From IMG/VR virus record IMGVR_UViG_3300022413_000008, positions 4,315 through 68,314 of that record: a DNA stretch of 64,000 bases; one strand, 5' to 3'. Source of the stretch: a virus. The first letter of the stretch is position 1; each line of letters starts with the position of its first letter. The notes below the pieces were generated by a model. The model worked only from the letters and a program-made list of their open reading frames with translations. It searched no databases and was not told the DNA's origin. Below are positions 1 through 64,000 of the stretch, one piece after another. The position numbers were made by a program, and so were the translations under genes.

Positions 1-1
1 G

Positions 2-106
2 CCCGTGCTAGTTGAGGAACTGTGCGACGAATGCAATGATGAAGTGGTGGAAGATGATAGGCTATGTCCCGACTGCAAAGCATGGTTGCAGACCCGTAAG
101 CCGTGA
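2..106 (+). CDS. 3' end of a Cys-containing hypothetical protein (truncated by window edge)
   Basis: Frame 2 reads PVLVEELCDECNDEVVEDDRLCPDCKAWLQTRKP*, with two CxxC pairs. Confidence 0.6.
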   Translation, partial: PVLVEELCDECNDEVVEDDRLCPDCKAWLQTRKP

Positions 107-136
107 GTGCGGAAAGGTTAGCCCTATGCGGATCCT

Positions 137-445
137 AGCCTACTTCGATGGCAGTAGGCTTAACCGACAACCACGGCCGCCATCCAGAAAGGGAAACCAA
201 TTTACCCTAACAACCCGACCATGAGACTGACCCGAGTCTAACAAGCGCGGCGTGCTTACCGCTGAGTGGCGGCCTCAAGCGTGCCGTAGTCATGTCCGCC
301 CTTCAAAGCGAGCATGACAAGGGGCGAAAGCCTGACGCCCTGGGCGTCTGTCAAGGGCAGTGTCGGTTAAGTAGGGTCACCTACGAAACCGGCCGAATTT
401 CGGCTGAGAAAAGGGGCGGGCAGGCAACTGCCCGTCCTGCTTATT
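137..445 (+). ncRNA. Candidate structured non-coding RNA or DNA hairpin array
   Basis: Intergenic stretch with about 9 consecutive stem-loops, including GAAA and GCAA tetraloops; no family recognised. Confidence 0.4.
414..445 (+). terminator. Terminator-like hairpin
   Basis: gggcgggcag-gcaa-ctgcccgtcc followed by a weak T-rich tail (tgcttatt). Confidence 0.45.
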
Positions 446-449
446 GATT

Positions 450-581
450 ATGAGTTACGAAGGATGGATATTTCTAGTGGCGTGCTTATGCATATGCAGC
501 ATACTTGTGCGCAAAGCCAAGGCCCATGATGCTGCGGCGAAACGAAGCGGAACCAAACACAGGACAGGCAGGCTGACATGA
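450..581 (+). CDS. Small membrane protein (43 aa)
   Basis: MSYEGWIFLVACLCICSILVRK...; ATGA overlap with next ORF; below ORF-track cutoff. Confidence 0.55.
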   Translation: MSYEGWIFLVACLCICSILVRKAKAHDAAAKRSGTKHRTGRLT

Positions 582-859
582 TGATCCGCAAGATTGAAGA
601 CCTGTTCAGAGTGTTCGGTGTCGAAGGCATGGCCGTGCTAAAGAAAGAGATCTTCAAGACCACCGAATGTGGGGCGTGGATTCGTGAGGTCGACGGAGGA
701 GTGGTGATCGGGAGCATTGTCGAAGGGTCCGATGCAGAAGTCGGGCCGGTCACCTTGCCGTATCCGTTTCCTGTAGAGGACTTTTGGGAGAAATTGCAGG
801 ATGTAGACAACGAAGCATGCAGGCTATGGGAGGAAGTGAATGAGGATTGGGATGACTAA
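578..859 (+). CDS. Hypothetical early protein
   Basis: 93 aa ORF in coupled run. Confidence 0.75.
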   Translation: MMIRKIEDLFRVFGVEGMAVLKKEIFKTTECGAWIREVDGGVVIGSIVEGSDAEVGPVTLPYPFPVEDFWEKLQDVDNEACRLWEEVNEDWDD

Positions 860-965
860 CATACTGATTGCTATTCTGTGCCTGGTGGCAGCCCTACTGC
901 TATTGATGTCATTGGATGAGGCACCTAGAACCGAGCAGCAACAGATACTAATGGGAGGGCCATGA
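852..965 (+). CDS. Small membrane protein (37 aa)
   Basis: MTNILIAILCLVAALLLLMSLDE..., hydrophobic N-terminus, overlaps previous stop. Confidence 0.5.
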   Translation: MTNILIAILCLVAALLLLMSLDEAPRTEQQQILMGGP

Positions 966-1087
966 AGTGGAACCAAAACTAACGACAGCGCAACAGCGCA
1001 TGAAGCAATTTCTGGCGGAGTATGCGGCCTTCAAACGGGGCTTGAAGCCTACCTCACGTCAGAGCAGACCACCAAGGAAACAAAAGA

Positions 1088-1294
1088 ATGACACTGGACG
1101 ATGTAATACTGGTGCGAATTGACCGAGGGCGGGGCCGACGATTCTGTGCGGTACACGTTACCACGACCGGCCAAAAGGTTGGCGAGATAGCTGGCGTGCA
1201 AGCTACGGACGAGCAGATAGAGCTATTAATACAAGCGAAGGAGGAAGCGAATGACAGGGACGATGATGAGCGAGGTCTCTCTCCTAGGGACTAG
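1088..1294 (+). CDS. Hypothetical early protein
   Basis: 68 aa ORF. Confidence 0.55.
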   Translation: MTLDDVILVRIDRGRGRRFCAVHVTTTGQKVGEIAGVQATDEQIELLIQAKEEANDRDDDERGLSPRD

Positions 1295-1454
1295 CCTCCG
1301 GCTGGAGGAAGGGCAACAGGTGCGAATGGACATGCCCACAAACATTCCGGGTGCAGTGGCATCCGGTAAATGGTTTGTCTCCCCGATTGACGGTAGATGG
1401 GGGGACAGCAGCATACTGGTAGATAAACACGAAGTGAAGGCAAATGAAAACTGA
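1251..1454 (+). CDS. Hypothetical early protein
   Basis: 67 aa ORF preceded by ggaggaag. Confidence 0.55.
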   Translation: MTGTMMSEVSLLGTSLRLEEGQQVRMDMPTNIPGAVASGKWFVSPIDGRWGDSSILVDKHEVKANEN

Positions 1455-1623
1455 ACCACTCCTGGTTCCGGTCGACCTATTGCGGCAACTTCGCTACTAT
1501 CTGTATGCATACCGGAACCGGTGTTGGAATTGGTCGTTGGAAGGCAGGAAGGATGAGTATGCGCAACTCGAACAAACGATCAGCGATCTAGACAAACTCT
1601 TACACAGCTGCAATGAAAAATAA
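1444..1623 (+). CDS. Hypothetical early protein (59 aa)
   Basis: MKTEPLLVPVDLLRQLRYYLYAY...; fills the gap between neighbours; below ORF cutoff. Confidence 0.55.
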   Translation: MKTEPLLVPVDLLRQLRYYLYAYRNRCWNWSLEGRKDEYAQLEQTISDLDKLLHSCNEK

Positions 1624-1942
1624 ACCAATACCGGGTGCTGAGGTCTGGTGGTCGAGCGGCTCGGGACGCATAGAATTCAAGATGCCGGAACAGGCAGCGA
1701 TGGATTGTTATCATGTCGGTGCATGCGATGAGGATGTCGAGCATTGGTTGCCTGAGATGCGTGAGCGATTGGCTCATGTGTCTGACGAGGCAATGGTCTT
1801 GGAGCTGAGAGAATACGGGGCATGGGATGCCGAAGAGCTTGCCGACCGTGACGCTAACATTCGTCGGCTAACATGGCTGGCAGCTGGTGACTACCATGAG
1901 GAGGAGGAGCATGACTATGAAGAGCCGGGGAGTATCGAATGA
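1613..1942 (+). CDS. Hypothetical early protein
   Basis: 109 aa; CYHVGACDEDV and LREYGAWDAEEL segments resemble a common phage hypothetical family. Confidence 0.8.
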   Translation: MKNKPIPGAEVWWSSGSGRIEFKMPEQAAMDCYHVGACDEDVEHWLPEMRERLAHVSDEAMVLELREYGAWDAEELADRDANIRRLTWLAAGDYHEEEEHDYEEPGSIE

Positions 1943-2138
1943 TCCAGTATGGACGCTGTTCGAATGCGAGCGCGGCGCACGGTGGTCTTCGGTGTCTGAC
2001 AAGTTAGCTCCTGAGTGGTGCGAGTTCTCTGGCTGCGACAGCCGACGGCATATGGCAGTGATAGTGAAAACAACGACAGATAGAGACGAAGCAAGCAAGT
2101 GGTTCAGGAGACCGGAGGTAACCAATCATGATCACTAA
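1887..2138 (+). CDS. Hypothetical early protein (start uncertain)
   Basis: 83 aa ORF bridging neighbours. Confidence 0.5.
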   Translation: MTTMRRRSMTMKSRGVSNDPVWTLFECERGARWSSVSDKLAPEWCEFSGCDSRRHMAVIVKTTTDRDEASKWFRRPEVTNHDH

Positions 2139-2544
2139 AGAACAGAGAAAGGACATCCAGCGCCGACTCGCCAACCTTTACCGGTGGATTGCTCGGATGC
2201 GCCACCGAAACAGATCAGACTGGGCGAGCTGGAAAGCTGGATCAGAGCCCAGCTACTGCGTAGTGACGAACGAAGAGAGATCGTTAGCGGAAGTGTTTGA
2301 CTGGGTGCATGACCCTCCATCCGAATACTTCCTATACATTGACGTAGAGAAAGGGAAGGCTACGACGTGGATGGGTGACTCGTTAGGGGACGTGACGCTC
2401 GGCAAGCCATATCGAGTCCCGGCGTTCGGGCAGTCATCCGAGCGATGCGCGGTGTGGGTCACCGGGACAAATGGTTGCAAGTATTACGGCACCTACTACA
2501 GGAGCTCCGGCGACTACGCTCGGGTGAAGAGGTGCAAACAATGA
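2128..2544 (+). CDS. Hypothetical early protein
   Basis: 138 aa; TTWMGDSLG...GTNGCKYYG resembles a common phage hypothetical family. Confidence 0.8.
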   Translation: MITKEQRKDIQRRLANLYRWIARMRHRNRSDWASWKAGSEPSYCVVTNEERSLAEVFDWVHDPPSEYFLYIDVEKGKATTWMGDSLGDVTLGKPYRVPAFGQSSERCAVWVTGTNGCKYYGTYYRSSGDYARVKRCKQ

Positions 2545-2735
2545 GGAAAGGAAAGCACTTCCACACGATAACAATCCAAGCCAAGAACGGCACCTTCACC
2601 TTCGAGGGAAAGAAGATCCAGGCCAACCTATGGCAGACCCAAGGTAAGCAGTGGGTACACGTCCAACCCAATGGTGAAGCGGTCACCTACTTCAAGGAGC
2701 CAACACATTTATACTACGAAACGATAATTCTATGA
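2541..2735 (+). CDS. Hypothetical early protein
   Basis: ATGA overlap at 2541; MRKGKHFHTITIQ... Confidence 0.65.
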   Translation: MRKGKHFHTITIQAKNGTFTFEGKKIQANLWQTQGKQWVHVQPNGEAVTYFKEPTHLYYETIIL

Positions 2736-2926
2736 GAGTAGCAATCAGCTTTCTCGCGAATGACATGGGCGATGTTGAGCATGTGGTAGCCCAGCTTGCC
2801 CCCAAGATTGAGCACCAACTAGTCAGGCCTCAGGCATTGTGTAAACATGAGGAGGCAGAGGATCAACTAAGGGACCGCAACGGGAACGTGTGCGGCACAA
2901 TAAAAGTAACAAAGGACACAGAATGA
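2732..2926 (+). CDS. Hypothetical early protein
   Basis: 64 aa with ATGA overlaps on both sides. Confidence 0.65.
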   Translation: MRVAISFLANDMGDVEHVVAQLAPKIEHQLVRPQALCKHEEAEDQLRDRNGNVCGTIKVTKDTE

Positions 2927-3456
2927 GTACAGGAATAGACTACGGACGAGGAATAACAAACATCGACACATCAAATGGCATTCGCTTCGGAGTGGTGGCA
3001 TGCAACGCCCTGTCGCCATGGATATGGGATGATCTAGACCCAGTCTTCGGGCCTCCTGTCTGCAAGGATTGCCAGCATGAAATGGATTACGAGTCGCCGG
3101 ACGATTCAGGCAGGTTCTCGTGTCCAGAGTGTAGCACCCTAACAGATGAGGAGGATGCCTATCCTCATGAACCGGTAGGCTACGAGTATAAATCCGAGAC
3201 GTTGGTGATGCATACCGCATTCGACAACACTGAGCTCTTTGTGACGAAAAGCACACATGCCCGCTGCGTAAAGTTCTGTTCACCGTGTGCTCCCGGCGCG
3301 GGAGACATTGATTCACCGGACGAGAGCGGAGTCTGGGCATACTGCCCACCACCGGAGTGGTTTGGCGAATGCCCGCCGACAGACATTGTGACAACGGAAG
3401 AAGCACTCGAGATCATGAAGAATAACCCACAAGAACATGAACACGGCGTATTTTGA
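2923..3456 (+). CDS. Zn-ribbon-containing early protein
   Basis: MSTGIDYGRGITNID...; CKDC, CPEC and CSPC motifs. Confidence 0.8.
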   Translation: MSTGIDYGRGITNIDTSNGIRFGVVACNALSPWIWDDLDPVFGPPVCKDCQHEMDYESPDDSGRFSCPECSTLTDEEDAYPHEPVGYEYKSETLVMHTAFDNTELFVTKSTHARCVKFCSPCAPGAGDIDSPDESGVWAYCPPPEWFGECPPTDIVTTEEALEIMKNNPQEHEHGVF

Positions 3457-3814
3457 ACTCACTGTAAGGACGAAGGACATCGAGAAGTTCAGTGACTTCG
3501 ATGAGGCTGAAGGAGATGTCAATGTTAGCGTCCTGCGTTGGAAAAGCGGCACCACGGTAGCGCAACCGCACATCGAAGGGGTGCCCTATGTCGGCTATTG
3601 CGGCCCAACTGGCAACTCCCCTGCCGAGCGATGGGTTTACACCGGAGTGGGTTCCCAGGTCGAAGTAATGGAACTGGTCGATGATACCTATGCGATCATG
3701 GCGCCAGTTAATGACAAGGGTCGGGTCTACAGAGACCAAATCGAAGATCAGATCAGAGAGATTGAAAAGTTTGAAGCAACCAGAAGATCAGTGATAGAGG
3801 AGATTAACAAATGA
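3437..3814 (+). CDS. Hypothetical early protein
   Basis: 125 aa ORF, coupled. Confidence 0.7.
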   Translation: MNTAYFELTVRTKDIEKFSDFDEAEGDVNVSVLRWKSGTTVAQPHIEGVPYVGYCGPTGNSPAERWVYTGVGSQVEVMELVDDTYAIMAPVNDKGRVYRDQIEDQIREIEKFEATRRSVIEEINK

Positions 3815-4650
3815 TGAACCAGGAACGAATCGAATGGATACTGGAGCTCGCTCGCTCCGTCGCCGGAAGGGAAGCACTCAACAGGATTGAGGAGATACAG
3901 TTCGGAGAAGTAGGCGAGCGAGGCTATGATAACGAGACACTGACAGCGTTCGCAAATTGGAACAGTGTCAGGGCGTGGGTAAAAGACAAGGGCTACGTTG
4001 GTGAGGAAGACAAAACCATGGAGCGTCTGGCCGCCATCTTCGAGAAGGGAGGCCTCCAGATTGAGTGGTCGGACGAATGGTCTGCTTGCGGCGAGTGCTA
4101 CAAGTATTACCGCACGTCACCGGACGGTTACGATTGGCTACCATCGCTCGTGTGGGAGACTGATTGCGATCTGGTCTGTCCCGAGTGCCTTGACCACGAG
4201 ACGTATCTGGAGAGCATCGAAGGCGACCACAACAAGGCGGTTACCTCTGATGATATCGACCCATCAGAACACGGCTATCACAAGATAGACACCGACTTCG
4301 AGACCGGCTTCCATTCGCACCAAGACGATTCTCCGGAGAAGGTAGCCAAGGCACTCGAGAAGCAAGGGATCGGTCGGTATCTATTCCAGATCGACAGCAC
4401 TGGACAGTTCGATACGAGCTGGGCAGTGTGGATTCACGAAGAGGAGCTCGAGAAATTCAAGGGCCTTGGCAGTGAGGATACCAGATTCGACCTGGGTCAG
4501 TCGCCGGCCGAAGTAATGAAGCGGGGCCTTGAACAAGCAAGCCACGAACACAAGCCGGGCTGCGTCACGGTGAACAAGATCACTCAGACCGGGTGCGAAA
4601 CCAAGTTCGTTCCGCACCAGGACTTCATCGATGGAAAGGCTTTAGAATGA
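3811..4650 (+). CDS. Conserved phage early protein with Zn-binding motifs
   Basis: 279 aa; FANWN, EWSDEWSACGEC and VCPEC. Confidence 0.85.
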   Translation: MMNQERIEWILELARSVAGREALNRIEEIQFGEVGERGYDNETLTAFANWNSVRAWVKDKGYVGEEDKTMERLAAIFEKGGLQIEWSDEWSACGECYKYYRTSPDGYDWLPSLVWETDCDLVCPECLDHETYLESIEGDHNKAVTSDDIDPSEHGYHKIDTDFETGFHSHQDDSPEKVAKALEKQGIGRYLFQIDSTGQFDTSWAVWIHEEELEKFKGLGSEDTRFDLGQSPAEVMKRGLEQASHEHKPGCVTVNKITQTGCETKFVPHQDFIDGKALE

Positions 4651-4841
4651 ATTACTGTGACTTCAATCACGCAACCCCCAGAGAAGTAAGGCTGCTACCA
4701 ACCGGTGGCGGAGGCAACACCATAGTATGCCAGACCTGCTACTACAAGGAGATGCGCAGACGCAGGGAAGATACGAACGAGCGAGGGGTGGATAACGATA
4801 TCCCCACATGGGAATCGCTAAAGGTTTACGATCCATCATGA
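4647..4841 (+). CDS. Hypothetical early protein
   Basis: MNYCDFNH...VRLLPTGGGGNTIVCQTC; ATGA overlaps. Confidence 0.7.
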   Translation: MNYCDFNHATPREVRLLPTGGGGNTIVCQTCYYKEMRRRREDTNERGVDNDIPTWESLKVYDPS

Positions 4842-5038
4842 GACCACCACCAGAAGACATTGAATCAGCACTCCGAATCGAGACCGAAGCGCTCGGACGA
4901 GATTGGGAGAACTATATGGACTGGCTGAATAACAAGCCGATGAGTCACCGCTTCACTGACCGCGAGCTGCGTGACGGGTGTATTTTGGCCCACGAGTATA
5001 GGGGATGGAAGAACAGAAGCGATCACGATCCCGCATGA
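4838..5038 (+). CDS. Hypothetical early protein
   Basis: ATGA overlaps on both sides. Confidence 0.6.
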   Translation: MRPPPEDIESALRIETEALGRDWENYMDWLNNKPMSHRFTDRELRDGCILAHEYRGWKNRSDHDPA

Positions 5039-5268
5039 ACCTGTTAAAGCAAAACACCATCCTGTTACGCCGTGGCTCGGACAACACTGAGAAAAGGTTC
5101 TTCATGTCCAAGCCAACCTGGATGGCAGGGGCTATCATGTTTGCCAATGGCAGCGACCTATTCGTAGTTCAATTGGGGAGCAACGAACCGGAAAGAATCG
5201 CTGCCCGTCAACCGGAACTCATTCCAGAGTTTCGAATCAAATCCAGAACTAACCACGACAATAACTAA
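5035..5268 (+). CDS. Hypothetical early protein
   Basis: ATGA overlap at 5035. Confidence 0.55.
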   Translation: MNLLKQNTILLRRGSDNTEKRFFMSKPTWMAGAIMFANGSDLFVVQLGSNEPERIAARQPELIPEFRIKSRTNHDNN

Positions 5269-5273
5269 AGGTA

Positions 5274-5591
5274 ATGGAAATCAAAGTAGAACACATTCAC
5301 ATGATGCTGCAGGCTGCACGCCAGCACGTATGGAACACAATGGCTCGCCTCGACCAGGAGCTGGCGACGCACATGACGCTCGAGAGCACGCAGCCATGGG
5401 CTCCGTCTCCGGGCGCCGACATCACACCGAGAGCTGGTCGGATACGCACCCTTCAGGATGAACTAGACAGACAGAGATCCCTGCTGTCGTTTCTTACCGA
5501 CACGATCAGCAACTCGGGCAACCCTAACGATCGTATTCTCCTGTTCCAGAAATACTTGGCTGGAGACCGTTCGTTTCTCAGGCCGGGGTGA
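5274..5591 (+). CDS. Hypothetical early protein
   Basis: 105 aa ORF after aaagg. Confidence 0.7.
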   Translation: MEIKVEHIHMMLQAARQHVWNTMARLDQELATHMTLESTQPWAPSPGADITPRAGRIRTLQDELDRQRSLLSFLTDTISNSGNPNDRILLFQKYLAGDRSFLRPG

Positions 5592-5682
5592 TGAAGGCTT
5601 TATCCAGGGATGAGTCGTTGCGGCACAGGCCTGTGTCGCCTCTGAACTGGCGGTTACCGGACCGTATCCGGCAAGAATAAGT

Positions 5683-6855
5683 ATGAGTGATACACTAAGA
5701 CAACCCACACAAGGCGCACTGACGCCTGACAGCGCATCGGTAAGCACCTCGGAGGCGTACCGGCAATGGGCAAGCCGCCCGGAAGACGAGCGCTACAGCG
5801 ACCTCGAATCCCTGTTCGACGCATGCGCCTCACGGCGAACCCGATCACGTGAGGTTCACGTTGAAACGGACAAGCTTCAGGTCAAGCAGCATGAGGCGAC
5901 CGGCGAGCTGGTGATCAATGGCGAAACATCCGAATCGAAATGGACTCATTGGAGTTTTGGCCAGACTTGCAATCTGGTTGGGGCGCCAGCGAAATACCTG
6001 CGCGATCTTCCGGATGTCCTGATCAGAGCCAACCTGACCTACGGGCTGGCAACCCAACGGGAAACGATGAAGTTCATGACTGTCCAGCCTGATAATGACA
6101 CCGAGCAGCTCAGCACGCTGCAGGCTGTCACGTCGACTACTTACGGACGGATATGGGACGCTGACTGTGTCAAGGCATGCCAGCACATCGTGGAGCGATC
6201 CAATGGGCGGTTCCACAACCCACTGGCTTATGCGGCGGGCGACTACATGGGGCACAAAGGCACGGAGCCAAGGCCGTCAGGTCTCTACGCCTCCGATCGT
6301 GATGTGTTCATGTTCATGATCGACGGCGGCTCACTGTTGGAAGCTGGGCCTCGGGCCAAACTCAACCGGGGGTTCTTCATGTGGAACAGCGAGGTTGGCT
6401 CGCGATCGTTCGGATTGATGACGTTCCTATTCAACCAGGTCTGTGGGAACCATCTGATCTGGGGTGCGCAGGACGTAAACAAGATCATCATCCGCCACTC
6501 GTCCGGTGGGCCATACCGGTTCGAGACCGAAGGGACGCCAGCGCTGAAGCAGTTCGTGGAGGCGCCGGCTGCCCCGATTGAGGAAGTCCTCCGCAAAGCA
6601 CAAGACTACATGCTGCCTGTCCGGATGGACGGAGACGAGGAGAAGAGCATGCGTGAGTTTGTTGCGAAACGCGCCAAGTTCTCCGCCGCTGAGGTAAGGG
6701 ATGCCATGAAGTTTGCGAGAGCCGAGGAAGGCGAATGTCGCACCTTGTGGCAGCTCGTGCAGGGTTTCACTGCGTCGGCACGTGCGATCCCACACATGGA
6801 CACTCGGATCGACCTCGAGAAGCGAGCGGGCAAGCTCATGTCGTTCGCTGAATAG
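5683..6855 (+). CDS. DUF932 / phage-plasmid LGT-family protein
   Basis: RQWASRPEDERY, THWSFGQ, TYGRIWDAD, GLYASDRDVFMF, WNSEVGSRS and QVCGNHLIWG motifs. Confidence 0.85.
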   Translation: MSDTLRQPTQGALTPDSASVSTSEAYRQWASRPEDERYSDLESLFDACASRRTRSREVHVETDKLQVKQHEATGELVINGETSESKWTHWSFGQTCNLVGAPAKYLRDLPDVLIRANLTYGLATQRETMKFMTVQPDNDTEQLSTLQAVTSTTYGRIWDADCVKACQHIVERSNGRFHNPLAYAAGDYMGHKGTEPRPSGLYASDRDVFMFMIDGGSLLEAGPRAKLNRGFFMWNSEVGSRSFGLMTFLFNQVCGNHLIWGAQDVNKIIIRHSSGGPYRFETEGTPALKQFVEAPAAPIEEVLRKAQDYMLPVRMDGDEEKSMREFVAKRAKFSAAEVRDAMKFARAEEGECRTLWQLVQGFTASARAIPHMDTRIDLEKRAGKLMSFAE

Positions 6856-7002
6856 TCACTGACAACCAACTAACGACCATTGGGGAAACCAATTGGACAA
6901 CAATCGAAAGAGAAAGGCAAGCTCATGTAATTCGATGAATAGGCAGCGACAACCAACTAACGACCATGGGGGAGACCAATTGAACAACAATCGAAAGAGA
7001 AA
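6849..7002 (+). repeat. Imperfect direct repeat, about 67 bp x2, period 87 bp
   Basis: tgaatag...gacaaccaactaacgaccat.gggga.accaattg.acaacaatcgaaagagaaa at 6849-6915 and 6936-7002. Confidence 0.9.
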
Positions 7003-7005
7003 AAC

Positions 7006-7380
7006 ATGGATAATGCAGAGCTAATACTTAAACTTCTGAAGCTATTACCGAACGAAGACAACGAACAGAATCCTCAGAGCGATTCTGAGTGTGAAATGAA
7101 CCCCATCACTGGCACGGTGCTGAGATCCGTCGTTTACCCGGGTGCGAAAGTGCTGATCAGGACAGTGACCAGCTACTTCGCGGGAGTGGTGAGTGAGGTG
7201 GACGACCACTTCATCGCATTGGCACACGCTTCGTGGGTTGCTGACACGGGACGTTTCTCGGACGCGCTAAAGAGCGGGTCATTCACCGAGGTGGAGATGT
7301 ATGATCGGGCCGTGATCGTCGCCGTGGCCGCCGTGGTTGACGTGACGACCCTTCCGGAGGTTCCTGCGAAGCAGAAGTAG
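7006..7380 (+). CDS. Sm/LSm-like fold phage protein (DUF6948-like)
   Basis: KVLIRTVTSYFAGVVSEVDDHFIALAHASWVADTGRF resembles Sm1; VIVAVAAVVDV resembles Sm2. Confidence 0.7.
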   Translation: MDNAELILKLLKLLPNEDNEQNPQSDSECEMNPITGTVLRSVVYPGAKVLIRTVTSYFAGVVSEVDDHFIALAHASWVADTGRFSDALKSGSFTEVEMYDRAVIVAVAAVVDVTTLPEVPAKQK

Positions 7381-7400
7381 GACGCACGATAAAGGCAGGA

Positions 7401-7424
7401 GCAGGCCCATGCACTTGGGCCTGC
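7401..7424 (+). other. Perfect 9-bp hairpin between the Sm-like gene and the repeat array
   Basis: gcaggccca-tgcact-tgggcctgc; no U-tract. Confidence 0.8.
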
Positions 7425-7470
7425 CCTATACCGCAGCAAGGTCACTGTCACATTCATGGAGGTTTGCACT

Positions 7471-7764
7471 ATGACGTATCTAGCGAGTCGGGCATGTTCA
7501 AATGCACGGGCAGAATCAAGGTCACTGACACAGGAACTTGCGCTGTCACGGTCACGGTCACGGACAGGATCGTGGTCACTGGCATGGTCTTTCTCATGGT
7601 CACTGGAAAGGGCATGGGCACGGGCATGGTCACAGTCAAGGGCAGGGTCACAGGCAGGGTCGGAGGCAGGGGCGCTGTCACGGTCAACGACAGTGTCGTG
7701 GTCACATTCACGAACATGTTCAATGTCACTGTCATGGGCACGGCCAAGGAGGTTTCTAATATGA
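7471..7764 (+). CDS. Ser/Arg/Trp-rich mini-protein, unit 1
   Basis: MTYLASR...; ggagg upstream; stop overlaps next ATG. Confidence 0.55.
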   Translation: MTYLASRACSNARAESRSLTQELALSRSRSRTGSWSLAWSFSWSLERAWARAWSQSRAGSQAGSEAGALSRSTTVSWSHSRTCSMSLSWARPRRFLI

Positions 7765-7997
7765 CGTATCTAGCGAGTCCGTCATGGCCATCATCACGAT
7801 CGCGATCATCGCACCGGTCACGTTCAGTGGCCGGGTCAGGGCCATCATCACGATCGCGATCATCGTACCGGTCACGGTCAGGGGCATGGGCACGGTCATG
7901 GTCCCGGTCAATGACAAGGATACGGTCAGGGGTAGGTTCATGGGTAAGGTCAGGGTCACGGGCAACGTCATGTCCCGATAAGAAAGGCACGATATGA
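7761..7997 (+). CDS. Ser/Arg/Trp-rich mini-protein, unit 2
   Basis: MTYLASPSWPSSRSRSS...; aggagg upstream; ATGA overlaps. Confidence 0.55.
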   Translation: MTYLASPSWPSSRSRSSHRSRSVAGSGPSSRSRSSYRSRSGAWARSWSRSMTRIRSGVGSWVRSGSRATSCPDKKGTI

Positions 7998-8200
7998 CAT
8001 ATCTAGCGAGTCCGGATGAGCCCTGTTCGAAGGCATCAGCAAGGTCATGGACAGGGTCACGGTCAGGGGCAGGGACACGGTCATGGGCAAGGACACGGTC
8101 ATGGGCAAGGGCATGGTCATGGGCAGTGGCAGGGCCACGGGCATGGTCAAGGTCAGGGTCACGGGCAACGTCATGTCCCGATAAGAAAGGCACGGCATGA
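7994..8200 (+). CDS. Ser/Arg/Trp-rich mini-protein, unit 3
   Basis: [19 protein letters not shown]...; ATGA overlaps. Confidence 0.55.
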
Positions 8201-8394
8201 CGTATCTAATGAGTCGGGGTGCGCCCTGTTCGAGGGCATCAGCACGGATGAAGCATGGCACCCGGTCGTGGGCAAAGTCACGGACAGGTACACTGTCGCT
8301 ATCACTCACATTCGCATGGTCGTGGGCATGGTCAATCACACGGGGGTGCGCATTCAATCGGTCACGATCACTAGGTAAAAAAGGTTTGTTATGA
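8197..8394 (+). CDS. Ser/Arg/Trp-rich mini-protein, unit 4
   Basis: [17 protein letters not shown]...; ATGA overlaps. Confidence 0.55.
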
Positions 8395-8633
8395 CGTATC
8401 TATCGAGTCCGGGTGAGACCCGTTCGAAGGCAGCATCAAGGTCATGGACAGGGCCACGGTCATGGACAGGGCCACGGTCATGGGCAAGGTCGGCATGGTC
8501 AAGGTCATGGTCACGGTCACGATCAGGATCCTTGGCATGGTCACGGTCATGGTCATGTTGCCGGTCAAGGTCATGTTGCCGGTCACGGGCATGGTCACTG
8601 GCAGGGGTATGGTCGTGGTCACAGGCAAAATGA
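8391..8633 (+). CDS. Ser/Arg/Trp-rich mini-protein, unit 5
   Basis: [19 protein letters not shown]... Confidence 0.55.
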
Positions 8634-8643
8634 TTCAATGGCC

Positions 8644-8850
8644 ATGAGCGCACGAGGGGTCGAGGTTCTCTGTCAGATCTCGGCCCCTCACTTTGTCGCG
8701 GGGATTGTGGCTTGCAATGGCCGGGTTACTCATGCCGCACCGATCGTGCGTTACATGATTGGCTGGACTGGCAAGCAACTTCGGGATTACTGTAGGAAGA
8801 AATCATGGACAATCACCGTAATCACGAAGACCCAAGAAATCCGCAGTTAG
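8644..8850 (+). CDS. Conserved small phage protein
   Basis: [12 protein letters not shown]...[12 protein letters not shown]...RDYCRKKSW resembles a common phage hypothetical family; start could be 8638. Confidence 0.75.
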
Positions 8851-8933
8851 AACCACTCCTCCGGTTTGCTGAGAAGAAGATCCTACGCCACCGGTGCATC
8901 GCCTGCCAGGAAAAAACAGGTAAAGAGGAGACC

Positions 8934-9203
8934 ATGCCGATCAAGAAGACTCAAGACCCACTCGCCCCGGACACCACGGCTGATGTGACTTGGGGCCTGT
9001 GTCCTAACTGCCAGGCCATCATCGATGAGAAAGGCACCATTATTTTCTGTGATGGGCAGCGGTCCAGATGCGCCACGTTTAAGCAAGAATTAGCCGGCCG
9101 GCTCTTCAAGCCCGAGGCCCTAGGCCAGTGTCTGAAAGTAACATCTGCTGAGTTTGACGTGCTTGAAGAGACGTGCCGGAAAATGGCACAAGAAAAAGGT
9201 TGA
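8934..9203 (+). CDS. Hypothetical protein with CxxC
   Basis: gaggag RBS before ATG 8934; WGLCPNCQ. Confidence 0.7.
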   Translation: MPIKKTQDPLAPDTTADVTWGLCPNCQAIIDEKGTIIFCDGQRSRCATFKQELAGRLFKPEALGQCLKVTSAEFDVLEETCRKMAQEKG

Positions 9204-9229
9204 CAGTTCGAAACCCCTGGCGCTATTGT
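9200..9229 (+). promoter_or_regulatory. Sigma70-like promoter, probably leaderless
   Basis: TTGACA (9200) -18 bp- TATTGT -6 nt- ATG (9236), no SD. Confidence 0.5.
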
Positions 9230-9235
9230 GCCGGT

Positions 9236-10186
9236 ATGTCTGAACACAACGATCTTGAACTCATCTCCTCGGCCGAGTCCGTCAATGCTATCGAACGGGC
9301 GCAAATTGACACGCAGGTAGCGACGGCCAAGAAATACCCTCGTTCCCTATCAGAGGCTAAAAAACGCATGCTGGACGTGGTTCAGCTAGACCAGGAGACG
9401 GCAGCTGCCTGCTTCTACACCCTTCCAACCCGACGAGGCGGGGACAAGCCTATCCAGGGGCCGAGCATCCGCCTCGCAGAGGTAGCGATAGCCGCGTATC
9501 AGAACCTGTCGGCGGGCGCACGAATCGTCGCCGATGACGGCAACTTTGTCACGGCCCAGGGAATTTGCTTCGACATGGAGAATAACACTCGGATCACAAT
9601 GGAGGTCAAGAGACGGGTAGTGGACAAGAACGGCAGAAGGTATTCAGAGGACGTAGTCGGAACCACGATGAACGCCGCTTGTGCCATCGCTCTTCGGAAT
9701 GCTGTGCTCAAGGTTATCCCTGGCGCTTTGGTTAAGCCTGTCTACGAGAAGGCATTAGAGTTTGCTGTAGGGGATCAGAAGACACTGGCGATGCGGCGGG
9801 CAAAAGCGGTGAAGCATTTCGTGCAGATGGGGGTAGAGGAACCTCGAATCTTTGCGGCAATTGGTGTCCGGGGCCTAGAGGAAATAGGGATCGAAGAGCT
9901 TACGGTTCTCATGGGGTTGCACACTGCGATTACTGATGGGGCGTCAACTCTTGACGAAGCTTTCCCGGAACTTAGCACACCCAAGAAGTCAGGGCTCACT
10001 GATCCGCCACCACCACAGCCTGCGCCGCCGCGCAAGCGCAAAACCAAGGCAAAAGCCACCGAGGCACCACCACCCGAACCTGAACCCGAACCCGAACCCG
10101 AACCCGAACCCGAACCCGAACCCGAACCAGAACCAGAAGAACTGGCAGGGACTCCTCCGGACGACGATGAACCACAACTATTTTGA
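9236..10186 (+). CDS. Probable ssDNA-annealing/recombination protein with (PE)11 linker and acidic tail
   Basis: QVATAKKYPRS and GPSIRLAE motifs; adjacent to a PD-(D/E)XK nuclease; ends DDDEPQLF. Confidence 0.65.
   Translation: MSEHNDLELISSAESVNAIERAQIDTQVATAKKYPRSLSEAKKRMLDVVQLDQETAAACFYTLPTRRGGDKPIQGPSIRLAEVAIAAYQNLSAGARIVADDGNFVTAQGICFDMENNTRITMEVKRRVVDKNGRRYSEDVVGTTMNAACAIALRNAVLKVIPGALVKPVYEKALEFAVGDQKTLAMRRAKAVKHFVQMGVEEPRIFAAIGVRGLEEIGIEELTVLMGLHTAITDGASTLDEAFPELSTPKKSGLTDPPPPQPAPPRKRKTKAKATEAPPPEPEPEPEPEPEPEPEPEPEPEELAGTPPDDDEPQLF
10073..10138 (+). repeat. Hexamer repeat (CCNGAA)11 encoding (Pro-Glu)11
   Basis: Directly visible tandem repeat. Confidence 0.95.
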
Positions 10187-10398
10187 TTATGACAACAGAT
10201 GAAGTGAACAACGCGTTCTCGTATCACCCTCCGAAGGGTGATCAGGCAGAGAGGTATTCGAAGATCCGAGATGCAGGACATGGACTTGCATTCGTAATTC
10301 AGAAGCGTTGCCCTGAATCGAGAGAGAGATCATTGGCTCTAACCAAGCTGCGCGAAGCCATCATGTGGGCCAACGCTTCGATTGCGTGCAATGAATAA
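10183..10398 (+). CDS. Acb2/Tad1-like helical-hairpin protein (putative signal sponge)
   Basis: FSYHPP...RY..IR...CPESRERSLALTKLREAIMWANASIA motif. Confidence 0.65.
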   Translation: MIMTTDEVNNAFSYHPPKGDQAERYSKIRDAGHGLAFVIQKRCPESRERSLALTKLREAIMWANASIACNE

Positions 10399-10564
10399 CC
10401 GACGAGCCAAGTGGATCAATCGTCTCGCCGCCAGGCTGTGGATCATGAAACCTGACGAAGGCTCAGCTAAGACCATTGGCCGAAGAATCAAAAAGGCCTA
10501 CCAACAGGTGCCGCGCAACGAACGATTCAAATGGATGTGTGAACTAGAGGACCAAATGAGATGA
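10391..10564 (+). CDS. Small basic hypothetical protein
   Basis: Coupled between neighbours. Confidence 0.6.
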   Translation: MNNRRAKWINRLAARLWIMKPDEGSAKTIGRRIKKAYQQVPRNERFKWMCELEDQMR

Positions 10565-11700
10565 GTGACGAACGAGAAGGATTGCCTAGCGCAAGCGAGC
10601 TCGGCGCAATCGTAGCCTGTCCCGGGTATCAAAACGCGAAGGCTAAATTCCCGACCTCCCCCGAGCGGTACGCGCTGTTTGCCGCAGCTGGTGAGCAAAT
10701 GCACGAGGCTCTCCAGATGTCCGTTGACGGGGAGGATCAGGAGTGGGAAAACCTCTCGGCGCGAGAAGAGTGGGTTGTCAGCGAGTGCATTAAGATTAGG
10801 CGTGCCCTATGTGAGGAACTTCTCGGCAACAAAGATCCATCAAAGTCTTTCACCGAGCAGAGATTCTGGCTGACATCGGCCGGCCGACGGTTATTCTCCA
10901 GTCGCCTGGATTACGCTGCGTTGCGTGCTGATGGGCGCCACCTGCTGGTTGTCGACTACAAGACAGGGCCGGGCCATTACCCCGAAGCGACAATGAATTG
11001 GCAGATTCATGGCGGAATCGCAGCCTTCTGCTCCCAGGAAAACGCATCCCTCAATGGTCTTCAGCGGGTCTATGGAGCAATCATCCAGCCTCTAGTCACA
11101 CGGAAACCTGTCGTTCTGGAACTAGATCCTGGCGAGATAGCTCCCCTGCAGACGCAGATCAGCCATGCAATTGCCGCGAGCAACCTCAAGAGTCCTCCCA
11201 GGATACCTGGAATGCACTGCATCTATTGTCCTGCTAGAGGAGCCTGCCCTGAGGCACAATCCGCCGCACCTCTGACCATCGAGACTAGATGGAAGGAGGG
11301 ATTGCCACATCTGACGCCTGCTGCGATCACCAAGTTGTTGCCTTTTATCCCAGTGATCCAGAGCCGACTCGATGCACTGCGGGAGTTGGCCAAAGAAATT
11401 CTGGCGAAAGATCCTGATGGGTTGCCAGGTTACACCCTGAAGGAAGTAGGCGCCGGCCGTAAGATCACCGACGTTAACAAGTTTGCCGCAGTGGTGGCTG
11501 ATTACGTGACACGCGATGAACTCCGTCCGCTGATGACCATTCCCAATGCTAAGGTGCGAGAGCTGTGGGTCTCCCGGGCAGCCAAAGACCAATCGATCAC
11601 GAAGAAGGAAGCTACCGACCGTTGGGAACTGCTAATCGAAGAAGTGTCAGAACCTAACCCGACACAGAAGCGATTGTTCAAGAAAGGTAAAAGCAAATGA
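10561..11700 (+). CDS. Cas4-like PD-(D/E)XK exonuclease (DUF2800-like)
   Basis: PSAS...ACPG, G..MH, EQRF, RLD, VVDYKTG, Q and PG.HC.YCPARGAC motifs. Confidence 0.85.
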   Translation: MSDEREGLPSASELGAIVACPGYQNAKAKFPTSPERYALFAAAGEQMHEALQMSVDGEDQEWENLSAREEWVVSECIKIRRALCEELLGNKDPSKSFTEQRFWLTSAGRRLFSSRLDYAALRADGRHLLVVDYKTGPGHYPEATMNWQIHGGIAAFCSQENASLNGLQRVYGAIIQPLVTRKPVVLELDPGEIAPLQTQISHAIAASNLKSPPRIPGMHCIYCPARGACPEAQSAAPLTIETRWKEGLPHLTPAAITKLLPFIPVIQSRLDALRELAKEILAKDPDGLPGYTLKEVGAGRKITDVNKFAAVVADYVTRDELRPLMTIPNAKVRELWVSRAAKDQSITKKEATDRWELLIEEVSEPNPTQKRLFKKGKSK

Positions 11701-12188
11701 GCAAAAGAAAACAAGATAATCAGACCGAAGAGGCAGTCATCTCCGAACACGAGCAGCTCGCCCGTGATATCGCAAGGTCGTTGCTCGCTGGCATGGCGAA
11801 TACTTCCTTAGAACAGCGAGAGGCACAAGTCATTGCATGGGCGGCAGTCAATACGATTGACCTATTGAAACACCACTGGTTGAAGGATGTGCGGCAAGGC
11901 CTTATCGGCAATGACGCCAAGCTGACCCTCAACTGCTCCCACGTGGTGGACTTCAACACGGAACTGGGCGCCCTCGAGAGCAAAATCACCGGGAGCTTAG
12001 GTAAATGGAAGGACACGACAGGGCTGATTCCGCTCGCTGACCTAGACCAACTGGAGCTAGGATTCATGGAATCTAAGGAAAAAACGGTCGAGGTGCCTCC
12101 GGAAATACCCTGCGAGGACAACGCTGAGGACAACGACGAGGAGGAACATGGGACTGACGAGGACGATGGCGCGACGGATCTTACGTAA
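11697..12188 (+). CDS. Hypothetical protein with acidic tail and QLELGF motif
   Basis: 163 aa, coupled. Confidence 0.75.
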   Translation: MSKRKQDNQTEEAVISEHEQLARDIARSLLAGMANTSLEQREAQVIAWAAVNTIDLLKHHWLKDVRQGLIGNDAKLTLNCSHVVDFNTELGALESKITGSLGKWKDTTGLIPLADLDQLELGFMESKEKTVEVPPEIPCEDNAEDNDEEEHGTDEDDGATDLT

Positions 12189-12316
12189 GACACTTGACTG
12201 TTACTTAGCCGCAAAGCTCAAGGCTGCGGAGGAAAGAGAGCGAGCCAAGTGTGATCCACTGATTAGCGATGAAACCGTCAGTCAGATAGTTGAAGCAGCA
12301 AAGGAGCTGAAGCTTA

Positions 12317-12781
12317 ATGAGGATGACCCAGGCAGAAGTGGACGCATTCCTCAAGAGGAGGGGGGTAGCCAACGCATCAGTGTCCAAACTACCCCTCCCG
12401 GTAGCGGCCGCAAAGGCTGACACTCCTCCCCCCGACTGGAAAGCTACGGCTCCCAGAACGGAGGTAGCATACGATGGGATCCTTCAATCCCATGGCTACG
12501 ATGTCATTCTGCATGAACCGATGCGCTTCATCCTGGGACGGAAGTGTAGCTACACTCCTGACTTCCTGACGATTGCAGATGGGTGTATTTGGTTCCATGA
12601 AGTAAAAGGGGGATTCACCTATGACGACGCGAAAGTTAAATTCAAGGTCGCCGCAAAGATGTACCCGTTCTTTGGATGGGTACTGGCCGTGCAATCGAAG
12701 AAGGTCTGGACACGGCTGGATCTCCGAACAAACCGCCCGATAGACATAAACCAAATACTAAATACTTATGGACTGGAATGA
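12317..12781 (+). CDS. PD-(D/E)XK endonuclease (DUF1064 / resolvase-like)
   Basis: TE..Y, YTPDF, HEVKG and DAKVKFK motifs. Confidence 0.85.
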   Translation: MRMTQAEVDAFLKRRGVANASVSKLPLPVAAAKADTPPPDWKATAPRTEVAYDGILQSHGYDVILHEPMRFILGRKCSYTPDFLTIADGCIWFHEVKGGFTYDDAKVKFKVAAKMYPFFGWVLAVQSKKVWTRLDLRTNRPIDINQILNTYGLE

Positions 12782-13148
12782 ATACCTAAAGGCATCGCAG
12801 CGAACCTCCGCCGAGGACAGCCTGCAACACGCCGTGCTCGGGATAGGCACCGAAGCCGGAGAACTGCTTGATGCCTACAAGAAGAATCGATTCTACGCGG
12901 CACCGCTCGATCGAGTGAATCTCAAAGAAGAAATCGGAGACCTCATGTGGTATGTGGCTATGCTCTGTCGGAACAAAGGATTCGATCTTCATGAGTGCCT
13001 CGATCTCAATATAGCCAAACTCAAGAGGCGATATCCAAATGCGTTCGACGAAGTGAAGGCAGTTTATCGAAACCTGCCTGCCGAACGGAACGCGCTCGAG
13101 ACACCGCTGGACGCAAGCGCAAGAATCCAAACAGGAGACGATTTATGA
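12768..13148 (+). CDS. mazG: MazG-like nucleotide pyrophosphohydrolase
   Basis: LGIGTEAGELLD...KEEIGDLMWYVA...NIAKLKRRY. Confidence 0.9.
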   Translation: MDWNEYLKASQRTSAEDSLQHAVLGIGTEAGELLDAYKKNRFYAAPLDRVNLKEEIGDLMWYVAMLCRNKGFDLHECLDLNIAKLKRRYPNAFDEVKAVYRNLPAERNALETPLDASARIQTGDDL

Positions 13149-13558
13149 GCGATGACCTAAGACAAGGACAATTCTCCGGAGTGCTCGTACGTAACTCGGA
13201 GTATTCGAACGATCGAGGCTTCGACATGCTGAAGTTCACGATCGCCGTCGAGAAATATGTGAGACCCGGGCAGGCCGAAGACAATAGCATGTATGTCCAA
13301 TGCACGCTGTTTGGCAAGCGTGCCTCGGCACTCGAGGATCACTTGAGGAAGGGCACCACCATCAACGTCGCCGGGGAGATCTGGCTCCGACAATGGGTGA
13401 CCAAGCAGGGCAAGCCAGGAGCTGGACTTCAAATGACTGTGAGTCAGTTTTCTTTCCAGCGAGCGTCGGCCGGCAAGTCAACAGAGAAAGCCGTTGCTCC
13501 GCAACGATCGAAACCGAAACCCGAAACCGACGATGAAGACGATGATGTCCCGTTCTGA
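13145..13558 (+). CDS. ssb: Single-stranded DNA-binding protein
   Basis: OB-fold pattern (KFTIAV, CTLFGKRA, L.KG..I.VAGE) and C-terminal DDDVPF tip. Confidence 0.9.
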   Translation: MSDDLRQGQFSGVLVRNSEYSNDRGFDMLKFTIAVEKYVRPGQAEDNSMYVQCTLFGKRASALEDHLRKGTTINVAGEIWLRQWVTKQGKPGAGLQMTVSQFSFQRASAGKSTEKAVAPQRSKPKPETDDEDDDVPF

Positions 13559-13823
13559 TATACTCATTGAACTGCAAATCCTCCGGGGCTTCTCACCGAC
13601 AGCGGCCAGGGTGATGGTGAAACGGGCGGCTGTAGTTGAAGGTGCGACAACCGAGTGGCTCAATGGTCGGCCGGATTGCTCGGCTCAGTGGACGGAAATG
13701 ATCGAGACTCTAAAGAATGAAGGCGAATTACCAAAGCAAGTAGTAGGTGCCATCATCATGCGCTTTCTCGAAGATGAAATGAATCAGTATGACAAAGGCA
13801 TCCAAAAACCGCAGCTTAACTAA
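13542..13823 (+). CDS. Hypothetical protein
   Basis: Coupled ORF between ssb and the initiator-like gene. Confidence 0.6.
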   Translation: MMSRSDILIELQILRGFSPTAARVMVKRAAVVEGATTEWLNGRPDCSAQWTEMIETLKNEGELPKQVVGAIIMRFLEDEMNQYDKGIQKPQLN

Positions 13824-14289
13824 ACAGGTTGAAGACTACCTCGACGGGAACGTCAAGCCCGATGCGCCGTTCATTGTGGAGCTCCTGAATGGATCGCTCC
13901 TCGCTCCTGGCATTGATAAACAAGGTGAGTACACTGATGCCACAACCGCGATCCTGAAAGTCCTCCTGGAAAGGCTTGGCAAAAAGCGACCGACAAAGGT
14001 TGACCCTCGAGCGGTCGAAGCAATCTATAACCTCTATCCACGAAAGGTCGGCAAGAAGGCTGCGCTCAAGGCCATAACAAAAGCTGTCCTCGACAAGGCG
14101 CTGCCATTCGATGCGACCGACCTAGGTTCCAGAATCGAATTCCTCGTCAACCGCACTAGAGAATACGCTGAAGAACGCCTGAACGAGGACCCAAATTTCA
14201 CGCCACACCCAGCAACCTGGTTTAATCAGGGGCGCTACCTCGATGAACCGATATTACCAGAGAGAGAGGCAACCGGATGGACGACGTGA
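13789..14289 (+). CDS. Replication initiator / replisome-organiser-like protein (C-terminal domain type)
   Basis: YNLYPRKVGKKAA and FTPHPATWFNQGRYLDE motifs; upstream of a DnaC-like ATPase. Confidence 0.75.
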   Translation: MTKASKNRSLTKQVEDYLDGNVKPDAPFIVELLNGSLLAPGIDKQGEYTDATTAILKVLLERLGKKRPTKVDPRAVEAIYNLYPRKVGKKAALKAITKAVLDKALPFDATDLGSRIEFLVNRTREYAEERLNEDPNFTPHPATWFNQGRYLDEPILPEREATGWTT

Positions 14290-14552
14290 ACTCACAAGGC
14301 AAACAAACGGTAGGCCGCGTTAAGGTTTGCCAAGGGCACAAGTGCGGCAAAGCGCCGGACGGGTATAGCTACTTCTTTTGCAAGGAATGCGAGACTGAGG
14401 TGCCGAACAATCTCCTCGAAAAGATTCGCCGAGCTTATAATGCGGATGACGGGAAGGTACTAAGGGCGCTCATGACAAGGGCAGCAACCGATTTGCTTGC
14501 CAAACGAGAGGGACTATGCCGCAAGAAACGGAAAAACCGGAAGAAGCGCTAA
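14277..14552 (+). CDS. Small Cys-containing hypothetical protein
   Basis: CQGHKC and FCKEC. Confidence 0.6.
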   Translation: MDDVNSQGKQTVGRVKVCQGHKCGKAPDGYSYFFCKECETEVPNNLLEKIRRAYNADDGKVLRALMTRAATDLLAKREGLCRKKRKNRKKR

Positions 14553-15331
14553 CTAAGATTGATGGCGTATGCCAGGTGTGTGGCAAAGCTTTCAGTATGA
14601 TGTGCCACTCGGAGGGCCTAGCCTTTTTCAGTGACGGCATGTCAGATGGAGAGGGGTTCCGGTGGGTGTGCCACGATTGTGCCCATGCCGATCAGCCTGA
14701 CATGGCGGAGGCGAAGGGCCAGATCATGCAGCACATCCCGGTCACCTACCGGAAGTCAGACTGGCAGCAGCTTGAGTCAATCTCAGGCTTGTCTCATGCA
14801 ACGTTCAGCCGCCTGAGGGATTGGCCTCATACCGACAGCTTCCTGCTATGCGGCCCCTCACGCATGGGCAAGACCAGGCTCATGTGCATGCTACTAGGCC
14901 GGTATGCTGAGGAGGGCCGGGCCATAGAGTTCCACTCTCAACACAGCTTCCGGAAGGGTGTCGACGAGGGGATAAGGATGGGTTACTTCCATGACTGGTT
15001 TGATCGCCTGGCCTCGGCGGACGTGCTCGCACTGGACGATCTCGGCAAAACCAAGGGTGTCGGCAAGCGGTTCGAGGAGGAGCTGTTCAACATCATTGAC
15101 CGGCGCGTATCAGCTGGGCGGACAATCCTCGCGACAACCAATGCCAGCAAGCAAGGACTCCAGGCACGCTTCTCTCCTGAGATTGGAGGCCCTTTAGTGG
15201 CTCGACTGGATGAGATGTGCGCCTGCTTTGTATTCGGCCTACAGCAGGAGCCACTAGGCCTGACGGAAAAGCCTGAACCGGAACCGGAACCCGAAGAGGA
15301 AGAGGAAGAGGAAGAGGATATTGAGATATGA
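14516..15331 (+). CDS. DnaC/IstB-like AAA+ ATPase (helicase loader)
   Basis: Walker A GPSRMGKT, Walker B LALDDLG, FNIIDRR and ATTN; N-terminal CxxC pairs. Confidence 0.85.
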   Translation: MPQETEKPEEALTKIDGVCQVCGKAFSMMCHSEGLAFFSDGMSDGEGFRWVCHDCAHADQPDMAEAKGQIMQHIPVTYRKSDWQQLESISGLSHATFSRLRDWPHTDSFLLCGPSRMGKTRLMCMLLGRYAEEGRAIEFHSQHSFRKGVDEGIRMGYFHDWFDRLASADVLALDDLGKTKGVGKRFEEELFNIIDRRVSAGRTILATTNASKQGLQARFSPEIGGPLVARLDEMCACFVFGLQQEPLGLTEKPEPEPEPEEEEEEEEDIEI

Positions 15332-15687
15332 AGAACGATCTGCTTAGCCACCTAGACCAAATGCCACCGTTGGCGTGCCGTCTGGTTGCCAGGCACCGCT
15401 CCCATAAACTCATGTCGTTACGGATGCTTAAACAAATGTCCGGACTGTCCATGAACATGGTGAAGAGACTCAGCACAGCCATTACATGGGAAAACGTAAG
15501 GATTGCTGACGCAATAGCTTTTGCAAGTGCGTGCGGCGTCAACTTGCTCAAACCTAGACCCAAGCGTTTCTATCTGAAACGAGTGCTGGACGGCCCCACC
15601 CCAATCAAGACGCTGGCCGGCAAGGCAACCCAAGAAGAATATGTCACCAAACTACTAAAGCATTATGCGGAGAAAGCAACAGACTGA
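15328..15687 (+). CDS. Putative XRE/Cro-like HTH protein
   Basis: MSLRMLKQMSGLSMNMVKRL...IAFASACGV resembles an XRE HTH. Confidence 0.5.
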   Translation: MKNDLLSHLDQMPPLACRLVARHRSHKLMSLRMLKQMSGLSMNMVKRLSTAITWENVRIADAIAFASACGVNLLKPRPKRFYLKRVLDGPTPIKTLAGKATQEEYVTKLLKHYAEKATD

Positions 15688-16573
15688 ACTCGAGGTAGGC
15701 ATCGCACGATACATCAAGGACCAGGAGCACCGCTGGGCTTCCGCTACGCTACATGAGAACACCGTACGTCTCGCCAGATTCGCAGCCAGCATGGGGAGCC
15801 AGACAGTGACTGCCAAGGCTGTCTGCTCCTACTTGAGAGAGCTGAAGCAGGACTTGCGTGAGCAAACGGTCGGGTTCCACCAGAGGACGATCAAGGCCTA
15901 TCTCAAATGGGCCGCGCTCAACGGATACGAACAAAGGGGCATAGCAGACAACGTGCATGTCCGGTGCCGTAACTCCCCGCTGAAACGCGAGACCGTTACT
16001 AACAAGGAATTCGACAAAATACTTGAGGCAACAGAGGAACTGTTTCCGACCTTAGTAGGCCCAATGAAGATGGCTTATTGGACAGGGCTCCGTGCGAGTG
16101 ATGTCTGGCGGTTAAAGCCTGAACACGTGGATGTGAGTATCCCTTGTATCACCATCGTGCCGCTCAAAACGAAACGGCTCGGAACCCAGGTGACGATACC
16201 ATTCGAATGGGGCACCCAATTGGGTGATCTCATTGAGGAGTTACTCAAAGTGACATCGAGTGGGCAAACCTTCTTCCCTTTCCCGAGCAAAGGCACTGCG
16301 AGACCAACGAACTCCTTCCATAGGAAAATGAAAAAAATCCAAGAGAAGGCGGGAGTGAGGAGGTTTACTTTCCATAGCTTGCGACGTACGTTCATTTCAA
16401 ACATCATGAATTCAGGTGCATCTCCCCAGATTGCGGGCGCAGTTGTGGGAATCAGAAGCCCCGTCGTGCTCGCACGCTACGCCGTGCCGCAAATGGATGG
16501 GCTCCAGGAAATGATGGAGACCGCAAGGAAATATACAACCAGAAAGGACAGGACATGGAATCGGCGGCAGTAA
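15665..16573 (+). CDS. Tyrosine recombinase
   Basis: YWTGLRASD (R), PLKTKR (K), FHSLRRTF (HxxR), ARY (Y). Confidence 0.9.
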   Translation: MRRKQQTELEVGIARYIKDQEHRWASATLHENTVRLARFAASMGSQTVTAKAVCSYLRELKQDLREQTVGFHQRTIKAYLKWAALNGYEQRGIADNVHVRCRNSPLKRETVTNKEFDKILEATEELFPTLVGPMKMAYWTGLRASDVWRLKPEHVDVSIPCITIVPLKTKRLGTQVTIPFEWGTQLGDLIEELLKVTSSGQTFFPFPSKGTARPTNSFHRKMKKIQEKAGVRRFTFHSLRRTFISNIMNSGASPQIAGAVVGIRSPVVLARYAVPQMDGLQEMMETARKYTTRKDRTWNRRQ

Positions 16574-17130
16574 AGGCCCTCAAGAAGGGCGATGTAATCC
16601 AGGTGCTTCAAGGAGATCACATCGCCACACTCGGCATCGTTACAAGCGCAGGCACATCCCTGTTGAAGTGCTGGTGCAGAAGCCCTCACCCTGACGCAAA
16701 GCAATATCACTTCGAAGTCGAAAGGTATTGCGTCAGGCGAATCGGACGAGGGGCCAAAGGGCCACCCCGCGCCAAACAACAAGAACCGGATAAGATCGTT
16801 CACAGGCCAGTTGCTAAGCCACCTCCGGAACTCCCAGCGGAAGTCCTGGAAAAAGCTAGGGAAATTGCGGAGAACATAGTGCCACAGGACGACTCAATTC
16901 TTGTGAGCCAGGCACCGGCCGCATGCCACCCGCTACCGATCAAGGATTACCATGAACCAGAACGAGATACCAATACCGCCCCCAAGAAAGCTAAGAGAAA
17001 AAAGCGTAAGTCCACGCGGAAGAAAGTTCAGTCTCCGGGTCAGGATAGCCGAAGTCGACGGAGGGAAGTATCTGTTCCGGTGGAGGGTCAGAATACAGGG
17101 CAAAATCTACCGGCGCCAGAAAACTCGTAG
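16555..17130 (+). CDS. Hypothetical protein (KOW/SH3-like N-terminus, basic tail)
   Basis: LKKGDVIQVLQG start; Pro/Lys-rich tail. Confidence 0.65.
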   Translation: MESAAVKALKKGDVIQVLQGDHIATLGIVTSAGTSLLKCWCRSPHPDAKQYHFEVERYCVRRIGRGAKGPPRAKQQEPDKIVHRPVAKPPPELPAEVLEKAREIAENIVPQDDSILVSQAPAACHPLPIKDYHEPERDTNTAPKKAKRKKRKSTRKKVQSPGQDSRSRRREVSVPVEGQNTGQNLPAPENS

Positions 17131-17260
17131 GTTCGTTTCTGACTTGGCGGCTCGCGAGTTTGCTAACGCACTACTGCTATCAGCCAAAAAGGAATGCCTA
17201 GGTTTGAACGCAAAGCCGGGACCGTTTACTTCGCCCATTCAGGAGATGCTGGAGATCTGA
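16952..17260 (+). CDS. Small basic protein, possible AP2/arm-type DNA-binding domain
   Basis: KYLFRWRVRIQGKIYRRQKTRRF...AREFAN; overlaps both neighbours. Confidence 0.45.
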   Translation: MNQNEIPIPPPRKLREKSVSPRGRKFSLRVRIAEVDGGKYLFRWRVRIQGKIYRRQKTRRFVSDLAAREFANALLLSAKKECLGLNAKPGPFTSPIQEMLEI

Positions 17261-17964
17261 TCTACGCGCTGCCCGCGATGCGAGCGAAGGCTGGCCGACA
17301 AAAGGTGGGGATTATCTTGACGAGACGAACCAAGGTGAGACGGCCATGGGATCCAGAGTGGGTTTGCAACGCAAGGTCACTGCTTGAGTTGCAACCATAT
17401 GTTTCTCACGTTCATTACCTTGAGGGCACTGATCAACGAACACGACTGTGGGATCACGATGTGGATCCGTTCCGACCCTACCTCATCAAGAGTTACAGAT
17501 GGGGTGCTACGATAGCCGACTATGTCTCCATTATTCTTGGTGTCTCTGACCAGTCATCGCATCAGCCATGGCTTGAGGTCGATGAGCCTTCCTTCGTTCC
17601 GGGGCGGAGCGTGATCTTCGCTCGTTCCAGTCGCTACCATAATCGGAACTTCCCTTGGAAGCGGGTCTATGAAGCTTATCGGGGAAAGTCCGTCTTTGTC
17701 GGCACACAAACTGAACATGCGGTTTTCCAGGGAACTTACGGGAAACTCCCGCTCGCTGTCACGCCTACCCTGCTTGACGTAGCTCGCCTCATTGCAGGCT
17801 CTAAGCTTTTCATCGGTAACCAGTCGGTACCTTACGCCATCGCGGAGGGGCTTAAGCATCGCACTGTTCAAGAGCCGTCGACCAAGATACCTGATTGCAT
17901 GTGGGCACGACCTAACGCTACATTTGGGTGGCGGGCGACAGTGCCATTGCCTGAGATAATATGA
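17194..17964 (+). CDS. GT9-like (GT-B) glycosyltransferase
   Basis: HSGDAGDLIYALP and LLDVARLIAGSKLFIGNQSVPYAIAEGL motifs. Confidence 0.8.
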   Translation: MPRFERKAGTVYFAHSGDAGDLIYALPAMRAKAGRQKVGIILTRRTKVRRPWDPEWVCNARSLLELQPYVSHVHYLEGTDQRTRLWDHDVDPFRPYLIKSYRWGATIADYVSIILGVSDQSSHQPWLEVDEPSFVPGRSVIFARSSRYHNRNFPWKRVYEAYRGKSVFVGTQTEHAVFQGTYGKLPLAVTPTLLDVARLIAGSKLFIGNQSVPYAIAEGLKHRTVQEPSTKIPDCMWARPNATFGWRATVPLPEII

Positions 17965-18368
17965 AGCCAATTACTGTTAAGAAGGATTGGGGGTCCGAAG
18001 AGTGGCTCGAGAACGAACTGTATTGCGTCAAGCGAATGACGTTGACCCAAGGCTGCATCTGCTCCCGGCATAGGCATCCGAGTAAAACCGAGACGTTCTA
18101 TGTGATCTCTGGAAAGATGCTTGTTGTTACCCTGCCAGACGGGGATGGGAACGACCTCACGAATACTCTACTAACCCCAGGCGGGCACATCACGATACCG
18201 GCTGGCATCTGGCATGAGTTTGTTGGACTCGCGCCAACCACTTTCCTGGAATGTTCAACCTTCCATTCGGATGACGATGTGGAACGATTGACACAATCAC
18301 GAGCTCTCACTGAGAGCGAGTTAAAACGCTATCGAGACACTGCCGATGCCTGTTCAGAACCTGCTTAA
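17961..18368 (+). CDS. Cupin (sugar isomerase-like)
   Basis: VKKDWGSEEW, SRHRH..KTETFYV and IPAGIWHEF. Confidence 0.85.
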   Translation: MKPITVKKDWGSEEWLENELYCVKRMTLTQGCICSRHRHPSKTETFYVISGKMLVVTLPDGDGNDLTNTLLTPGGHITIPAGIWHEFVGLAPTTFLECSTFHSDDDVERLTQSRALTESELKRYRDTADACSEPA

Positions 18369-19755
18369 ACTTGCAAAGGACTCCGGATATCCGGACCTAT
18401 CATACCACAATTGGCTGCTCGCCCAAGTCGAGGCGGTCAAGGCAACCCATATACTAGAGGTAGGAGGGCTCCAGGGTTCGACAGCCGTGGCCATGGCAAA
18501 GGCAAAGCATAACCCAAAGATCTCGATCATCGATGACTTTGAATGGGCCGACTACGATGCGTTGCGAACCAACCTCAGTAATTGCGTTGCCAAAATTTGG
18601 GAAATCGATAGGGGCAAGGACCTTGCTCGCATGCCAGAATTCTTGCTGTCGAATCCGGACGTGGACTTTATCCACCTGGATGCCGACCATGCCACCTACG
18701 GAGTTTTGGGGGAGTTGATTGCGGTTCACATGTATTCAGACTGCCAAACGGTAGTGGTGCATGACCGGATCGACCCCTCCGTTCAAAACGGGGTGAAACT
18801 TTTCAAGCACTGGTATGGGGAACACTGGGACATCCAAGAGGTGACCAATGTCTTTAACCATGCATACCTTATTCGTCGTCACGACCGCTCACGAAAACAG
18901 AGTTCCGCACTTACCAATATCATTGTCCCCCCGGGGATTGGGGACATCGCATGGGTATGGCAGAAACTTCCAGAAGATTTTGGGCCTACGTCTGTGCAGA
19001 TATGCCGAGGCGGGCCGCCAAGATCGAAGCCATTCTGCGAGATCCTTCCGGGTGTAACTCATGCTGTTGAAATCAACGAACCCTACCATTGGCTTTCTGT
19101 TCAGCGGATCCCGCATTACGCAGACCCACGCCTGTTCCGTGGGACATCCTTTCCAATGGAAGTCAACAGCTTCCTTGAGGGAGACTACACAATGGAGACG
19201 GTCTTCCCAACTGTGCCGACGCGTTACTCCATCCCGTTCAATATTGCTCCTGCGGTCGCAGAACGAGCACGACAGGCCATACCTGACAGCATACCGACGA
19301 TCGGTATCTACACAAGTAGCCAGGCGAACAAGTCGTGGGGCAAGCATTCACCAATCGACTGGCTGAACAGTGCCTCCAGAATCTATGAAACAATTAAGCC
19401 ATGCCGGATCGCAGTAATAGGAGCTGGCTTCGATCGTGAATATACTGATCCGATTTGTGCCGGATTGATGCAACGTAACATCCCTTACCTGCCAATCGTG
19501 GGCCAGCACATTGGCTTTGTGATTGAAGCTGTGCGCCACATGAAGGCGCTCTTCGCGTTCCCTAGCGGCATCGGCATCATCGGTTCGTTAGTCAACACGC
19601 CGACCGTAATGGGAATGCCTGGCCACCTACCTAAGCTGCAATACAAGTGGGTCGATCCAGCGATGAGAGCATCGGGCAGATTTATCCATCACCCAATTGA
19701 AGACCTCAACGGAATGACCAAGGTATTTCTAAATGAACTACGCACAGGACCCTAA
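18346..19755 (+). CDS. Class I SAM methyltransferase fused to a GT9-like glycosyltransferase
   Basis: N-half: ILEVGGLQGST, FIHLDADH, VVHD; C-half: PPGIGDIAW, FAFPSGIGIIG...TPTV. Confidence 0.75.
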   Translation: MPVQNLLKLAKDSGYPDLSYHNWLLAQVEAVKATHILEVGGLQGSTAVAMAKAKHNPKISIIDDFEWADYDALRTNLSNCVAKIWEIDRGKDLARMPEFLLSNPDVDFIHLDADHATYGVLGELIAVHMYSDCQTVVVHDRIDPSVQNGVKLFKHWYGEHWDIQEVTNVFNHAYLIRRHDRSRKQSSALTNIIVPPGIGDIAWVWQKLPEDFGPTSVQICRGGPPRSKPFCEILPGVTHAVEINEPYHWLSVQRIPHYADPRLFRGTSFPMEVNSFLEGDYTMETVFPTVPTRYSIPFNIAPAVAERARQAIPDSIPTIGIYTSSQANKSWGKHSPIDWLNSASRIYETIKPCRIAVIGAGFDREYTDPICAGLMQRNIPYLPIVGQHIGFVIEAVRHMKALFAFPSGIGIIGSLVNTPTVMGMPGHLPKLQYKWVDPAMRASGRFIHHPIEDLNGMTKVFLNELRTGP

Positions 19756-20437
19756 TAAGACAGGCGGCAGCACCCGCAACAAAACATTCATTGCGAACTC
19801 TACGTTTGAGTTTTGGAACATGGAGTTGATCGTCGAGACTCCTCCAACCACACCGATTGCGTACGACAAGGACTACTTCGAAGAATTTAAGAAACGCTCC
19901 AGCTCCGAGATCGCCGAACGGCTAAAGGCATTCCGCAAAGGGTTCGCTGAGAAACATTGTGAGTCCCCGTCAGACAACATCCTGGACTATGGCTGCGGCT
20001 ATGCGCCAATTGTGCGCGACGATATCTTGGCGGAGAGAGCCGGCCAGGCCAAAGCGAGGTGGTGGGCTTACGATATCAATGAGGCTTGTCGCAAGGGCAT
20101 CGACGAAAGGTGGGCTAGAACTTACCAAAAGTATCCCATGTGGTGCTTCTTTGATTGCATGGAGCATTTTTTTCGCCCCGACCTGCTCCTTGATTGGATC
20201 CCCAAAAGGTTTGTTGCCACTGTGCCTTGCGTTCCCGATATAAGCTGGCTCCATCCCGTGTTACTCCCAGCCTGGAAGCATTTCAAGCCCGGGGAACACT
20301 ACGTCTACGGGACGGCATTTGGTTGGGCTCACCTATTCCGGACTAGCGGATTTAAGGTGATAGAAGTAACCACAACAGAAAGTATTCTCGGTCGTGAACA
20401 CTCCGTCACATTCGCCTGTGTCAAAGATTCCAGTTAA
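19733..20437 (+). CDS. Class I SAM methyltransferase (start may be 19820)
   Basis: YDKDYF, ILDYGCG, YDIN, FFDCMEH and HFKPGEH. Confidence 0.85.
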   Translation: MNYAQDPNKTGGSTRNKTFIANSTFEFWNMELIVETPPTTPIAYDKDYFEEFKKRSSSEIAERLKAFRKGFAEKHCESPSDNILDYGCGYAPIVRDDILAERAGQAKARWWAYDINEACRKGIDERWARTYQKYPMWCFFDCMEHFFRPDLLLDWIPKRFVATVPCVPDISWLHPVLLPAWKHFKPGEHYVYGTAFGWAHLFRTSGFKVIEVTTTESILGREHSVTFACVKDSS

Positions 20438-21227
20438 GGGGTTAGCTGGCCCATGGGTCGGAGAGCTCGGATGGGAGATCATGTGCTGGCAGGGTCACCT
20501 CAGATGGCGGGCCGAAAATGAGTGCAGTGATCTGACAGTAGTCTGCGAACCGGGACATGAATTACTGTATCAGGACTTCGCCAAGAAGATTGTGAATACC
20601 CGCCCGGGTGTCATCTCGGATCAAAGGGATTGTTGGGCAAACCGGATAACAACCGAAGGGGCAGCGCTACAGCATTCCGACTACACCCCGACAAACTTCA
20701 CTAAAGTATGGGCACCTTCGCGCTTGAAGATTAGCCACATGCCACGGTCGTCCGGCTACCAATACTTCCAAGCCCAGACGTTCCGAAAGTTTCAGCTCGC
20801 GTTCCCCGCTGCTCAACCGTTGGTGCTGGCCCACATTCGCAACACCACCAAATGCGGAACGAGTGTCCGCAACTACACACGGTTCGCCGAGGTCTTAAAT
20901 GCCATGCCGAGCCACACGAAGGTAGCGACAATTGGAACAAAGGATCAGGCACAGCATCATGTGGGGGCTATCGATGCCCGCGCAAACTGCCTCCAGTCGC
21001 AAGCAGAGCGCTGCGGGGAGGCCTGGTGCATGGTCGGCCCATCGTCAGGACCAATGGTCTTTGCCATGCATTGCGGCTGCCCTGTCGTAACATGGGGTCC
21101 CGAGGTGCTGGCTCACCGTTACACCGACACATGGAACCCATTCAAAACACCCGCCGAATTTATTGTTGCCAATGATTGGCAGCCAAACCCAAAGTTAGTA
21201 GTAGAAAGGATAAAGACGTTCTTATGA
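20394..21227 (+). CDS. GT9-like glycosyltransferase (start probably GTG 20418)
   Basis: GPWVGELGWE and MVGPSSGPMVFAMHCGCPVVTW. Confidence 0.75.
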   Translation: MNTPSHSPVSKIPVKGLAGPWVGELGWEIMCWQGHLRWRAENECSDLTVVCEPGHELLYQDFAKKIVNTRPGVISDQRDCWANRITTEGAALQHSDYTPTNFTKVWAPSRLKISHMPRSSGYQYFQAQTFRKFQLAFPAAQPLVLAHIRNTTKCGTSVRNYTRFAEVLNAMPSHTKVATIGTKDQAQHHVGAIDARANCLQSQAERCGEAWCMVGPSSGPMVFAMHCGCPVVTWGPEVLAHRYTDTWNPFKTPAEFIVANDWQPNPKLVVERIKTFL

Positions 21228-21985
21228 TAGCCATTCTTGATCGCACATATAAGGGCGGAATCTACGAGTATTCCGCAAAGTTGGCCGAAATGCTTGGAGT
21301 GGAGCTGCACGCAGAAGATCCCGATCTGCCAGAAGGAGAGGCGCGGTACACGTTACTTCAGTATCACCACACCGTATGGACAGCACTTGCCGTCAGAAGC
21401 GTGCTGTCAAAAATAGAAGAGGGGGACACCGCATCCATCATGTTGCATGACCAACATTTTTCTGATCTTTTGCCCACTATGCTTGGTCAGTTCGATAATC
21501 GTTTCGTGTTGTCTCGAGAGCTCGAAGCCAGGATTCCGGACGCTACCTACATTGCCCCACCCTGCTTGGAGAAAAGCCCAATGCTCTTAGGGTTCGGCGA
21601 ATGGAGGAACAACCATGATCGAAACGCTGCTGCATGCGCTCTAGCTGGCTGCCAGTATGATGGAGAACCCGGGGTATGGGACTCCACTGACGATTTCAAG
21701 CGTCGCCTCAATGCCTGCGATGGGGTCATACTTAGCTACTGTGAAGCGGATGCAATTTGCTGGGCATCGTCGCTTGCCACCGCTCTAAGTACCCATAAAC
21801 CTGTCTTCCTATCAAACATCCGACACTTCGCGAGCGCACCGCAATGCTCGACAGTCTTTAAGCACGAGACCAAAGACGAGCTGGTTAACCAACTCAAGGA
21901 TGTCTACCGCATGCCATACATGGAGGAACACGATTGGCTGAAGCATTCGCAGTCAGTTAAGGCAGCAATGCTACCGTTGCAATGA
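21224..21985 (+). CDS. GT-B-like glycosyltransferase
   Basis: GGIYEYSAKL, CDGVILSY, SSLATALSTHKPVFLSNIRHF. Confidence 0.6.
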   Translation: MIAILDRTYKGGIYEYSAKLAEMLGVELHAEDPDLPEGEARYTLLQYHHTVWTALAVRSVLSKIEEGDTASIMLHDQHFSDLLPTMLGQFDNRFVLSRELEARIPDATYIAPPCLEKSPMLLGFGEWRNNHDRNAAACALAGCQYDGEPGVWDSTDDFKRRLNACDGVILSYCEADAICWASSLATALSTHKPVFLSNIRHFASAPQCSTVFKHETKDELVNQLKDVYRMPYMEEHDWLKHSQSVKAAMLPLQ

Positions 21986-22866
21986 GAACCGCAATCTTAG
22001 TCCCGGCTTACAACCGCCCTGACTTTTTTCGGCGCACACTCACCTCGTTCAAACGATGCCCCGAAGTAAGACAGGGGCAACTCCCTGCATTCTTCTACCT
22101 CGACGCCGGCCCCAACTCCCGGATCAGCCAGAACGCGGCCATTGCCTCGGAGTTTACGTTCCCAAAAACAATCGTGCGCAGGCCTGGGCATTGGGGGCTA
22201 GGAGTCAATCAGATCGAAGCTCGCCGCGAGGTATTTGATCGTGGCTTTGATAGAGTCTTCCTTATTGAAGATGACGTGGAGGTCTCAGCCTCATACTTTG
22301 GACTCATGTCGCGTCTCATGGATTGGTGTGAGGCCAAGGGCTACAATGTTGGATGTGTTGGAAGCGTCATCAACTGTCGGCTACCCGTCCAGCAAAAGCG
22401 GAACGCTCTCCGGCACGCTGGTGATGTATGTGCTCCATGGACAAACTACCTGATGACTGCGAAGGCATGGAAAGATATCTGGCCGACCGTCTATGAATAC
22501 CAGGACCGTTTCATCGTCAATCGTCCCTACATGAAGCGTGACGTAAAGACAATCCAGCAGTGGATGAAAGCCAAGTCAGCAACCTTCACGACCAACCCGA
22601 CAAATTTTCCGGCGACCTACAATGTGCGACATCGGTTCTGCCGAACTGACTGGCACCCACCCACAGGACAGGACGGAGTCTGTGAGATGGCTCTGAAGAT
22701 GCATGGCTACGCCCGAGTCCACACGATCGTCAACCGAGTCTTGTTCTACGGTGAAACCGGCACACATAGCACGCGCCAATGGTTCATGGAGCAGAGGCTA
22801 AACGAGGTGCGCCTTGATGAGTTCCCGGAAGATGCAACGTTGAAGGATTTTGAGGAAAGAATATGA
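21982..22866 (+). CDS. GT-A (GT2-like) glycosyltransferase
   Basis: ILVPAYNRPDFF, FYLDA and FLIEDDV (DxD-type). Confidence 0.85.
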   Translation: MRTAILVPAYNRPDFFRRTLTSFKRCPEVRQGQLPAFFYLDAGPNSRISQNAAIASEFTFPKTIVRRPGHWGLGVNQIEARREVFDRGFDRVFLIEDDVEVSASYFGLMSRLMDWCEAKGYNVGCVGSVINCRLPVQQKRNALRHAGDVCAPWTNYLMTAKAWKDIWPTVYEYQDRFIVNRPYMKRDVKTIQQWMKAKSATFTTNPTNFPATYNVRHRFCRTDWHPPTGQDGVCEMALKMHGYARVHTIVNRVLFYGETGTHSTRQWFMEQRLNEVRLDEFPEDATLKDFEERI

Positions 22867-23588
22867 AAACCATCACCATACCCACCACCAATCGGCTTCC
22901 ATACTTCTTGACATGCATGAGTGGACTGGCTGGCAACCCGGAACTGTCAGACTGGAAGGTTATCGTACTGCAGACACGGAAGAATTTCTCGCCAACTCTC
23001 ACAGAAATGCTCGTGCGAAATCCTGAGCTCGATGTGTCGGTAGTTGTCGAGGATTGCCCGACACCAGACGAGGCGGTCTATCGGCTCCATGATTTGGCTT
23101 ACGGGAGATTCCACTCGGACGCCAACCTCTTCGTTTGCGATGACTTCCGGCTGGAATCGGACGCGCTTGAGTTATGTGATTGGTGGTTGCGGAAGAACGC
23201 CGAAATCGCTCGAGTTGGAGACGAACCGATTAGGGATTGCCTCAGCCTCTGCCTGTCCTGTGCCAACCGTCCGTCAGACAAGTCTGAGCGACTCGAAATA
23301 CTTCGCTGGTTTCACGCCGGCGCATTTCTGACCACTCGAAACAGATGGGTGGAATACTTCGCGTCAAGCCGCGAGGTCGACTCTAGGGGTTGGGATTACT
23401 CTATCAACTCCGTGCTCGCGAAACATAAGATGTATTGCTTATTTCCTGCTGTGTCACGCGCAAACGAGTTCGGACGCTGCGGCAATGCACACCTTACGCC
23501 AGCAGATTTTAAGGCACGCCACCCTGGAATCCAGTTACCGCCGCAACACTTCGATGTTGTGCCGGAACCGTTAGAAAACAAACCATGA
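22863..23588 (+). CDS. GT-A-like glycosyltransferase
   Basis: ITIPTTNRLPYF, LFVCDDF, GWDYSIN and PAVSRANEFG. Confidence 0.75.
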   Translation: MKTITIPTTNRLPYFLTCMSGLAGNPELSDWKVIVLQTRKNFSPTLTEMLVRNPELDVSVVVEDCPTPDEAVYRLHDLAYGRFHSDANLFVCDDFRLESDALELCDWWLRKNAEIARVGDEPIRDCLSLCLSCANRPSDKSERLEILRWFHAGAFLTTRNRWVEYFASSREVDSRGWDYSINSVLAKHKMYCLFPAVSRANEFGRCGNAHLTPADFKARHPGIQLPPQHFDVVPEPLENKP

Positions 23589-23767
23589 ACTTGCCGGAAT
23601 CCACCCAGAAGGCAGCGAAGTTTGAGCTCGTCTTGCAGGCACTCAAAGAGGCCAACAGGATTCTGAAGGAGCATGAGCGACGCATCGATCAACTCGAGAG
23701 ACGCATCATTGTTAAAACTTCGGCCGAGGATCGTAGTGCTTGTGGAGGGATGCCCGCTCCGCAGTAG
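23585..23767 (+). CDS. Small coiled-coil protein
   Basis: 60 aa; last gene of the + strand arm; overlaps the convergent gene. Confidence 0.55.
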   Translation: MNLPESTQKAAKFELVLQALKEANRILKEHERRIDQLERRIIVKTSAEDRSACGGMPAPQ

Positions 23768-24491
23768 TCCACTGTTTATGTCGAGCATCTGGAATCCCAA
23801 ACCTCTCAGCCCACGCGAGATATTCCCCGGATAGGTTCTGGTAGCGTCGCAAGAAATACTTCGCGTGCCGTCCGGAATGGTCCGTGATCTCGGGGCATAG
23901 ATGCACACGGTTTTCGAGGGCGCTATTCCTCACGGCATCCCAGAATACTTCCACGAACTGATCCTGGTAGCTCTTAGAATGGTGGATCTGATGTTCATAC
24001 GCTTCCTTTAGCCACTGCGCTGACAACATCCCAGGTCCCACGCGCATGAATGCAACGTCAGTTAGCATTGCGAACTTGGCGAACTTGGTGTGCCCACGGT
24101 GGATCAGCCGAGCATTGGGACTGCCAGGGAAAACTGCTGCAACAGCCGGATTAGCCGCAAATCGTTCTTCGACTATTCGCTTCACATCCTTATGGATGAT
24201 CATGAACCGTTGAGAGGTCTTGACCGCCACGTCAGCACCTACATGCTCGGCAAGCGCTAGAGCATCAATGAAGGCCTGCATGTCACCCTGGAAGTGACCA
24301 ACCGGAGAATCATTGGTCTTGAATGAACACCTATGTTGGCCGGCTATGGCACGATTCTGCGGTGTCTCTGGAGACCGGTCGTCCCTGACCTGAATGGGCA
24401 GGTCATCGCCAAAGACGCCCCTAAGGAATCGGATGTTCAGCTCTGTGAAATGGGGAAGCCCAGCACTACCTACACATGCGGCATACTTCAT
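23712..24491 (-). CDS. Hypothetical protein, possibly GT-A-like
   Basis: 259 aa; VRDDRS and GHFQGDM; coupled to the giant gene. Confidence 0.7.
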   Translation of the reverse strand: MKYAACVGSAGLPHFTELNIRFLRGVFGDDLPIQVRDDRSPETPQNRAIAGQHRCSFKTNDSPVGHFQGDMQAFIDALALAEHVGADVAVKTSQRFMIIHKDVKRIVEERFAANPAVAAVFPGSPNARLIHRGHTKFAKFAMLTDVAFMRVGPGMLSAQWLKEAYEHQIHHSKSYQDQFVEVFWDAVRNSALENRVHLCPEITDHSGRHAKYFLRRYQNLSGEYLAWAERFGIPDARHKQWTTAERASLHKHYDPRPKF

Positions 24492-27400
24492 AAATCACGC
24501 ACCGATCGTCTGGTTCTCGCTGCACGGAACCGGCTAGAAGCTAAGCGTCTGTCAATGCTGCTCCCGCCTCGAGCTCGCCGCACCTGAACAAGCCCGCCTG
24601 CCAACTGTTTAACGTCAACGTCTTGCCCTGTAGCAAACGTCATGTTTACCCCGATGATCTCTCCGCCACGACGCAGTAGCTCCTCAGTCCGAAGCACCTT
24701 CTCTCTTTCGTCAGGCCTCATTCTTGCAAGCATGGATGCACGCTGAGCAGCAGTGATCTTGCCTTTGAAGGCTCGGGTGTAAGGGTTCCGCGTAGAGAAG
24801 ATCTGACGAGCAGACTGTTCGGGATTCTTGCGGCCGAGCGTTTCCGCTACTGTTACTGCTTCCCGGAAAGTCTCCTCTAATTCGTCGAATTCACCCAGCA
24901 TTGCGTGATTCAGCATCCGATTGCCATAGGGAGACAGGGGGGTCGCTGTCGGCCCTACGCGTGTGATGCCAGACGGGGGCTTCAGCGAATCGAATGGGCC
25001 ATAACGCACAAGCAGCCTCGAGGTATTACTTGCTTCCAGGGTGCCCTGCGTCTGAGGCAGGTTGTTTAACAGCACCTGGCCAATCAGGGGGTTGAAGGTG
25101 CGCAATAAGCGCCCGGCACCAAAGGAGATATCCCCAGTGTTGATTACCCCACCGACATAATCAGCCAGAGCAACCGCTTGGTTTTGTGCAAGGATAGTCG
25201 GGTCAAACGCCCTGCGAGTAGGCAGATCATTGATTGCGACATTCACCGCCGTGGCAACAAATGGCATCGCGGAAAACGCATCGATCGCAAAGCCCTTCGC
25301 AACACTCTCTGCACCCTCACGCTCCCATGGTTGGCGCGTGGATCTTTCTTGTCCGATGATCGAATACCAAATCCTAATGAGCTCCTCGGTGCCAGCATTG
25401 GTCAACGCGGAACCCACGAGTGACGCTAAGAAAAAGGCTCCGATAGATGCCGGGACGAATACCTGTGCCGCCGTCGAATTGCGTTGGGCCGCTCCGCCCA
25501 TGGCCCGAAACCACCGGCTAATGGTGTTCATGTTCCAGCCCATTAGAGCCATCGTAATGCGGCTGAAGGGAGAACGACGGGCAACCAACGGACGATTCGC
25601 GGGAGTCGCAACATTGATCTCCTCCATCTGGATCGTAGCAAGAGACACCTGCTGTTGCCGCGTAAGCCAACGAACTTCTTTGGGGTTGTCGGCAGCATCA
25701 AGCCTCGCGTAGTAATCGTTAATCGATCCACGGAGGTCGATGCCTGCAAGACCGAACCAGTCATTGATCTCGTTCAGCCGTGTCTTATCGATGTCCCCCG
25801 CAAACCATGACGGAATCACGTCACTCGGGCGGAGTTCATTAAGCAGGTTCGGGATCCCGCGTCTTTTGTTGTTCAAATAGCGGCGCCTCAAATGAGCTTC
25901 AAGATAGTTAGATGCGGAGATCGAACTGTTAGCCGCTACTACGTTAGCCATAAGGTCTCCGAACCGTGGGAAGAACGGGCGAAGGAACAACTGCACTTGA
26001 AAGTCGACAAGGCCTAACACTCCACGGCCAGTCTTTGAGACAAAGTTGACAAACGGTTGGTTCCGTTTCTCGAAGCCTTCCTTGGAAATTTGACCCCATG
26101 TCGACAAGCTTTCCGCCATTGAATCAACGTGAGCCTGATGTGCCATTGGCATATCGAGCCCCCGTTCTCGCAGCTCACGGAAAACATTGGAACGCTGGAA
26201 CCCTGCATTCGATAGCTCTTCGATAGGCCCCGCCAATACTGAGGATTCTGCTAGGAGCCCAGCACGTAATGCTTCCTTGAAGGCTTTCCCTAAGCGTCCT
26301 CGCATCGCCGCACTCATGCTCGTTTTGGCGCCCTCCCAGAGGATGCCTGCTCCAGTCGGAACACGCACTAGGGATTTGGTAGCAGCAGTCGGGATGTCGA
26401 CTGCCAGGCCGCCAAGCCCATTGATCGCCTGCCTCGCAAAACTCCCAAGTGCCCAGCCGTACGAACGGAATCCGGCATTAGTCAGGCGCGACATGCGTTG
26501 CCCAGTATAGAAGAAGCCTCCCTGGAACGCGTTGCGGATCAGGGTGGTAACGCCTGTCAACACATTCCCAACCGCAGTGTTGGACAACCGGTTGAGAAAG
26601 ACAATGTCGTCTTCCGACATGCGACCGCCCGGGCGGAATGTTTGCTCGAGATCATTGATGAACCGTTCCAAGCTGGACGCAGCAGACTGAAGTTCATCGT
26701 ATTCGATCGTGTCATCGCCGGAACGCAGAGCAGCACGTTCACGTTTCCGAGTACGCAATCGGCCAGTTGCTTCATTGAGAGGGGCGCCACCTCTGGGATC
26801 CAGGCGACCTTCATTTAACGCTGATGACCGAGACGCCAGCTCAACATTCAAGGCATCAACGGTAGACCGTGCGGCACGTACAACCTCATCAAAGTATCGG
26901 CTACTGCCATTAAGCCGAAAGTTGATGATGTCGATGGAATTCTGGAAACCATGGTTATAGAACCAATAATGTCCCAGGCGACGGCCACGACCCTTCGTGA
27001 AACTGTTGGCACTTTCCGTGAGCTTGGAGTCGATCTTCTGACTGTCCGGCTCAAGTGGGCGGGCAGCCAGCTTTTCGATTTTCATCACCATCCCACGGAT
27101 CTCACGCCTCATGTTGGTCGCACCACCAAAGTCAGGATCCCCAGTGGTGCGTTCATTCACGAAGCTATCGAGATCCTCCATGGTTTGGATCGTGCCTTGC
27201 CGGATCTGCTTAGCGGCATCGGCATAGATCTCATCCAGCCCGGTGCGCTGCGAATAATCAGACGAGCGGTCGGTCAAAAACGGAACGATGAACTCCCCGA
27301 AATGAGCGTTCAGTAAATCGTTAATCTTCTGGGCATCCTTAGCACGATCGAGCTCCGCATACCGACGCGAGAATTCAAGAGCGACTGGGTTAAACCGGCG

Positions 27401-30400
27401 AAATAGAAGACGCTCGCCTGTTCGTAGCGGCCGGCGACGGATTGTGACGCCAGGAACCCACTCGCTTTCAACTGTCTGGCCTTGAAGGAAAGTCCGATTC
27501 GCCCGAGTGTCAATCGCATGAGCCTCATCAGTGGCTTTGGACTGGAGATCCAGGATTGCAATGTCCTCTTTAGTGATGACGCACTGGCAATCCGGCAGGA
27601 GGTCGCCCTCATTAATACGAACACCTGGGGTCTGGCTTCGTGCAAATAATTCTCTCCCAATCCGGTTATACCAGTCCGATACGAGCTCGACAGAATTGCT
27701 AGCCGCAAAATCTGAGAACTCTGCCGCAGTGGCCTCCAAGTCATCGGCGTGAGAGCGAGCAGCCCGAAACAGGCCCACTCGAATGGCAGCTCCATTGTTG
27801 ACCTCCCATTGACCGAACTTCAAATGGGAATCAACCCATGTCTGCATGGCTATTCGAGCCGGCTGAATCTGTCGGGCACCGATTTGCCGCGATAATCCTT
27901 CCCATATTTGTGCGACACGATTTACCAGGGAGGAAACCCCGAACCAGTTGAACACGTGGTTCTTGCCGAACTGCGTTACGGCCGAAGACTGCGTGACGAA
28001 CGTGGAGAAATCGAACCAGGCTTCCCAGAACCTACGCTCCGGCTTCTGAAGGTTGTCACTATCAGCTAACCATTCACCGATTTTGTTGAGCGCTTCGTTC
28101 GCAGATTGCTGCGCTTGCGACCACCGCGCATCGTCGGAATGAAAGTCCACGCGAAAGGTCTCGCCACCTGGTGTCGGGATCTCAATGCTTGCCCCATGTT
28201 GTGGGAGCCCCAGCTTCTCCCATGCATCCGGAACAAAGATCTCTCCCGTGTCTGATGCCACCAGCTGACGGAACGCAAGCCATTGTGGGTCATTCGTAAG
28301 GCGTGTCGCAAACTCGACGCCAGTCGTCAGCGTGTCAAACCGGTTTAGTGCCATTGCAATGCGCCGATTGGCAGTGCGGTAAAGGTGCGCCGCTCGATCC
28401 AGATCGCTTTGCACGCGACCAGAAAAATTGAGCAGTCGGTTGACCTCGCTCATATCACCTGCCCTCAAGCTGGCAGCCAGACGCACGGCCAACCCGCTTG
28501 CAGCTTCGGAGATCCGATCGGTATTCGAGTAGCTTTGAGCCAGCAACTCGGCTCGGTGCTTCGTGTTTCGAGCAACCCATAGAAGGGCAACATCCGTGAT
28601 TATCTTCCGGTCACCTCCCTCAAGCAGACGAGGAGCGACTCGCTGCATCACCGCTGCGACATCGCCAGCTTCAAAGATTTCTGGGGACATGAGCATTGCC
28701 GCTCCATCATTGTCCCCTTCCATCGCTTCGATCATTTGCTCGGCCTTCTGCTCAACCCCTGCGGCAACCTCACCAGCGTGCTCCCAGAAGCGGCGATCCA
28801 ACATGGCCTGCTCAATCTCTGCCTCGCTTGCGCCATCCCGCCTAGTGGCGTTCAGCGCAGCCGCAATCCCTGTGTCGATTTGCGTGCGAACCGACAGGCG
28901 TAATGCTTCGTTGTCGAAAATTTCTCTCTGAGCCGTCTGGGCTCGAGTGACAAGGTCGGCAAACCTCTGGGACCTTAATCGTTCTCCAAGGACGGAGAGC
29001 TTTTTCCGAAGCTTATCAAGCCGGTGCTCATAGAAACGAATGCCAGAAAGCATATTGTTCTTCAACACCTCAGCGAGCGCTGTAGGCAAATCTCGAACTG
29101 CTGCCTGATAAGTCTGGGGATCAACATTAAAGGTTGCACGAACCGCGTTGTTAGTCTCATTCAAGTTCACTAACCCCACATCGCGCTTGACAGTAGGCGT
29201 CATCTCGAACCCTTCATCAGACATCTCATCCGCAACGCGAGTAAAGTTGTCCGCAAGAGTCGTGTTCGTTGTGGCAAAAATGGTGCCTAGATCAGTGCGA
29301 GCATCCGGCTGAGCAAACCGAAACTCCTGCTGAACCTGCTCACGCGTCAGGGCCAGAGTCGCGATAGGAGCCCGACTGTTGATATCAGATAGGACACCAC
29401 CACGTGCGGTCACTTCAAAATCTCCATTCCGGAGACTCGTCAATACCGAATCGAAGAAGGCGTCCCGGGTGCGTTGCGCTCCTCTGAAGACTTTCTTGAA
29501 AGCTAGAACCAACTGATCAAAAAAGTTCCGAGCCCAATCCAGCATGCCTGAAAGAGTCGGGTTGCTTCGTGCTCGCTGTGATGCAGACGTAAGCTGTTGG
29601 GCAAAGAACTCGTCGTCGTTGATCAGTGGGTAAAGGTTTGTGAGATCTGCCGCATTGGGAAGCTGAGCAAACTGAGCCGAGGTAATCGCCCCACCTTGGC
29701 GATCAAGTTCTTCCAGAAACTCTACTGCCCGTGGGCTTGCATCCGGTGATGCACGGAGAGTCTCGAGTTCCTGCTGTCGAAAGGTAGCAACCTGTTTCCG
29801 GAACGATTCCGGAAGGAAGGTGGCAGCCGAATGGGCAAACTCTTCGGCTAGACCTGACGCAGTGTTGGCTCCAGCCGATACCTTGATCAGTCTCAGTGCC
29901 TCCGAAAAGGTGCCACCGAATTCGACGTTCGCCCCAGCAACGGTTGAGCGCCCTGGCTGAATAACAAAGGTCATATCCTCAAGGTATTGAGGATTCATGT
30001 GCTCAAGAAATCGCAATGCGGTATCTCGAGTCGATTCAGACAGCCCGTTGTTTGGGGCAGACACCAACGCTGCTATGTCGTCACGCCCAGATGCCGGCTG
30101 ATTCAAGATTGCTGGATCAACCTCGGACAGAGGCACAACCTCTTTCGCCCGCAAGGAAGCGAGTGCAGTGCTATCCACACGTAGCGTGTCGCGAATGCCT
30201 TCGAATACCTCCTCGAGTGTTTCCCGAATGTTCTGGCCCTCAGGAGCAAGGGGAGTCAGGAGTTCCGTGGCTTGATCAAGAGCCTCTAACCAGAACGCAT
30301 CATCTTCAGGATCATGATCCGAAATCGAATCAGCAAGTTCTGGTTCAATATCTTCCAGTCGCTGAATGAATTGAGCACTGAGCCGGGCATCCGATCGTTG

Positions 30401-33355
30401 CTCGGCTGTGTCTAAACTGGACGACTGAACTGCTGCAGCCGCCGTGGCTTCCTCTCCTTCAACAATTTGAGCAACAACTTCCTGTTCATCCTCCAACGCG
30501 GCACCCGGAGCGGCAGCGAAACTTCCGCCTGCTGCAGTATCCTCAAAACTGACAACATCGGGGCTTTGTCCCTGCATCGGAAAGGAACGGCGCCCCTTCT
30601 GCTTGAGCTCGCGACCCGGCAACACGAAATCTTTCTCCCTCTCGTCCACCGGAACGAATTGACTGGGATCTGACAGGATACGTCGCGAAAGATGAAAGCC
30701 ACGAACGGTGACAGTGCCTTCCGGTATCCACTCTTCTACCAGCCCACCATCGATCAATGGCTTCAATGGGATCCGACCGACCGACTTCAGCTTGGCGCTG
30801 GTCTTCTCCTTTACCTTCACCACCAAGGACTGAACTCCGCCTGCTCGGCCAACAGACAGGAATGTGGGGACAGGTTCGCCAGTTTCTCCGTCAACCACGA
30901 AACCCCCAATGTCAACATTGGTTAACTTGCGGGTCGTAGCATTCGTTTGCAGGCGCTTTGGCAACCCTCGGAACTCACTGGAGCTAGCGTTGAATGATCT
31001 TGGATTCCGAATTCGGAACTCGAAGCCAAGCTTGGGTGGTGGCAACAATGACCCAGTCCCTTCAGGTATGTCCTGAACTGGGACATCAGTGACTCCTTCC
31101 AGGACAGGGGCTGTCCGAGGTGGCGTTACCTGCTCGGGCTCTTGCCTGACAGCTTCCAAATCCTCTTGGGTCAGTTGCCCAGCTACGCCCTCTCGTTGAT
31201 TCTGAAGACCTCCGCTAGCTGTGTTCGTAGCGGCTTCGATTGCCTCTCGGAAAAATTGGCGTCTGCGTTGTAGATCAATCCGACTGTCGGTGTCGCCAGC
31301 TTCACGTGCCTCTTCCGCTGCAGCGCCAACCTGGTTATTTGCGTCGATGATTGCCGCAAGCTCGTCGCGAGTGGACAGCCTTAACCCCAGTTCTCTCGCG
31401 GCTCCGGTTAATGACTGCCCGGCAAATGCGGTCGACGGCTTGAACTCCGCAGCCTTAGACAGAACGTTCTCGACCGTAATAGGGAAGTCCCCTGGCAACT
31501 GGCCTGAAGGCACAGGTGGTGGTGGTGGTGGAGTTCTACGTGGAACTTTTGCAGCGACTTGAGCATCCCGCCATTCATCCACAGTTGGAGCTCCAATCAC
31601 TTCCCATCCATGAATACGAAGCACTTTGTCGGTCGTGCCGCTACGATTCGCCATCCGGCCTTCCGCAACCTGACTTGGCACCTGCTGTTCAGGGCGGATA
31701 ATTGCCTCAACTGGATCGATACCGAAACTGGCAGCTTCAATGCGTGACTCCCGATAGCCTTCAAACTTCCCCGCAATTACATCGCCGGTCTCCGTATTAA
31801 AGATGACGACAGGCTGTCCTGTACTGGCAGAGAAACCACCCACTGACACATCGTCCTCAGCGACAAACGAGTGATCTGAAACCCGTTTTGCTATCGCGTC
31901 TGGCGTATTGGAGATGGCCAGATGATCGTTGACATCTGGAGTCGTGTCGACCGCTGCCTTGGCTACCCCTGCATCTGCTGCCTGTTGTTCCTTCGTTGTG
32001 CGTGCTGGCTCTGCTACCGGTGCAACATCAGACGGTAACGGCGGAGATTGTTGGGATCTAAGGTCCTCTTCGCGGCCAATGATCTCTTTGGTGTGCTCCT
32101 CTGTGGCAACTTCAGCGGCAGGAACGTCGGTGGGAGCAGGAAGCAAGAGCTGTGTTCGTCGTCTTTCTCTTTCAGCCCTACGCTCACCACGCTCACGCCT
32201 CTGACGACGGCGAGCTCTTTCGCCACGAGCTGTTCCTCTTGCTATGCGCTCCCTGAATTCGGGCGTATCATCAAACGCTCTGCGCCCCTGACGGATGAAC
32301 GCTGGGCCACCCAGCCCCTTCGGCCCAAACACTTGATCCCCGTAGCGCTGCCGCAAAGCCTCAAGGTCGGCATCAATCTGGTGCGGATTCCCCTTGATTC
32401 GCTGAGCAATCTGGATCGGAGTCTCGACAGCTCCACCCAGCCCAGCACCAAGGCCCAAGGCAAATGCCATCTGAACAGCCAGATCCTGGGTCGTTAGATC
32501 GGGATTGACTAGAGCCTTCTGGTTCATCCATTGAAGAAACTCATCCGATGTTTCCTCGAGACCTTCAAGCCCGGCCTGATTCACTATATTGCGGAAGGCA
32601 GATTCGAACGCTGACTTACCTATTGGCCTCGCCAAGCGCTCCACTCCAGTTGAGCCGAAAATCCCGGTGGTTAACCCTGTGGCAATGCCACCAACGATGC
32701 CCGGGAGAACAGCCATCCTCTGCGCATCATCCTCCGATAAGCCTTGATGGCGGAAATGATCCTTAGCTTCCTCGAAACTGAGGCCACCAGACAGCAATGT
32801 GCCAAACGTCACCGCACCGGCCATTCCTCCCATGGCTGCGGCAGGAATAGAGGGGGCGCTAAGCAACGCACTGGTAACGCCTTCCTTAGCGATTGTGCCA
32901 GCTACCCCAGAGTTGAGACCTTCGGAAGCTTCAGCCAGTTCGGCTAATTGCAGATTGCTGCCTGCGGAAAGCCGTCGACCACGCTCCTTGAGGGTTTCGC
33001 TTCCGAGAACGTTCCCAAGCAAGGTAGCCCCGCCACCAAGGGCCTTAACGCCGGTGGGGGCAGCCGCCTCGGCACCGAGAGCAGCCTGGAGGGCGACAGA
33101 CTGGAAATTATCGGACGGTTGATTGAGACGCTGACGCTCACCTTTCAATCTGGCACGTCGAATATCCTGGCCAAATTGTTTCCCTTCGTCCGAAGCGAGA
33201 AAGGCAGAGAACGTAGTCTCGAAGCGCTCCTCAGGTGTGGTCTGCCCCAGAACCTCATCCACCTGCCGGAGAGCGTCAGGAGAGATCTCCGGTGGTTCTG
33301 CCGACTTGTTAGCTGTCGGATCAGCTACATCGATTGTCGCAAATGGAGTTGCCAT
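24488..33355 (-). CDS. Giant internal virion / DNA-ejection (polyvalent-type) protein
   Basis: 2955 aa after the tail genes; Gly/Ala-rich hydrophobic N-terminal segments; degenerate zincin-like EEFAH motif. Confidence 0.8.
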   Translation of the reverse strand: MATPFATIDVADPTANKSAEPPEISPDALRQVDEVLGQTTPEERFETTFSAFLASDEGKQFGQDIRRARLKGERQRLNQPSDNFQSVALQAALGAEAAAPTGVKALGGGATLLGNVLGSETLKERGRRLSAGSNLQLAELAEASEGLNSGVAGTIAKEGVTSALLSAPSIPAAAMGGMAGAVTFGTLLSGGLSFEEAKDHFRHQGLSEDDAQRMAVLPGIVGGIATGLTTGIFGSTGVERLARPIGKSAFESAFRNIVNQAGLEGLEETSDEFLQWMNQKALVNPDLTTQDLAVQMAFALGLGAGLGGAVETPIQIAQRIKGNPHQIDADLEALRQRYGDQVFGPKGLGGPAFIRQGRRAFDDTPEFRERIARGTARGERARRRQRRERGERRAERERRRTQLLLPAPTDVPAAEVATEEHTKEIIGREEDLRSQQSPPLPSDVAPVAEPARTTKEQQAADAGVAKAAVDTTPDVNDHLAISNTPDAIAKRVSDHSFVAEDDVSVGGFSASTGQPVVIFNTETGDVIAGKFEGYRESRIEAASFGIDPVEAIIRPEQQVPSQVAEGRMANRSGTTDKVLRIHGWEVIGAPTVDEWRDAQVAAKVPRRTPPPPPPVPSGQLPGDFPITVENVLSKAAEFKPSTAFAGQSLTGAARELGLRLSTRDELAAIIDANNQVGAAAEEAREAGDTDSRIDLQRRRQFFREAIEAATNTASGGLQNQREGVAGQLTQEDLEAVRQEPEQVTPPRTAPVLEGVTDVPVQDIPEGTGSLLPPPKLGFEFRIRNPRSFNASSSEFRGLPKRLQTNATTRKLTNVDIGGFVVDGETGEPVPTFLSVGRAGGVQSLVVKVKEKTSAKLKSVGRIPLKPLIDGGLVEEWIPEGTVTVRGFHLSRRILSDPSQFVPVDEREKDFVLPGRELKQKGRRSFPMQGQSPDVVSFEDTAAGGSFAAAPGAALEDEQEVVAQIVEGEEATAAAAVQSSSLDTAEQRSDARLSAQFIQRLEDIEPELADSISDHDPEDDAFWLEALDQATELLTPLAPEGQNIRETLEEVFEGIRDTLRVDSTALASLRAKEVVPLSEVDPAILNQPASGRDDIAALVSAPNNGLSESTRDTALRFLEHMNPQYLEDMTFVIQPGRSTVAGANVEFGGTFSEALRLIKVSAGANTASGLAEEFAHSAATFLPESFRKQVATFRQQELETLRASPDASPRAVEFLEELDRQGGAITSAQFAQLPNAADLTNLYPLINDDEFFAQQLTSASQRARSNPTLSGMLDWARNFFDQLVLAFKKVFRGAQRTRDAFFDSVLTSLRNGDFEVTARGGVLSDINSRAPIATLALTREQVQQEFRFAQPDARTDLGTIFATTNTTLADNFTRVADEMSDEGFEMTPTVKRDVGLVNLNETNNAVRATFNVDPQTYQAAVRDLPTALAEVLKNNMLSGIRFYEHRLDKLRKKLSVLGERLRSQRFADLVTRAQTAQREIFDNEALRLSVRTQIDTGIAAALNATRRDGASEAEIEQAMLDRRFWEHAGEVAAGVEQKAEQMIEAMEGDNDGAAMLMSPEIFEAGDVAAVMQRVAPRLLEGGDRKIITDVALLWVARNTKHRAELLAQSYSNTDRISEAASGLAVRLAASLRAGDMSEVNRLLNFSGRVQSDLDRAAHLYRTANRRIAMALNRFDTLTTGVEFATRLTNDPQWLAFRQLVASDTGEIFVPDAWEKLGLPQHGASIEIPTPGGETFRVDFHSDDARWSQAQQSANEALNKIGEWLADSDNLQKPERRFWEAWFDFSTFVTQSSAVTQFGKNHVFNWFGVSSLVNRVAQIWEGLSRQIGARQIQPARIAMQTWVDSHLKFGQWEVNNGAAIRVGLFRAARSHADDLEATAAEFSDFAASNSVELVSDWYNRIGRELFARSQTPGVRINEGDLLPDCQCVITKEDIAILDLQSKATDEAHAIDTRANRTFLQGQTVESEWVPGVTIRRRPLRTGERLLFRRFNPVALEFSRRYAELDRAKDAQKINDLLNAHFGEFIVPFLTDRSSDYSQRTGLDEIYADAAKQIRQGTIQTMEDLDSFVNERTTGDPDFGGATNMRREIRGMVMKIEKLAARPLEPDSQKIDSKLTESANSFTKGRGRRLGHYWFYNHGFQNSIDIINFRLNGSSRYFDEVVRAARSTVDALNVELASRSSALNEGRLDPRGGAPLNEATGRLRTRKRERAALRSGDDTIEYDELQSAASSLERFINDLEQTFRPGGRMSEDDIVFLNRLSNTAVGNVLTGVTTLIRNAFQGGFFYTGQRMSRLTNAGFRSYGWALGSFARQAINGLGGLAVDIPTAATKSLVRVPTGAGILWEGAKTSMSAAMRGRLGKAFKEALRAGLLAESSVLAGPIEELSNAGFQRSNVFRELRERGLDMPMAHQAHVDSMAESLSTWGQISKEGFEKRNQPFVNFVSKTGRGVLGLVDFQVQLFLRPFFPRFGDLMANVVAANSSISASNYLEAHLRRRYLNNKRRGIPNLLNELRPSDVIPSWFAGDIDKTRLNEINDWFGLAGIDLRGSINDYYARLDAADNPKEVRWLTRQQQVSLATIQMEEINVATPANRPLVARRSPFSRITMALMGWNMNTISRWFRAMGGAAQRNSTAAQVFVPASIGAFFLASLVGSALTNAGTEELIRIWYSIIGQERSTRQPWEREGAESVAKGFAIDAFSAMPFVATAVNVAINDLPTRRAFDPTILAQNQAVALADYVGGVINTGDISFGAGRLLRTFNPLIGQVLLNNLPQTQGTLEASNTSRLLVRYGPFDSLKPPSGITRVGPTATPLSPYGNRMLNHAMLGEFDELEETFREAVTVAETLGRKNPEQSARQIFSTRNPYTRAFKGKITAAQRASMLARMRPDEREKVLRTEELLRRGGEIIGVNMTFATGQDVDVKQLAGGLVQVRRARGGSSIDRRLASSRFRAARTRRSVRDL

Positions 33356-33356
33356 C

Positions 33357-34502
33357 TCATCGGGTCCCGTTTTCCTTCTCGACTCGTATTATATTAGCCA
33401 AGCGCTGCCGGGCAGTGACTGTTGCCTGCTCAACAGCATCCTCAGCAGGAATCCCGCGAGATACAAGTTCGGCAGCGATTTGCCGCAATGTGCGATCGAA
33501 GAACGCTACATCGGATCGTTGAATTGTCTCAGGTGCGCCGTCTACATCGAACGTTACGTTCGCACCCTGAGCATCAAAGAAAGGAGAGGTGTCCATTTCG
33601 GGCGGAACATTGGTAGACGGTAATCCACCAAGCCCTGTCACATCAAAGATACCAGCAGCTCGTGGAATCCCCCCTTGCTCCCCTGGCGCTATCTGAGTGG
33701 CAATCCCCGGCCGTTGAACGGGCACGGTCTGTGAGCGGAAAGGTGTCGCCTGAACTCCTGCCGGCAATGGAGGAAGCCCTGCCATAAGCGGGTCAATACC
33801 AACAGGCTGCTGAAGTTGGTTGGCGTCCGATATTGCCGCAAGCCTGCCGCCTTGAAGGACAACCTGTCTCGACAATCGAGGATCGGTAGCCACCTCCAAG
33901 GCAGCCTGTCTCTGTTGCTCCCGTAAAGTGTCGGCAGCTAGTAATGCCTGCTGTCGCAACTCTTCGTTCTCAACCTCCCTGGGATCATCGCCCCCAAAAA
34001 ACGTGCGGAACCGCTCTCCCAATGTAAGGTCTCGTTCTTCTTGCGTCAGAAAATCCCTACGAGCTCTTTGCAGATCCTGCTCAAAAGGCTCAATTAACGC
34101 TTGGTTAAGCGAAGCCGCAACTGCCGCCTGTTGGCGGGTGCGTTCCTGCTCTTGAGCCCGCGCCGCTCGTTGTGCAGCTGTGAGAGCCTGTTGCTGTGAA
34201 GAATCAAACTGGCCGAGAAAAGGCGCAAGCTCTTCCTGCCCAAGCTGTCCTTGTCGCGCAGCGTTAAAGACATCCGAGAATAGTCGATCACTTCGTTGCT
34301 GTTCTGCCCGGCGATCTTGTTCTTGTTGCTGAAGCTGCCTTAGCTCCCGCGTTTGCTGTTGGGCGCTCTCCTCTCGCCGGCGCTGTGAACCTACGGTGAT
34401 GAAGCGATTCAGCGCACCTTCGAACTGAGCTACGGAGGAACGTCGCTCATTTTCGGCCTGCCTGGCAAGCGAGTCGAAACTGTCTCCAAAGATGGTTGGC
34501 AT
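33357..34502 (-). CDS. Putative internal virion (ejection) protein
   Basis: Gln/Arg/Ala-rich coiled coil; position between tail genes and the giant gene. Confidence 0.7.
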   Translation of the reverse strand: MPTIFGDSFDSLARQAENERRSSVAQFEGALNRFITVGSQRRREESAQQQTRELRQLQQQEQDRRAEQQRSDRLFSDVFNAARQGQLGQEELAPFLGQFDSSQQQALTAAQRAARAQEQERTRQQAAVAASLNQALIEPFEQDLQRARRDFLTQEERDLTLGERFRTFFGGDDPREVENEELRQQALLAADTLREQQRQAALEVATDPRLSRQVVLQGGRLAAISDANQLQQPVGIDPLMAGLPPLPAGVQATPFRSQTVPVQRPGIATQIAPGEQGGIPRAAGIFDVTGLGGLPSTNVPPEMDTSPFFDAQGANVTFDVDGAPETIQRSDVAFFDRTLRQIAAELVSRGIPAEDAVEQATVTARQRLANIIRVEKENGTR

Positions 34503-35372
34503 TTAGAATCCAGGGGTAACTCCAGGGATTGGTGTCCCCGAAGGACTCAGAGGAAATGGATTACGCGGAATACCTCGCCCAAACAATCCACCACCACCAC
34601 CACCGCCTAGAACGGTGCCAATGGCGCCAACATTAAGAAGACCTCCGCCAATCGCCCGTCCCGCACTGGCTATCCGGCCCAAGGTGGTAGGTTCCTGTTG
34701 CAGCCCTTCAACACGATTTGCACGATCTGTCTCAGCAATGCTTCGAAGGGTATTGAGGGTCGATCCTTGCACCTGCCCCCTGGCAAGAGTCGGCTGGATG
34801 CTTCGGTTAAGTAGAGTGTCTAGGAGTTGTTGGCGGGTTAACGCGTTACCGAGACGCTGCTGCAACAGGAACCCGAAATCTGCACGTTCCTGCTCTGTGT
34901 CTTCCAGTGATGCGTCAATCTCAGCGTCTCGTGCGAGTCGTGCGAATTGCAAATCCTGGAAAGTGTTGCCGCCAACGATACCCCTGCGAGCACGCAAGCG
35001 TTGGTTGGCTTGCTGGATTCGATCCAGAGCGCGTTGCGTCGCCGAGGCTCTGGCACCTCGACGACGCGCCCGCAGTCCCCTCAGGTTTTGTTCCGTCTGC
35101 CCGCCGAAAAGATCCTCTATGTCTCGAACGCCCTCTCGTGTAAAGCGCTCAACATCTGGTGTCTGTTGCCGGAACCGTCGTCCGAAGTCAGCCAGGTTGG
35201 ACTCTTGTAAATTCAGAGTCTCGTCCGATGTCCCAAGCTGTCTCCTGATTTGACGATCGACTTCAGGATTCCGAACGATCGAAATGAGCTCGGGATCACC
35301 TCCTTTGTCGAACGCTCCGGCAATTCCGCTTGCTGCTCCTAGGGCAGCTCCACCTAAAGCTAATGCACCCAT
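34503..35372 (-). CDS. Putative internal virion / pilot protein
   Basis: MGALALGGAALGAASGIAG N-terminus; Gly-rich C-terminus. Confidence 0.7.
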   Translation of the reverse strand: MGALALGGAALGAASGIAGAFDKGGDPELISIVRNPEVDRQIRRQLGTSDETLNLQESNLADFGRRFRQQTPDVERFTREGVRDIEDLFGGQTEQNLRGLRARRRGARASATQRALDRIQQANQRLRARRGIVGGNTFQDLQFARLARDAEIDASLEDTEQERADFGFLLQQRLGNALTRQQLLDTLLNRSIQPTLARGQVQGSTLNTLRSIAETDRANRVEGLQQEPTTLGRIASAGRAIGGGLLNVGAIGTVLGGGGGGGLFGRGIPRNPFPLSPSGTPIPGVTPGF

Positions 35373-35375
35373 GGG

Positions 35376-35435
35376 TTATTTGGGTTTCGGTTTCGGCCTT
35401 GGCCGAGGCCTTTTAACTGGATAGGGAGAAGGCAC
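35376..35435 (-). CDS. Candidate 19-aa Pro/Arg/Lys micro-ORF
   Basis: GTG start immediately after the upstream TAA; MPSPYPVKRPRPRPKPKPK*. Confidence 0.3.
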   Translation of the reverse strand: MPSPYPVKRPRPRPKPKPK

Positions 35436-35606
35436 TTATCGATCAATTTCTCCCATTTTTCGAGGCCTCGCATCAGCCAACATGCCCATGACCGAGTTCT
35501 TGTTCACTTTCGGCTTCTTCGCCGTGGCCATGATGTCGGCATCCTTGCCGGTCTCCATCGTCTTGGTTCGATTGGTGGGGGTACCCCCGATTCCTGGTTT
35601 TGGCAT
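35436..35606 (-). CDS. Small basic protein (56 aa)
   Basis: MPKPGIGGTPTNRTKTMETGKDAD...; fills the gap in the late operon. Confidence 0.6.
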   Translation of the reverse strand: MPKPGIGGTPTNRTKTMETGKDADIMATAKKPKVNKNSVMGMLADARPRKMGEIDR

Positions 35607-35611
35607 AAGCT

Positions 35612-36097
35612 CTACTCGTTCAGTGTTAACGTTGACACGACTTCCGTTGCGTGAAAACCTAATCGTTGATAGCGTTTAAGTATAGTGTTTTTTGGAAAGT
35701 GGCTAGTGACGTGTGCCCTAGAGTATCCCAGGCCAGCTAAGAGAAGGAGAAGCTCCTCAAGGATTACGATCTCCTTCATCCTCATAAAATGCCAGAAGAG
35801 GATGTGAACATCATTGAAGCTATTGTTCCAAATGAATGGCATGGCAATTGCCCCGGCGACAGACTTGTCTCCAAAGACCACCCAACCTTTTTTGATGGTC
35901 TCTTCCAGCACCCTGCGAATGTCGCCTTCTCTCATGGGAACTCCGTATGATGGCTCACCAACTTTGCGTGCGCCATCTAACATGATCGGCATCAATCGTG
36001 GGATGTCATCCAAAGATGCCAGGGCGGCTTTCATCGCTAGCTGACATCTTGTTCCGGGTTCTTCACTTCGAATAATCCTTGCAGCCGCTGAGCCCAC
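35612..36097 (-). CDS. GNAT-like protein
   Basis: A.LDDIPRL start and ILKRYQRLGF end; typical position after the podovirus tail nozzle. Confidence 0.6.
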   Translation of the reverse strand: MGSAAARIIRSEEPGTRCQLAMKAALASLDDIPRLMPIMLDGARKVGEPSYGVPMREGDIRRVLEETIKKGWVVFGDKSVAGAIAMPFIWNNSFNDVHILFWHFMRMKEIVILEELLLLLAGLGYSRAHVTSHFPKNTILKRYQRLGFHATEVVSTLTLNE

Positions 36098-36240
36098 ACA
36101 AGGAGGTCTTCATTCCATTGCTCTAGCTCCGGGAAACGATCCAACATCTCTTGCGGCATCGCAGGAGGAAGCGGGAACTGAACCTCTCGAACCGAGGCCT
36201 GAGTCCGAACCAGTCGCCTAACCTGTATAGGGGCAGCCAT
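36037..36240 (-). CDS. Hypothetical virion-associated protein
   Basis: 67 aa, coupled. Confidence 0.65.
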   Translation of the reverse strand: MAAPIQVRRLVRTQASVREVQFPLPPAMPQEMLDRFPELEQWNEDLLVWAQRLQGLFEVKNPEQDVS

Positions 36241-38675
36241 TACCCTTGTTCACACCTTCCGACTTTCGCAAAGGCGCTCGAGAAACAAAGTGACCCGCCA
36301 GTGCCGCGAACCCTAAGTCGCCACTGGAAGAAGATCCCCCGCCTATAAGGGAACCACTTCGCCGGCTCGTCAGCTCGGGTCCCTGCAAGATCGTGTGCTG
36401 TATCCGAAGTCAATGATTGGCATCCAATAGGCCGGCCGTCGAGCACGCTGCCATCTGTGTCCACAATCCGTTCCAGTTTGAATTGACCGCACTCCGGCGA
36501 CGGTCCATAGCCAATGAATAACTCAAGCGTTGACGGTGTCGTTTGAACCGGAGCAGTGAAATTTACCAGGAATTCGGAAATGGTCTTCTCCAAGTCGCTT
36601 TTGAAATCATCAGCACCAGATTCCAGAACAGTGGTATAGCCATCCAGAACATAGACCGCACCATCAGTGATCCTCTCCCTGGAGAAGATCTCGTCATCGT
36701 ATTCCTTCAACGCGAAATCCGTGGCGCTAGCCATCACGAAACGTTCCAATCGTTCACACTCTCCGCACAGCTCGAATTCAGAGAGATCCCCAATCCTTGC
36801 ACAGGCAGAATCAGGGTCGGTCGGAAGATTCACGTCCTCGGTAGGGTTAATGATCGATGTTGGTGGATCAGTAAACGGAAGGCTCACCTCAGGATTCGAA
36901 GGCCCCTCTTTGACTGTTTGAGCAGCCTGTTCTTCTCGCGTGCAAATCTCCAGCTCCTCAAGAAACGCAGCAAGCGTTTGTGCGGGCCGCCCACTCAACC
37001 AATGGAAAGCGGTGAAACCATGGTCAACCAAGTCCGCCCCGAACTGCTGGTTCGTCAGGTTGAATACGAGGCTCATGTTCGGACATTGATTGTCGTCAGT
37101 CGGCCAGCTGAACCACATTTCCTTGAACTGAGGGTTCCATCCTCCAATGAAATGGGAACAGGCTTCCTCATTCAATGGCCCGAACGAAATGTCGTCTCGG
37201 GTAATGCCATCAAACACGACATTGCTCACCAGCCGTTGCCAGTCCACTTCTCGAGGTCTTTTGTCAAAGGACGTGAATTGCAGTAGCCGCTCTTCAGACC
37301 AATAGTAATGGGCATCACCAGTATTAACGAGACTCCACTTATACTTCAGTGCGTCACCCCCGTCCTGCTCATGGTAAACCTGTTCAATGAAGAAGACCGG
37401 ATCAGTGCTCGTCGCGCCCGCTGTAAGAGCCACTCGGTAGATTGAACGATTGGTGTAGACGAAAAGAAAATCGTTCAGGCCTTCAATCCTTAGAATTGTC
37501 TCACCTACTCCCAGATCCTGGAACCCGGCCAGCGAATCGTCTGCCGGCACGTAGGACGTAGGATTGTTGAAGTCTGACCATACCAACCGAGCCCTCTGGC
37601 GTGTGCCGTCCTGCACGACATTGCCGAAGAAGATGAACCCCTTCCATTGGCTGACAACGGCAGCAGAGTCAATGTTGAGTGTCTCCAAATCATCGATCGG
37701 CACGGCCGCATGGAGCTCGCATCCTTGATGGGTCGCAAGCATGTTCCAATACAGTGGTGCGTCGAAATCATTGGTGAAGACAATGGAGTTCTCATGTACG
37801 GCACTCATGAACTTGAGCTGGTTGCACGTATTGCAGTCTGCATCTTCGTTCAGTGTGCCGCCCAAGCCATCAGCAAGTATCCGCCAATTACCGGTATCCT
37901 CATTGAGGGCATATAAGCGACTCTTAGTTCCAGCGACCAACATGCGAGCCCCCTCAGAGCTAGTGGCATGATCCAGCATCGTGATCGCTTCAAGGCAGCC
38001 AGGCCGTGTCATTCGCTCGTCCCCACAATAGAGGTAGGTGTAGCTCAGGTCGGTCGAGTAGACGGGAATCGGATCCCCGTATCCGTAGCCGGGAATAGTT
38101 GAACCCGGCGTCACGACCGGAAGCTTCAGATCGAAATAGCTTGTCTGCCAATAGTCAGGATATCCGGACGTGCAAGGAGGATCATAAGCGCTGAGTAATG
38201 GGTCGAAGAAAGCAGCCTGCAGCACGTACGGATGCCCAACAAAGTATGGGTCACAAATCGTGAACTCACCATCGACGAAGTTTGGAAAATTATAGATCCC
38301 AAAGAAGTCTGGCGCATAGCCACACTCTGTCCCGTACGGCAAATTCGTCTGTTCGGGCGATGTCACCGAAGACGGGAAAAAGAACGGGTACTGGACTCCT
38401 GTCTGCTGGCCGGGAACATTGATAGGGATTGAGAATTCTTCGTAGTAAAACTGGAGGCCAGTCAACTGATCATGGAGATCAGAGTTGTTGTATGGATCAT
38501 TGATGTCGGCAAACAGTCTTCGCCACCCACCACGTCTGCATCGCTTTCGGCGCCCACGGTTGGCGGCATTCAGGACAAGCCGGTAAGCATCAGCCCCAGT
38601 TTCGTCTGGCTGCGATCTCGCATCAAAAACTCCCGCCAACGACCGGAGCTTGATTGATCTGAAAGGACTAGGCAT
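36240..38675 (-). CDS. Tail nozzle / packaged-DNA stabilisation protein (P22 gp10 / T7 gp12-like)
   Basis: 811 aa; beta-propeller-like segments (RLVWSDFNNP, YTNRSIYRV, YFWSEE-like); position. Confidence 0.7.
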   Translation of the reverse strand: MPSPFRSIKLRSLAGVFDARSQPDETGADAYRLVLNAANRGRRKRCRRGGWRRLFADINDPYNNSDLHDQLTGLQFYYEEFSIPINVPGQQTGVQYPFFFPSSVTSPEQTNLPYGTECGYAPDFFGIYNFPNFVDGEFTICDPYFVGHPYVLQAAFFDPLLSAYDPPCTSGYPDYWQTSYFDLKLPVVTPGSTIPGYGYGDPIPVYSTDLSYTYLYCGDERMTRPGCLEAITMLDHATSSEGARMLVAGTKSRLYALNEDTGNWRILADGLGGTLNEDADCNTCNQLKFMSAVHENSIVFTNDFDAPLYWNMLATHQGCELHAAVPIDDLETLNIDSAAVVSQWKGFIFFGNVVQDGTRQRARLVWSDFNNPTSYVPADDSLAGFQDLGVGETILRIEGLNDFLFVYTNRSIYRVALTAGATSTDPVFFIEQVYHEQDGGDALKYKWSLVNTGDAHYYWSEERLLQFTSFDKRPREVDWQRLVSNVVFDGITRDDISFGPLNEEACSHFIGGWNPQFKEMWFSWPTDDNQCPNMSLVFNLTNQQFGADLVDHGFTAFHWLSGRPAQTLAAFLEELEICTREEQAAQTVKEGPSNPEVSLPFTDPPTSIINPTEDVNLPTDPDSACARIGDLSEFELCGECERLERFVMASATDFALKEYDDEIFSRERITDGAVYVLDGYTTVLESGADDFKSDLEKTISEFLVNFTAPVQTTPSTLELFIGYGPSPECGQFKLERIVDTDGSVLDGRPIGCQSLTSDTAHDLAGTRADEPAKWFPYRRGIFFQWRLRVRGTGGSLCFSSAFAKVGRCEQG

Positions 38676-39331
38676 TACGTCTTAATCAGGAATCTGAATA
38701 CAGCATAGGGAGGAAGATTGTCATGCGATAGCCCACCACCTGTATTTCGTGTTTCTCCGAGTGCGGCCGCGACGTTGTTAGGTTGCCAATCAACCTCTTC
38801 ACCACCCCCGACACGCAACCTCCCGGTCTCTCCATCGGTTGGTAGCCCATCATCTTCAACGCCAAACGTGTGGTTATGGGCTGGAATCTGTGTCACGTCC
38901 AAGGTCACCGTCTTGGCCCCGCCGCTCCCCGCTAAAGGAAAATCGGCATCGGTTCCACTGAGACCAAAGAGTGACTTGCCTTGCAGATCCGGCAAATTGA
39001 ATGTGGTCGCAGCATCGCCAGCACCATAAACAGTTCCAATCTTTGTGAAAAGGTTGGCGTATGTCGTGCGAGACACTTCCTGTCCATTGCACCAAAGCCA
39101 GCCTTCAGGAATGTCCGCGCCAGCATAGGCCTGAACAATACCTGGAGGTAGTTGGAACACTTCATCACGAAACGTCTGGCTCAGGGTGCCATCCGCGTTG
39201 AGCATGTAGTTGAGGAAATCACAAATCAGCTGTGGTTGCTCATACAGCACTCGCCGCAACGCTTCGCACCGATCAGTCGTCGGTGTCGGAGTCAGCTCAC
39301 AAAACTCACTGGGTGTTACCGGACTCGGCAT
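38675..39331 (-). CDS. Tail fibre with phage tail-collar domain
   Basis: PPGIVQAYAGADIPEGWLWCNGQEVSRTTYANLF...FNLPDLQG. Confidence 0.9.
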   Translation of the reverse strand: MPSPVTPSEFCELTPTPTTDRCEALRRVLYEQPQLICDFLNYMLNADGTLSQTFRDEVFQLPPGIVQAYAGADIPEGWLWCNGQEVSRTTYANLFTKIGTVYGAGDAATTFNLPDLQGKSLFGLSGTDADFPLAGSGGAKTVTLDVTQIPAHNHTFGVEDDGLPTDGETGRLRVGGGEEVDWQPNNVAAALGETRNTGGGLSHDNLPPYAVFRFLIKT

Positions 39332-40388
39332 GGTCTATGATCCCGTGTTTTAGCAAAAGTTTCACTAGTCGTTCCGCGAATCTTAGCTCAGTGAAGCGTG
39401 ACGCAGATTCAGTTGCCAGCAATCCACGGCTTCGGACCATGTCGCGATTCGAGTAAATCCATTTCAACTGCGAAATCGCTGAGTCACGATCCGGCTCCAT
39501 CCATATGCCAGATCCGTCGTAAATACCCTGCGCTGGAACGAACGAAAAGTCCACAGGAAAGGAGTTGTTTCGATCCATGAACATTTCAAGTGCCGTGTAA
39601 ACTGGGCAGACACATGGCCGGCCAAGACTCATTGCTTGCTGCTGCCATAGCCCCCATCCTTCACCGCGAGACAAGGAGAAGAACACATGCCCTGATGCAA
39701 GCCATCGTGCCAGTGCCTCAGGCTTCATGTCTTCCCGTCTGATCGTAACGCGAGGGTCGTCCCACACATCTTCCAAGTCGCACCGTGGGGTGATCTTCAA
39801 GTGTAGTTCCACATCGGGCGTATCATGGAATGCAGCTATCCAGGTCTCCACCAGCTCAGGAAGCATTTTACGTGTGCCTCCAACCTCCCTTTGCCCGGCC
39901 GCTTTCACGATGAGTGGGCCATCTAAAGACATTGGCTTGAACGCAAACAAATCCGGATTGATGCCAAGCGGAAGCACTTCGATCGGCGCAGTAACCCCAG
40001 CTGCACCAAAGACGCCTGCATTCCAGAAGGATGGAACCATTATTAGGGAAGCCTTATTGAGTTCCTCCACATATGATGGATGCAGCCCATTCGTTTCCCA
40101 CATTGTGAACCAGGCGATCTTTTTACCCCTGGACTCTGCCAGCGGATCCGTGGTCGGTGGGTGGAAGAGGAGTTCCCAGGGCTCGGGGCCGGGGCGCTTT
40201 ACGAAACACTCACGAATCTTCGGAGGGATGGCTGGATCATCATGGGCCGACGATACGGTAGGACGAACATCGACATGTAAGCCTTGGTAGGTCAAATAGC
40301 TTACTGCCATCTGGGACACGCGGCCCCATGCGGAATGACCATCAATTTGACATCGTAGATTAAGACGGCGCGACGAATTCATCGCCAT
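39306..40388 (-). CDS. GT4-family glycosyltransferase
   Basis: FTMWET, MVPSFWN, LPLGIN and SLSRGEGWGL..QQAMSLGRP. Confidence 0.9.
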   Translation of the reverse strand: MAMNSSRRLNLRCQIDGHSAWGRVSQMAVSYLTYQGLHVDVRPTVSSAHDDPAIPPKIRECFVKRPGPEPWELLFHPPTTDPLAESRGKKIAWFTMWETNGLHPSYVEELNKASLIMVPSFWNAGVFGAAGVTAPIEVLPLGINPDLFAFKPMSLDGPLIVKAAGQREVGGTRKMLPELVETWIAAFHDTPDVELHLKITPRCDLEDVWDDPRVTIRREDMKPEALARWLASGHVFFSLSRGEGWGLWQQQAMSLGRPCVCPVYTALEMFMDRNNSFPVDFSFVPAQGIYDGSGIWMEPDRDSAISQLKWIYSNRDMVRSRGLLATESASRFTELRFAERLVKLLLKHGIIDHAESGNTQ

Positions 40389-40393
40389 CCAAC

Positions 40394-40846
40394 TTACGAG
40401 GTGTCGTCTTGCCCGTAAACGGTAAAAGTCAAAGCATCAGACACACTGACCCGAACTGCCATGGCCCCATTAGCTCCAACAATGAAGGGTCCGCCCATTG
40501 ACAAAATAGAGTTCCCTGCGAGAGAAACGTCCCATGCCAGAGCTGTCGACTCATCAAACGTAGCCCCGTCATCATCATTCATCAGGCGGAATGTCACTGC
40601 CCCGGCTGTCGTGTTCGCAACCTGGATCGTGTTAACTGTTTTCTTGGTACCGCCACCAGCTAACAGAGTTGTCGGGGATGTCCCAGGGGGGCGAACCTGT
40701 GCCAGTTCCGTGTCCTGAGCTGTGTTCCGAACTGCTTCAAAGACCGAAACAATCAGGTCCCGCATGTCTTGAGCGCTAATCTGCCTGGTGTTGTTGTCGG
40801 GAAACAACGCTAGCAATTCCGCTTCGGTTCTAACTGTATCACTCAT
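40394..40846 (-). CDS. Minor virion protein
   Basis: RTEAELLALFPDNNTRQISAQDMRD resembles an N-terminus seen in phage structural accessory proteins. Confidence 0.65.
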   Translation of the reverse strand: MSDTVRTEAELLALFPDNNTRQISAQDMRDLIVSVFEAVRNTAQDTELAQVRPPGTSPTTLLAGGGTKKTVNTIQVANTTAGAVTFRLMNDDDGATFDESTALAWDVSLAGNSILSMGGPFIVGANGAMAVRVSVSDALTFTVYGQDDTS

Positions 40847-41739
40847 TATCCAAATCCAAATCCAAATGCGTCAGGGTCAAATGCATTGAGGGTCGCTCCT
40901 TCAGCCAAGTCGGTAGACGGATGCGGATAAACTGGAGGGAACATCATCGAAAGCTGTCCTGCATCAAGTCCTTGGCTGCAATCGCGATCAGCTTGGACTC
41001 TCCGATGTTCGTTGCACCAGTACGCCAGATCTGCAAAAGCGTTCTCGGATTCTTGCCTCAGATCCCGAGCATGTGCCGCATTCTTATCGTTCCTAAGAGC
41101 CACCTCTGCTTGAATGGAAAGTGCCACATAATTCTGAATTCCTGAATCATCAGGGATCGCATCGTTGTCGCGCCAATTTGTTCGCAATCCTTCCCAATGG
41201 ACAGCGACGATGTAGCCACACGGGAACCGAGGCGCCAAGTAGATCTTTCCTTCCTCTTGGACAGAAAAGAACCGAGATGCACACTTGAAATTGTCATCCG
41301 GTTCCTCTGTCTCCGTCGCAAAATACGGGTAGCACACAGCCCCGCCAGACGAGTAAACAGTCGTGTCAGGATTCACCCACCGACACCCATCCTCGGCAGC
41401 CCAGCAGCTCAGAAACTGAGCCGTCTTGTGATTGTAGAAGAACTTCTCACAACTCGCTGTGGGCTTGAACGCGTAGACAGCCTTGATTTTGGCGCGGGAT
41501 GGGCCATGAATGAGCGACATCCCACAATGATCGAAAGCCTGGTCCTTGTAAAAGAAATCGACCTGATTAGCCCTCCAGCATTCAATGAACATCTGCAGCT
41601 TGCTCAGAGCATTCTTGAAGTACAGGTCATGAGCAAACGCCATGCTTTCGCCAGCACCCTCCGGGAATACGACACGCCGAACCGCTGTCTTGAATGCGGA
41701 GTATGTCGTGTATTCAATGGTTGATTCTGGCGCGATCAC
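40846..41739 (-). CDS. Head-tail adaptor / tail tubular A-like protein
   Basis: TYSAFKTAV start; size and position after the capsid gene. Confidence 0.6.
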   Translation of the reverse strand: MIAPESTIEYTTYSAFKTAVRRVVFPEGAGESMAFAHDLYFKNALSKLQMFIECWRANQVDFFYKDQAFDHCGMSLIHGPSRAKIKAVYAFKPTASCEKFFYNHKTAQFLSCWAAEDGCRWVNPDTTVYSSGGAVCYPYFATETEEPDDNFKCASRFFSVQEEGKIYLAPRFPCGYIVAVHWEGLRTNWRDNDAIPDDSGIQNYVALSIQAEVALRNDKNAAHARDLRQESENAFADLAYWCNEHRRVQADRDCSQGLDAGQLSMMFPPVYPHPSTDLAEGATLNAFDPDAFGFGFG

Positions 41740-42173
41740 TCTGACACTTTCCCTACCTTCGGTATCACAAATTCAGTTTCCACTTTCAGTGGTTCCACCT
41801 TTTGAGCACCGGCAACGCCTGTAGCCACCTGCCCGTTAGGAGTAACCTTAGTGTCCGCATCGACGGCAGCGGCGACGCCTGGCTTGAGGTGGCTGAGCGT
41901 TGGGGGACCCACCAATTCTCGTCGCTTTGGCGCTCGCAGATTGAAGGTCGATGTGCTTTTTTTTTCAAGGAAGACCTTGTATTCTGATTCGGAGATTTCT
42001 GACACTCCGCCCGCTCCCCGAGCCATCAATTTGTTGAGCTCGGTGATAATATATCCGTTGGTTGTCGCCAGATATCCGTAATGCTCATCGGCAGCCTCAA
42101 ATGGAATCGGTGAGCCGTGAGGCAAATTGATCGGCTGCCTCGGACATTCCTTCTTGAAATACTTTTGGTCCAT
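41736..42173 (-). CDS. Hypothetical protein
   Basis: ORF after the capsid terminator; ATG at 42173. Confidence 0.7.
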   Translation of the reverse strand: MDQKYFKKECPRQPINLPHGSPIPFEAADEHYGYLATTNGYIITELNKLMARGAGGVSEISESEYKVFLEKKSTSTFNLRAPKRRELVGPPTLSHLKPGVAAAVDADTKVTPNGQVATGVAGAQKVEPLKVETEFVIPKVGKVSE

Positions 42174-42210
42174 CTCCCGCAATGTAACGCCCTGGCCTTA
42201 CAAACGCTAC

Positions 42211-42244
42211 AAAAAAGCCCGGCAGAATGGGCGTCTGCCGGGCT
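42211..42244 (-). terminator. Rho-independent terminator after the major capsid gene
   Basis: 11-bp stem agcccggcaga/tctgccgggct plus a T6 tail on the - strand. Confidence 0.9.
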
Positions 42245-42278
42245 CACCTCACTCTTGTCTCACTCTCCCTCTGTGGGC

Positions 42279-43976
42279 TTAGGCGATGTCAGTGTAGAGA
42301 TCGGTGTAATCTCCGGTCTCTCCTGCATGTTCCGGTACCACGTCGCGGAAATTTTCCACGATCAGATTGTCCGGTGGACATTCAACGATTGCCGTCCAGG
42401 TCAAGGAGTTCAACGATACCTCCTGGGTCGGGTTCTCCATGACACACGCATAGGCGGCATCGATCTTGGCCAGATCCTCCAGGCGCCCAGTACGGAACAC
42501 CTTGCGATTGGATGCAATAATCCCGGGATAGATGCCACCACCCAAGTCGAGAATCCAAAGCATCCGCGCAGTGCTGGTCATGCTCTCTGCTTCGGCTGCC
42601 GACCCCATGTCATCGAAGAAGAAGTGACAGATGATATTCATCGTCACACCCTTCGGGAAGATCAAGTGGTAGGACATCCATCTGAAACCAAGAACACCGT
42701 GCATCCCTTCTTCGACCGAGATGTTGAACCGCGCCAAACCCTCATATTGGGTGTTGTAGTAACGGATCATTGCACGGTGAATCAGGCCTGCCGTCACCGT
42801 GTCTGTGTACACATCGATCGAATCCGCGAGTTTGCCCTGGTTCGACCGTGATCGGTGGATGTCGTAGAGCCGGTTGAACAACTCGACCAGGTTGAGCTGC
42901 TCGTTTTGCAGATCCATTACCTGACCGCATTCATGCAATTGCTCGTAGACGCCAACCGCATTTGCTCGGAACCCAACGCAAACAGACTCATTCGGAATGT
43001 AGAGATCGGATCCGCCGTAGGTCTGGATTTGCTCGAGTGACCTCCAATTTGCCAACGTCTGGTTGGCCGAGATCTGCTTGTTCCAAAAGAAGGAATTCAG
43101 CCATTCGCGCTGGAAGAGCATGCCGTATTGACGATTGCGCTCCGCCACTGGCACGTCACCGAATTGACGGAAATACTCATTCGTTTCCATCAACTTCGCG
43201 AACCACTCTTCGTAGAGTGAATCCACACACATGGTCCAACGACTTGACTGTACCCAGAACGGCACCGATCTGTTAGGGTTGAGAGCCGGCCGATTGTGGC
43301 AGTAAGACTCCCAATCCGACACATTGTTGGTTCCGATGACCAAGATTCCAGTTGACGGGAATTCGACCTTTGGAGCCGGTGAATTCGAGGCCGCATTCTC
43401 TGATACGAGAGTCAGCTGAGTGGTGTCGTCACCGCCAAAGGTGCTAGCCACTGCTGTTACGACCCTCCATGCCGTGCGCGTCGCCGTCCCTCCGGCCGTT
43501 CTGGAAAAGATGAAGACCCGGGTGTCAGGAACAAACCAAGCATTGTCAAGTGGCACGCCCTGTCGGGAAAGAACCTGGACGGTATAGGCGCCTGCCGTGC
43601 CGCTGCCGTCGACCACTGCCCAGTACTCATCGTTCACGATCGACTTTTGCTGGGCCAAAATAAATGGCTCAACTAACGAGCCGGAACCCCGCACTTGCCT
43701 CTTGGTCACAAAGCCACTGAAACCACGGGCAGATGCCATCAAGAAGTCGAAGAGTCCGTTAACTCGAGCGCCACATGCCTTGATCTCCAACTGCGTCAAC
43801 AAAAGGCTTTGCATGTCGCGGAAATCTCCAGATCCATCCTGGAAAATTGACGACAGCTCTGCCGGGGTTGCGCCGATCACATCGCACTTTGTTACGGTGC
43901 CACATGAATCAAATGAGGTTCCGATCGCTACATCGCAACGACCATCCGTTGAGAAAATATTATCACCAATTGGCAT
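42279..43976 (-). CDS. Major capsid protein
   Basis: 565 aa after the scaffold and followed by a strong terminator. Confidence 0.75.
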   Translation of the reverse strand: MPIGDNIFSTDGRCDVAIGTSFDSCGTVTKCDVIGATPAELSSIFQDGSGDFRDMQSLLLTQLEIKACGARVNGLFDFLMASARGFSGFVTKRQVRGSGSLVEPFILAQQKSIVNDEYWAVVDGSGTAGAYTVQVLSRQGVPLDNAWFVPDTRVFIFSRTAGGTATRTAWRVVTAVASTFGGDDTTQLTLVSENAASNSPAPKVEFPSTGILVIGTNNVSDWESYCHNRPALNPNRSVPFWVQSSRWTMCVDSLYEEWFAKLMETNEYFRQFGDVPVAERNRQYGMLFQREWLNSFFWNKQISANQTLANWRSLEQIQTYGGSDLYIPNESVCVGFRANAVGVYEQLHECGQVMDLQNEQLNLVELFNRLYDIHRSRSNQGKLADSIDVYTDTVTAGLIHRAMIRYYNTQYEGLARFNISVEEGMHGVLGFRWMSYHLIFPKGVTMNIICHFFFDDMGSAAEAESMTSTARMLWILDLGGGIYPGIIASNRKVFRTGRLEDLAKIDAAYACVMENPTQEVSLNSLTWTAIVECPPDNLIVENFRDVVPEHAGETGDYTDLYTDIA

Positions 43977-44028
43977 TTGTCTAGTTCGCGCCGCTGCCGA
44001 GCTTCAGCGTACGTCCTTACTAGACAAA

Positions 44029-45591
44029 CTACCGAGGGAATAGTTGCTTTACCAGCGTTTGGCTCCATGCCTCTGACCGAGCAGGAGCCTTCTCTGGGCT
44101 AGAGTCTACTTTGGGACCACTGGTAGCGCTGGGAGATGCATGTCTCTTTGCTTTGGACGCGGACGCATTGCCGTTCGCGCTTCCAGGCGGTGGTGACAAA
44201 ATTGCGTCCTCTGTCAGATCAATACCTTGCGCCTTAGCAAGCTTTATCAACTCCTTAGCCTTGTTTTTCGCCAGCGTTTGAGCCAATGTTACAGCTTCAT
44301 TCTTGATAGCTCCTATCATTTCCGGTTGGCCGATTGTCCAATACCGACTTAGGTGCGACGGATTTGACTTCGCTATTTGCGCGTATTGCTCTGTCGTTAG
44401 AAACTGTTTCCCATCTTTCAACTGCTTCGCGGTCGGCAATTTGGCGACAGCACTGTTCAATGCTAACTCGATGTCGGCCAGAACTTGGTGTACCGGGTCT
44501 TTGGGATTGAACTTTGTCGCACCGCTGTAAATCTCAACGACTGCACTCACGTGCTTTTCGAGCTCGCCAGCAACTTCTGCTGCCACTTGTTGCCGCAATG
44601 TTCCGTCAGCCAGCTTGGATCTCCCGGAAGGAGTTGATAGATCAACGTCACCTTCGATGGGGAAACCCTCCGTTAATCCCTTGAGCGCATCACGCGATTC
44701 CCGGGCTGCAGCCTCCCTAGCATCTCGCTGACGTAATTGCTGTTCGATTTGCGTCAGCTTAGCGGCCGCATCGGTATCTACTGGCTTTTGACTCAGCCCA
44801 TCGCGGGCCTCAGCATAATCATCGTCATCGTAAGCCACTTCAACAGATGCCAAAAAGGCCTCATGCTCCTCGTCACGCCAATTGAAAGCCTTATCCCGAT
44901 TCTCCTTCTTCCACTCCCTTTTGTAATCCTGCTTTTGGGTGAGCTCTTCCTCGAATTGCTTTGCAAGATCGGAGTATTCACTTGGCCATTTCTTCCCCAT
45001 CTCCTTGAGGATCTTGTAAGTGCGTTCCGCCTTGCGATTCCCCTCAATAATTGTCGGCACTGCGGCTTTAGCTGCGGAGTCTTCTACCTTAGCGGGAACC
45101 GAAGCTTGAGCGGCGGCAGTCGCAGCATCTGTAGCGATTCGAGTTACATCCGACAGGGTGATCTTAGGTTCGTCGCCGTCATCATCTGGACCCGCATCGG
45201 CTTTCTGATCTACTTCCGGGTCTGGCTCCTTGACTGGATCCTTCGGTTCCGGCTCTTGCGCATCCTTCTTCCCTTGATCGTTCGCATCGCCTTCCTTTCG
45301 GGAGCCGAAAAGCTTCTGCCTCAAGATCTCTGCCGGACTCGGGCCTTGCTTCTTGTCGTCATCGTCAGACTTGGCGGGCGGGCCTTGCTGCGTTCGGGGG
45401 GTGCGTTGTACCCCCATCTGATCTGTTGAGTCTTCCCCAAGAGGTCTTGTCTGGACTTGTTGTGTCTGTTCCTTGTTCGGCGATCTGGTTCCTTGCTGGA
45501 TTCGTTGCTGGCGAATCCGATCCAGCGTTGTCTCCGCTCCAGCCACGTTTCGGCCGCTTTCTTGAATGGTGTCCTGATTATCGTCGGGCAT
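44029..45591 (-). CDS. Capsid scaffolding protein
   Basis: Charged, low-complexity, coiled-coil 520 aa between portal and capsid. Confidence 0.7.
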   Translation of the reverse strand: MPDDNQDTIQESGRNVAGAETTLDRIRQQRIQQGTRSPNKEQTQQVQTRPLGEDSTDQMGVQRTPRTQQGPPAKSDDDDKKQGPSPAEILRQKLFGSRKEGDANDQGKKDAQEPEPKDPVKEPDPEVDQKADAGPDDDGDEPKITLSDVTRIATDAATAAAQASVPAKVEDSAAKAAVPTIIEGNRKAERTYKILKEMGKKWPSEYSDLAKQFEEELTQKQDYKREWKKENRDKAFNWRDEEHEAFLASVEVAYDDDDYAEARDGLSQKPVDTDAAAKLTQIEQQLRQRDAREAAARESRDALKGLTEGFPIEGDVDLSTPSGRSKLADGTLRQQVAAEVAGELEKHVSAVVEIYSGATKFNPKDPVHQVLADIELALNSAVAKLPTAKQLKDGKQFLTTEQYAQIAKSNPSHLSRYWTIGQPEMIGAIKNEAVTLAQTLAKNKAKELIKLAKAQGIDLTEDAILSPPPGSANGNASASKAKRHASPSATSGPKVDSSPEKAPARSEAWSQTLVKQLFPR

Positions 45592-45599
45592 ATCCTATC

Positions 45600-45896
45600 C
45601 TATTGGTTCTGTGACGACTCTAGGATTTCGCTACGAATCTGCAACAGTTTATTTTTCGTAACCTCATATTGAGCCGCGTTCTCGATGGCTGCATTCAAGC
45701 CCTGCATTTCCAACGCATTACCACATGGCATTTCGGTTGCGGCCTCAATTAAGAGATCGGCCACGATCTGGGCTTGAGTGTCCCTGTAGGAGACGAGCAG
45801 ATCTATGAGTCGTTCAAACGCTTCCGAGTGAGCGAGCTCTCTCAGTTTGCGGCGATCCGCTTGAGGGAATTGATCCCAAATTATTGCGTCCAGCAC
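45600..45896 (-). CDS. Hypothetical helical protein
   Basis: 98 aa between portal and scaffold, a common podovirus position. Confidence 0.65.
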   Translation of the reverse strand: MLDAIIWDQFPQADRRKLRELAHSEAFERLIDLLVSYRDTQAQIVADLLIEAATEMPCGNALEMQGLNAAIENAAQYEVTKNKLLQIRSEILESSQNQ

Positions 45897-48183
45897 TTCT
45901 TACCACCTGTTCTAATTGTTGTGAGATTTCGACCAATGCACTTTGCAGCTGAGGTATTGCTTCTGCCTGTGACGCGACAGCCTCCGCGACTGGAGTCACT
46001 GTCTCCTCGATTAGTTGGCCAGCATCCTGAGCCGCAGCTTCCCGGATCTGTGTTGCCAGTTCCGTTAATTGTGTCCTGAAATTTTCGCCAGTCTCTTCGC
46101 CGCCTTCGCCGCGTTCCAATTGTTGAACCCTGTCCACGTTGGCAACCCTCAGTTGGAAATCGCGTGGCAATCCCGCTATTCTGATGATGAGATTAGTCAG
46201 ATCAATCGCTTGCTCAGCACCGACAGCGGCCGCCGTAATTGGGTTGCTCATCAGATTGATCAAGACCTGACTCATTGAGATCGCGATCTCCGCATTGGAC
46301 GATCGATCGTCAGCATCCCGGGTCGAAGCAAACCCTTCAACCAATAGTGCATCCTTCTTCCCAAAGACTTCGGCTTTGTCGGAATCATTCTGGGACGGTC
46401 GAGTAACCTGGAAGCCGGCTTCCTGCAGCGCCTCGGCTGTCACCGGATGCACGGTGGCAATCTGCGAATAAATCTCCTCCTCACCGTATGCCATCAAGGC
46501 CGCATAAAGCTGACGCTTCCACGCAGCTATCCCGTCATCGGTAAAACCAGCTGTCAGAGCTACACGGTTTGACACGTTGTTCCCAATCGTTCGCACCTCC
46601 TCGGCCGTTTGCTCATGAGCTGCCACTGCCCCAACCTCCTGAGCTGAGAAGACAAGGACACGCTCAACCATATCCAGGAGGGTTCGAAAGGCCCCGAGGA
46701 GAGAGACTGTGTCGAACATCGGAAACTTCACGGTATGAAAGGCCTCTCGAACATCCTGTTGCGCCATCCGGTGCTTGCGGCCGGAAAAAGGGATAAATGG
46801 AATGGATCGATACCATTTTTCCCCTAAGTTCCTAAGCTCGTCAAGGTGCTCCTGAGCAACCAGATCCGAATTCACAAACACAGCCTGAGCAAGATTCTTT
46901 TTCGCGGCCAAAATGTGCTGACTCAGAAGGTTGGACATGTGATCTTGGAACGGGAGCAATTCGAGCGATAGGCTCGCAACGTTCTTCCTCTCCTCGTGAG
47001 CATCATACCCCATGTAAATTGCTGGCGTGTAGAGGATCGGTGCCACATAGACCGGAGTATCATCGTTCGCCAAAACGAATCTCATCCAAATGGGCGCATC
47101 ATAGGTACCGAGGCCCCATTTGCTCGGGGTCAGTTTCATGTAATGCTCCGTCAAGACTACGCCTTGATCCCTGTCCTCTGTAGTCGAGAACCCGATCCGA
47201 GTCTCTCGATCCTTTGGTCCAGCGCCGCTACGAGCTGCGATTCCCTCTTCGCAAGTCGGCAACTGAATCGTGCAGGGACACAGTTGCCTGATAAGGATGT
47301 CGCCTTTCGGCAGAATGTCTCCCGTGTTACGAGAAATCATGTCCTTATTGAAGAACGCTTCATTGTCGTCAATCTCCGAGAACCGGACGACCCTCCAGTA
47401 TCCTAAGAATTCAACCCCGCTGTCCGTATTGATAGTCCCTAGCCGATACCTGTCATCCCAAAACGTTCTCGACGGATGCGGAATGTTGTAACGAAGCCCT
47501 TCCTTGATAAGCCTATCCTCTGGCTCGTCCCCATCACCAATCTCTTTGACATTTTGTGTGAACCATTCCTCGGCCGGAAACGCAAGCATCGTTCCGTAAT
47601 GGAGCTGATGGAAGATCATCTGACGAAGCGTTTCACGGTATCCTAGCTGATCCGACATGAACCGTATCCGGTCGGTAATAATCTCGGTGCGAATCCGATC
47701 GCGACGAGTCGACTTCGCTGGCTCGTACTTGAGTAATGGGTGAAGGTCCCGGTCATTGAACAGTTTGCTCCACCGAATATTCAGATAGGCACGCACCAGG
47801 GGAATTATGATTTCGTTGAAGGTAGGCAAATCAAGCTCGGCCTCTGCTTTCTCCTCTCCCTTGCGTGAGGTCAAGTTGGTGGTCGGTCCCCTTTCTTGCA
47901 ATATCTGGAGGGCTTCCTTACTCTTGTTCGCCGCCAAACTCCGAAGCGCCCCATGCATTAACGTAGGAGTCACCTGGTGATCAGGCGCGTCATACGCCAA
48001 GTCGAGCGCCCAATGATGCCTCCAGTTGCCAAGGTTTTCCTGCCGGCCATCTCGGCTTCGAGAGCACAACATATCGACAAGCTTCTTGATATCTCCCGAA
48101 AATAATTTCTTCCTCGCATCGAACTTCAGCCGGAGCTGTTCCGGTAGAAGCCCGAATTTTTCAAGCTGGCTAAACGTAATCAT
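45814..48183 (-). CDS. Portal protein
   Basis: 789 aa; first large gene of the head module; helical; AAHEQTAEEV segment and coiled-coil C-terminus. Confidence 0.75.
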   Translation of the reverse strand: MITFSQLEKFGLLPEQLRLKFDARKKLFSGDIKKLVDMLCSRSRDGRQENLGNWRHHWALDLAYDAPDHQVTPTLMHGALRSLAANKSKEALQILQERGPTTNLTSRKGEEKAEAELDLPTFNEIIIPLVRAYLNIRWSKLFNDRDLHPLLKYEPAKSTRRDRIRTEIITDRIRFMSDQLGYRETLRQMIFHQLHYGTMLAFPAEEWFTQNVKEIGDGDEPEDRLIKEGLRYNIPHPSRTFWDDRYRLGTINTDSGVEFLGYWRVVRFSEIDDNEAFFNKDMISRNTGDILPKGDILIRQLCPCTIQLPTCEEGIAARSGAGPKDRETRIGFSTTEDRDQGVVLTEHYMKLTPSKWGLGTYDAPIWMRFVLANDDTPVYVAPILYTPAIYMGYDAHEERKNVASLSLELLPFQDHMSNLLSQHILAAKKNLAQAVFVNSDLVAQEHLDELRNLGEKWYRSIPFIPFSGRKHRMAQQDVREAFHTVKFPMFDTVSLLGAFRTLLDMVERVLVFSAQEVGAVAAHEQTAEEVRTIGNNVSNRVALTAGFTDDGIAAWKRQLYAALMAYGEEEIYSQIATVHPVTAEALQEAGFQVTRPSQNDSDKAEVFGKKDALLVEGFASTRDADDRSSNAEIAISMSQVLINLMSNPITAAAVGAEQAIDLTNLIIRIAGLPRDFQLRVANVDRVQQLERGEGGEETGENFRTQLTELATQIREAAAQDAGQLIEETVTPVAEAVASQAEAIPQLQSALVEISQQLEQVVRSAGRNNLGSIPSSGSPQTERARSLGSV

Positions 48184-48467
48184 ACTATTTGAGCGCTCTT
48201 GCTCGTAATCTTGTTAAGTGCCCTTTGCACGTTGATGTCAGCGGGGGAAGAAAGAACCACTCTCAGAACCACCCTAGGAGTCATCTCAATATCGTAGGCC
48301 TCCACTGTAGGAGCTCGTTGATCAATCACCCTCTGAAACGATTTTGGAGTAGCTTGCTCCAGTTGTAAATTTCTTGCCGTAATGGCCAAGTTGACCGACC
48401 CGTCTGCATTCGTGCTCAGGAGAATCTTCAAGTCCTCCTGGCTCAAACTATTGTCCCGTCGCGCCAT
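48180..48467 (-). CDS. Hypothetical protein
   Basis: MARRDNSLSQEDL...; coupled to the portal gene. Confidence 0.65.
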   Translation of the reverse strand: MARRDNSLSQEDLKILLSTNADGSVNLAITARNLQLEQATPKSFQRVIDQRAPTVEAYDIEMTPRVVLRVVLSSPADINVQRALNKITSKSAQIV

Positions 48468-48517
48468 GTGATCAATATCCTCTTGAGGAAGGTTCGTGGC
48501 AAGGGGATAATGGGTAC
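48468..48517. promoter_or_regulatory. Overlapping divergent sigma70-like promoters
   Basis: +: TTGAGG-17-GATAAT-6-ATG(48518); -: TTGCCA-17-GATATT-6-ATG(48467). Confidence 0.55.
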
Positions 48518-50053
48518 ATGCCAAAGGACGCAAATGGTGTGTGGTATCCGGATCTCTGCGGGAAACAACTCGAAGTCTTCAACTGCACGTCTCGATACAC
48601 ACTCGTAGATGGACCAAAGAAGAGCGGGAAATCCATCGCCAATCTCCACCGTGTGGCCAGACACCTGTGGGAAATCCCCGGGCGTATCGGGGTCTTTACC
48701 AAGACGTTGAGGAACGCAAAGTCGGGTGGAGTTTGGAACGACCTGGTCGACATTATCCTGCCTGAATGGTTCGAAGCGGACATCGGGATGGAGTTTACAA
48801 CTCGCAAAGCCGATGGAACCTATGGCCCCAAACAGGACGCAAACACTCGGATGCAGTATTTCAAAGTCCGAAATGCTCACGGTACCGAATCCGAAGTCCA
48901 GCTCCATTCCATCGACAACGAACGTGAAGTCGAATCCATTGCCAAAGGCACGCGATTCAGCATGTTCTACTTCGCCGAACTTTCAAATTTCAAAGATCGC
49001 CTCGTATTCGACATCACGTCTGACCAGCTCAGGATGCAGAACATTGCATTCGAAGATCACATGTGGCTGGCGGATACTAACCCTTCCGACGATGGGCCAG
49101 ACTCGTGGATCTACAAGCTCTGGTACGACTTGCTCGAGATGGAGGACTGTCCGCAACCGACACTTCAAAAACACCTGCGACGGATCCAGATCATGATCGA
49201 AGACAATCCGTTCCTGTCTCCAGACGAGGTCGCAGACCTCAAGGAACGCTTCGCCCATGACCCTGACCTAGAAGCCAGATACATCCACGGCAGATGGGTG
49301 CATGCAGTGAAGGGAGCCATCTTTCAAGACCAATTCCGGCCAGCTGTACACGTGCTTGGAGACATTGATCCTCTAGATGAGAAAGAATGGGAGATCTTGC
49401 TGCCTTCGAATCATTGCTCTCAACTACTCTCAGGATGGGATTTGGGGGATCGGTTTCATTCCTCGCACATTGCGGAGAAAGTCACAACCGCTAAGGGGCA
49501 AACCTTCCTGGTGCTGGACGAACATTGCATGCTCGACCCAGAGAAACGCGTTTCGTTACGTGACTTCACTGAGGAGTTTATCTCTCTCTACGAGCTATGG
49601 GAAAAGCGGGCTCTCAATGAACGCGTCGGGCCAGACGGGAAACCTCTAACCTCTTTGCCATGGACTCACTGGGCGGACTCTCAAGCAATTACCTCCTACC
49701 GGGCCGGCGCTGATAATTACGATGCGAATTTGGTCTATCAATTTTCTGAAGGCCGCATCGCATTCAACGCTGCACCCAAATTCCCGGGGTCGATTCAGGC
49801 ACGGATACGCCTTGTGAAAAACCTTCTGTTTGAGCAGCGCTTATTCATCTCTGCCAAGTGCATCCACACCATTCAAATGTTCAAGTCCCTCAAGGCAGGA
49901 AAGGGCGCCAAAGCGATAGCACCATCCAAACACAGGCATGTATTCGATAGCCTTTCTTACCTGGTCGGATCCGAGGAACCGTGGGGATTGCTGGAGGACG
50001 TTGAAGGAGCTGCTCGCGCAAACAAAGAGCCGGCCATAGTCATGATGACATAG
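48518..50053 (+). CDS. terL: Terminase large subunit
   Basis: Walker A GPKKSGKS, Walker B-like FYFAE, TNP coupling motif, RNase H-like GWDLG and HVFDSLSY. Confidence 0.9.
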   Translation: MPKDANGVWYPDLCGKQLEVFNCTSRYTLVDGPKKSGKSIANLHRVARHLWEIPGRIGVFTKTLRNAKSGGVWNDLVDIILPEWFEADIGMEFTTRKADGTYGPKQDANTRMQYFKVRNAHGTESEVQLHSIDNEREVESIAKGTRFSMFYFAELSNFKDRLVFDITSDQLRMQNIAFEDHMWLADTNPSDDGPDSWIYKLWYDLLEMEDCPQPTLQKHLRRIQIMIEDNPFLSPDEVADLKERFAHDPDLEARYIHGRWVHAVKGAIFQDQFRPAVHVLGDIDPLDEKEWEILLPSNHCSQLLSGWDLGDRFHSSHIAEKVTTAKGQTFLVLDEHCMLDPEKRVSLRDFTEEFISLYELWEKRALNERVGPDGKPLTSLPWTHWADSQAITSYRAGADNYDANLVYQFSEGRIAFNAAPKFPGSIQARIRLVKNLLFEQRLFISAKCIHTIQMFKSLKAGKGAKAIAPSKHRHVFDSLSYLVGSEEPWGLLEDVEGAARANKEPAIVMMT

Positions 50054-50143
50054 CCGGCCCATTCTCCTCTTAGAGCTAACCTTAACTCCTCCTCGGTATC
50101 CCGCTCGGTGGGAAGCCTCCCGGCTACTTAGCCGAAGGAGAAA

Positions 50144-50350
50144 TCATGTGGGCTTGTGCCCATTATCTTGGGCTTTGTCCATAGACCTGCTTTGGGTGTA
50201 GAGGGCAAGCACCGCAACAACTAGCGTGGTGAAAACCGATGAGTCCAGCTTTTCAACCCAAGTCAAATGCCACGCCGAACCAACGACAGACAGGGAAATG
50301 AAGAAGCGGGTCCACTTCAGGGTCAGCGCAGGTTTGATAGGATCAATCAC
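50144..50350 (-). CDS. Small two-TM protein (holin-like)
   Basis: FFISLSVVGSAW and VFTTLVVAVLALY; GTGA overlap. Confidence 0.55.
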   Translation of the reverse strand: MIDPIKPALTLKWTRFFISLSVVGSAWHLTWVEKLDSSVFTTLVVAVLALYTQSRSMDKAQDNGHKPT

Positions 50351-50541
50351 TGCGTTCCGGCCTTTTTTGCCCGCGCCTCCGCAAGGTAATCGTCGTAACC
50401 CGTTTTGGCGGTCTTGAACCAATCGTCCATTTGTGTGTCCGTCACGTTGTCTGACCGGAAAAGGGTAAACATTTTTTGCGCCGCAGGCAGGCCAAACTTG
50501 AGAGCGAGCTGCGCAATGGTCATGATCATTTGTGGGGTCAT
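50347..50541 (-). CDS. Hypothetical protein
   Basis: 64 aa, coupled. Confidence 0.65.
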   Translation of the reverse strand: MTPQMIMTIAQLALKFGLPAAQKMFTLFRSDNVTDTQMDDWFKTAKTGYDDYLAEARAKKAGTQ

Positions 50542-50951
50542 AATACTGTGATGATCGTGTTAATGATAGCGAGAATTGCACCTGAAGATTCAGAAAGGGT
50601 TAACAGAGCTCGATCGAGTGAATCCTTGTCTCCACCCCCAGAGTCACGCGCCGTCTTGTAGATGAGCCACGATGCCTCGGCTGCTTGCATTGCTGACTGA
50701 TAGTCCGTATAGGCCGACTTGACATTTACCTCGGAAGCATGGAGCTCTGAAAGGAGCTCGGCCGACTTCATAAAGTCACCCTCAGACGCAAGTCTGTCCA
50801 CCTCCGCTTCCACCGAGACGTAATACTCCGCCCAGGCCTGCATGGCCGTATCGACCGTTTCGACTGTCGCACCGATTGTTTTCTTCGCGCTCTGCTCGAA
50901 CGTCGCACAGCCACCAAGGCTAGCTACGACCAATATCCATAAGAATCTCAT
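50538..50951 (-). CDS. Putative lipoprotein
   Basis: MRFLWILVVASLGGC lipobox followed by a helical body. Confidence 0.7.
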   Translation of the reverse strand: MRFLWILVVASLGGCATFEQSAKKTIGATVETVDTAMQAWAEYYVSVEAEVDRLASEGDFMKSAELLSELHASEVNVKSAYTDYQSAMQAAEASWLIYKTARDSGGGDKDSLDRALLTLSESSGAILAIINTIITVL

Positions 50952-50958
50952 GACAACC

Positions 50959-51498
50959 TTAGCAGATGCAGTAACGGCCGACCTGTACCAATCCAACGGC
51001 AACTTGGAGTGCCCCCTGCCCTGGCGCACGAAACCCAACGGAGATCTTCTCTCCGATGTCGGCAGGCTTTACCAAATAATGTTCGGCGACAGGCGCAAAA
51101 TTGCCGCTGCCCTGCGCGATTGGGTGGACAGTAGTCTGGCAAACGATGTCGTCCACATAGAAGTCGATCAGGATCTTGCTGGCTCCAAAGCCATCCTTGC
51201 GGCTGCCAACAGACAGCGTAGCAAGGTAGAGGTCCGTGTCTGCTGGGATCGTTTCGAGCTCTTGTTTCAACCCGTCCGTTTGCCCTGCGTAAGCAACATT
51301 CGGAGGGGTCGGGACTTGCCCTGAGTTGAAATAGATGGGGTTCGATGGGTTCCAGATGCCGCACGTAAACGAGAATGCAAGCTTCCACAAGGTGTCCGCC
51401 TCGAATTCAGCTTGGCTCGGGGAGTTGCCAGTTCGGAAACCATTGGGCGGCAACGTGATGTTATTGAAGTTAGCGTTTAGAACCGTTACATTGTCCAT
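50959..51498 (-). CDS. Hypothetical protein
   Basis: 179 aa; preceded by TTGACA-16-TACTTT on the - strand. Confidence 0.7.
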   Translation of the reverse strand: MDNVTVLNANFNNITLPPNGFRTGNSPSQAEFEADTLWKLAFSFTCGIWNPSNPIYFNSGQVPTPPNVAYAGQTDGLKQELETIPADTDLYLATLSVGSRKDGFGASKILIDFYVDDIVCQTTVHPIAQGSGNFAPVAEHYLVKPADIGEKISVGFRAPGQGALQVAVGLVQVGRYCIC

Positions 51499-51535
51499 AT
51501 TCGTTCAAAGTAGGTGTGTTCGTATTTCTGTCAAG

Positions 51536-52372
51536 CTAGAATGCTCCGTAAAAGCTATTCGTATCCGCCAGTCGTGCCGCTTCATCTGCCGCATCAATTG
51601 TGTCGATAACCTGGCATTCAGTGAAACGTCCGATTGATCCGGCTCCTAACAAATAGTTGGCACCTATCGTCACCCCAGCCAGACCATTGGTTCCAGGGTT
51701 TCCACCCGTCACCTTCGCGTTGTCATCAACACGCAAAAATGAGCTAGCCCCATCAAATCCCGCCGAAATGATCGATGATGCACCGATCGACATATCAGTA
51801 TTGGCATTGGCTGACGCGCCTGCGTATTGATCGATGCGCGGGGAAACGCCTTGCGTCCAGATTAGCTGCCGATTCGTAGCGTCACGCCCATCAAGAATTC
51901 CTCTTGCCACTACCCATGTCGTATGTTCCCACACTAGCCACAGGGTATTGGGTTGGGCCAATGTGCCAGGAACGAACGCTGTTGATTGAAGCGCTTTAGT
52001 ACCCCCAAAAGAGCATGCCGGGTGACCCTCTGCGTTCGTGACTAAGACTCCTCCAGATACAATCAGTGGCTGCAACCCAGCAACCGACTGTTCGAGATTG
52101 GCAGAGGACACAATCTGCCCGATAACCGTCACGACAAAGCCATCGTCAGTCGGGCCAGTCCCGACAAACGACAGGAGGTTGGCAGTGTCGAGTCTGCCGT
52201 TAAGCTGTGGAATATCCTGCTCCGCGTTATCAGAACTCCGCCGAACTCGGATCAGTGGACCTAGCGACAGTGGATTAAGCCGTCGCGCCACCGACCAAAG
52301 AGCGTAAGCATTCTCTGAATAATCAAAGGAATCTTGAGAATGCGCCCCTCCTCTTCGAATAATCCTTCTCAC
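51536..52372 (-). CDS. Concanavalin/LamG-like lectin-fold virion protein (paralog 2)
   Basis: WSVARRL..LGPLIRVRRSSDNAEQDI motif. Confidence 0.7.
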   Translation of the reverse strand: MRRIIRRGGAHSQDSFDYSENAYALWSVARRLNPLSLGPLIRVRRSSDNAEQDIPQLNGRLDTANLLSFVGTGPTDDGFVVTVIGQIVSSANLEQSVAGLQPLIVSGGVLVTNAEGHPACSFGGTKALQSTAFVPGTLAQPNTLWLVWEHTTWVVARGILDGRDATNRQLIWTQGVSPRIDQYAGASANANTDMSIGASSIISAGFDGASSFLRVDDNAKVTGGNPGTNGLAGVTIGANYLLGAGSIGRFTECQVIDTIDAADEAARLADTNSFYGAF

Positions 52373-52698
52373 ACAGCAGTGTCAATGTAGTTCCATGGAG
52401 GTACCGCTACTCGAGCCGCAGCCTCCGGCAGCATCGTGCCGGCAAAAACAAAATCCGGTATCCCAGGAGGTTTAGGCGGCCCTGCAGCCCATGCTGCTTC
52501 GACCGCCGCAAAGTCCGGAATGAATAAGCCACCGGGATTCGGGGAAGCTCCTCTCGTTGCTGGTTGGTATTTTCTCCGTGTAATTGTATCTGGATCCGCA
52601 ATCGTTGCGGGAGTTTGAAGCTCCTGCATGAGCTGTTCCGATAACGCCTCAGCTGTCCCTGGAGGCCCTGGAGTAGGTAATACTGATCCTGATGGCAT
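52369..52698 (-). CDS. Pro-rich hypothetical protein
   Basis: 109 aa between the paralogs. Confidence 0.65.
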   Translation of the reverse strand: MPSGSVLPTPGPPGTAEALSEQLMQELQTPATIADPDTITRRKYQPATRGASPNPGGLFIPDFAAVEAAWAAGPPKPPGIPDFVFAGTMLPEAAARVAVPPWNYIDTAV

Positions 52699-52699
52699 A

Positions 52700-53536
52700 T
52701 TAAAAGAGTCCGTAGAATGAGTTGATGTTGTCCAACCTTCCGGTTTCGTCTGGCGTGCTCACCGCGTTGATAACGTAGGCCTCGTGGAATTTCTGGATCG
52801 TGCCGGCGCCCCCAATCGCGTTCGCAGCTACCGTCAGTCCGTCAATTCCAGCGGCCCCTGGATTCCCCCCAGTCACTTTCGAATTGTTGTTGACGGCAGT
52901 AAAGGAGCTCGCCCCGTCAAATCCGAAATAAACCGCAGAAGCGTTGCCGATCACGAGATCCGTGTTCGCATTGACTGACGCGCCCGCAAACTGGTCCATT
53001 CTCGGGGTCACGCCTGCCGTGATGATTGCGTTCCTATTTGTGAGATCATTTCCGTCCATGATCCCACGACTGATCACCCAGGTATCAAGCTGCCCAACCC
53101 ACCACAAAGTATTTGGTTGCGCTAAAAGCCCTGTGAAATCCACCGTCTGGAGATACTCGGTCCCTTGGAATCCCGCTGCTGGCTTCCCTGTTGATCCTAC
53201 TGTCAACACCCCATTGTTAACGATCCCGGGCTGCAGCACCATGCTCGCCTGAACCAAGTCTGGCTGGAATGGGTTCTGGGAATAAATGGTCGTGATGAAC
53301 CCATCGTCTAAAGGCCCAGTACCAACAAATGATAGCACCGCAGCCGAATCCATTGCTCCACCACCAGTGAACCCGATGTCCTGCTCGTTGTTATCCGAAT
53401 TACGCCGAACTCGGATGCAGGACCCCACGTAGGCCGGATTCAGCTTCCGAGCGACCGAATACATTCCGATCGCACTCGCCGTCAGATCGAAGACGTTTCC
53501 AGAATGAATGCCCCCACGTCGGATAATGCGCCTCAT
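52700..53536 (-). CDS. Concanavalin/LamG-like lectin-fold virion protein (paralog 1)
   Basis: YSVARKL..YVGSCIRVRRNSDNNEQDIGF; same 278-aa length as paralog 2. Confidence 0.7.
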   Translation of the reverse strand: MRRIIRRGGIHSGNVFDLTASAIGMYSVARKLNPAYVGSCIRVRRNSDNNEQDIGFTGGGAMDSAAVLSFVGTGPLDDGFITTIYSQNPFQPDLVQASMVLQPGIVNNGVLTVGSTGKPAAGFQGTEYLQTVDFTGLLAQPNTLWWVGQLDTWVISRGIMDGNDLTNRNAIITAGVTPRMDQFAGASVNANTDLVIGNASAVYFGFDGASSFTAVNNNSKVTGGNPGAAGIDGLTVAANAIGGAGTIQKFHEAYVINAVSTPDETGRLDNINSFYGLF

Positions 53537-53539
53537 GGC

Positions 53540-54289
53540 TTATGCCGTGTCACCTGCCAGAACCCATTCATCGGTCGCGATCTTGGTCAGAGTCGCAATC
53601 GCATGCTGGGCTCGCAGGTTTGTTCCATTCGCCGAATCAAGTGTCACTCCACCAGCGGCAGCCAGTTGCACCTGTCCAGCACCGGATTGAATGATTTCGA
53701 TACATGTTCCAATCGCGAAAGCTGCCGTCGCATTAGCTGGAACCGTCAATGTTACCGTTGTTCCCGCTGTGAAACGCTTGGTTTTGCCGTGATCTGCTAG
53801 AACCAGCGTGTAGCTGGTGCCAGCCTCCGTCTCAATATCAGCAATCGCAATGTTGGTGGCATGGATATCCCCTTGATCCTCTTGTGCCCAGTCCACATGT
53901 TCGGCCGGGACAAACCCCAAGAGGTTGTCATGGTTGACGATCGCCTCGATTTCGCCCGCTGTCATTCCTCCGCTAGCCCCACCTAGCGCAGCATCAACAA
54001 ACCCAGGAACTATCCCCTGGACGAATTCTTTCGCCCCATAGTTCGTGTCGATCGTAACGCTTGCCGCGCCGTTAACCAGATCGTTCGGCTCAAACGCCTC
54101 GACCGTAATGTTGTTGGCTGATGCATTGCCATCTGTGTCAATGACAGTCCAGGATTTGCCAGGCGCTGCACCTGCCGGCAACCTAACCGTAATAGCCGCA
54201 ACGCTCGTACGCACGAGGATGAGCTGGTCATCACGAAGCGCATTGTAGTCACCAGTGATGGCGACAGTTTTGGGTGCTAATTGACTCAT
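53540..54289 (-). CDS. Tail-fibre-like protein
   Basis: AITVRLPA...DGNASANNITV and TSYTLVLAD...FAIGT...GAGQV...DEWVLAGD modules. Confidence 0.7.
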   Translation of the reverse strand: MSQLAPKTVAITGDYNALRDDQLILVRTSVAAITVRLPAGAAPGKSWTVIDTDGNASANNITVEAFEPNDLVNGAASVTIDTNYGAKEFVQGIVPGFVDAALGGASGGMTAGEIEAIVNHDNLLGFVPAEHVDWAQEDQGDIHATNIAIADIETEAGTSYTLVLADHGKTKRFTAGTTVTLTVPANATAAFAIGTCIEIIQSGAGQVQLAAAGGVTLDSANGTNLRAQHAIATLTKIATDEWVLAGDTA

Positions 54290-54474
54290 GGGTGTTCCTC
54301 TTCTTTCTCAGCCCTTAAGGCCTCGTTTTCTTTTCTCAACGCCTCGTTCTCTCCGATTAATGCCTCCAAGGCTTGCTTTAGCATTGTCGTCCCTACCGTG
54401 TGAGCCCCAGCCAACGCTCCGAATGCATCAATAACGCGTTGTGATGTGGCGCTTATTTCTGGACCCTTATCCAT
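54286..54474 (-). CDS. Small coiled-coil protein
   Basis: ENEALRKENEALR. Confidence 0.6.
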   Translation of the reverse strand: MDKGPEISATSQRVIDAFGALAGAHTVGTTMLKQALEALIGENEALRKENEALRAEKEEEHP

Positions 54475-54480
54475 GTTGAT

Positions 54481-55449
54481 TTAGGCCACTCGATTGAGTG
54501 TCATTGCACAATCCTGAACGGTCGCGGCCGAAGTGTCAGTCTCATTCTGCATCCACAATTCAACCGTATCCCCAGCGGTAAGTGTGGCCTGGGCAGCTAC
54601 TACCGCAGAACCGATGTCCCCACCTGTCCCTAACTTCCGAGTTGTGCGAGCCCCTAGCTGCGTCGCCCCATTGTTCTTGAAAAACGCAAGGGAATAGGTA
54701 TCGCTAGTCCCGCCTGAGAACGACACTGCGGCAACCATCTCGTAATCCCCATTTGCACCTACAGTAATATGATCATTCGTGTGGTCTGGCGTCGCATTGT
54801 TTGAAGGACCATTTGTGTCGAAAACAGTAATCTGGCTAGCATTTGAAAAATCAGAGCTTGAGCCAGCAAAAGTCGTCGTTGTTGCGTTGCTCTCGACCTC
54901 TAGCGAACCGTGTGCATTGGGAAGATTATTCGCAGCGATCGTTCCAGCTCCTGGGGAAGACCAGTCAATGTGCTCAGCAGCTACGAAGTTCAGTAACGAA
55001 TCATGATCGATTGAAGCGACCGGGAGATTCGACACATCAATCGTGCCTGCCGCAACACCTGTCCAATCAATGTGCTCAGCAGCCAGGAAGTTCAGTAGCG
55101 AATCATGATCGATGGAAGCGACTGGGAGATTCGACACATCAATTGTGCCTGCCGCAACACCTGTCCAGTCAATGTGTTCGGCAGCTACGAAGTTCAACAA
55201 CGCATCATGATCGATGGCTCCCGGGACAAGCGTCCACTCAATGACACTGCCATTCAGCGCGATCGTTATCCCCCCAGAAACAGACGCTACCGGCCGGAAT
55301 TGAAGATCCACGGCCAGCTTGGAATCAAAAATGCCAATGCCTCCCCCAAGGTTCGACGCCGTGTTGGCCTCGCCCGAACCAGCAACAGCCGGAGGAGGCA
55401 TCAATCGCGTAACCTCGGACGCGTTCCCGTCAAAATACAGCATGTTCAT
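54481..55449 (-). CDS. Tail-fibre-like protein with 34-aa repeats and a beta-sandwich C-terminus
   Basis: NTASNLGGG and IDHDSLLNFVAAEHIDW x3. Confidence 0.7.
   Translation of the reverse strand: MNMLYFDGNASEVTRLMPPPAVAGSGEANTASNLGGGIGIFDSKLAVDLQFRPVASVSGGITIALNGSVIEWTLVPGAIDHDALLNFVAAEHIDWTGVAAGTIDVSNLPVASIDHDSLLNFLAAEHIDWTGVAAGTIDVSNLPVASIDHDSLLNFVAAEHIDWSSPGAGTIAANNLPNAHGSLEVESNATTTTFAGSSSDFSNASQITVFDTNGPSNNATPDHTNDHITVGANGDYEMVAAVSFSGGTSDTYSLAFFKNNGATQLGARTTRKLGTGGDIGSAVVAAQATLTAGDTVELWMQNETDTSAATVQDCAMTLNRVA
54961..55218. repeat. Tandem repeat, period 102 bp (two full and one partial copy)
   Basis: Copies start at 54961, 55063 and 55165. Confidence 0.95.
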
Positions 55450-55793
55450 GGCTTTTTGAGTGAATCGACCAGCTCGGCCATTTGGGCTTTCTGTTCCTTT
55501 ATGTCGCTCCGGATCTCCGTCAGGGCTTCACTGTCCGTCCTGATGAAATGGACTATGTCCTTAACTAGCATGCCCACTACCGCGACTACTGCCACCCACA
55601 TGAATTTCTTCATGCCTCCAGCCCACCGCGTCAGCCGGTCTATTTGAATCACGTGCGATTTCTCGGCGTCTCCATTCCCCAGGATAACTTTCTTGATGTC
55701 CCCCACATCCTCTTCCATTTTCTCGAGGGCTGTCACCGCTTTCTCAAGATCGTTGATTCTCTTCTCACACTGCAAGCACCTCTGCTCATCCAT
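55446..55793 (-). CDS. Coiled-coil protein with one TM segment (holin-like)
   Basis: KFMWVAVVAVVGMLV. Confidence 0.6.
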   Translation of the reverse strand: MDEQRCLQCEKRINDLEKAVTALEKMEEDVGDIKKVILGNGDAEKSHVIQIDRLTRWAGGMKKFMWVAVVAVVGMLVKDIVHFIRTDSEALTEIRSDIKEQKAQMAELVDSLKKP

Positions 55794-55812
55794 TTGGGTA
55801 CCTTAACCCTTC

Positions 55813-56673
55813 TTACACATCGACCACAAATGGATAGCGAGGCTTCACATAGTTGTTATAGATTGCCTGCATGCATACTTTCGTGATCGCCGTCGTCTCC
55901 CAAAACGCGAAATCCAAACAATACCATTCCGCGTAAGGTGCCGACACATGGCTCACCCGATCGCGCCCGAGACGTGTGAACGTCAGCGTTTGATTGAAGG
56001 TCCCCTCCGCCTCAGCCGTCTGCCGATTGTTGATGTAGGCTGAACCATTGCCAGGTCCATTCTCCCCACCGGTCGCCGAAATTAGGAGGAAGTTGACAGG
56101 CAAACTTGGCCCGCTGGTTAAGTTGTTGTAGACAATTGCAGCCGAATTGCCGGAATATCCAGCCGTCAACGCCGGAACAGACGAATCATAAAGCATCATG
56201 TTCGACGTGTTGACATTCAGATTCGCATCCCCAGCAATTGCTCCAGCCGATATCATGCGACCCACTGCCATCGACGAATAGTCCGTAGACGCAAGCACGA
56301 TATTGGTGTCCAAAGTCAAGAACCCTCCAACATTCGGGAAGATCGTCGTATTGGGTCCATTGAAGTAAATGCACTGATGATCAGGAAATGGTGAAGACCC
56401 ACCTAGATTCGAAGGCCTGAAGAATCTCGCGCCAAACCCAATCGCGTTCGTGAAGGCGTTGTTTCCAGCGAGACGGTCGGTCCACTGATAGGTGGGCGCC
56501 AGGAGTTCCGTCTGATCCGGGATCGAATTGTCGAAGAAGTCAGCTCGCCAATGATAATCAGGGGCCGGACATCCAACTACCTCTTCCAGTTCAAGCAGAG
56601 AAGCCCCTCCGCCGTAGTCACGAAACAGCGGCAGGCCTTTCTTGAAATTGCCAGGTAGAACGATTCTCCCCAT
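55813..56673 (-). CDS. LamG-like beta-sandwich virion protein
   Basis: YHWRADF, WTDRLAGNNA, IYFNG and AFWETTAI. Confidence 0.55.
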   Translation of the reverse strand: MGRIVLPGNFKKGLPLFRDYGGGASLLELEEVVGCPAPDYHWRADFFDNSIPDQTELLAPTYQWTDRLAGNNAFTNAIGFGARFFRPSNLGGSSPFPDHQCIYFNGPNTTIFPNVGGFLTLDTNIVLASTDYSSMAVGRMISAGAIAGDANLNVNTSNMMLYDSSVPALTAGYSGNSAAIVYNNLTSGPSLPVNFLLISATGGENGPGNGSAYINNRQTAEAEGTFNQTLTFTRLGRDRVSHVSAPYAEWYCLDFAFWETTAITKVCMQAIYNNYVKPRYPFVVDV

Positions 56674-56975
56674 CAGTCGGCGTACCAGCTGTAGGCAACA
56701 TCACTGCTCCCAGCTCTGGCTACACGAAATTCAGAAAGCTTGTCACCAGGAAACCATTGCTCCTTATCCGGATGGACAAAACACCCATCCGGGTCTCCTG
56801 GCCCATAAACGAGGAGGCCCTCTGCAGAGTCTTCATTCGAAAACCTGACCCCGTTTTGCAAATAATGGTCGGTCGCAGAAACCGCAGCCGGTGTAGCTGT
56901 CGCGGTTCCGCCATCGCTACGTGGCCCGCTATCCGTCACGTTCGGATGCGTGATATTTGGTGCATAAAATGGCAT
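56673..56975 (-). CDS. Hypothetical protein
   Basis: 100 aa, coupled. Confidence 0.65.
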   Translation of the reverse strand: MPFYAPNITHPNVTDSGPRSDGGTATATPAAVSATDHYLQNGVRFSNEDSAEGLLVYGPGDPDGCFVHPDKEQWFPGDKLSEFRVARAGSSDVAYSWYAD

Positions 56976-57469
56976 TAGCTTCCCTTCACTTCGACTTTCG
57001 ACGGTTGAACAATCTGTATTGCGACGCCCTTCATCGGGCCTTGCGCTGCCCCTTTCGACCTATTTGGCCTCGAAGATGGGTCGTCCCCATGGGTCTTGAC
57101 CATGCTGCGTACTGCCTCATCGCGATCTCTTAATAAACTACGCTGAAGCTGAGCGAAAGCCAATAGCTCGTCAGTATTGTCGTCGCGGTCAGCTTTATTG
57201 ACTCGTTTGCGACATTTTTGAATCAGTTTATCCCGCTGGTCGTTGCCGTAGTAGTGCTCAGTAACACCAATTGCATGTACCCCTATGGCAACCATCTCTT
57301 TGTGCAGAGGTTTGGCGGCCTTGATTCGGCTCCAGCCCTTCTCTCGGATGCCAACAGCACTGAGTATCTCGCGTGCCTCTGCGTCCGTTAGTGGCTTAGA
57401 GGCTGGCTCTGCCACTTCAACCGGCTTATCGGCCAGATCAGCCACTTCAGGTAGATGTGTCTCCGTCAT
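56975..57469 (-). CDS. Hypothetical protein (possible terminase small subunit)
   Basis: Helical body with a C-terminal VAIQIVQP strand; TerS assignment is weak. Confidence 0.5.
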   Translation of the reverse strand: MTETHLPEVADLADKPVEVAEPASKPLTDAEAREILSAVGIREKGWSRIKAAKPLHKEMVAIGVHAIGVTEHYYGNDQRDKLIQKCRKRVNKADRDDNTDELLAFAQLQRSLLRDRDEAVRSMVKTHGDDPSSRPNRSKGAAQGPMKGVAIQIVQPSKVEVKGS

Positions 57470-57824
57470 TGTTTCCAATGTAGTCTCCGTTTAGCTCTTT
57501 TGGCCAACCAAAGCTTGGCTTCTCAGGTTGCTCCCATGCCCAGCACACCTTCTCTACGGCCGTAGCCGCGTAGGGCATGAAGCACCAGCACCCAATACGC
57601 TCCTCGCCAGCATAAGACCCAGGGGTGCCGCAGGAAAGCAAGGATGTGTTGAAGATTGGGCAGCTAAGACAGAAGCTTAGTCTCTCCGGCGACAAGTTCC
57701 TTGAGCGTTGCTCTATCGCTGGTGATGGGTACTTTGTTAGAGAGTACCAAAGCGTCGGAAACACGCTCCATGCAAGCCGGCAAAGCCCGAGGGGATTTAG
57801 TGTCCGGCAGTATTCGAAAACCAT
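57447..57824 (-). CDS. Candidate Cys-rich protein in an overlapping frame
   Basis: CLSCPIFN..SCG...GCWCFMP...CWAW; taagg before ATG. Confidence 0.5.
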   Translation of the reverse strand: MVFEYCRTLNPLGLCRLAWSVFPTLWYSLTKYPSPAIEQRSRNLSPERLSFCLSCPIFNTSLLSCGTPGSYAGEERIGCWCFMPYAATAVEKVCWAWEQPEKPSFGWPKELNGDYIGNNDGDTST

Positions 57825-58731
57825 CCTTACAGCCAACCTTAGAAATGTAGGCAAAAGGAGAGCTCGCTCTGACGGCCCAAGATCTAATTGATTCTCGAGC
57901 AAAATCTCGAAGCCTCTGGATTCGCCTGACAACGTTTTCTGCATAACCTACCCTGTTGTAACGCTGCAGCCGCGTTTGTTCAACCCCGCGTGATGCCTTT
58001 TCCCATGACTCGGTGGATACGCATTCAAGGTGTGGCATAATCGTCTGATCCTGCTTGCTCATCGCAAGGAGCTCGCGAGACAAGAGGTCGTCGGCTACCC
58101 CACTTCGAAGGAACTCGGGCTCTGTCGCCGCTGCCGCCCGAATCCTTGGCCACTTTTTCGCAAGCGTCTCCTTCCATTGCGGACGATACGGAACCGCACC
58201 AAGTTTACAGAATCCCAAGTCCAATATCTTGTCCTTCCCAAGGATCCATGTCAGAGCAACCTGCTTGAATGCCACCCAAATGAGTGCCATTTCTTCCAAA
58301 CTGCACACGTTGGCTTCTCGATGTAGCTCGACGAGGAAGGGATCCGACACGCCACCACCGCGAACTGGCTTCTCTAGCTCCTCCTCTTCGAACTGATCCT
58401 CACCATCCCAACGGAAATGCCTCTCAGGCGTAATCCCGTCGACCTTTGTCAGTCCTCGGAACGCCTCCGCGTTCAAGAGCCATGACCCAGAGTCGACCCT
58501 GTGACTCGACATCCTGCCCATCACAACCTTGAACTCGCGCCACTTATCGAGAGACAACACAACGCCTGACGTGATTGCGTAATAGACGGTTGGGTCGTTG
58601 GAAAGATGCCCTTTCACAGCCAATACCGGTACCAGGCAGCCTTCGCGCACCTCTACGACACGCAACATTTGATCCCCACGCAGGAAAACCTTCACTTCGC
58701 ACGCGAGGCCTTGCGTTTCAGGTCGGCGCAA
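57664..58731 (-). CDS. Hypothetical protein
   Basis: 355 aa ORF. Confidence 0.7.
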   Translation of the reverse strand: MRRPETQGLACEVKVFLRGDQMLRVVEVREGCLVPVLAVKGHLSNDPTVYYAITSGVVLSLDKWREFKVVMGRMSSHRVDSGSWLLNAEAFRGLTKVDGITPERHFRWDGEDQFEEEELEKPVRGGGVSDPFLVELHREANVCSLEEMALIWVAFKQVALTWILGKDKILDLGFCKLGAVPYRPQWKETLAKKWPRIRAAAATEPEFLRSGVADDLLSRELLAMSKQDQTIMPHLECVSTESWEKASRGVEQTRLQRYNRVGYAENVVRRIQRLRDFARESIRSWAVRASSPFAYISKVGCKDGFRILPDTKSPRALPACMERVSDALVLSNKVPITSDRATLKELVAGETKLLS

Positions 58732-58943
58732 ATCGTCGCTGGCGACACTCCCAGTTCCTTTGCTATCTGCCGCAAAGGAAACCCTTGCCTCTTCATCTTT
58801 AACGCAGCCTTTCGCCGTTCATTTCGACGGCGAATGTCAGCATGTGACGCTTCTCGACGGCGCTTCTTCTCTTCAATAACTGTGACTTGTAGCCGTGCGA
58901 CCCTTGCTCGGGCCTTTTTTAATTGATCAGTGAGCCTCTTCAT
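58692..58943 (-). CDS. Small HTH protein
   Basis: GFPLRQIAKELGVSPATICADLK. Confidence 0.8.
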   Translation of the reverse strand: MKRLTDQLKKARARVARLQVTVIEEKKRRREASHADIRRRNERRKAALKMKRQGFPLRQIAKELGVSPATICADLKRKASRAK

Positions 58944-59787
58944 TTCGTTTACGAGCGATGAATCTTAGTTCCTCTCCTTGCCCACTCTCCCCTAATTTCG
59001 AAACTTTCTTGATCACGGCTTCCGGCTCCAAGTCAGGGTTCCTGGAACGCACAACCTTAGCAACTTCAGCTTCGGTGTAATCCCCGATCCGGGTCCACTG
59101 CTCCATTAGTTGGAAGCCTCCCCGCCCCAACATTTCCTCCAATGTCTTTGGAGTGTAGTGAACATAATGGTAGTTCGGATCCAGCCAATACCAGTCCTTC
59201 CCAAGCTCCACGGAACAATACGAACCGAAATTCGGCACGATCCCAATGAACAACCCGCCAGGCTTGAGATGGCGCTTCACGCAATCTAGATATTTCAATG
59301 GGTTTGGGATGTGTTCGAAGACGTGACACATCGAAACCAGGTCGACTGGATCCCAATGCGTTACATGTTCAAGTGGTGAGGTCGTAATCTGCAACTTCAA
59401 ATGTTCTCGGCCCCAGAACGCCATCTTCCTACAAATCTCAATCCCCACTGGATCATACCCATAGTCTTTCAATGTCACCATGAAGGCGCCCCACCCGCAC
59501 CCAATATCAATGGCGGTGCCGCTGTTGATCTCCGTCTTCTCTCCCACTTCAGACATGAAATCCTTCCGTCGCAATGCCGATGAGGCCACCCCTTCAAGGC
59601 CGGGCCATACCATGTGAGACCCCTCATCAGCGTAGTCCTGGTAGAAGTCGACTAAATCCCCACGAATCCCATTACGCTGAGCGAACACCAGGCCGCACGC
59701 TTGACACTGCCGAATATTAGGCCATGCTGCATACCGTGGACTCGTCGCCGTCTCTTCGCACAACGGGCAATTTTGTTGGAAAAACAC
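58927..59787 (-). CDS. Class I SAM methyltransferase with N-terminal Zn ribbon
   Basis: CPLC..CQACG, IDIGCGWG, GIEIC, MCHVFEHIPNP, LKPGG and PNYHYVHY. Confidence 0.9.
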   Translation of the reverse strand: MFFQQNCPLCEETATSPRYAAWPNIRQCQACGLVFAQRNGIRGDLVDFYQDYADEGSHMVWPGLEGVASSALRRKDFMSEVGEKTEINSGTAIDIGCGWGAFMVTLKDYGYDPVGIEICRKMAFWGREHLKLQITTSPLEHVTHWDPVDLVSMCHVFEHIPNPLKYLDCVKRHLKPGGLFIGIVPNFGSYCSVELGKDWYWLDPNYHYVHYTPKTLEEMLGRGGFQLMEQWTRIGDYTEAEVAKVVRSRNPDLEPEAVIKKVSKLGESGQGEELRFIARKRNEEAH

Positions 59788-59801
59788 AGGAATTGTTTAA
59801 C

Positions 59802-60074
59802 ATGCATGCGGCAAATCTGCAAGCTGTTCTTAACGGCAGGACACTATCTCGGCTATCCAAGTTGCTGAACACCACCCTAGTAGCCACATTCAAGGATCCG
59901 TCTGTCCCGGTCTTCAAAGGCTACATGAAGCTCGCCATTTGGACCGGTGAAGAGTTCGTCGACCCTCACACCGATCAGGCGCATCGCCTCATACCTGTCT
60001 CGATAAGCCCCTTGGATGAATCTTGGACAATCCCAATTAAGCTTGCGGCTGGACACAAACGGAGCAATTGTTAG
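59802..60074 (+). CDS. Hypothetical protein
   Basis: MHAANLQAVLNG...; divergent from the methyltransferase gene. Confidence 0.55.
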   Translation: MHAANLQAVLNGRTLSRLSKLLNTTLVATFKDPSVPVFKGYMKLAIWTGEEFVDPHTDQAHRLIPVSISPLDESWTIPIKLAAGHKRSNC

Positions 60075-60078
60075 TCGT

Positions 60079-60399
60079 ATGCCTGAACTAGAAAAACAAC
60101 GCCGGACAGGGGAATCGATTGCGGTTCCAATAAACTTCGCAACAGGGAAACCAAACCGTGCCGAGGGGGATGTCTTTGACGACTTCTTGATGCAAACCGG
60201 TGGCGATCCCGCACCGCGAGGTGGTCATGAAGATGCTATCGCTGGCCATATCGCCAAGATCAGCGACTTTGGTAAGGAACCCCGTCCGGGTTATGGACCA
60301 GGCCCAACTCCCGAGAGTCACGCTTTTCTGCCGGAAGGAATCCTGCCGGCTGTCCAACCAGATCCAAATGCCATTGGGCTTGACGCCGGTAACTCTTAA
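60079..60399 (+). CDS. Pro/Gly-rich hypothetical protein
   Basis: MPELEKQRRTG... Confidence 0.6.
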   Translation: MPELEKQRRTGESIAVPINFATGKPNRAEGDVFDDFLMQTGGDPAPRGGHEDAIAGHIAKISDFGKEPRPGYGPGPTPESHAFLPEGILPAVQPDPNAIGLDAGNS

Positions 60400-60416
60400 G
60401 GCACAATTCGCTCGTT

Positions 60417-60641
60417 ATGGCATCACAGATCGCGTCTGAAACATCCGTTGGAATCGTAAAGTGGTTCGACAATAAGAAGGGATACGGGTTCATCCAATGT
60501 GGGGACCTCGACATTTTCGTCCACCACACAGCAATCCAGTCTGACACTTTCAAAACCTTGAATACGGACGAACAAGTCCAAGTCACCTACGAGGACACAC
60601 CCAAAGGGCTCAGGGCCACGGAAGTAATTAGAAACATCTGA
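60417..60641 (+). CDS. csp: Cold-shock domain protein
   Basis: GIVKWFDNKKGYGFI (RNP1), DIFVHHTAI (RNP2), FKTL and KGLRATEV. Confidence 0.95.
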   Translation: MASQIASETSVGIVKWFDNKKGYGFIQCGDLDIFVHHTAIQSDTFKTLNTDEQVQVTYEDTPKGLRATEVIRNI

Positions 60642-60649
60642 CAACACAA

Positions 60650-60726
60650 ACTCCCCCCAAGCTTTCACCTGAGGGGAGTGTGCCCCAATCAAACAACCAA
60701 ACCAGCTATCCTGGGATAGCCTGGTT
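60650..60726. terminator. Hairpins between the convergent csp and Zn-finger genes
   Basis: actcccc...ggggagt and aaccagctatcc-tg-ggatagcctggtt. Confidence 0.45.
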
Positions 60727-60744
60727 AATTGTTGCTCTTTGCCT

Positions 60745-61242
60745 TTAACTCGTCAATCCCTTTCTATAGCGAGTCTTGGTTTCAAGGCATTTCTCGCAGG
60801 TGTGCCTCCACTTAAACTTCTTTTCACGTCCGCAATTCGTGCAGACCCCTTGCTTAAGGCGATTCGCTATTCGCCGCCGTCGCTTATCGGCTTCTCGAGT
60901 TCGGCAGGCTTTGCATTTTGCGGCCCCCTCTTTGTCTAGATGCCGGCCGCACCGGCATTGCCCAGCCGATCGGCGACCTCCATGCAATTTCTCACGGTAT
61001 TTGTATTGGATCATTCGACACCGCTCACAGGTAGCCCGACCCTTTATTGGGGCATCCTTTCCGCACGTCGAACACAGCCCGGCTGCCTTCCTCTCTGCTC
61101 GCGTAGTTCGTGCCCAGTCCCTTTGAGCCTTCTTGTACGACTCATCCTGGTCTGCCACCGGCTGAGTATTCAGCAGACGAATGACCTCTTCCTTGGTCGG
61201 AAGCCCTAACTGACTCGCTAAACTCATCTGCTCCCTTCCCAT
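60745..61242 (-). CDS. Basic protein with three tandem Cys4 Zn-finger-like repeats
   Basis: CSTCG/CERC, CRCG/CKAC and CTNCG/CEKC. Confidence 0.8.
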   Translation of the reverse strand: MGREQMSLASQLGLPTKEEVIRLLNTQPVADQDESYKKAQRDWARTTRAERKAAGLCSTCGKDAPIKGRATCERCRMIQYKYREKLHGGRRSAGQCRCGRHLDKEGAAKCKACRTREADKRRRRIANRLKQGVCTNCGREKKFKWRHTCEKCLETKTRYRKGLTS

Positions 61243-63641
61243 TTAATCCCTGCGCCAAACGGTGTAGCGAGATACCACTCAGTATCAGTAGGATTCAATG
61301 AAGCCGCAAGGTTGGGTGACACTCGGACACCCCCGAAGTTAACGTTCCAAGCATCTGCAGCATCTGTGATGGCCGCCCCATGCGTGGCACCCACCCCAGT
61401 AACCCAACCATGATTGCTCCACGCCCGTGCCGGGAATGCACTGTCAGGTGGGCGATTCGTATTCGTTGCGTTCATTCGCCTTGCGAAATCTTCCCGTGTC
61501 AATCGTGCTGAGGCGCTCTGATCCTGAGACACGACCACGATTGGTTCACCAACTCCTGTCGTTTGGAGCTTCACAGAACTCAAGTCGCGATCATCCGCAC
61601 GCGTGAAAAATCGGAGCCCTGGCGAATTGCGGGTGCGATAGATATTGTTCCCACGTAGAATCAGATCGTTCCAATACAATACGTTCACCAGCGGCCCGAT
61701 AGAAGCGCCTCCTCCATCACGGAAAAGATTGTTGGCAACCTCCCCATTCTGGTTTGAACCATGAACTGATTGACGGCCATAGGTGAACCCAAGCCGCAGG
61801 GAACAATCAAAAAAGACATTGCCCTCCACGCGAATATTCTCAGCCGGCCCACCAGTCCCCCCAATAATTACTCCATTCCGATAGAACGCATTGTCTACCA
61901 GTTCCAGTCCAAGCAGATTGGAGCTCGAGCTTCCGAAAAACTGGAGCGCTAGATCGAAATTCCCCAACACTAGGCAGCCCTCCACGCGTGTCGGGAATCT
62001 TGGGTCGTTATTCTGCAGATACAGCCCATGACCGGAATTGCCGATCGGGTCAATCCCTCCGTTGTTCATGATCAAGCAATGGGTTATCCGGTTCCCAAAG
62101 GGTGCCTGGCCAAACTGCCCGTAGCCCGATAGGCAGTCATGGAGATAGCACCCGGACACACGAACATTATGCCCGAAATTCGTAATAGCGGCGACGGGCA
62201 AGGGTGACGCCGTCCCCGGGGGCGCATCACCGTAATGATGATCCGTCAACACTCGATCCTGATCCGCCACGGTGCTGGAGATTTCCAGACCTTCCACCAC
62301 TAGATCGTGGCAGCTTGCCTCAATATGTAAAACACCGCCAGGCTGACGAGGGTTCTCTGGCTCCCCGTCACTCCGTATGTGTGCCCCAAACATACTGCTG
62401 GCCGCAATCCTTATCGGCTTGCTTCCGGTGCCTTCAACTCCTCTCAGCGCAACCTCAGGTAAAATCATGCCATCAGGGATCCAGATCGTATCCCCAGGCG
62501 ACGCTGCGGAAGCTACCCTTTCCAGGTCACCAGGCGCAGCAAGTTCTATCTCGTTGCCCCCAATACTTGTCCCTTGCCTTACCACTCCAGGGGCAAGCCA
62601 GACATCTGGCCCGTCATTCAAACTAAACTCATTGCCTGAGACCCGGACTGGATCCAACGCTCCGTAAATGGTGATCGCTCCGTGCTTGATGCCTGTTGAG
62701 TTGATGATCCTGTTCCCCAGGACTTCGACTCTACTAGCGACACGCCAGGTATCATTGATTGCTATCCAGCCATCTTCACAGTTCCGGCATGACCTAATCT
62801 CGTTGTTCACAATCCGTAACCCATCTACACCTTGCGTCACGATCGCCCGACCAGTGTCCTGACCGTCCATCCCCTCAATGTGATTATCCCTAATCTCGAC
62901 ATTCGAACAGACCTTCACATCAATTGCATCGGGCTGTCCGCCGAAAATGCCAGGATCCTGGATGTTGTTATCGATAATACGGATATTTCTATGCGGTTCT
63001 CCATTGCCTTCTTGTGCCCCTCCCCCAACATACACTGCTTCTCCGTACGTCGGGCCAATGTCACACCCGTTGATCTCAATGTTCGTCCCCGGAGACGCAA
63101 ATTGAGATGAACCTTCCGGCGCTCGCGCTGTCGGCACAACATAAATGCCTGGCCCGTTCGTCGCCGTATCCAAATGCCTGGCAGTAACGTTTCTGATCAA
63201 CCAATCTGACCCACTGATCGATATCAATTTGTCCGGCATGCCGTGTTCAACAACCAGATGCTCGATAGTCACGTTCGAAATCTGCCTATGATCACGGTTT
63301 TGGCTGTTGATCCCTCGGATTAGCCCTGGACCCTTAATCGTCAACCGGTGCTCCGATGTTTGTTTTTTCGAGAGGTCAAGTCGCTCATGAGCCCTGCCAA
63401 CTCCCATATTTTCCATCAATCTTAGCGTTACGGGGCCGCTTCTCAACGCCACGTTGGCACTTGCCCAAATGTCGTCCGACCGTTCAGGTAGCACGAAGAC
63501 TTTTTCCTCGCCGGGCTTTGGGTCTGGCTCTGGATCCGATGCCGCCTTTGAAGTCATGGAGGAAGTTACGCTCCCATCCTCCGATTCCGTTACTGTAATC
63601 TCATACTTCTCCGTCGAATTTTGGTATAATGTCGTTGGCAT
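61224..63641 (-). CDS. Right-handed beta-helix protein (two domains; tailspike/depolymerase-like)
   Basis: NVTIEHL, NIRIIDNNI, NVEIRDNHI, GHGLYLQN and NIRVEGNVF coil repeats. Confidence 0.8.
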   Translation of the reverse strand: MPTTLYQNSTEKYEITVTESEDGSVTSSMTSKAASDPEPDPKPGEEKVFVLPERSDDIWASANVALRSGPVTLRLMENMGVGRAHERLDLSKKQTSEHRLTIKGPGLIRGINSQNRDHRQISNVTIEHLVVEHGMPDKLISISGSDWLIRNVTARHLDTATNGPGIYVVPTARAPEGSSQFASPGTNIEINGCDIGPTYGEAVYVGGGAQEGNGEPHRNIRIIDNNIQDPGIFGGQPDAIDVKVCSNVEIRDNHIEGMDGQDTGRAIVTQGVDGLRIVNNEIRSCRNCEDGWIAINDTWRVASRVEVLGNRIINSTGIKHGAITIYGALDPVRVSGNEFSLNDGPDVWLAPGVVRQGTSIGGNEIELAAPGDLERVASAASPGDTIWIPDGMILPEVALRGVEGTGSKPIRIAASSMFGAHIRSDGEPENPRQPGGVLHIEASCHDLVVEGLEISSTVADQDRVLTDHHYGDAPPGTASPLPVAAITNFGHNVRVSGCYLHDCLSGYGQFGQAPFGNRITHCLIMNNGGIDPIGNSGHGLYLQNNDPRFPTRVEGCLVLGNFDLALQFFGSSSSNLLGLELVDNAFYRNGVIIGGTGGPAENIRVEGNVFFDCSLRLGFTYGRQSVHGSNQNGEVANNLFRDGGGASIGPLVNVLYWNDLILRGNNIYRTRNSPGLRFFTRADDRDLSSVKLQTTGVGEPIVVVSQDQSASARLTREDFARRMNATNTNRPPDSAFPARAWSNHGWVTGVGATHGAAITDAADAWNVNFGGVRVSPNLAASLNPTDTEWYLATPFGAGIKWEGSR

Positions 63642-63643
63642 AC

Positions 63644-63976
63644 TTACACTTTCGCTTTCATTTCTTTCACCACTTCCCAAAAGGCCTCAGGGATATCTTT
63701 TGGATCTGAATTTGTGATATGATTTTTCCGAAAGTGGCTGATCGGATCCATCGACTCAGTCATGGCCGAGCACTCAGCCTTCACTCTGGCTTGTTCAAGC
63801 CTCCGAATGATGTCCAGATCGACCTTTGGCTTTTGCAACACTTCCACAAATGACCGCAAACTGCACAAAAGCACCTGTGGGTGGTCTTTAATATGGCAGT
63901 AGAATAGCTCATACACCCCGTCAACCCAGTGAGCATGGGCTTTTAGCCAGTCAGAATACTGTTCACCCAGGAGCAT
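63644..63976 (-). CDS. Hypothetical protein
   Basis: 110 aa ORF near the window edge. Confidence 0.6.
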   Translation of the reverse strand: MLLGEQYSDWLKAHAHWVDGVYELFYCHIKDHPQVLLCSLRSFVEVLQKPKVDLDIIRRLEQARVKAECSAMTESMDPISHFRKNHITNSDPKDIPEAFWEVVKEMKAKV

Positions 63977-64000
63977 CGTCCGCGCCGCTGTTCGGTAGTC

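What the first reader, a model, noticed from the sequence alone, without database searches (positions are those of the whole stretch)
17194..24491. Large phage-encoded glycan assembly line
Seen: coupled genes for GT9-like, cupin, MTase-GT9 fusion, MTase, GT9-like, GT-B-like, GT-A and GT-A enzymes, plus a convergent GT-A-like gene. A GT4 (39306) and a third MTase (58927) lie elsewhere. I see no TM segments, GtrA-like flippase, nucleotide-sugar synthases or base hydroxymethylase. Established: GT9 enzymes are LPS heptosyltransferases, and some phages glycosylate capsids or DNA. Inference: cytoplasmic synthesis of a multi-sugar, O-methylated glycan, probably on virion proteins and possibly using ADP-heptose-type donors.
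Basis: partly seen in the sequence, partly recalled or inferred. Interest (0 to 1): 0.7.

Follow-up and report, generated by a model that had tools for sequence, protein, structure and literature searches.

The report
Phage sugar-chain and methylation gene cassette
An uncultured 73-kb phage carries about ten soluble sugar-adding and methyl-adding enzymes in one swappable gene block; they probably build a short methylated sugar chain inside the cell, most likely on the phage's own particle proteins, but the target is untested.

Summary
Window 17194-23588 (+) has eight translationally coupled genes, and 23712-24491 (-) has a convergent ninth. I could assign a fold or family to eight of the nine:
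- g1, the C-terminal half of g3, and g5 are GT9-like.
- g6 is a GT4-like GT-B enzyme.
- g7 and g9 have the GT-A fold.
- g2 is a cupin.
- The N-terminal half of g3 and g4 are SAM methyltransferases.
- g8 is not verified as GT-A.

None of the proteins has a transmembrane segment.

A 77-kb relative keeps the whole block at 41-73% identity. More distant relatives carry different GT/MTase blocks at the same place, and they always keep g1.

The g1 family has no Pfam model. It occurs in at least 422 IMG/VR contigs, usually directly after a methyltransferase gene. It also occurs in 131 bacterial species, mostly beside a MsbA-like exporter, GT9 and GT4 genes.

In related phages, g1 and a homolog of the window's GT4 sit directly before the tail-collar-fibre gene. 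That favours a phage-protein acceptor (about 0.45) over remodelling of host LPS core (about 0.3). DNA glycosylation is unlikely, because I found no ThyS, C5-MTase or TET homolog.

This scan has already noted similar cassettes on other DNA (87 notes, at least 84 genomes). No acceptor or donor has been shown.

The parts
17194..17964 (+). g1, 256 aa: compact GT9-like GT-B glycosyltransferase. It founds a family with no Pfam model and is the conserved core gene of the cassette.
   Evidence: AF2 pLDDT 96. Foldseek: 3tov 7e-8, TibC, WaaC, WaaF. VIA Z 15.6-14.6 against 8.9 for the next family. 197 homologs. G20-D21 is invariant. hhalign to the g5 family E 2.5e-5. No PF01075 hit.
17961..18368 (+). g2, 135 aa: metal-binding cupin, WbuC-like. 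It may be a sugar or sugar-nucleotide isomerase or epimerase; the function is not shown.
   Evidence: Cupin_2 2.7e-9. TIGR04366 WbuC 7e-9, below its cut-off. phrog_7851 2e-22. The PDB hits are generic cupins. Homologs are kept in L003 and L093.
18346..19755 (+). g3, 469 aa: a fusion. The N-terminal ~180 aa resemble a cation-dependent O-methyltransferase. The C-terminal ~280 aa are a GT9-like glycosyltransferase.
   Evidence: Methyltransf_24 4e-4 and Methyltransf_3 0.013, both weak. Profile A6 against PDB: O-MTase family 3 7cvu at 8e-4, with a DADH/DADK motif aligned. The C-terminus is 29% identical to P0002, which carries PF01075. hhalign to the g5 family: probability 68%, E 4.7e-5.
19733..20437 (+). 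g4, 234 aa: class I SAM methyltransferase.
   Evidence: Methyltransf_23 1.2e-6, above its cut-off. phrog_6564 methyltransferase 2.5e-17.
20394..21227 (+). g5, up to 277 aa: GT9-family glycosyltransferase. It starts at GTG 20394 or GTG 20418, not at the M30 used by gene callers.
   Evidence: 886 homologs. 40 of 69 aligned homologs hit PF01075, best 2.7e-12. All seven PDB profile hits are GT9 proteins, E 0.03-0.7. Homologs align from residue 15-17. DNA read.
21224..21985 (+). g6, 253 aa from M17: short GT4-like GT-B glycosyltransferase.
   Evidence: Atlas feature score 0.96 to viral GT1/GT4 clusters. Structure TM 0.5-0.56 to Glycos_transf_1 clusters. The ortholog in L003 starts at the same residue.
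21982..22866 (+). g7, 294 aa: GT2-like GT-A glycosyltransferase with an EDD motif.
   Evidence: Its own PF00535 hit is weak, 0.04. The 73%-identical ortholog hits PF13641 at 4.2e-8 (33.9 bits, cut-off 27) and PF00535 at 7e-4.
22863..23588 (+). g8, 241 aa: possible GT-A enzyme and distant paralog of g7. Not verified.
   Evidence: Only one homolog found. AF2 pLDDT 41. hhalign to the g7 C-terminus: E 3.9e-4, probability 36%. The ortholog has a weak MGAT2 hit, 0.0016.
23712..24491 (-). g9, 259 aa: GT-A-fold protein of a viral family. It is the last gene of the late operon and is coupled to the 2955-aa gene.
   Evidence: Atlas model TM 0.58-0.71 to GT2 clusters; the nearest clusters are 100% viral. 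Homologs occupy the same place in L003, L005, L006, L093 and L146.
39306..40388 (-). GT4-like glycosyltransferase in the tail operon, overlapping the start of the tail-collar-fibre gene. It is linked to g1 by adjacency in other phages.
   Evidence: phrog_2170 glycosyltransferase 1e-14. GT4-conflict and Glyco_trans_1_4 about 4e-4. Its homolog lies immediately upstream of the g1 homolog in L013, L015 and L100.
58927..59787 (-). Third SAM methyltransferase, 286 aa, near the tailspike gene.
   Evidence: Methyltransf_23 6.5e-22. Its homolog lies inside the L005 cassette at 36% identity and is fused to g1 in L096.
16555..17130 (+). Conserved 191-aa protein of unknown function, between the integrase and the cassette. 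Whether it belongs to the cassette is uncertain.
   Evidence: No family hit. Homologs occupy the same place in L003, L005 and L093.

Best explanation
The block is a soluble, cytoplasmic assembly line for a glycan and its methyl groups.

Shown at the level of fold or family:
- three GT9-like transferases (g1, g3 C-terminus, g5);
- one GT4-like transferase in the block (g6), plus a second in the tail operon;
- two GT-A transferases (g7, g9), with g8 a third, unverified candidate;
- three SAM methyltransferases, one of them fused to a GT9-like domain;
- one cupin.

Inferred mechanism:
- Host sugar nucleotides are the donors. Some may first be tailored by the cupin and by the RmlD-like reductase encoded outside the window.
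- The transferases add sugars one after another to an acceptor inside the cell.
- The methyltransferases O-methylate some of the sugars.

Inferred acceptor: a phage particle protein, with the tail-collar fibre and its neighbours as first candidates. This would work like virion glycosylation in mycobacteriophages and capsid glycosylation in chlorovirus PBCV-1.

The block is a swappable island at a fixed place in a lineage of 73-82-kb phages. g1, and in most of these relatives g9, stay constant while the rest of the block changes.
For: Folds and families.

No transmembrane segment in any of the 11 proteins.

Synteny:
- L003 keeps the whole block at 41-73% identity.
- L005, L006, L008, L093 and L146 carry other GT/MTase sets at the same place, between the integrase and the 3' end of the giant gene. 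All keep g1, and four of the five keep g9. L007 also has a g1-containing cassette, but in a different setting, directly before a tail-collar gene.

Late-gene linkage:
- g9 is coupled to the 2955-aa late gene.
- The GT4 overlaps the tail-collar-fibre gene.
- In L013 and L015 the order is GT4, g1, a 227-aa gene, then fibre. This lies inside an operon syntenic with window 36240-45591.
- In L007 the cassette ends just before a tail-collar gene.

No export machinery in phages: none of 80 viral g1 loci has a MsbA-like gene, a YfhO-like gene or a polytopic membrane ORF. The counts in 80 bacterial loci are 30, 17 and 37.

TibC, a protein heptosyltransferase, is among the best structural matches (Z 14.6).

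Precedents:
- Corndog has an O-MTase and GTs in its virion operon (PMC4351075).
- Mycobacteriophage capsid and tail-tube glycans are described as cited in PMC12619734.
- PBCV-1 A064R combines GT and MTase domains in one soluble protein (PMC5408694).
Against: - No acceptor is shown. I found no Ser/Thr-rich acceptor tail in any real gene.
- The main block lies on the early/replication strand just after the integrase. That is a typical place for lysogenic-conversion cargo.
- In bacteria the g1 family sits in loci that look like LPS-core loci (MsbA-like exporter, canonical GT9, GT4).
- The structural matches to WaaC and WaaF are as good as the match to TibC.
- None of the enzymes has a detectable homolog in 50,697 GenBank phage records, mycobacteriophages included. 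The parallel is therefore by analogy only.
- g8 is unassigned.
Confidence: 0.45

Rival explanations
1. The cassette remodels the host envelope. It acts at the cytoplasmic face on lipid A-core or another lipid-linked glycan. The host MsbA or another host exporter then carries the changed molecule to the surface. This would alter the receptor for this phage or for competing phages, as a form of lysogenic conversion or superinfection exclusion.
For: - GT9 is the LPS heptosyltransferase family, and WaaF and WaaC are top structural matches.
- In 80 bacterial loci, g1 homologs lie beside a MsbA-like ABC exporter (30 loci), canonical GT9 (28), GT4 (18 and 17) and YfhO (16-17).
- The phage has a tyrosine integrase (PF00589 5.6e-17), and the block lies between it and the end of the late operon.
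- The content of the block varies between relatives as O-antigen loci do.
- Waa enzymes are likewise soluble or peripheral proteins; this point rests on my own knowledge.
Against: - Known serotype-converting phage modules (GtrABC, Oac) are membrane proteins, which again is my own knowledge. None is present here.
- Several members (GT4, g9, the third MTase, and g1 itself in L013 and L015) are embedded in late structural operons. Enzymes made that late could hardly replace existing surface LPS; this is inference.
- No viral locus carries any exporter or membrane partner.
Confidence: 0.3
2. The enzymes hypermodify phage DNA with a sugar chain to block restriction.
For: - Phage GT-A and GT-B enzymes put heptose, Kdo and other sugars on 5hmC (bioRxiv 10.1101/2023.12.21.572611).
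- In another phage contig (L002), an MT23 gene and two GT9-like genes directly follow ThyA-like and dCMP-deaminase genes.
Against: Known routes need a thymidylate-synthase homolog, or a C5-MTase plus a 5mYOX/TET enzyme (that preprint and PMC13326640). Six-frame searches of the 95%-complete genome found no PF00303, PF00145 or PF12851 match. The nearest structural relatives of g1 are GT9 enzymes, not T4 beta-glucosyltransferase.
Confidence: 0.05
3. The acceptor is something else, such as a small molecule, a free oligosaccharide or a host protein. The cassette could, for example, be a metabolic or anti-defence gene set.
For: - No acceptor is identified.
- Relatives add radical-SAM, transketolase-half, sulfotransferase-like and cytidylyltransferase genes. 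This resembles natural-product sugar tailoring.
- TylF/Methyltransf_24-type MTases also act on antibiotic sugars, which is my own knowledge.
Against: I saw no scaffold-forming enzyme such as a PKS, NRPS or cyclase in any cassette. The repeated placement beside fibre and giant virion genes would also go unexplained.
Confidence: 0.2

Closest known systems
Mycobacteriophage virion glycosylation genes (Corndog gp35-38; Freeman et al. 2023 as cited in PMC12619734)
   Same: Both are phage-encoded sets of soluble glycosyltransferases plus an O-methyltransferase. Part of the set here lies inside structural operons.
   Different: - No sequence homology was found by tblastn against 50,697 phage records.
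- The enzyme families differ: three GT9-like proteins here.
- This set is larger (nine genes in the block plus two elsewhere).
- The main block lies outside the structural operon.
- The host type is unknown.
- No glycan has been shown.
Chlorovirus PBCV-1 A064R and partner enzymes, which glycosylate the capsid protein (PMC5408694)
   Same: These too are soluble viral enzymes without a signal peptide or membrane span. One polypeptide combines GT and methyltransferase domains, and the glycan is methylated and built in the cytoplasm.
   Different: A064R has a GT-A domain first and the MTase last. g3 has the MTase first and a GT9-like GT-B domain last. The virus is eukaryotic, and no homology was tested or seen.
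GT9 LPS heptosyltransferases WaaC and WaaF (PF01075), and the bacterial loci that hold g1 homologs
   Same: g1 shares the two-Rossmann GT-B fold (Z 14.6-15.6). The N-terminal Gly-Asp motif is present. The g5 family carries PF01075. Bacterial g1 homologs lie beside GT9, GT4 and a MsbA-like exporter.
   Different: g1 and g3 give no PF01075 hit. All three proteins are 60-90 residues shorter than WaaC or WaaF. Donor and acceptor are unknown. The phage loci lack any exporter.
TibC/Aah autotransporter heptosyltransferases (PDB 4rap, 4rb4)
   Same: They have the GT9-type fold and act on a protein acceptor in the cytoplasm. Z is 14.6 to the g1 model.
   Different: There is no sequence-level hit. TibC's N-terminal extension and dodecamer are not represented. 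No autotransporter-like acceptor is encoded nearby.
Serotype-converting prophage modules (GtrABC, Oac)
   Same: They occupy a similar place beside the integrase at the end of the late operon, and their cargo varies.
   Different: Those are integral membrane proteins that act on the periplasmic side. Here every protein is soluble.

Membership tests
GT9 (Pfam PF01075, heptosyltransferase family) | Match to the family HMM above the gathering score | tested here: not met
   No PF01075 hit for g1, g3 or g5 themselves. A six-frame search of the genome found none at E<=10. TIGR02201 hits g1 only at 0.037. Indirect support: 40 of 69 g5 homologs hit PF01075, and g3 homolog P0002 carries it.
GT9 (Pfam PF01075, heptosyltransferase family) | GT-B fold closest to solved GT9 structures | tested here: met
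   For g1 only. VIA Z 15.6 (1psw, 3tov), 14.7 (WaaC) and 14.6 (TibC), against 8.9 for the next family. Foldseek E 7e-8. g3 C-terminus and g5 were not modelled; hhalign links both the g3 C-terminus family and the g1 family to the g5 family at E 2.5e-5 to 4.7e-5.
GT9 (Pfam PF01075, heptosyltransferase family) | ADP-heptose donor and lipid A-Kdo acceptor | not testable with these tools
   No heptose-pathway, NTP_transferase or CTP_transf_like gene in the genome. This says nothing about use of host ADP-heptose.
Mycobacteriophage-type virion glycosylation cassette | Phage-encoded GT and O-MTase genes inside the virion structural operon | tested here: inconclusive
   The GT4 (39306), g9 and the MTase (58927) lie in late or structural operons. 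In L013 and L015, g1 does too. The main block g1-g8 lies on the early strand, after the integrase.
Mycobacteriophage-type virion glycosylation cassette | Sequence relationship to the known enzymes | tested here: not met
   tblastn of g1, g3, g5, g7, g8 and g9 against 50,697 GenBank phage records gave no match.
Mycobacteriophage-type virion glycosylation cassette | Glycan found on capsid or tail proteins | not testable with these tools
   This needs virions or co-expression followed by mass spectrometry.
Phage DNA sugar-hypermodification gene clusters | A ThyS homolog, or a C5-MTase plus 5mYOX/TET enzyme, that makes a hydroxylated pyrimidine | tested here: not met
   No PF00303, PF00145 or PF12851 match in the 73-kb, 95%-complete genome.
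Gtr/Oac-type serotype conversion | Integral membrane transferases or a flippase | tested here: not met
   The highest 19-residue Kyte-Doolittle mean is 1.49 or less in all 11 proteins.
Class I cation-dependent O-methyltransferases (Methyltransf_3 / Methyltransf_24) | HMM match and the DxDK-type motif | tested here: inconclusive
   g3 N-terminus: Methyltransf_24 at 4e-4, 21.6 bits, below the 26.3 cut-off. The profile against PDB gives O-MTase family 3 at 8e-4, with LDADH aligned to IDADK.

The most novel reading that the evidence does not exclude
A lineage of 73-82-kb phages of uncultured, probably Gram-negative, hosts carries a serotype-like swappable island. The island coats the phage's own fibre or other virion proteins with a methyl-capped oligosaccharide. 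The glycan would be started by a new, Pfam-less family of GT9-like protein glycosyltransferases (g1), which works as a pair with a methyltransferase in hundreds of uncultured phages.
Probability: 0.35. Interest if true: 0.75.

Novelty: new variant of a known kind. Interest (0 to 1): 0.55.

Why it matters
As far as I know, phage-made glycans on virions have been demonstrated only for mycobacteriophages, and among other viruses for giant algal viruses.

This cassette and its g1/methyltransferase core occur in at least 422 viral contigs. If such cassettes decorate virions, glycan coats would be a common and variable trait of environmental phages. That would bear on adsorption, on escape from protein-sensing defences, and on particle stability.

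If the cassette instead rewrites the host LPS core, it would be a new, fully soluble route of phage-driven surface conversion.

Either way, g1 defines an unannotated glycosyltransferase family. The family is shared by phages and by loci in Bacteroidota and Planctomycetota that resemble LPS loci.

Tried and rejected
- **Searches with single proteins in IMG/VR.** The g3 protein and the giant protein's C-terminus found no related loci.
- **Searches in GenBank phages.** blastn of the block and tblastn of g1, g3, g5, g7, g8 and g9 found nothing.
- **PDB profile searches.** The g1 family (A3) and the g3 C-terminus family (A2) gave no GT9 hit. The g7 and g8 pairs gave nothing useful.
- **hhalign.** The g3 C-terminus profile against single g1 or g5 sequences, and against the g1 family, was not significant.
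- **AF2 of g8.** With a two-sequence alignment the model failed (pLDDT 41), so I ran no fold search on it.
- **Paralogy.** blastp among the cluster proteins found none.
- **Promoter and terminator scan.** It found no more sites than in shuffled sequence.
- **tRNA search.** There is no tRNA in the window, so the att site could not be located.
- **Acceptor tail.** A scan for Ser/Thr-rich stretches found only antisense shadow ORFs and modest stretches in the tailspike and a 322-aa protein.
- **Possible terminase.** A 637-666-aa P-loop protein lies about 2.6 kb upstream of g1 in 41 of 80 viral loci and looked like a large terminase. It could not be confirmed: no Pfam, PDB or phage match. I do not use it as evidence.
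- **Complex prediction.** Not used, because enzyme-substrate pairs are poor candidates for it.
- **Freeman et al. 2023.** The paper could not be read. It is cited only through PMC12619734.
Full report
**Setting.** The window is bases 4315-68314 of a 73,174-bp IMG/VR viral contig rated 95% complete. It is a tailed phage. It has a DnaC-like loader, a PD-(D/E)XK nuclease and a tyrosine integrase (PF00589 5.6e-17) on the + strand. On the - strand it has a tail-collar fibre, virion structural proteins, a beta-helix tailspike and a 2955-aa gene. A large terminase lies on the + strand at 48518-50053. No cultured phage is close to it. The terminase matches only haloviruses, at about 25-28% identity, and blastn of the cluster finds nothing.

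**Observation.** Eight + strand genes run from 17194 to 23588, each overlapping the next by 4-44 bp. A ninth gene (23712-24491, -) converges on them and overlaps the stop of the 2955-aa gene by 4 bp. Pfam, PHROGs and NCBIfam alone support only three of the calls: the cupin (g2), one methyltransferase (g4), and weakly the N-terminus of g3 and g7. The proteins are not detectable paralogs of one another, so I examined each separately.

**g1 (256 aa).** It has 197 homologs, almost none with a Pfam domain. With a 63-sequence alignment, AlphaFold2 gave pLDDT 96. Foldseek puts a Veillonella GT9 protein, TibC, WaaC and WaaF on top (E 7e-8 to 1e-5). VIA-align gives Z 15.6-14.6 for these, against 8.9 for the next family, the UDP-GlcNAc 2-epimerases. 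g1 therefore has a GT9-type fold. It does not match PF01075, and its family profile finds no PDB sequence.

**g5.** It has 886 homologs. Forty of 69 aligned homologs hit PF01075, best 2.7e-12. All seven weak PDB profile hits are GT9 proteins. Homologs align from residue 15-17, so the gene starts at GTG 20394 or GTG 20418, not at the M30 that gene callers chose.

**g3.** The C-terminal 280 residues are 29% identical to three proteins, one of which carries PF01075. They link to the g5 family by hhalign (probability 68%, E 4.7e-5). The g1 family links to the g5 family in the same way (75%, 2.5e-5). The N-terminus of g3 matches cation-dependent O-methyltransferases in the PDB at 8e-4, with its LDADH aligned to their IDADK.

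**g6, g7, g8 and g9.**
- g6 starts at M17 and is GT4-like by ESM Atlas features (0.96) and structure (TM 0.5-0.56).
- g7 is GT2-like. Its 73%-identical ortholog hits PF13641 at 4.2e-8, above the cut-off.
- g9 has a GT-A fold in the Atlas model (TM 0.58-0.71 to GT2 clusters) and belongs to clusters that are 100% viral.
- g8 stays unassigned. It has one homolog and a failed model (pLDDT 41). The only hints are an hhalign link to the g7 C-terminus (E 3.9e-4, probability 36%) and an MGAT2 hit of its ortholog (0.0016).

**Genes elsewhere, and what is absent.**
- The GT4 at 39306 and the methyltransferase at 58927 are confirmed.
- None of the 11 proteins has a hydrophobic stretch of transmembrane strength.
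- The genome lacks thymidylate-synthase, C5-DNA-methylase, TET/JBP, NTP_transferase and cytidylyltransferase-like genes.
- It does encode an RmlD-like sugar-nucleotide reductase (PF04321 5.5e-21).

**Comparative genomics within the lineage.**
- L003/L092, a 77-kb contig, has the same backbone and an orthologous block at 41-73% identity. It also has one extra gene with a weak sulfotransferase hit.
- L005, L006, L008, L093 and L146 are more distant relatives of 43-80 kb. Each has an integrase and a giant gene of 2590-4694 aa. Each carries a different block at the same place.
- These blocks are always rich in methyltransferases and GTs, always contain a g1 homolog, and in four of the five keep a g9 homolog at the end of the giant-gene operon.
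- Extra genes in these blocks include an NDP-sugar epimerase/dehydratase, a cytidylyltransferase, a radical-SAM enzyme and a GT2-GT9 fusion.
- L007, an 82-kb contig, also has a g1-containing cassette, with DUF5672, transketolase halves and a radical-SAM gene. No integrase or giant gene is seen in its stretch, and the cassette ends directly before a tail-collar gene.
- The block is thus a swappable island with a constant core.

**The g1 family at large.**
- One peptide pattern finds 422 relatives in IMG/VR and 131 in species-representative bacterial genomes. The bacterial ones are mostly Chitinophagaceae, Sphingobacteriaceae and Planctomycetota.
- I clustered the neighbours within 5 kb in 80 bacterial loci. 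The recurrent families are a MsbA-like ABC exporter (30 loci), canonical GT9 (28), a Methyltransf_11 gene immediately upstream (24), an FkbM methyltransferase immediately downstream (23), GT4s (18 and 17), YfhO (16-17) and DUF5672 (11). This looks like an LPS-core type locus.
- In 80 viral loci, the Methyltransf_11-like gene directly upstream is again the commonest partner (36-43 loci). No viral locus has the exporter, YfhO or any polytopic membrane ORF, whereas 37 bacterial loci have a polytopic membrane ORF.
- g1 is fused to methyltransferase or DUF5672 domains in some proteins.
- One further viral type reads MT23, GT2, MT24, MT11, radical SAM, g1.

**Which acceptor?** Three observations favour an intracellular phage protein.
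1. g9 is coupled to the giant late gene. The GT4 overlaps the tail-collar-fibre gene. The third methyltransferase lies near the tailspike.
2. In L013/L098 and L015, the structural genes are homologous to window 36240-45591. There a GT4 homolog, the g1 homolog and a 227-aa gene sit together directly before the fibre homolog. L100 repeats the GT4-g1 pair. In L007 the cassette ends before a tail-collar gene.
3. Phages took the soluble MTase-GT pair but never the export machinery.

Four points weigh against that reading:
- The main block sits just after the integrase on the early strand.
- The bacterial context of g1 points to LPS.
- WaaC and WaaF match the g1 model as well as TibC does.
- I found no Ser/Thr-rich acceptor tail.

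DNA glycosylation is unlikely, because every described route needs a ThyS homolog or a C5-MTase plus a 5mYOX enzyme (bioRxiv 10.1101/2023.12.21.572611; PMC13326640), and none is present.

I put a phage-protein acceptor at about 0.45, host LPS/LOS remodelling at about 0.3, another acceptor at about 0.2, and DNA at about 0.05. The donor is unknown. ADP-heptose has no specific support. The RmlD-like reductase and the WbuC-like cupin suggest that 6-deoxyhexoses are among the sugars; this is inference.

**Comparison with what is known.** In how it works, the closest parallels are three:
- the O-MTase and GT set in the virion operon of mycobacteriophage Corndog (PMC4351075);
- the capsid and tail-tube glycans of mycobacteriophages (Freeman 2023, read only as cited in PMC12619734);
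- PBCV-1 A064R, a soluble protein with GT and methyltransferase domains that acts on the capsid protein (PMC5408694).

No sequence relationship to the mycobacteriophage enzymes was found. The enzyme families and the gene layout also differ.

This scan has already logged similar GT9-like and methyltransferase cassettes on other DNA: 87 notes in at least 84 genomes. They are mostly read as candidate virion glycosylation, and none has been tested. The theme is therefore recurrent, not unique to this window.

What this window adds:
- an unusually large example with three GT9-like enzymes;
- the swappable-island architecture in a defined lineage;
- the definition of the g1 family, with its MTase pairing in both phages and bacteria;
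- the link between GT4, g1 and the fibre gene.

**Verdict.** I class it as a new variant of a known kind, with interest 0.55.

Noticed in passing
outside the window: G000:C1:71688-72650 (-), = L009:5689-6651: A 320-aa RmlD-like NDP-sugar reductase (PF04321 5.5e-21; PF01370 2e-6). It is the only clear sugar-nucleotide enzyme of the genome and lies far from the cassette, next to a DUF551 gene.
   Followed up: partly
window 23585-23767 (+): A 60-aa ORF that looks like a coiled coil. Its ATG overlaps the g8 stop (ATGA), and it runs 56 bp into the 3' end of the convergent g9. It may be a ninth coupled gene of the + strand block.
   Followed up: no
L002:7540-10837: In an unrelated 44-kb phage contig, a Methyltransf_23 gene and two GT9-like genes directly follow dCMP-deaminase and thymidylate-synthase-like genes. 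One of the GT9-like genes is P0001, a homolog of the g3 C-terminus. In that phage the same enzyme types may act on DNA.
   Followed up: no
L003:11142-11840: The closest relative has one extra 232-aa gene, between the cupin and the g3 ortholog, with a weak Sulfotransfer_3 hit (6.6e-4). The window phage lacks it.
   Followed up: no
L012-L091 (bacterial loci), e.g. L065:7276-12742: In Bacteroidota and Planctomycetota, g1 homologs lie in a recurrent locus that carries no g1 annotation. It holds MT11, g1 and an FkbM MTase, together with a MsbA-like exporter, GT9, GT4, YfhO and DUF5672. It looks like an LPS-core locus that makes methylated sugars.
   Followed up: partly
L094:7530-9821, L096:7878-9611, L097:7530-9815: In contigs of 26, 203 and 238 kb (the two large ones are jumbo-phage sized), the g1 domain is part of 577-763-aa fusion proteins. 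In L096 the partner is a homolog of the window's third methyltransferase (40% identity).
   Followed up: no
window 20394-20481 and 21176-21223: Public gene calls start g5 at Met30, which cuts off the conserved GxxGWE N-terminus. The longest ORF of g6 starts 16 codons before the start shared with its ortholog and the Atlas record.
   Followed up: yes
L008:3609-4559: A relative of this phage carries a reverse-transcriptase gene (RVT_1) in its early region, near the integrase.
   Followed up: no
window 16555-17130 (+): A 191-aa protein with no family hit is conserved between the integrase and the cassette in L003, L005 and L093.
   Followed up: no
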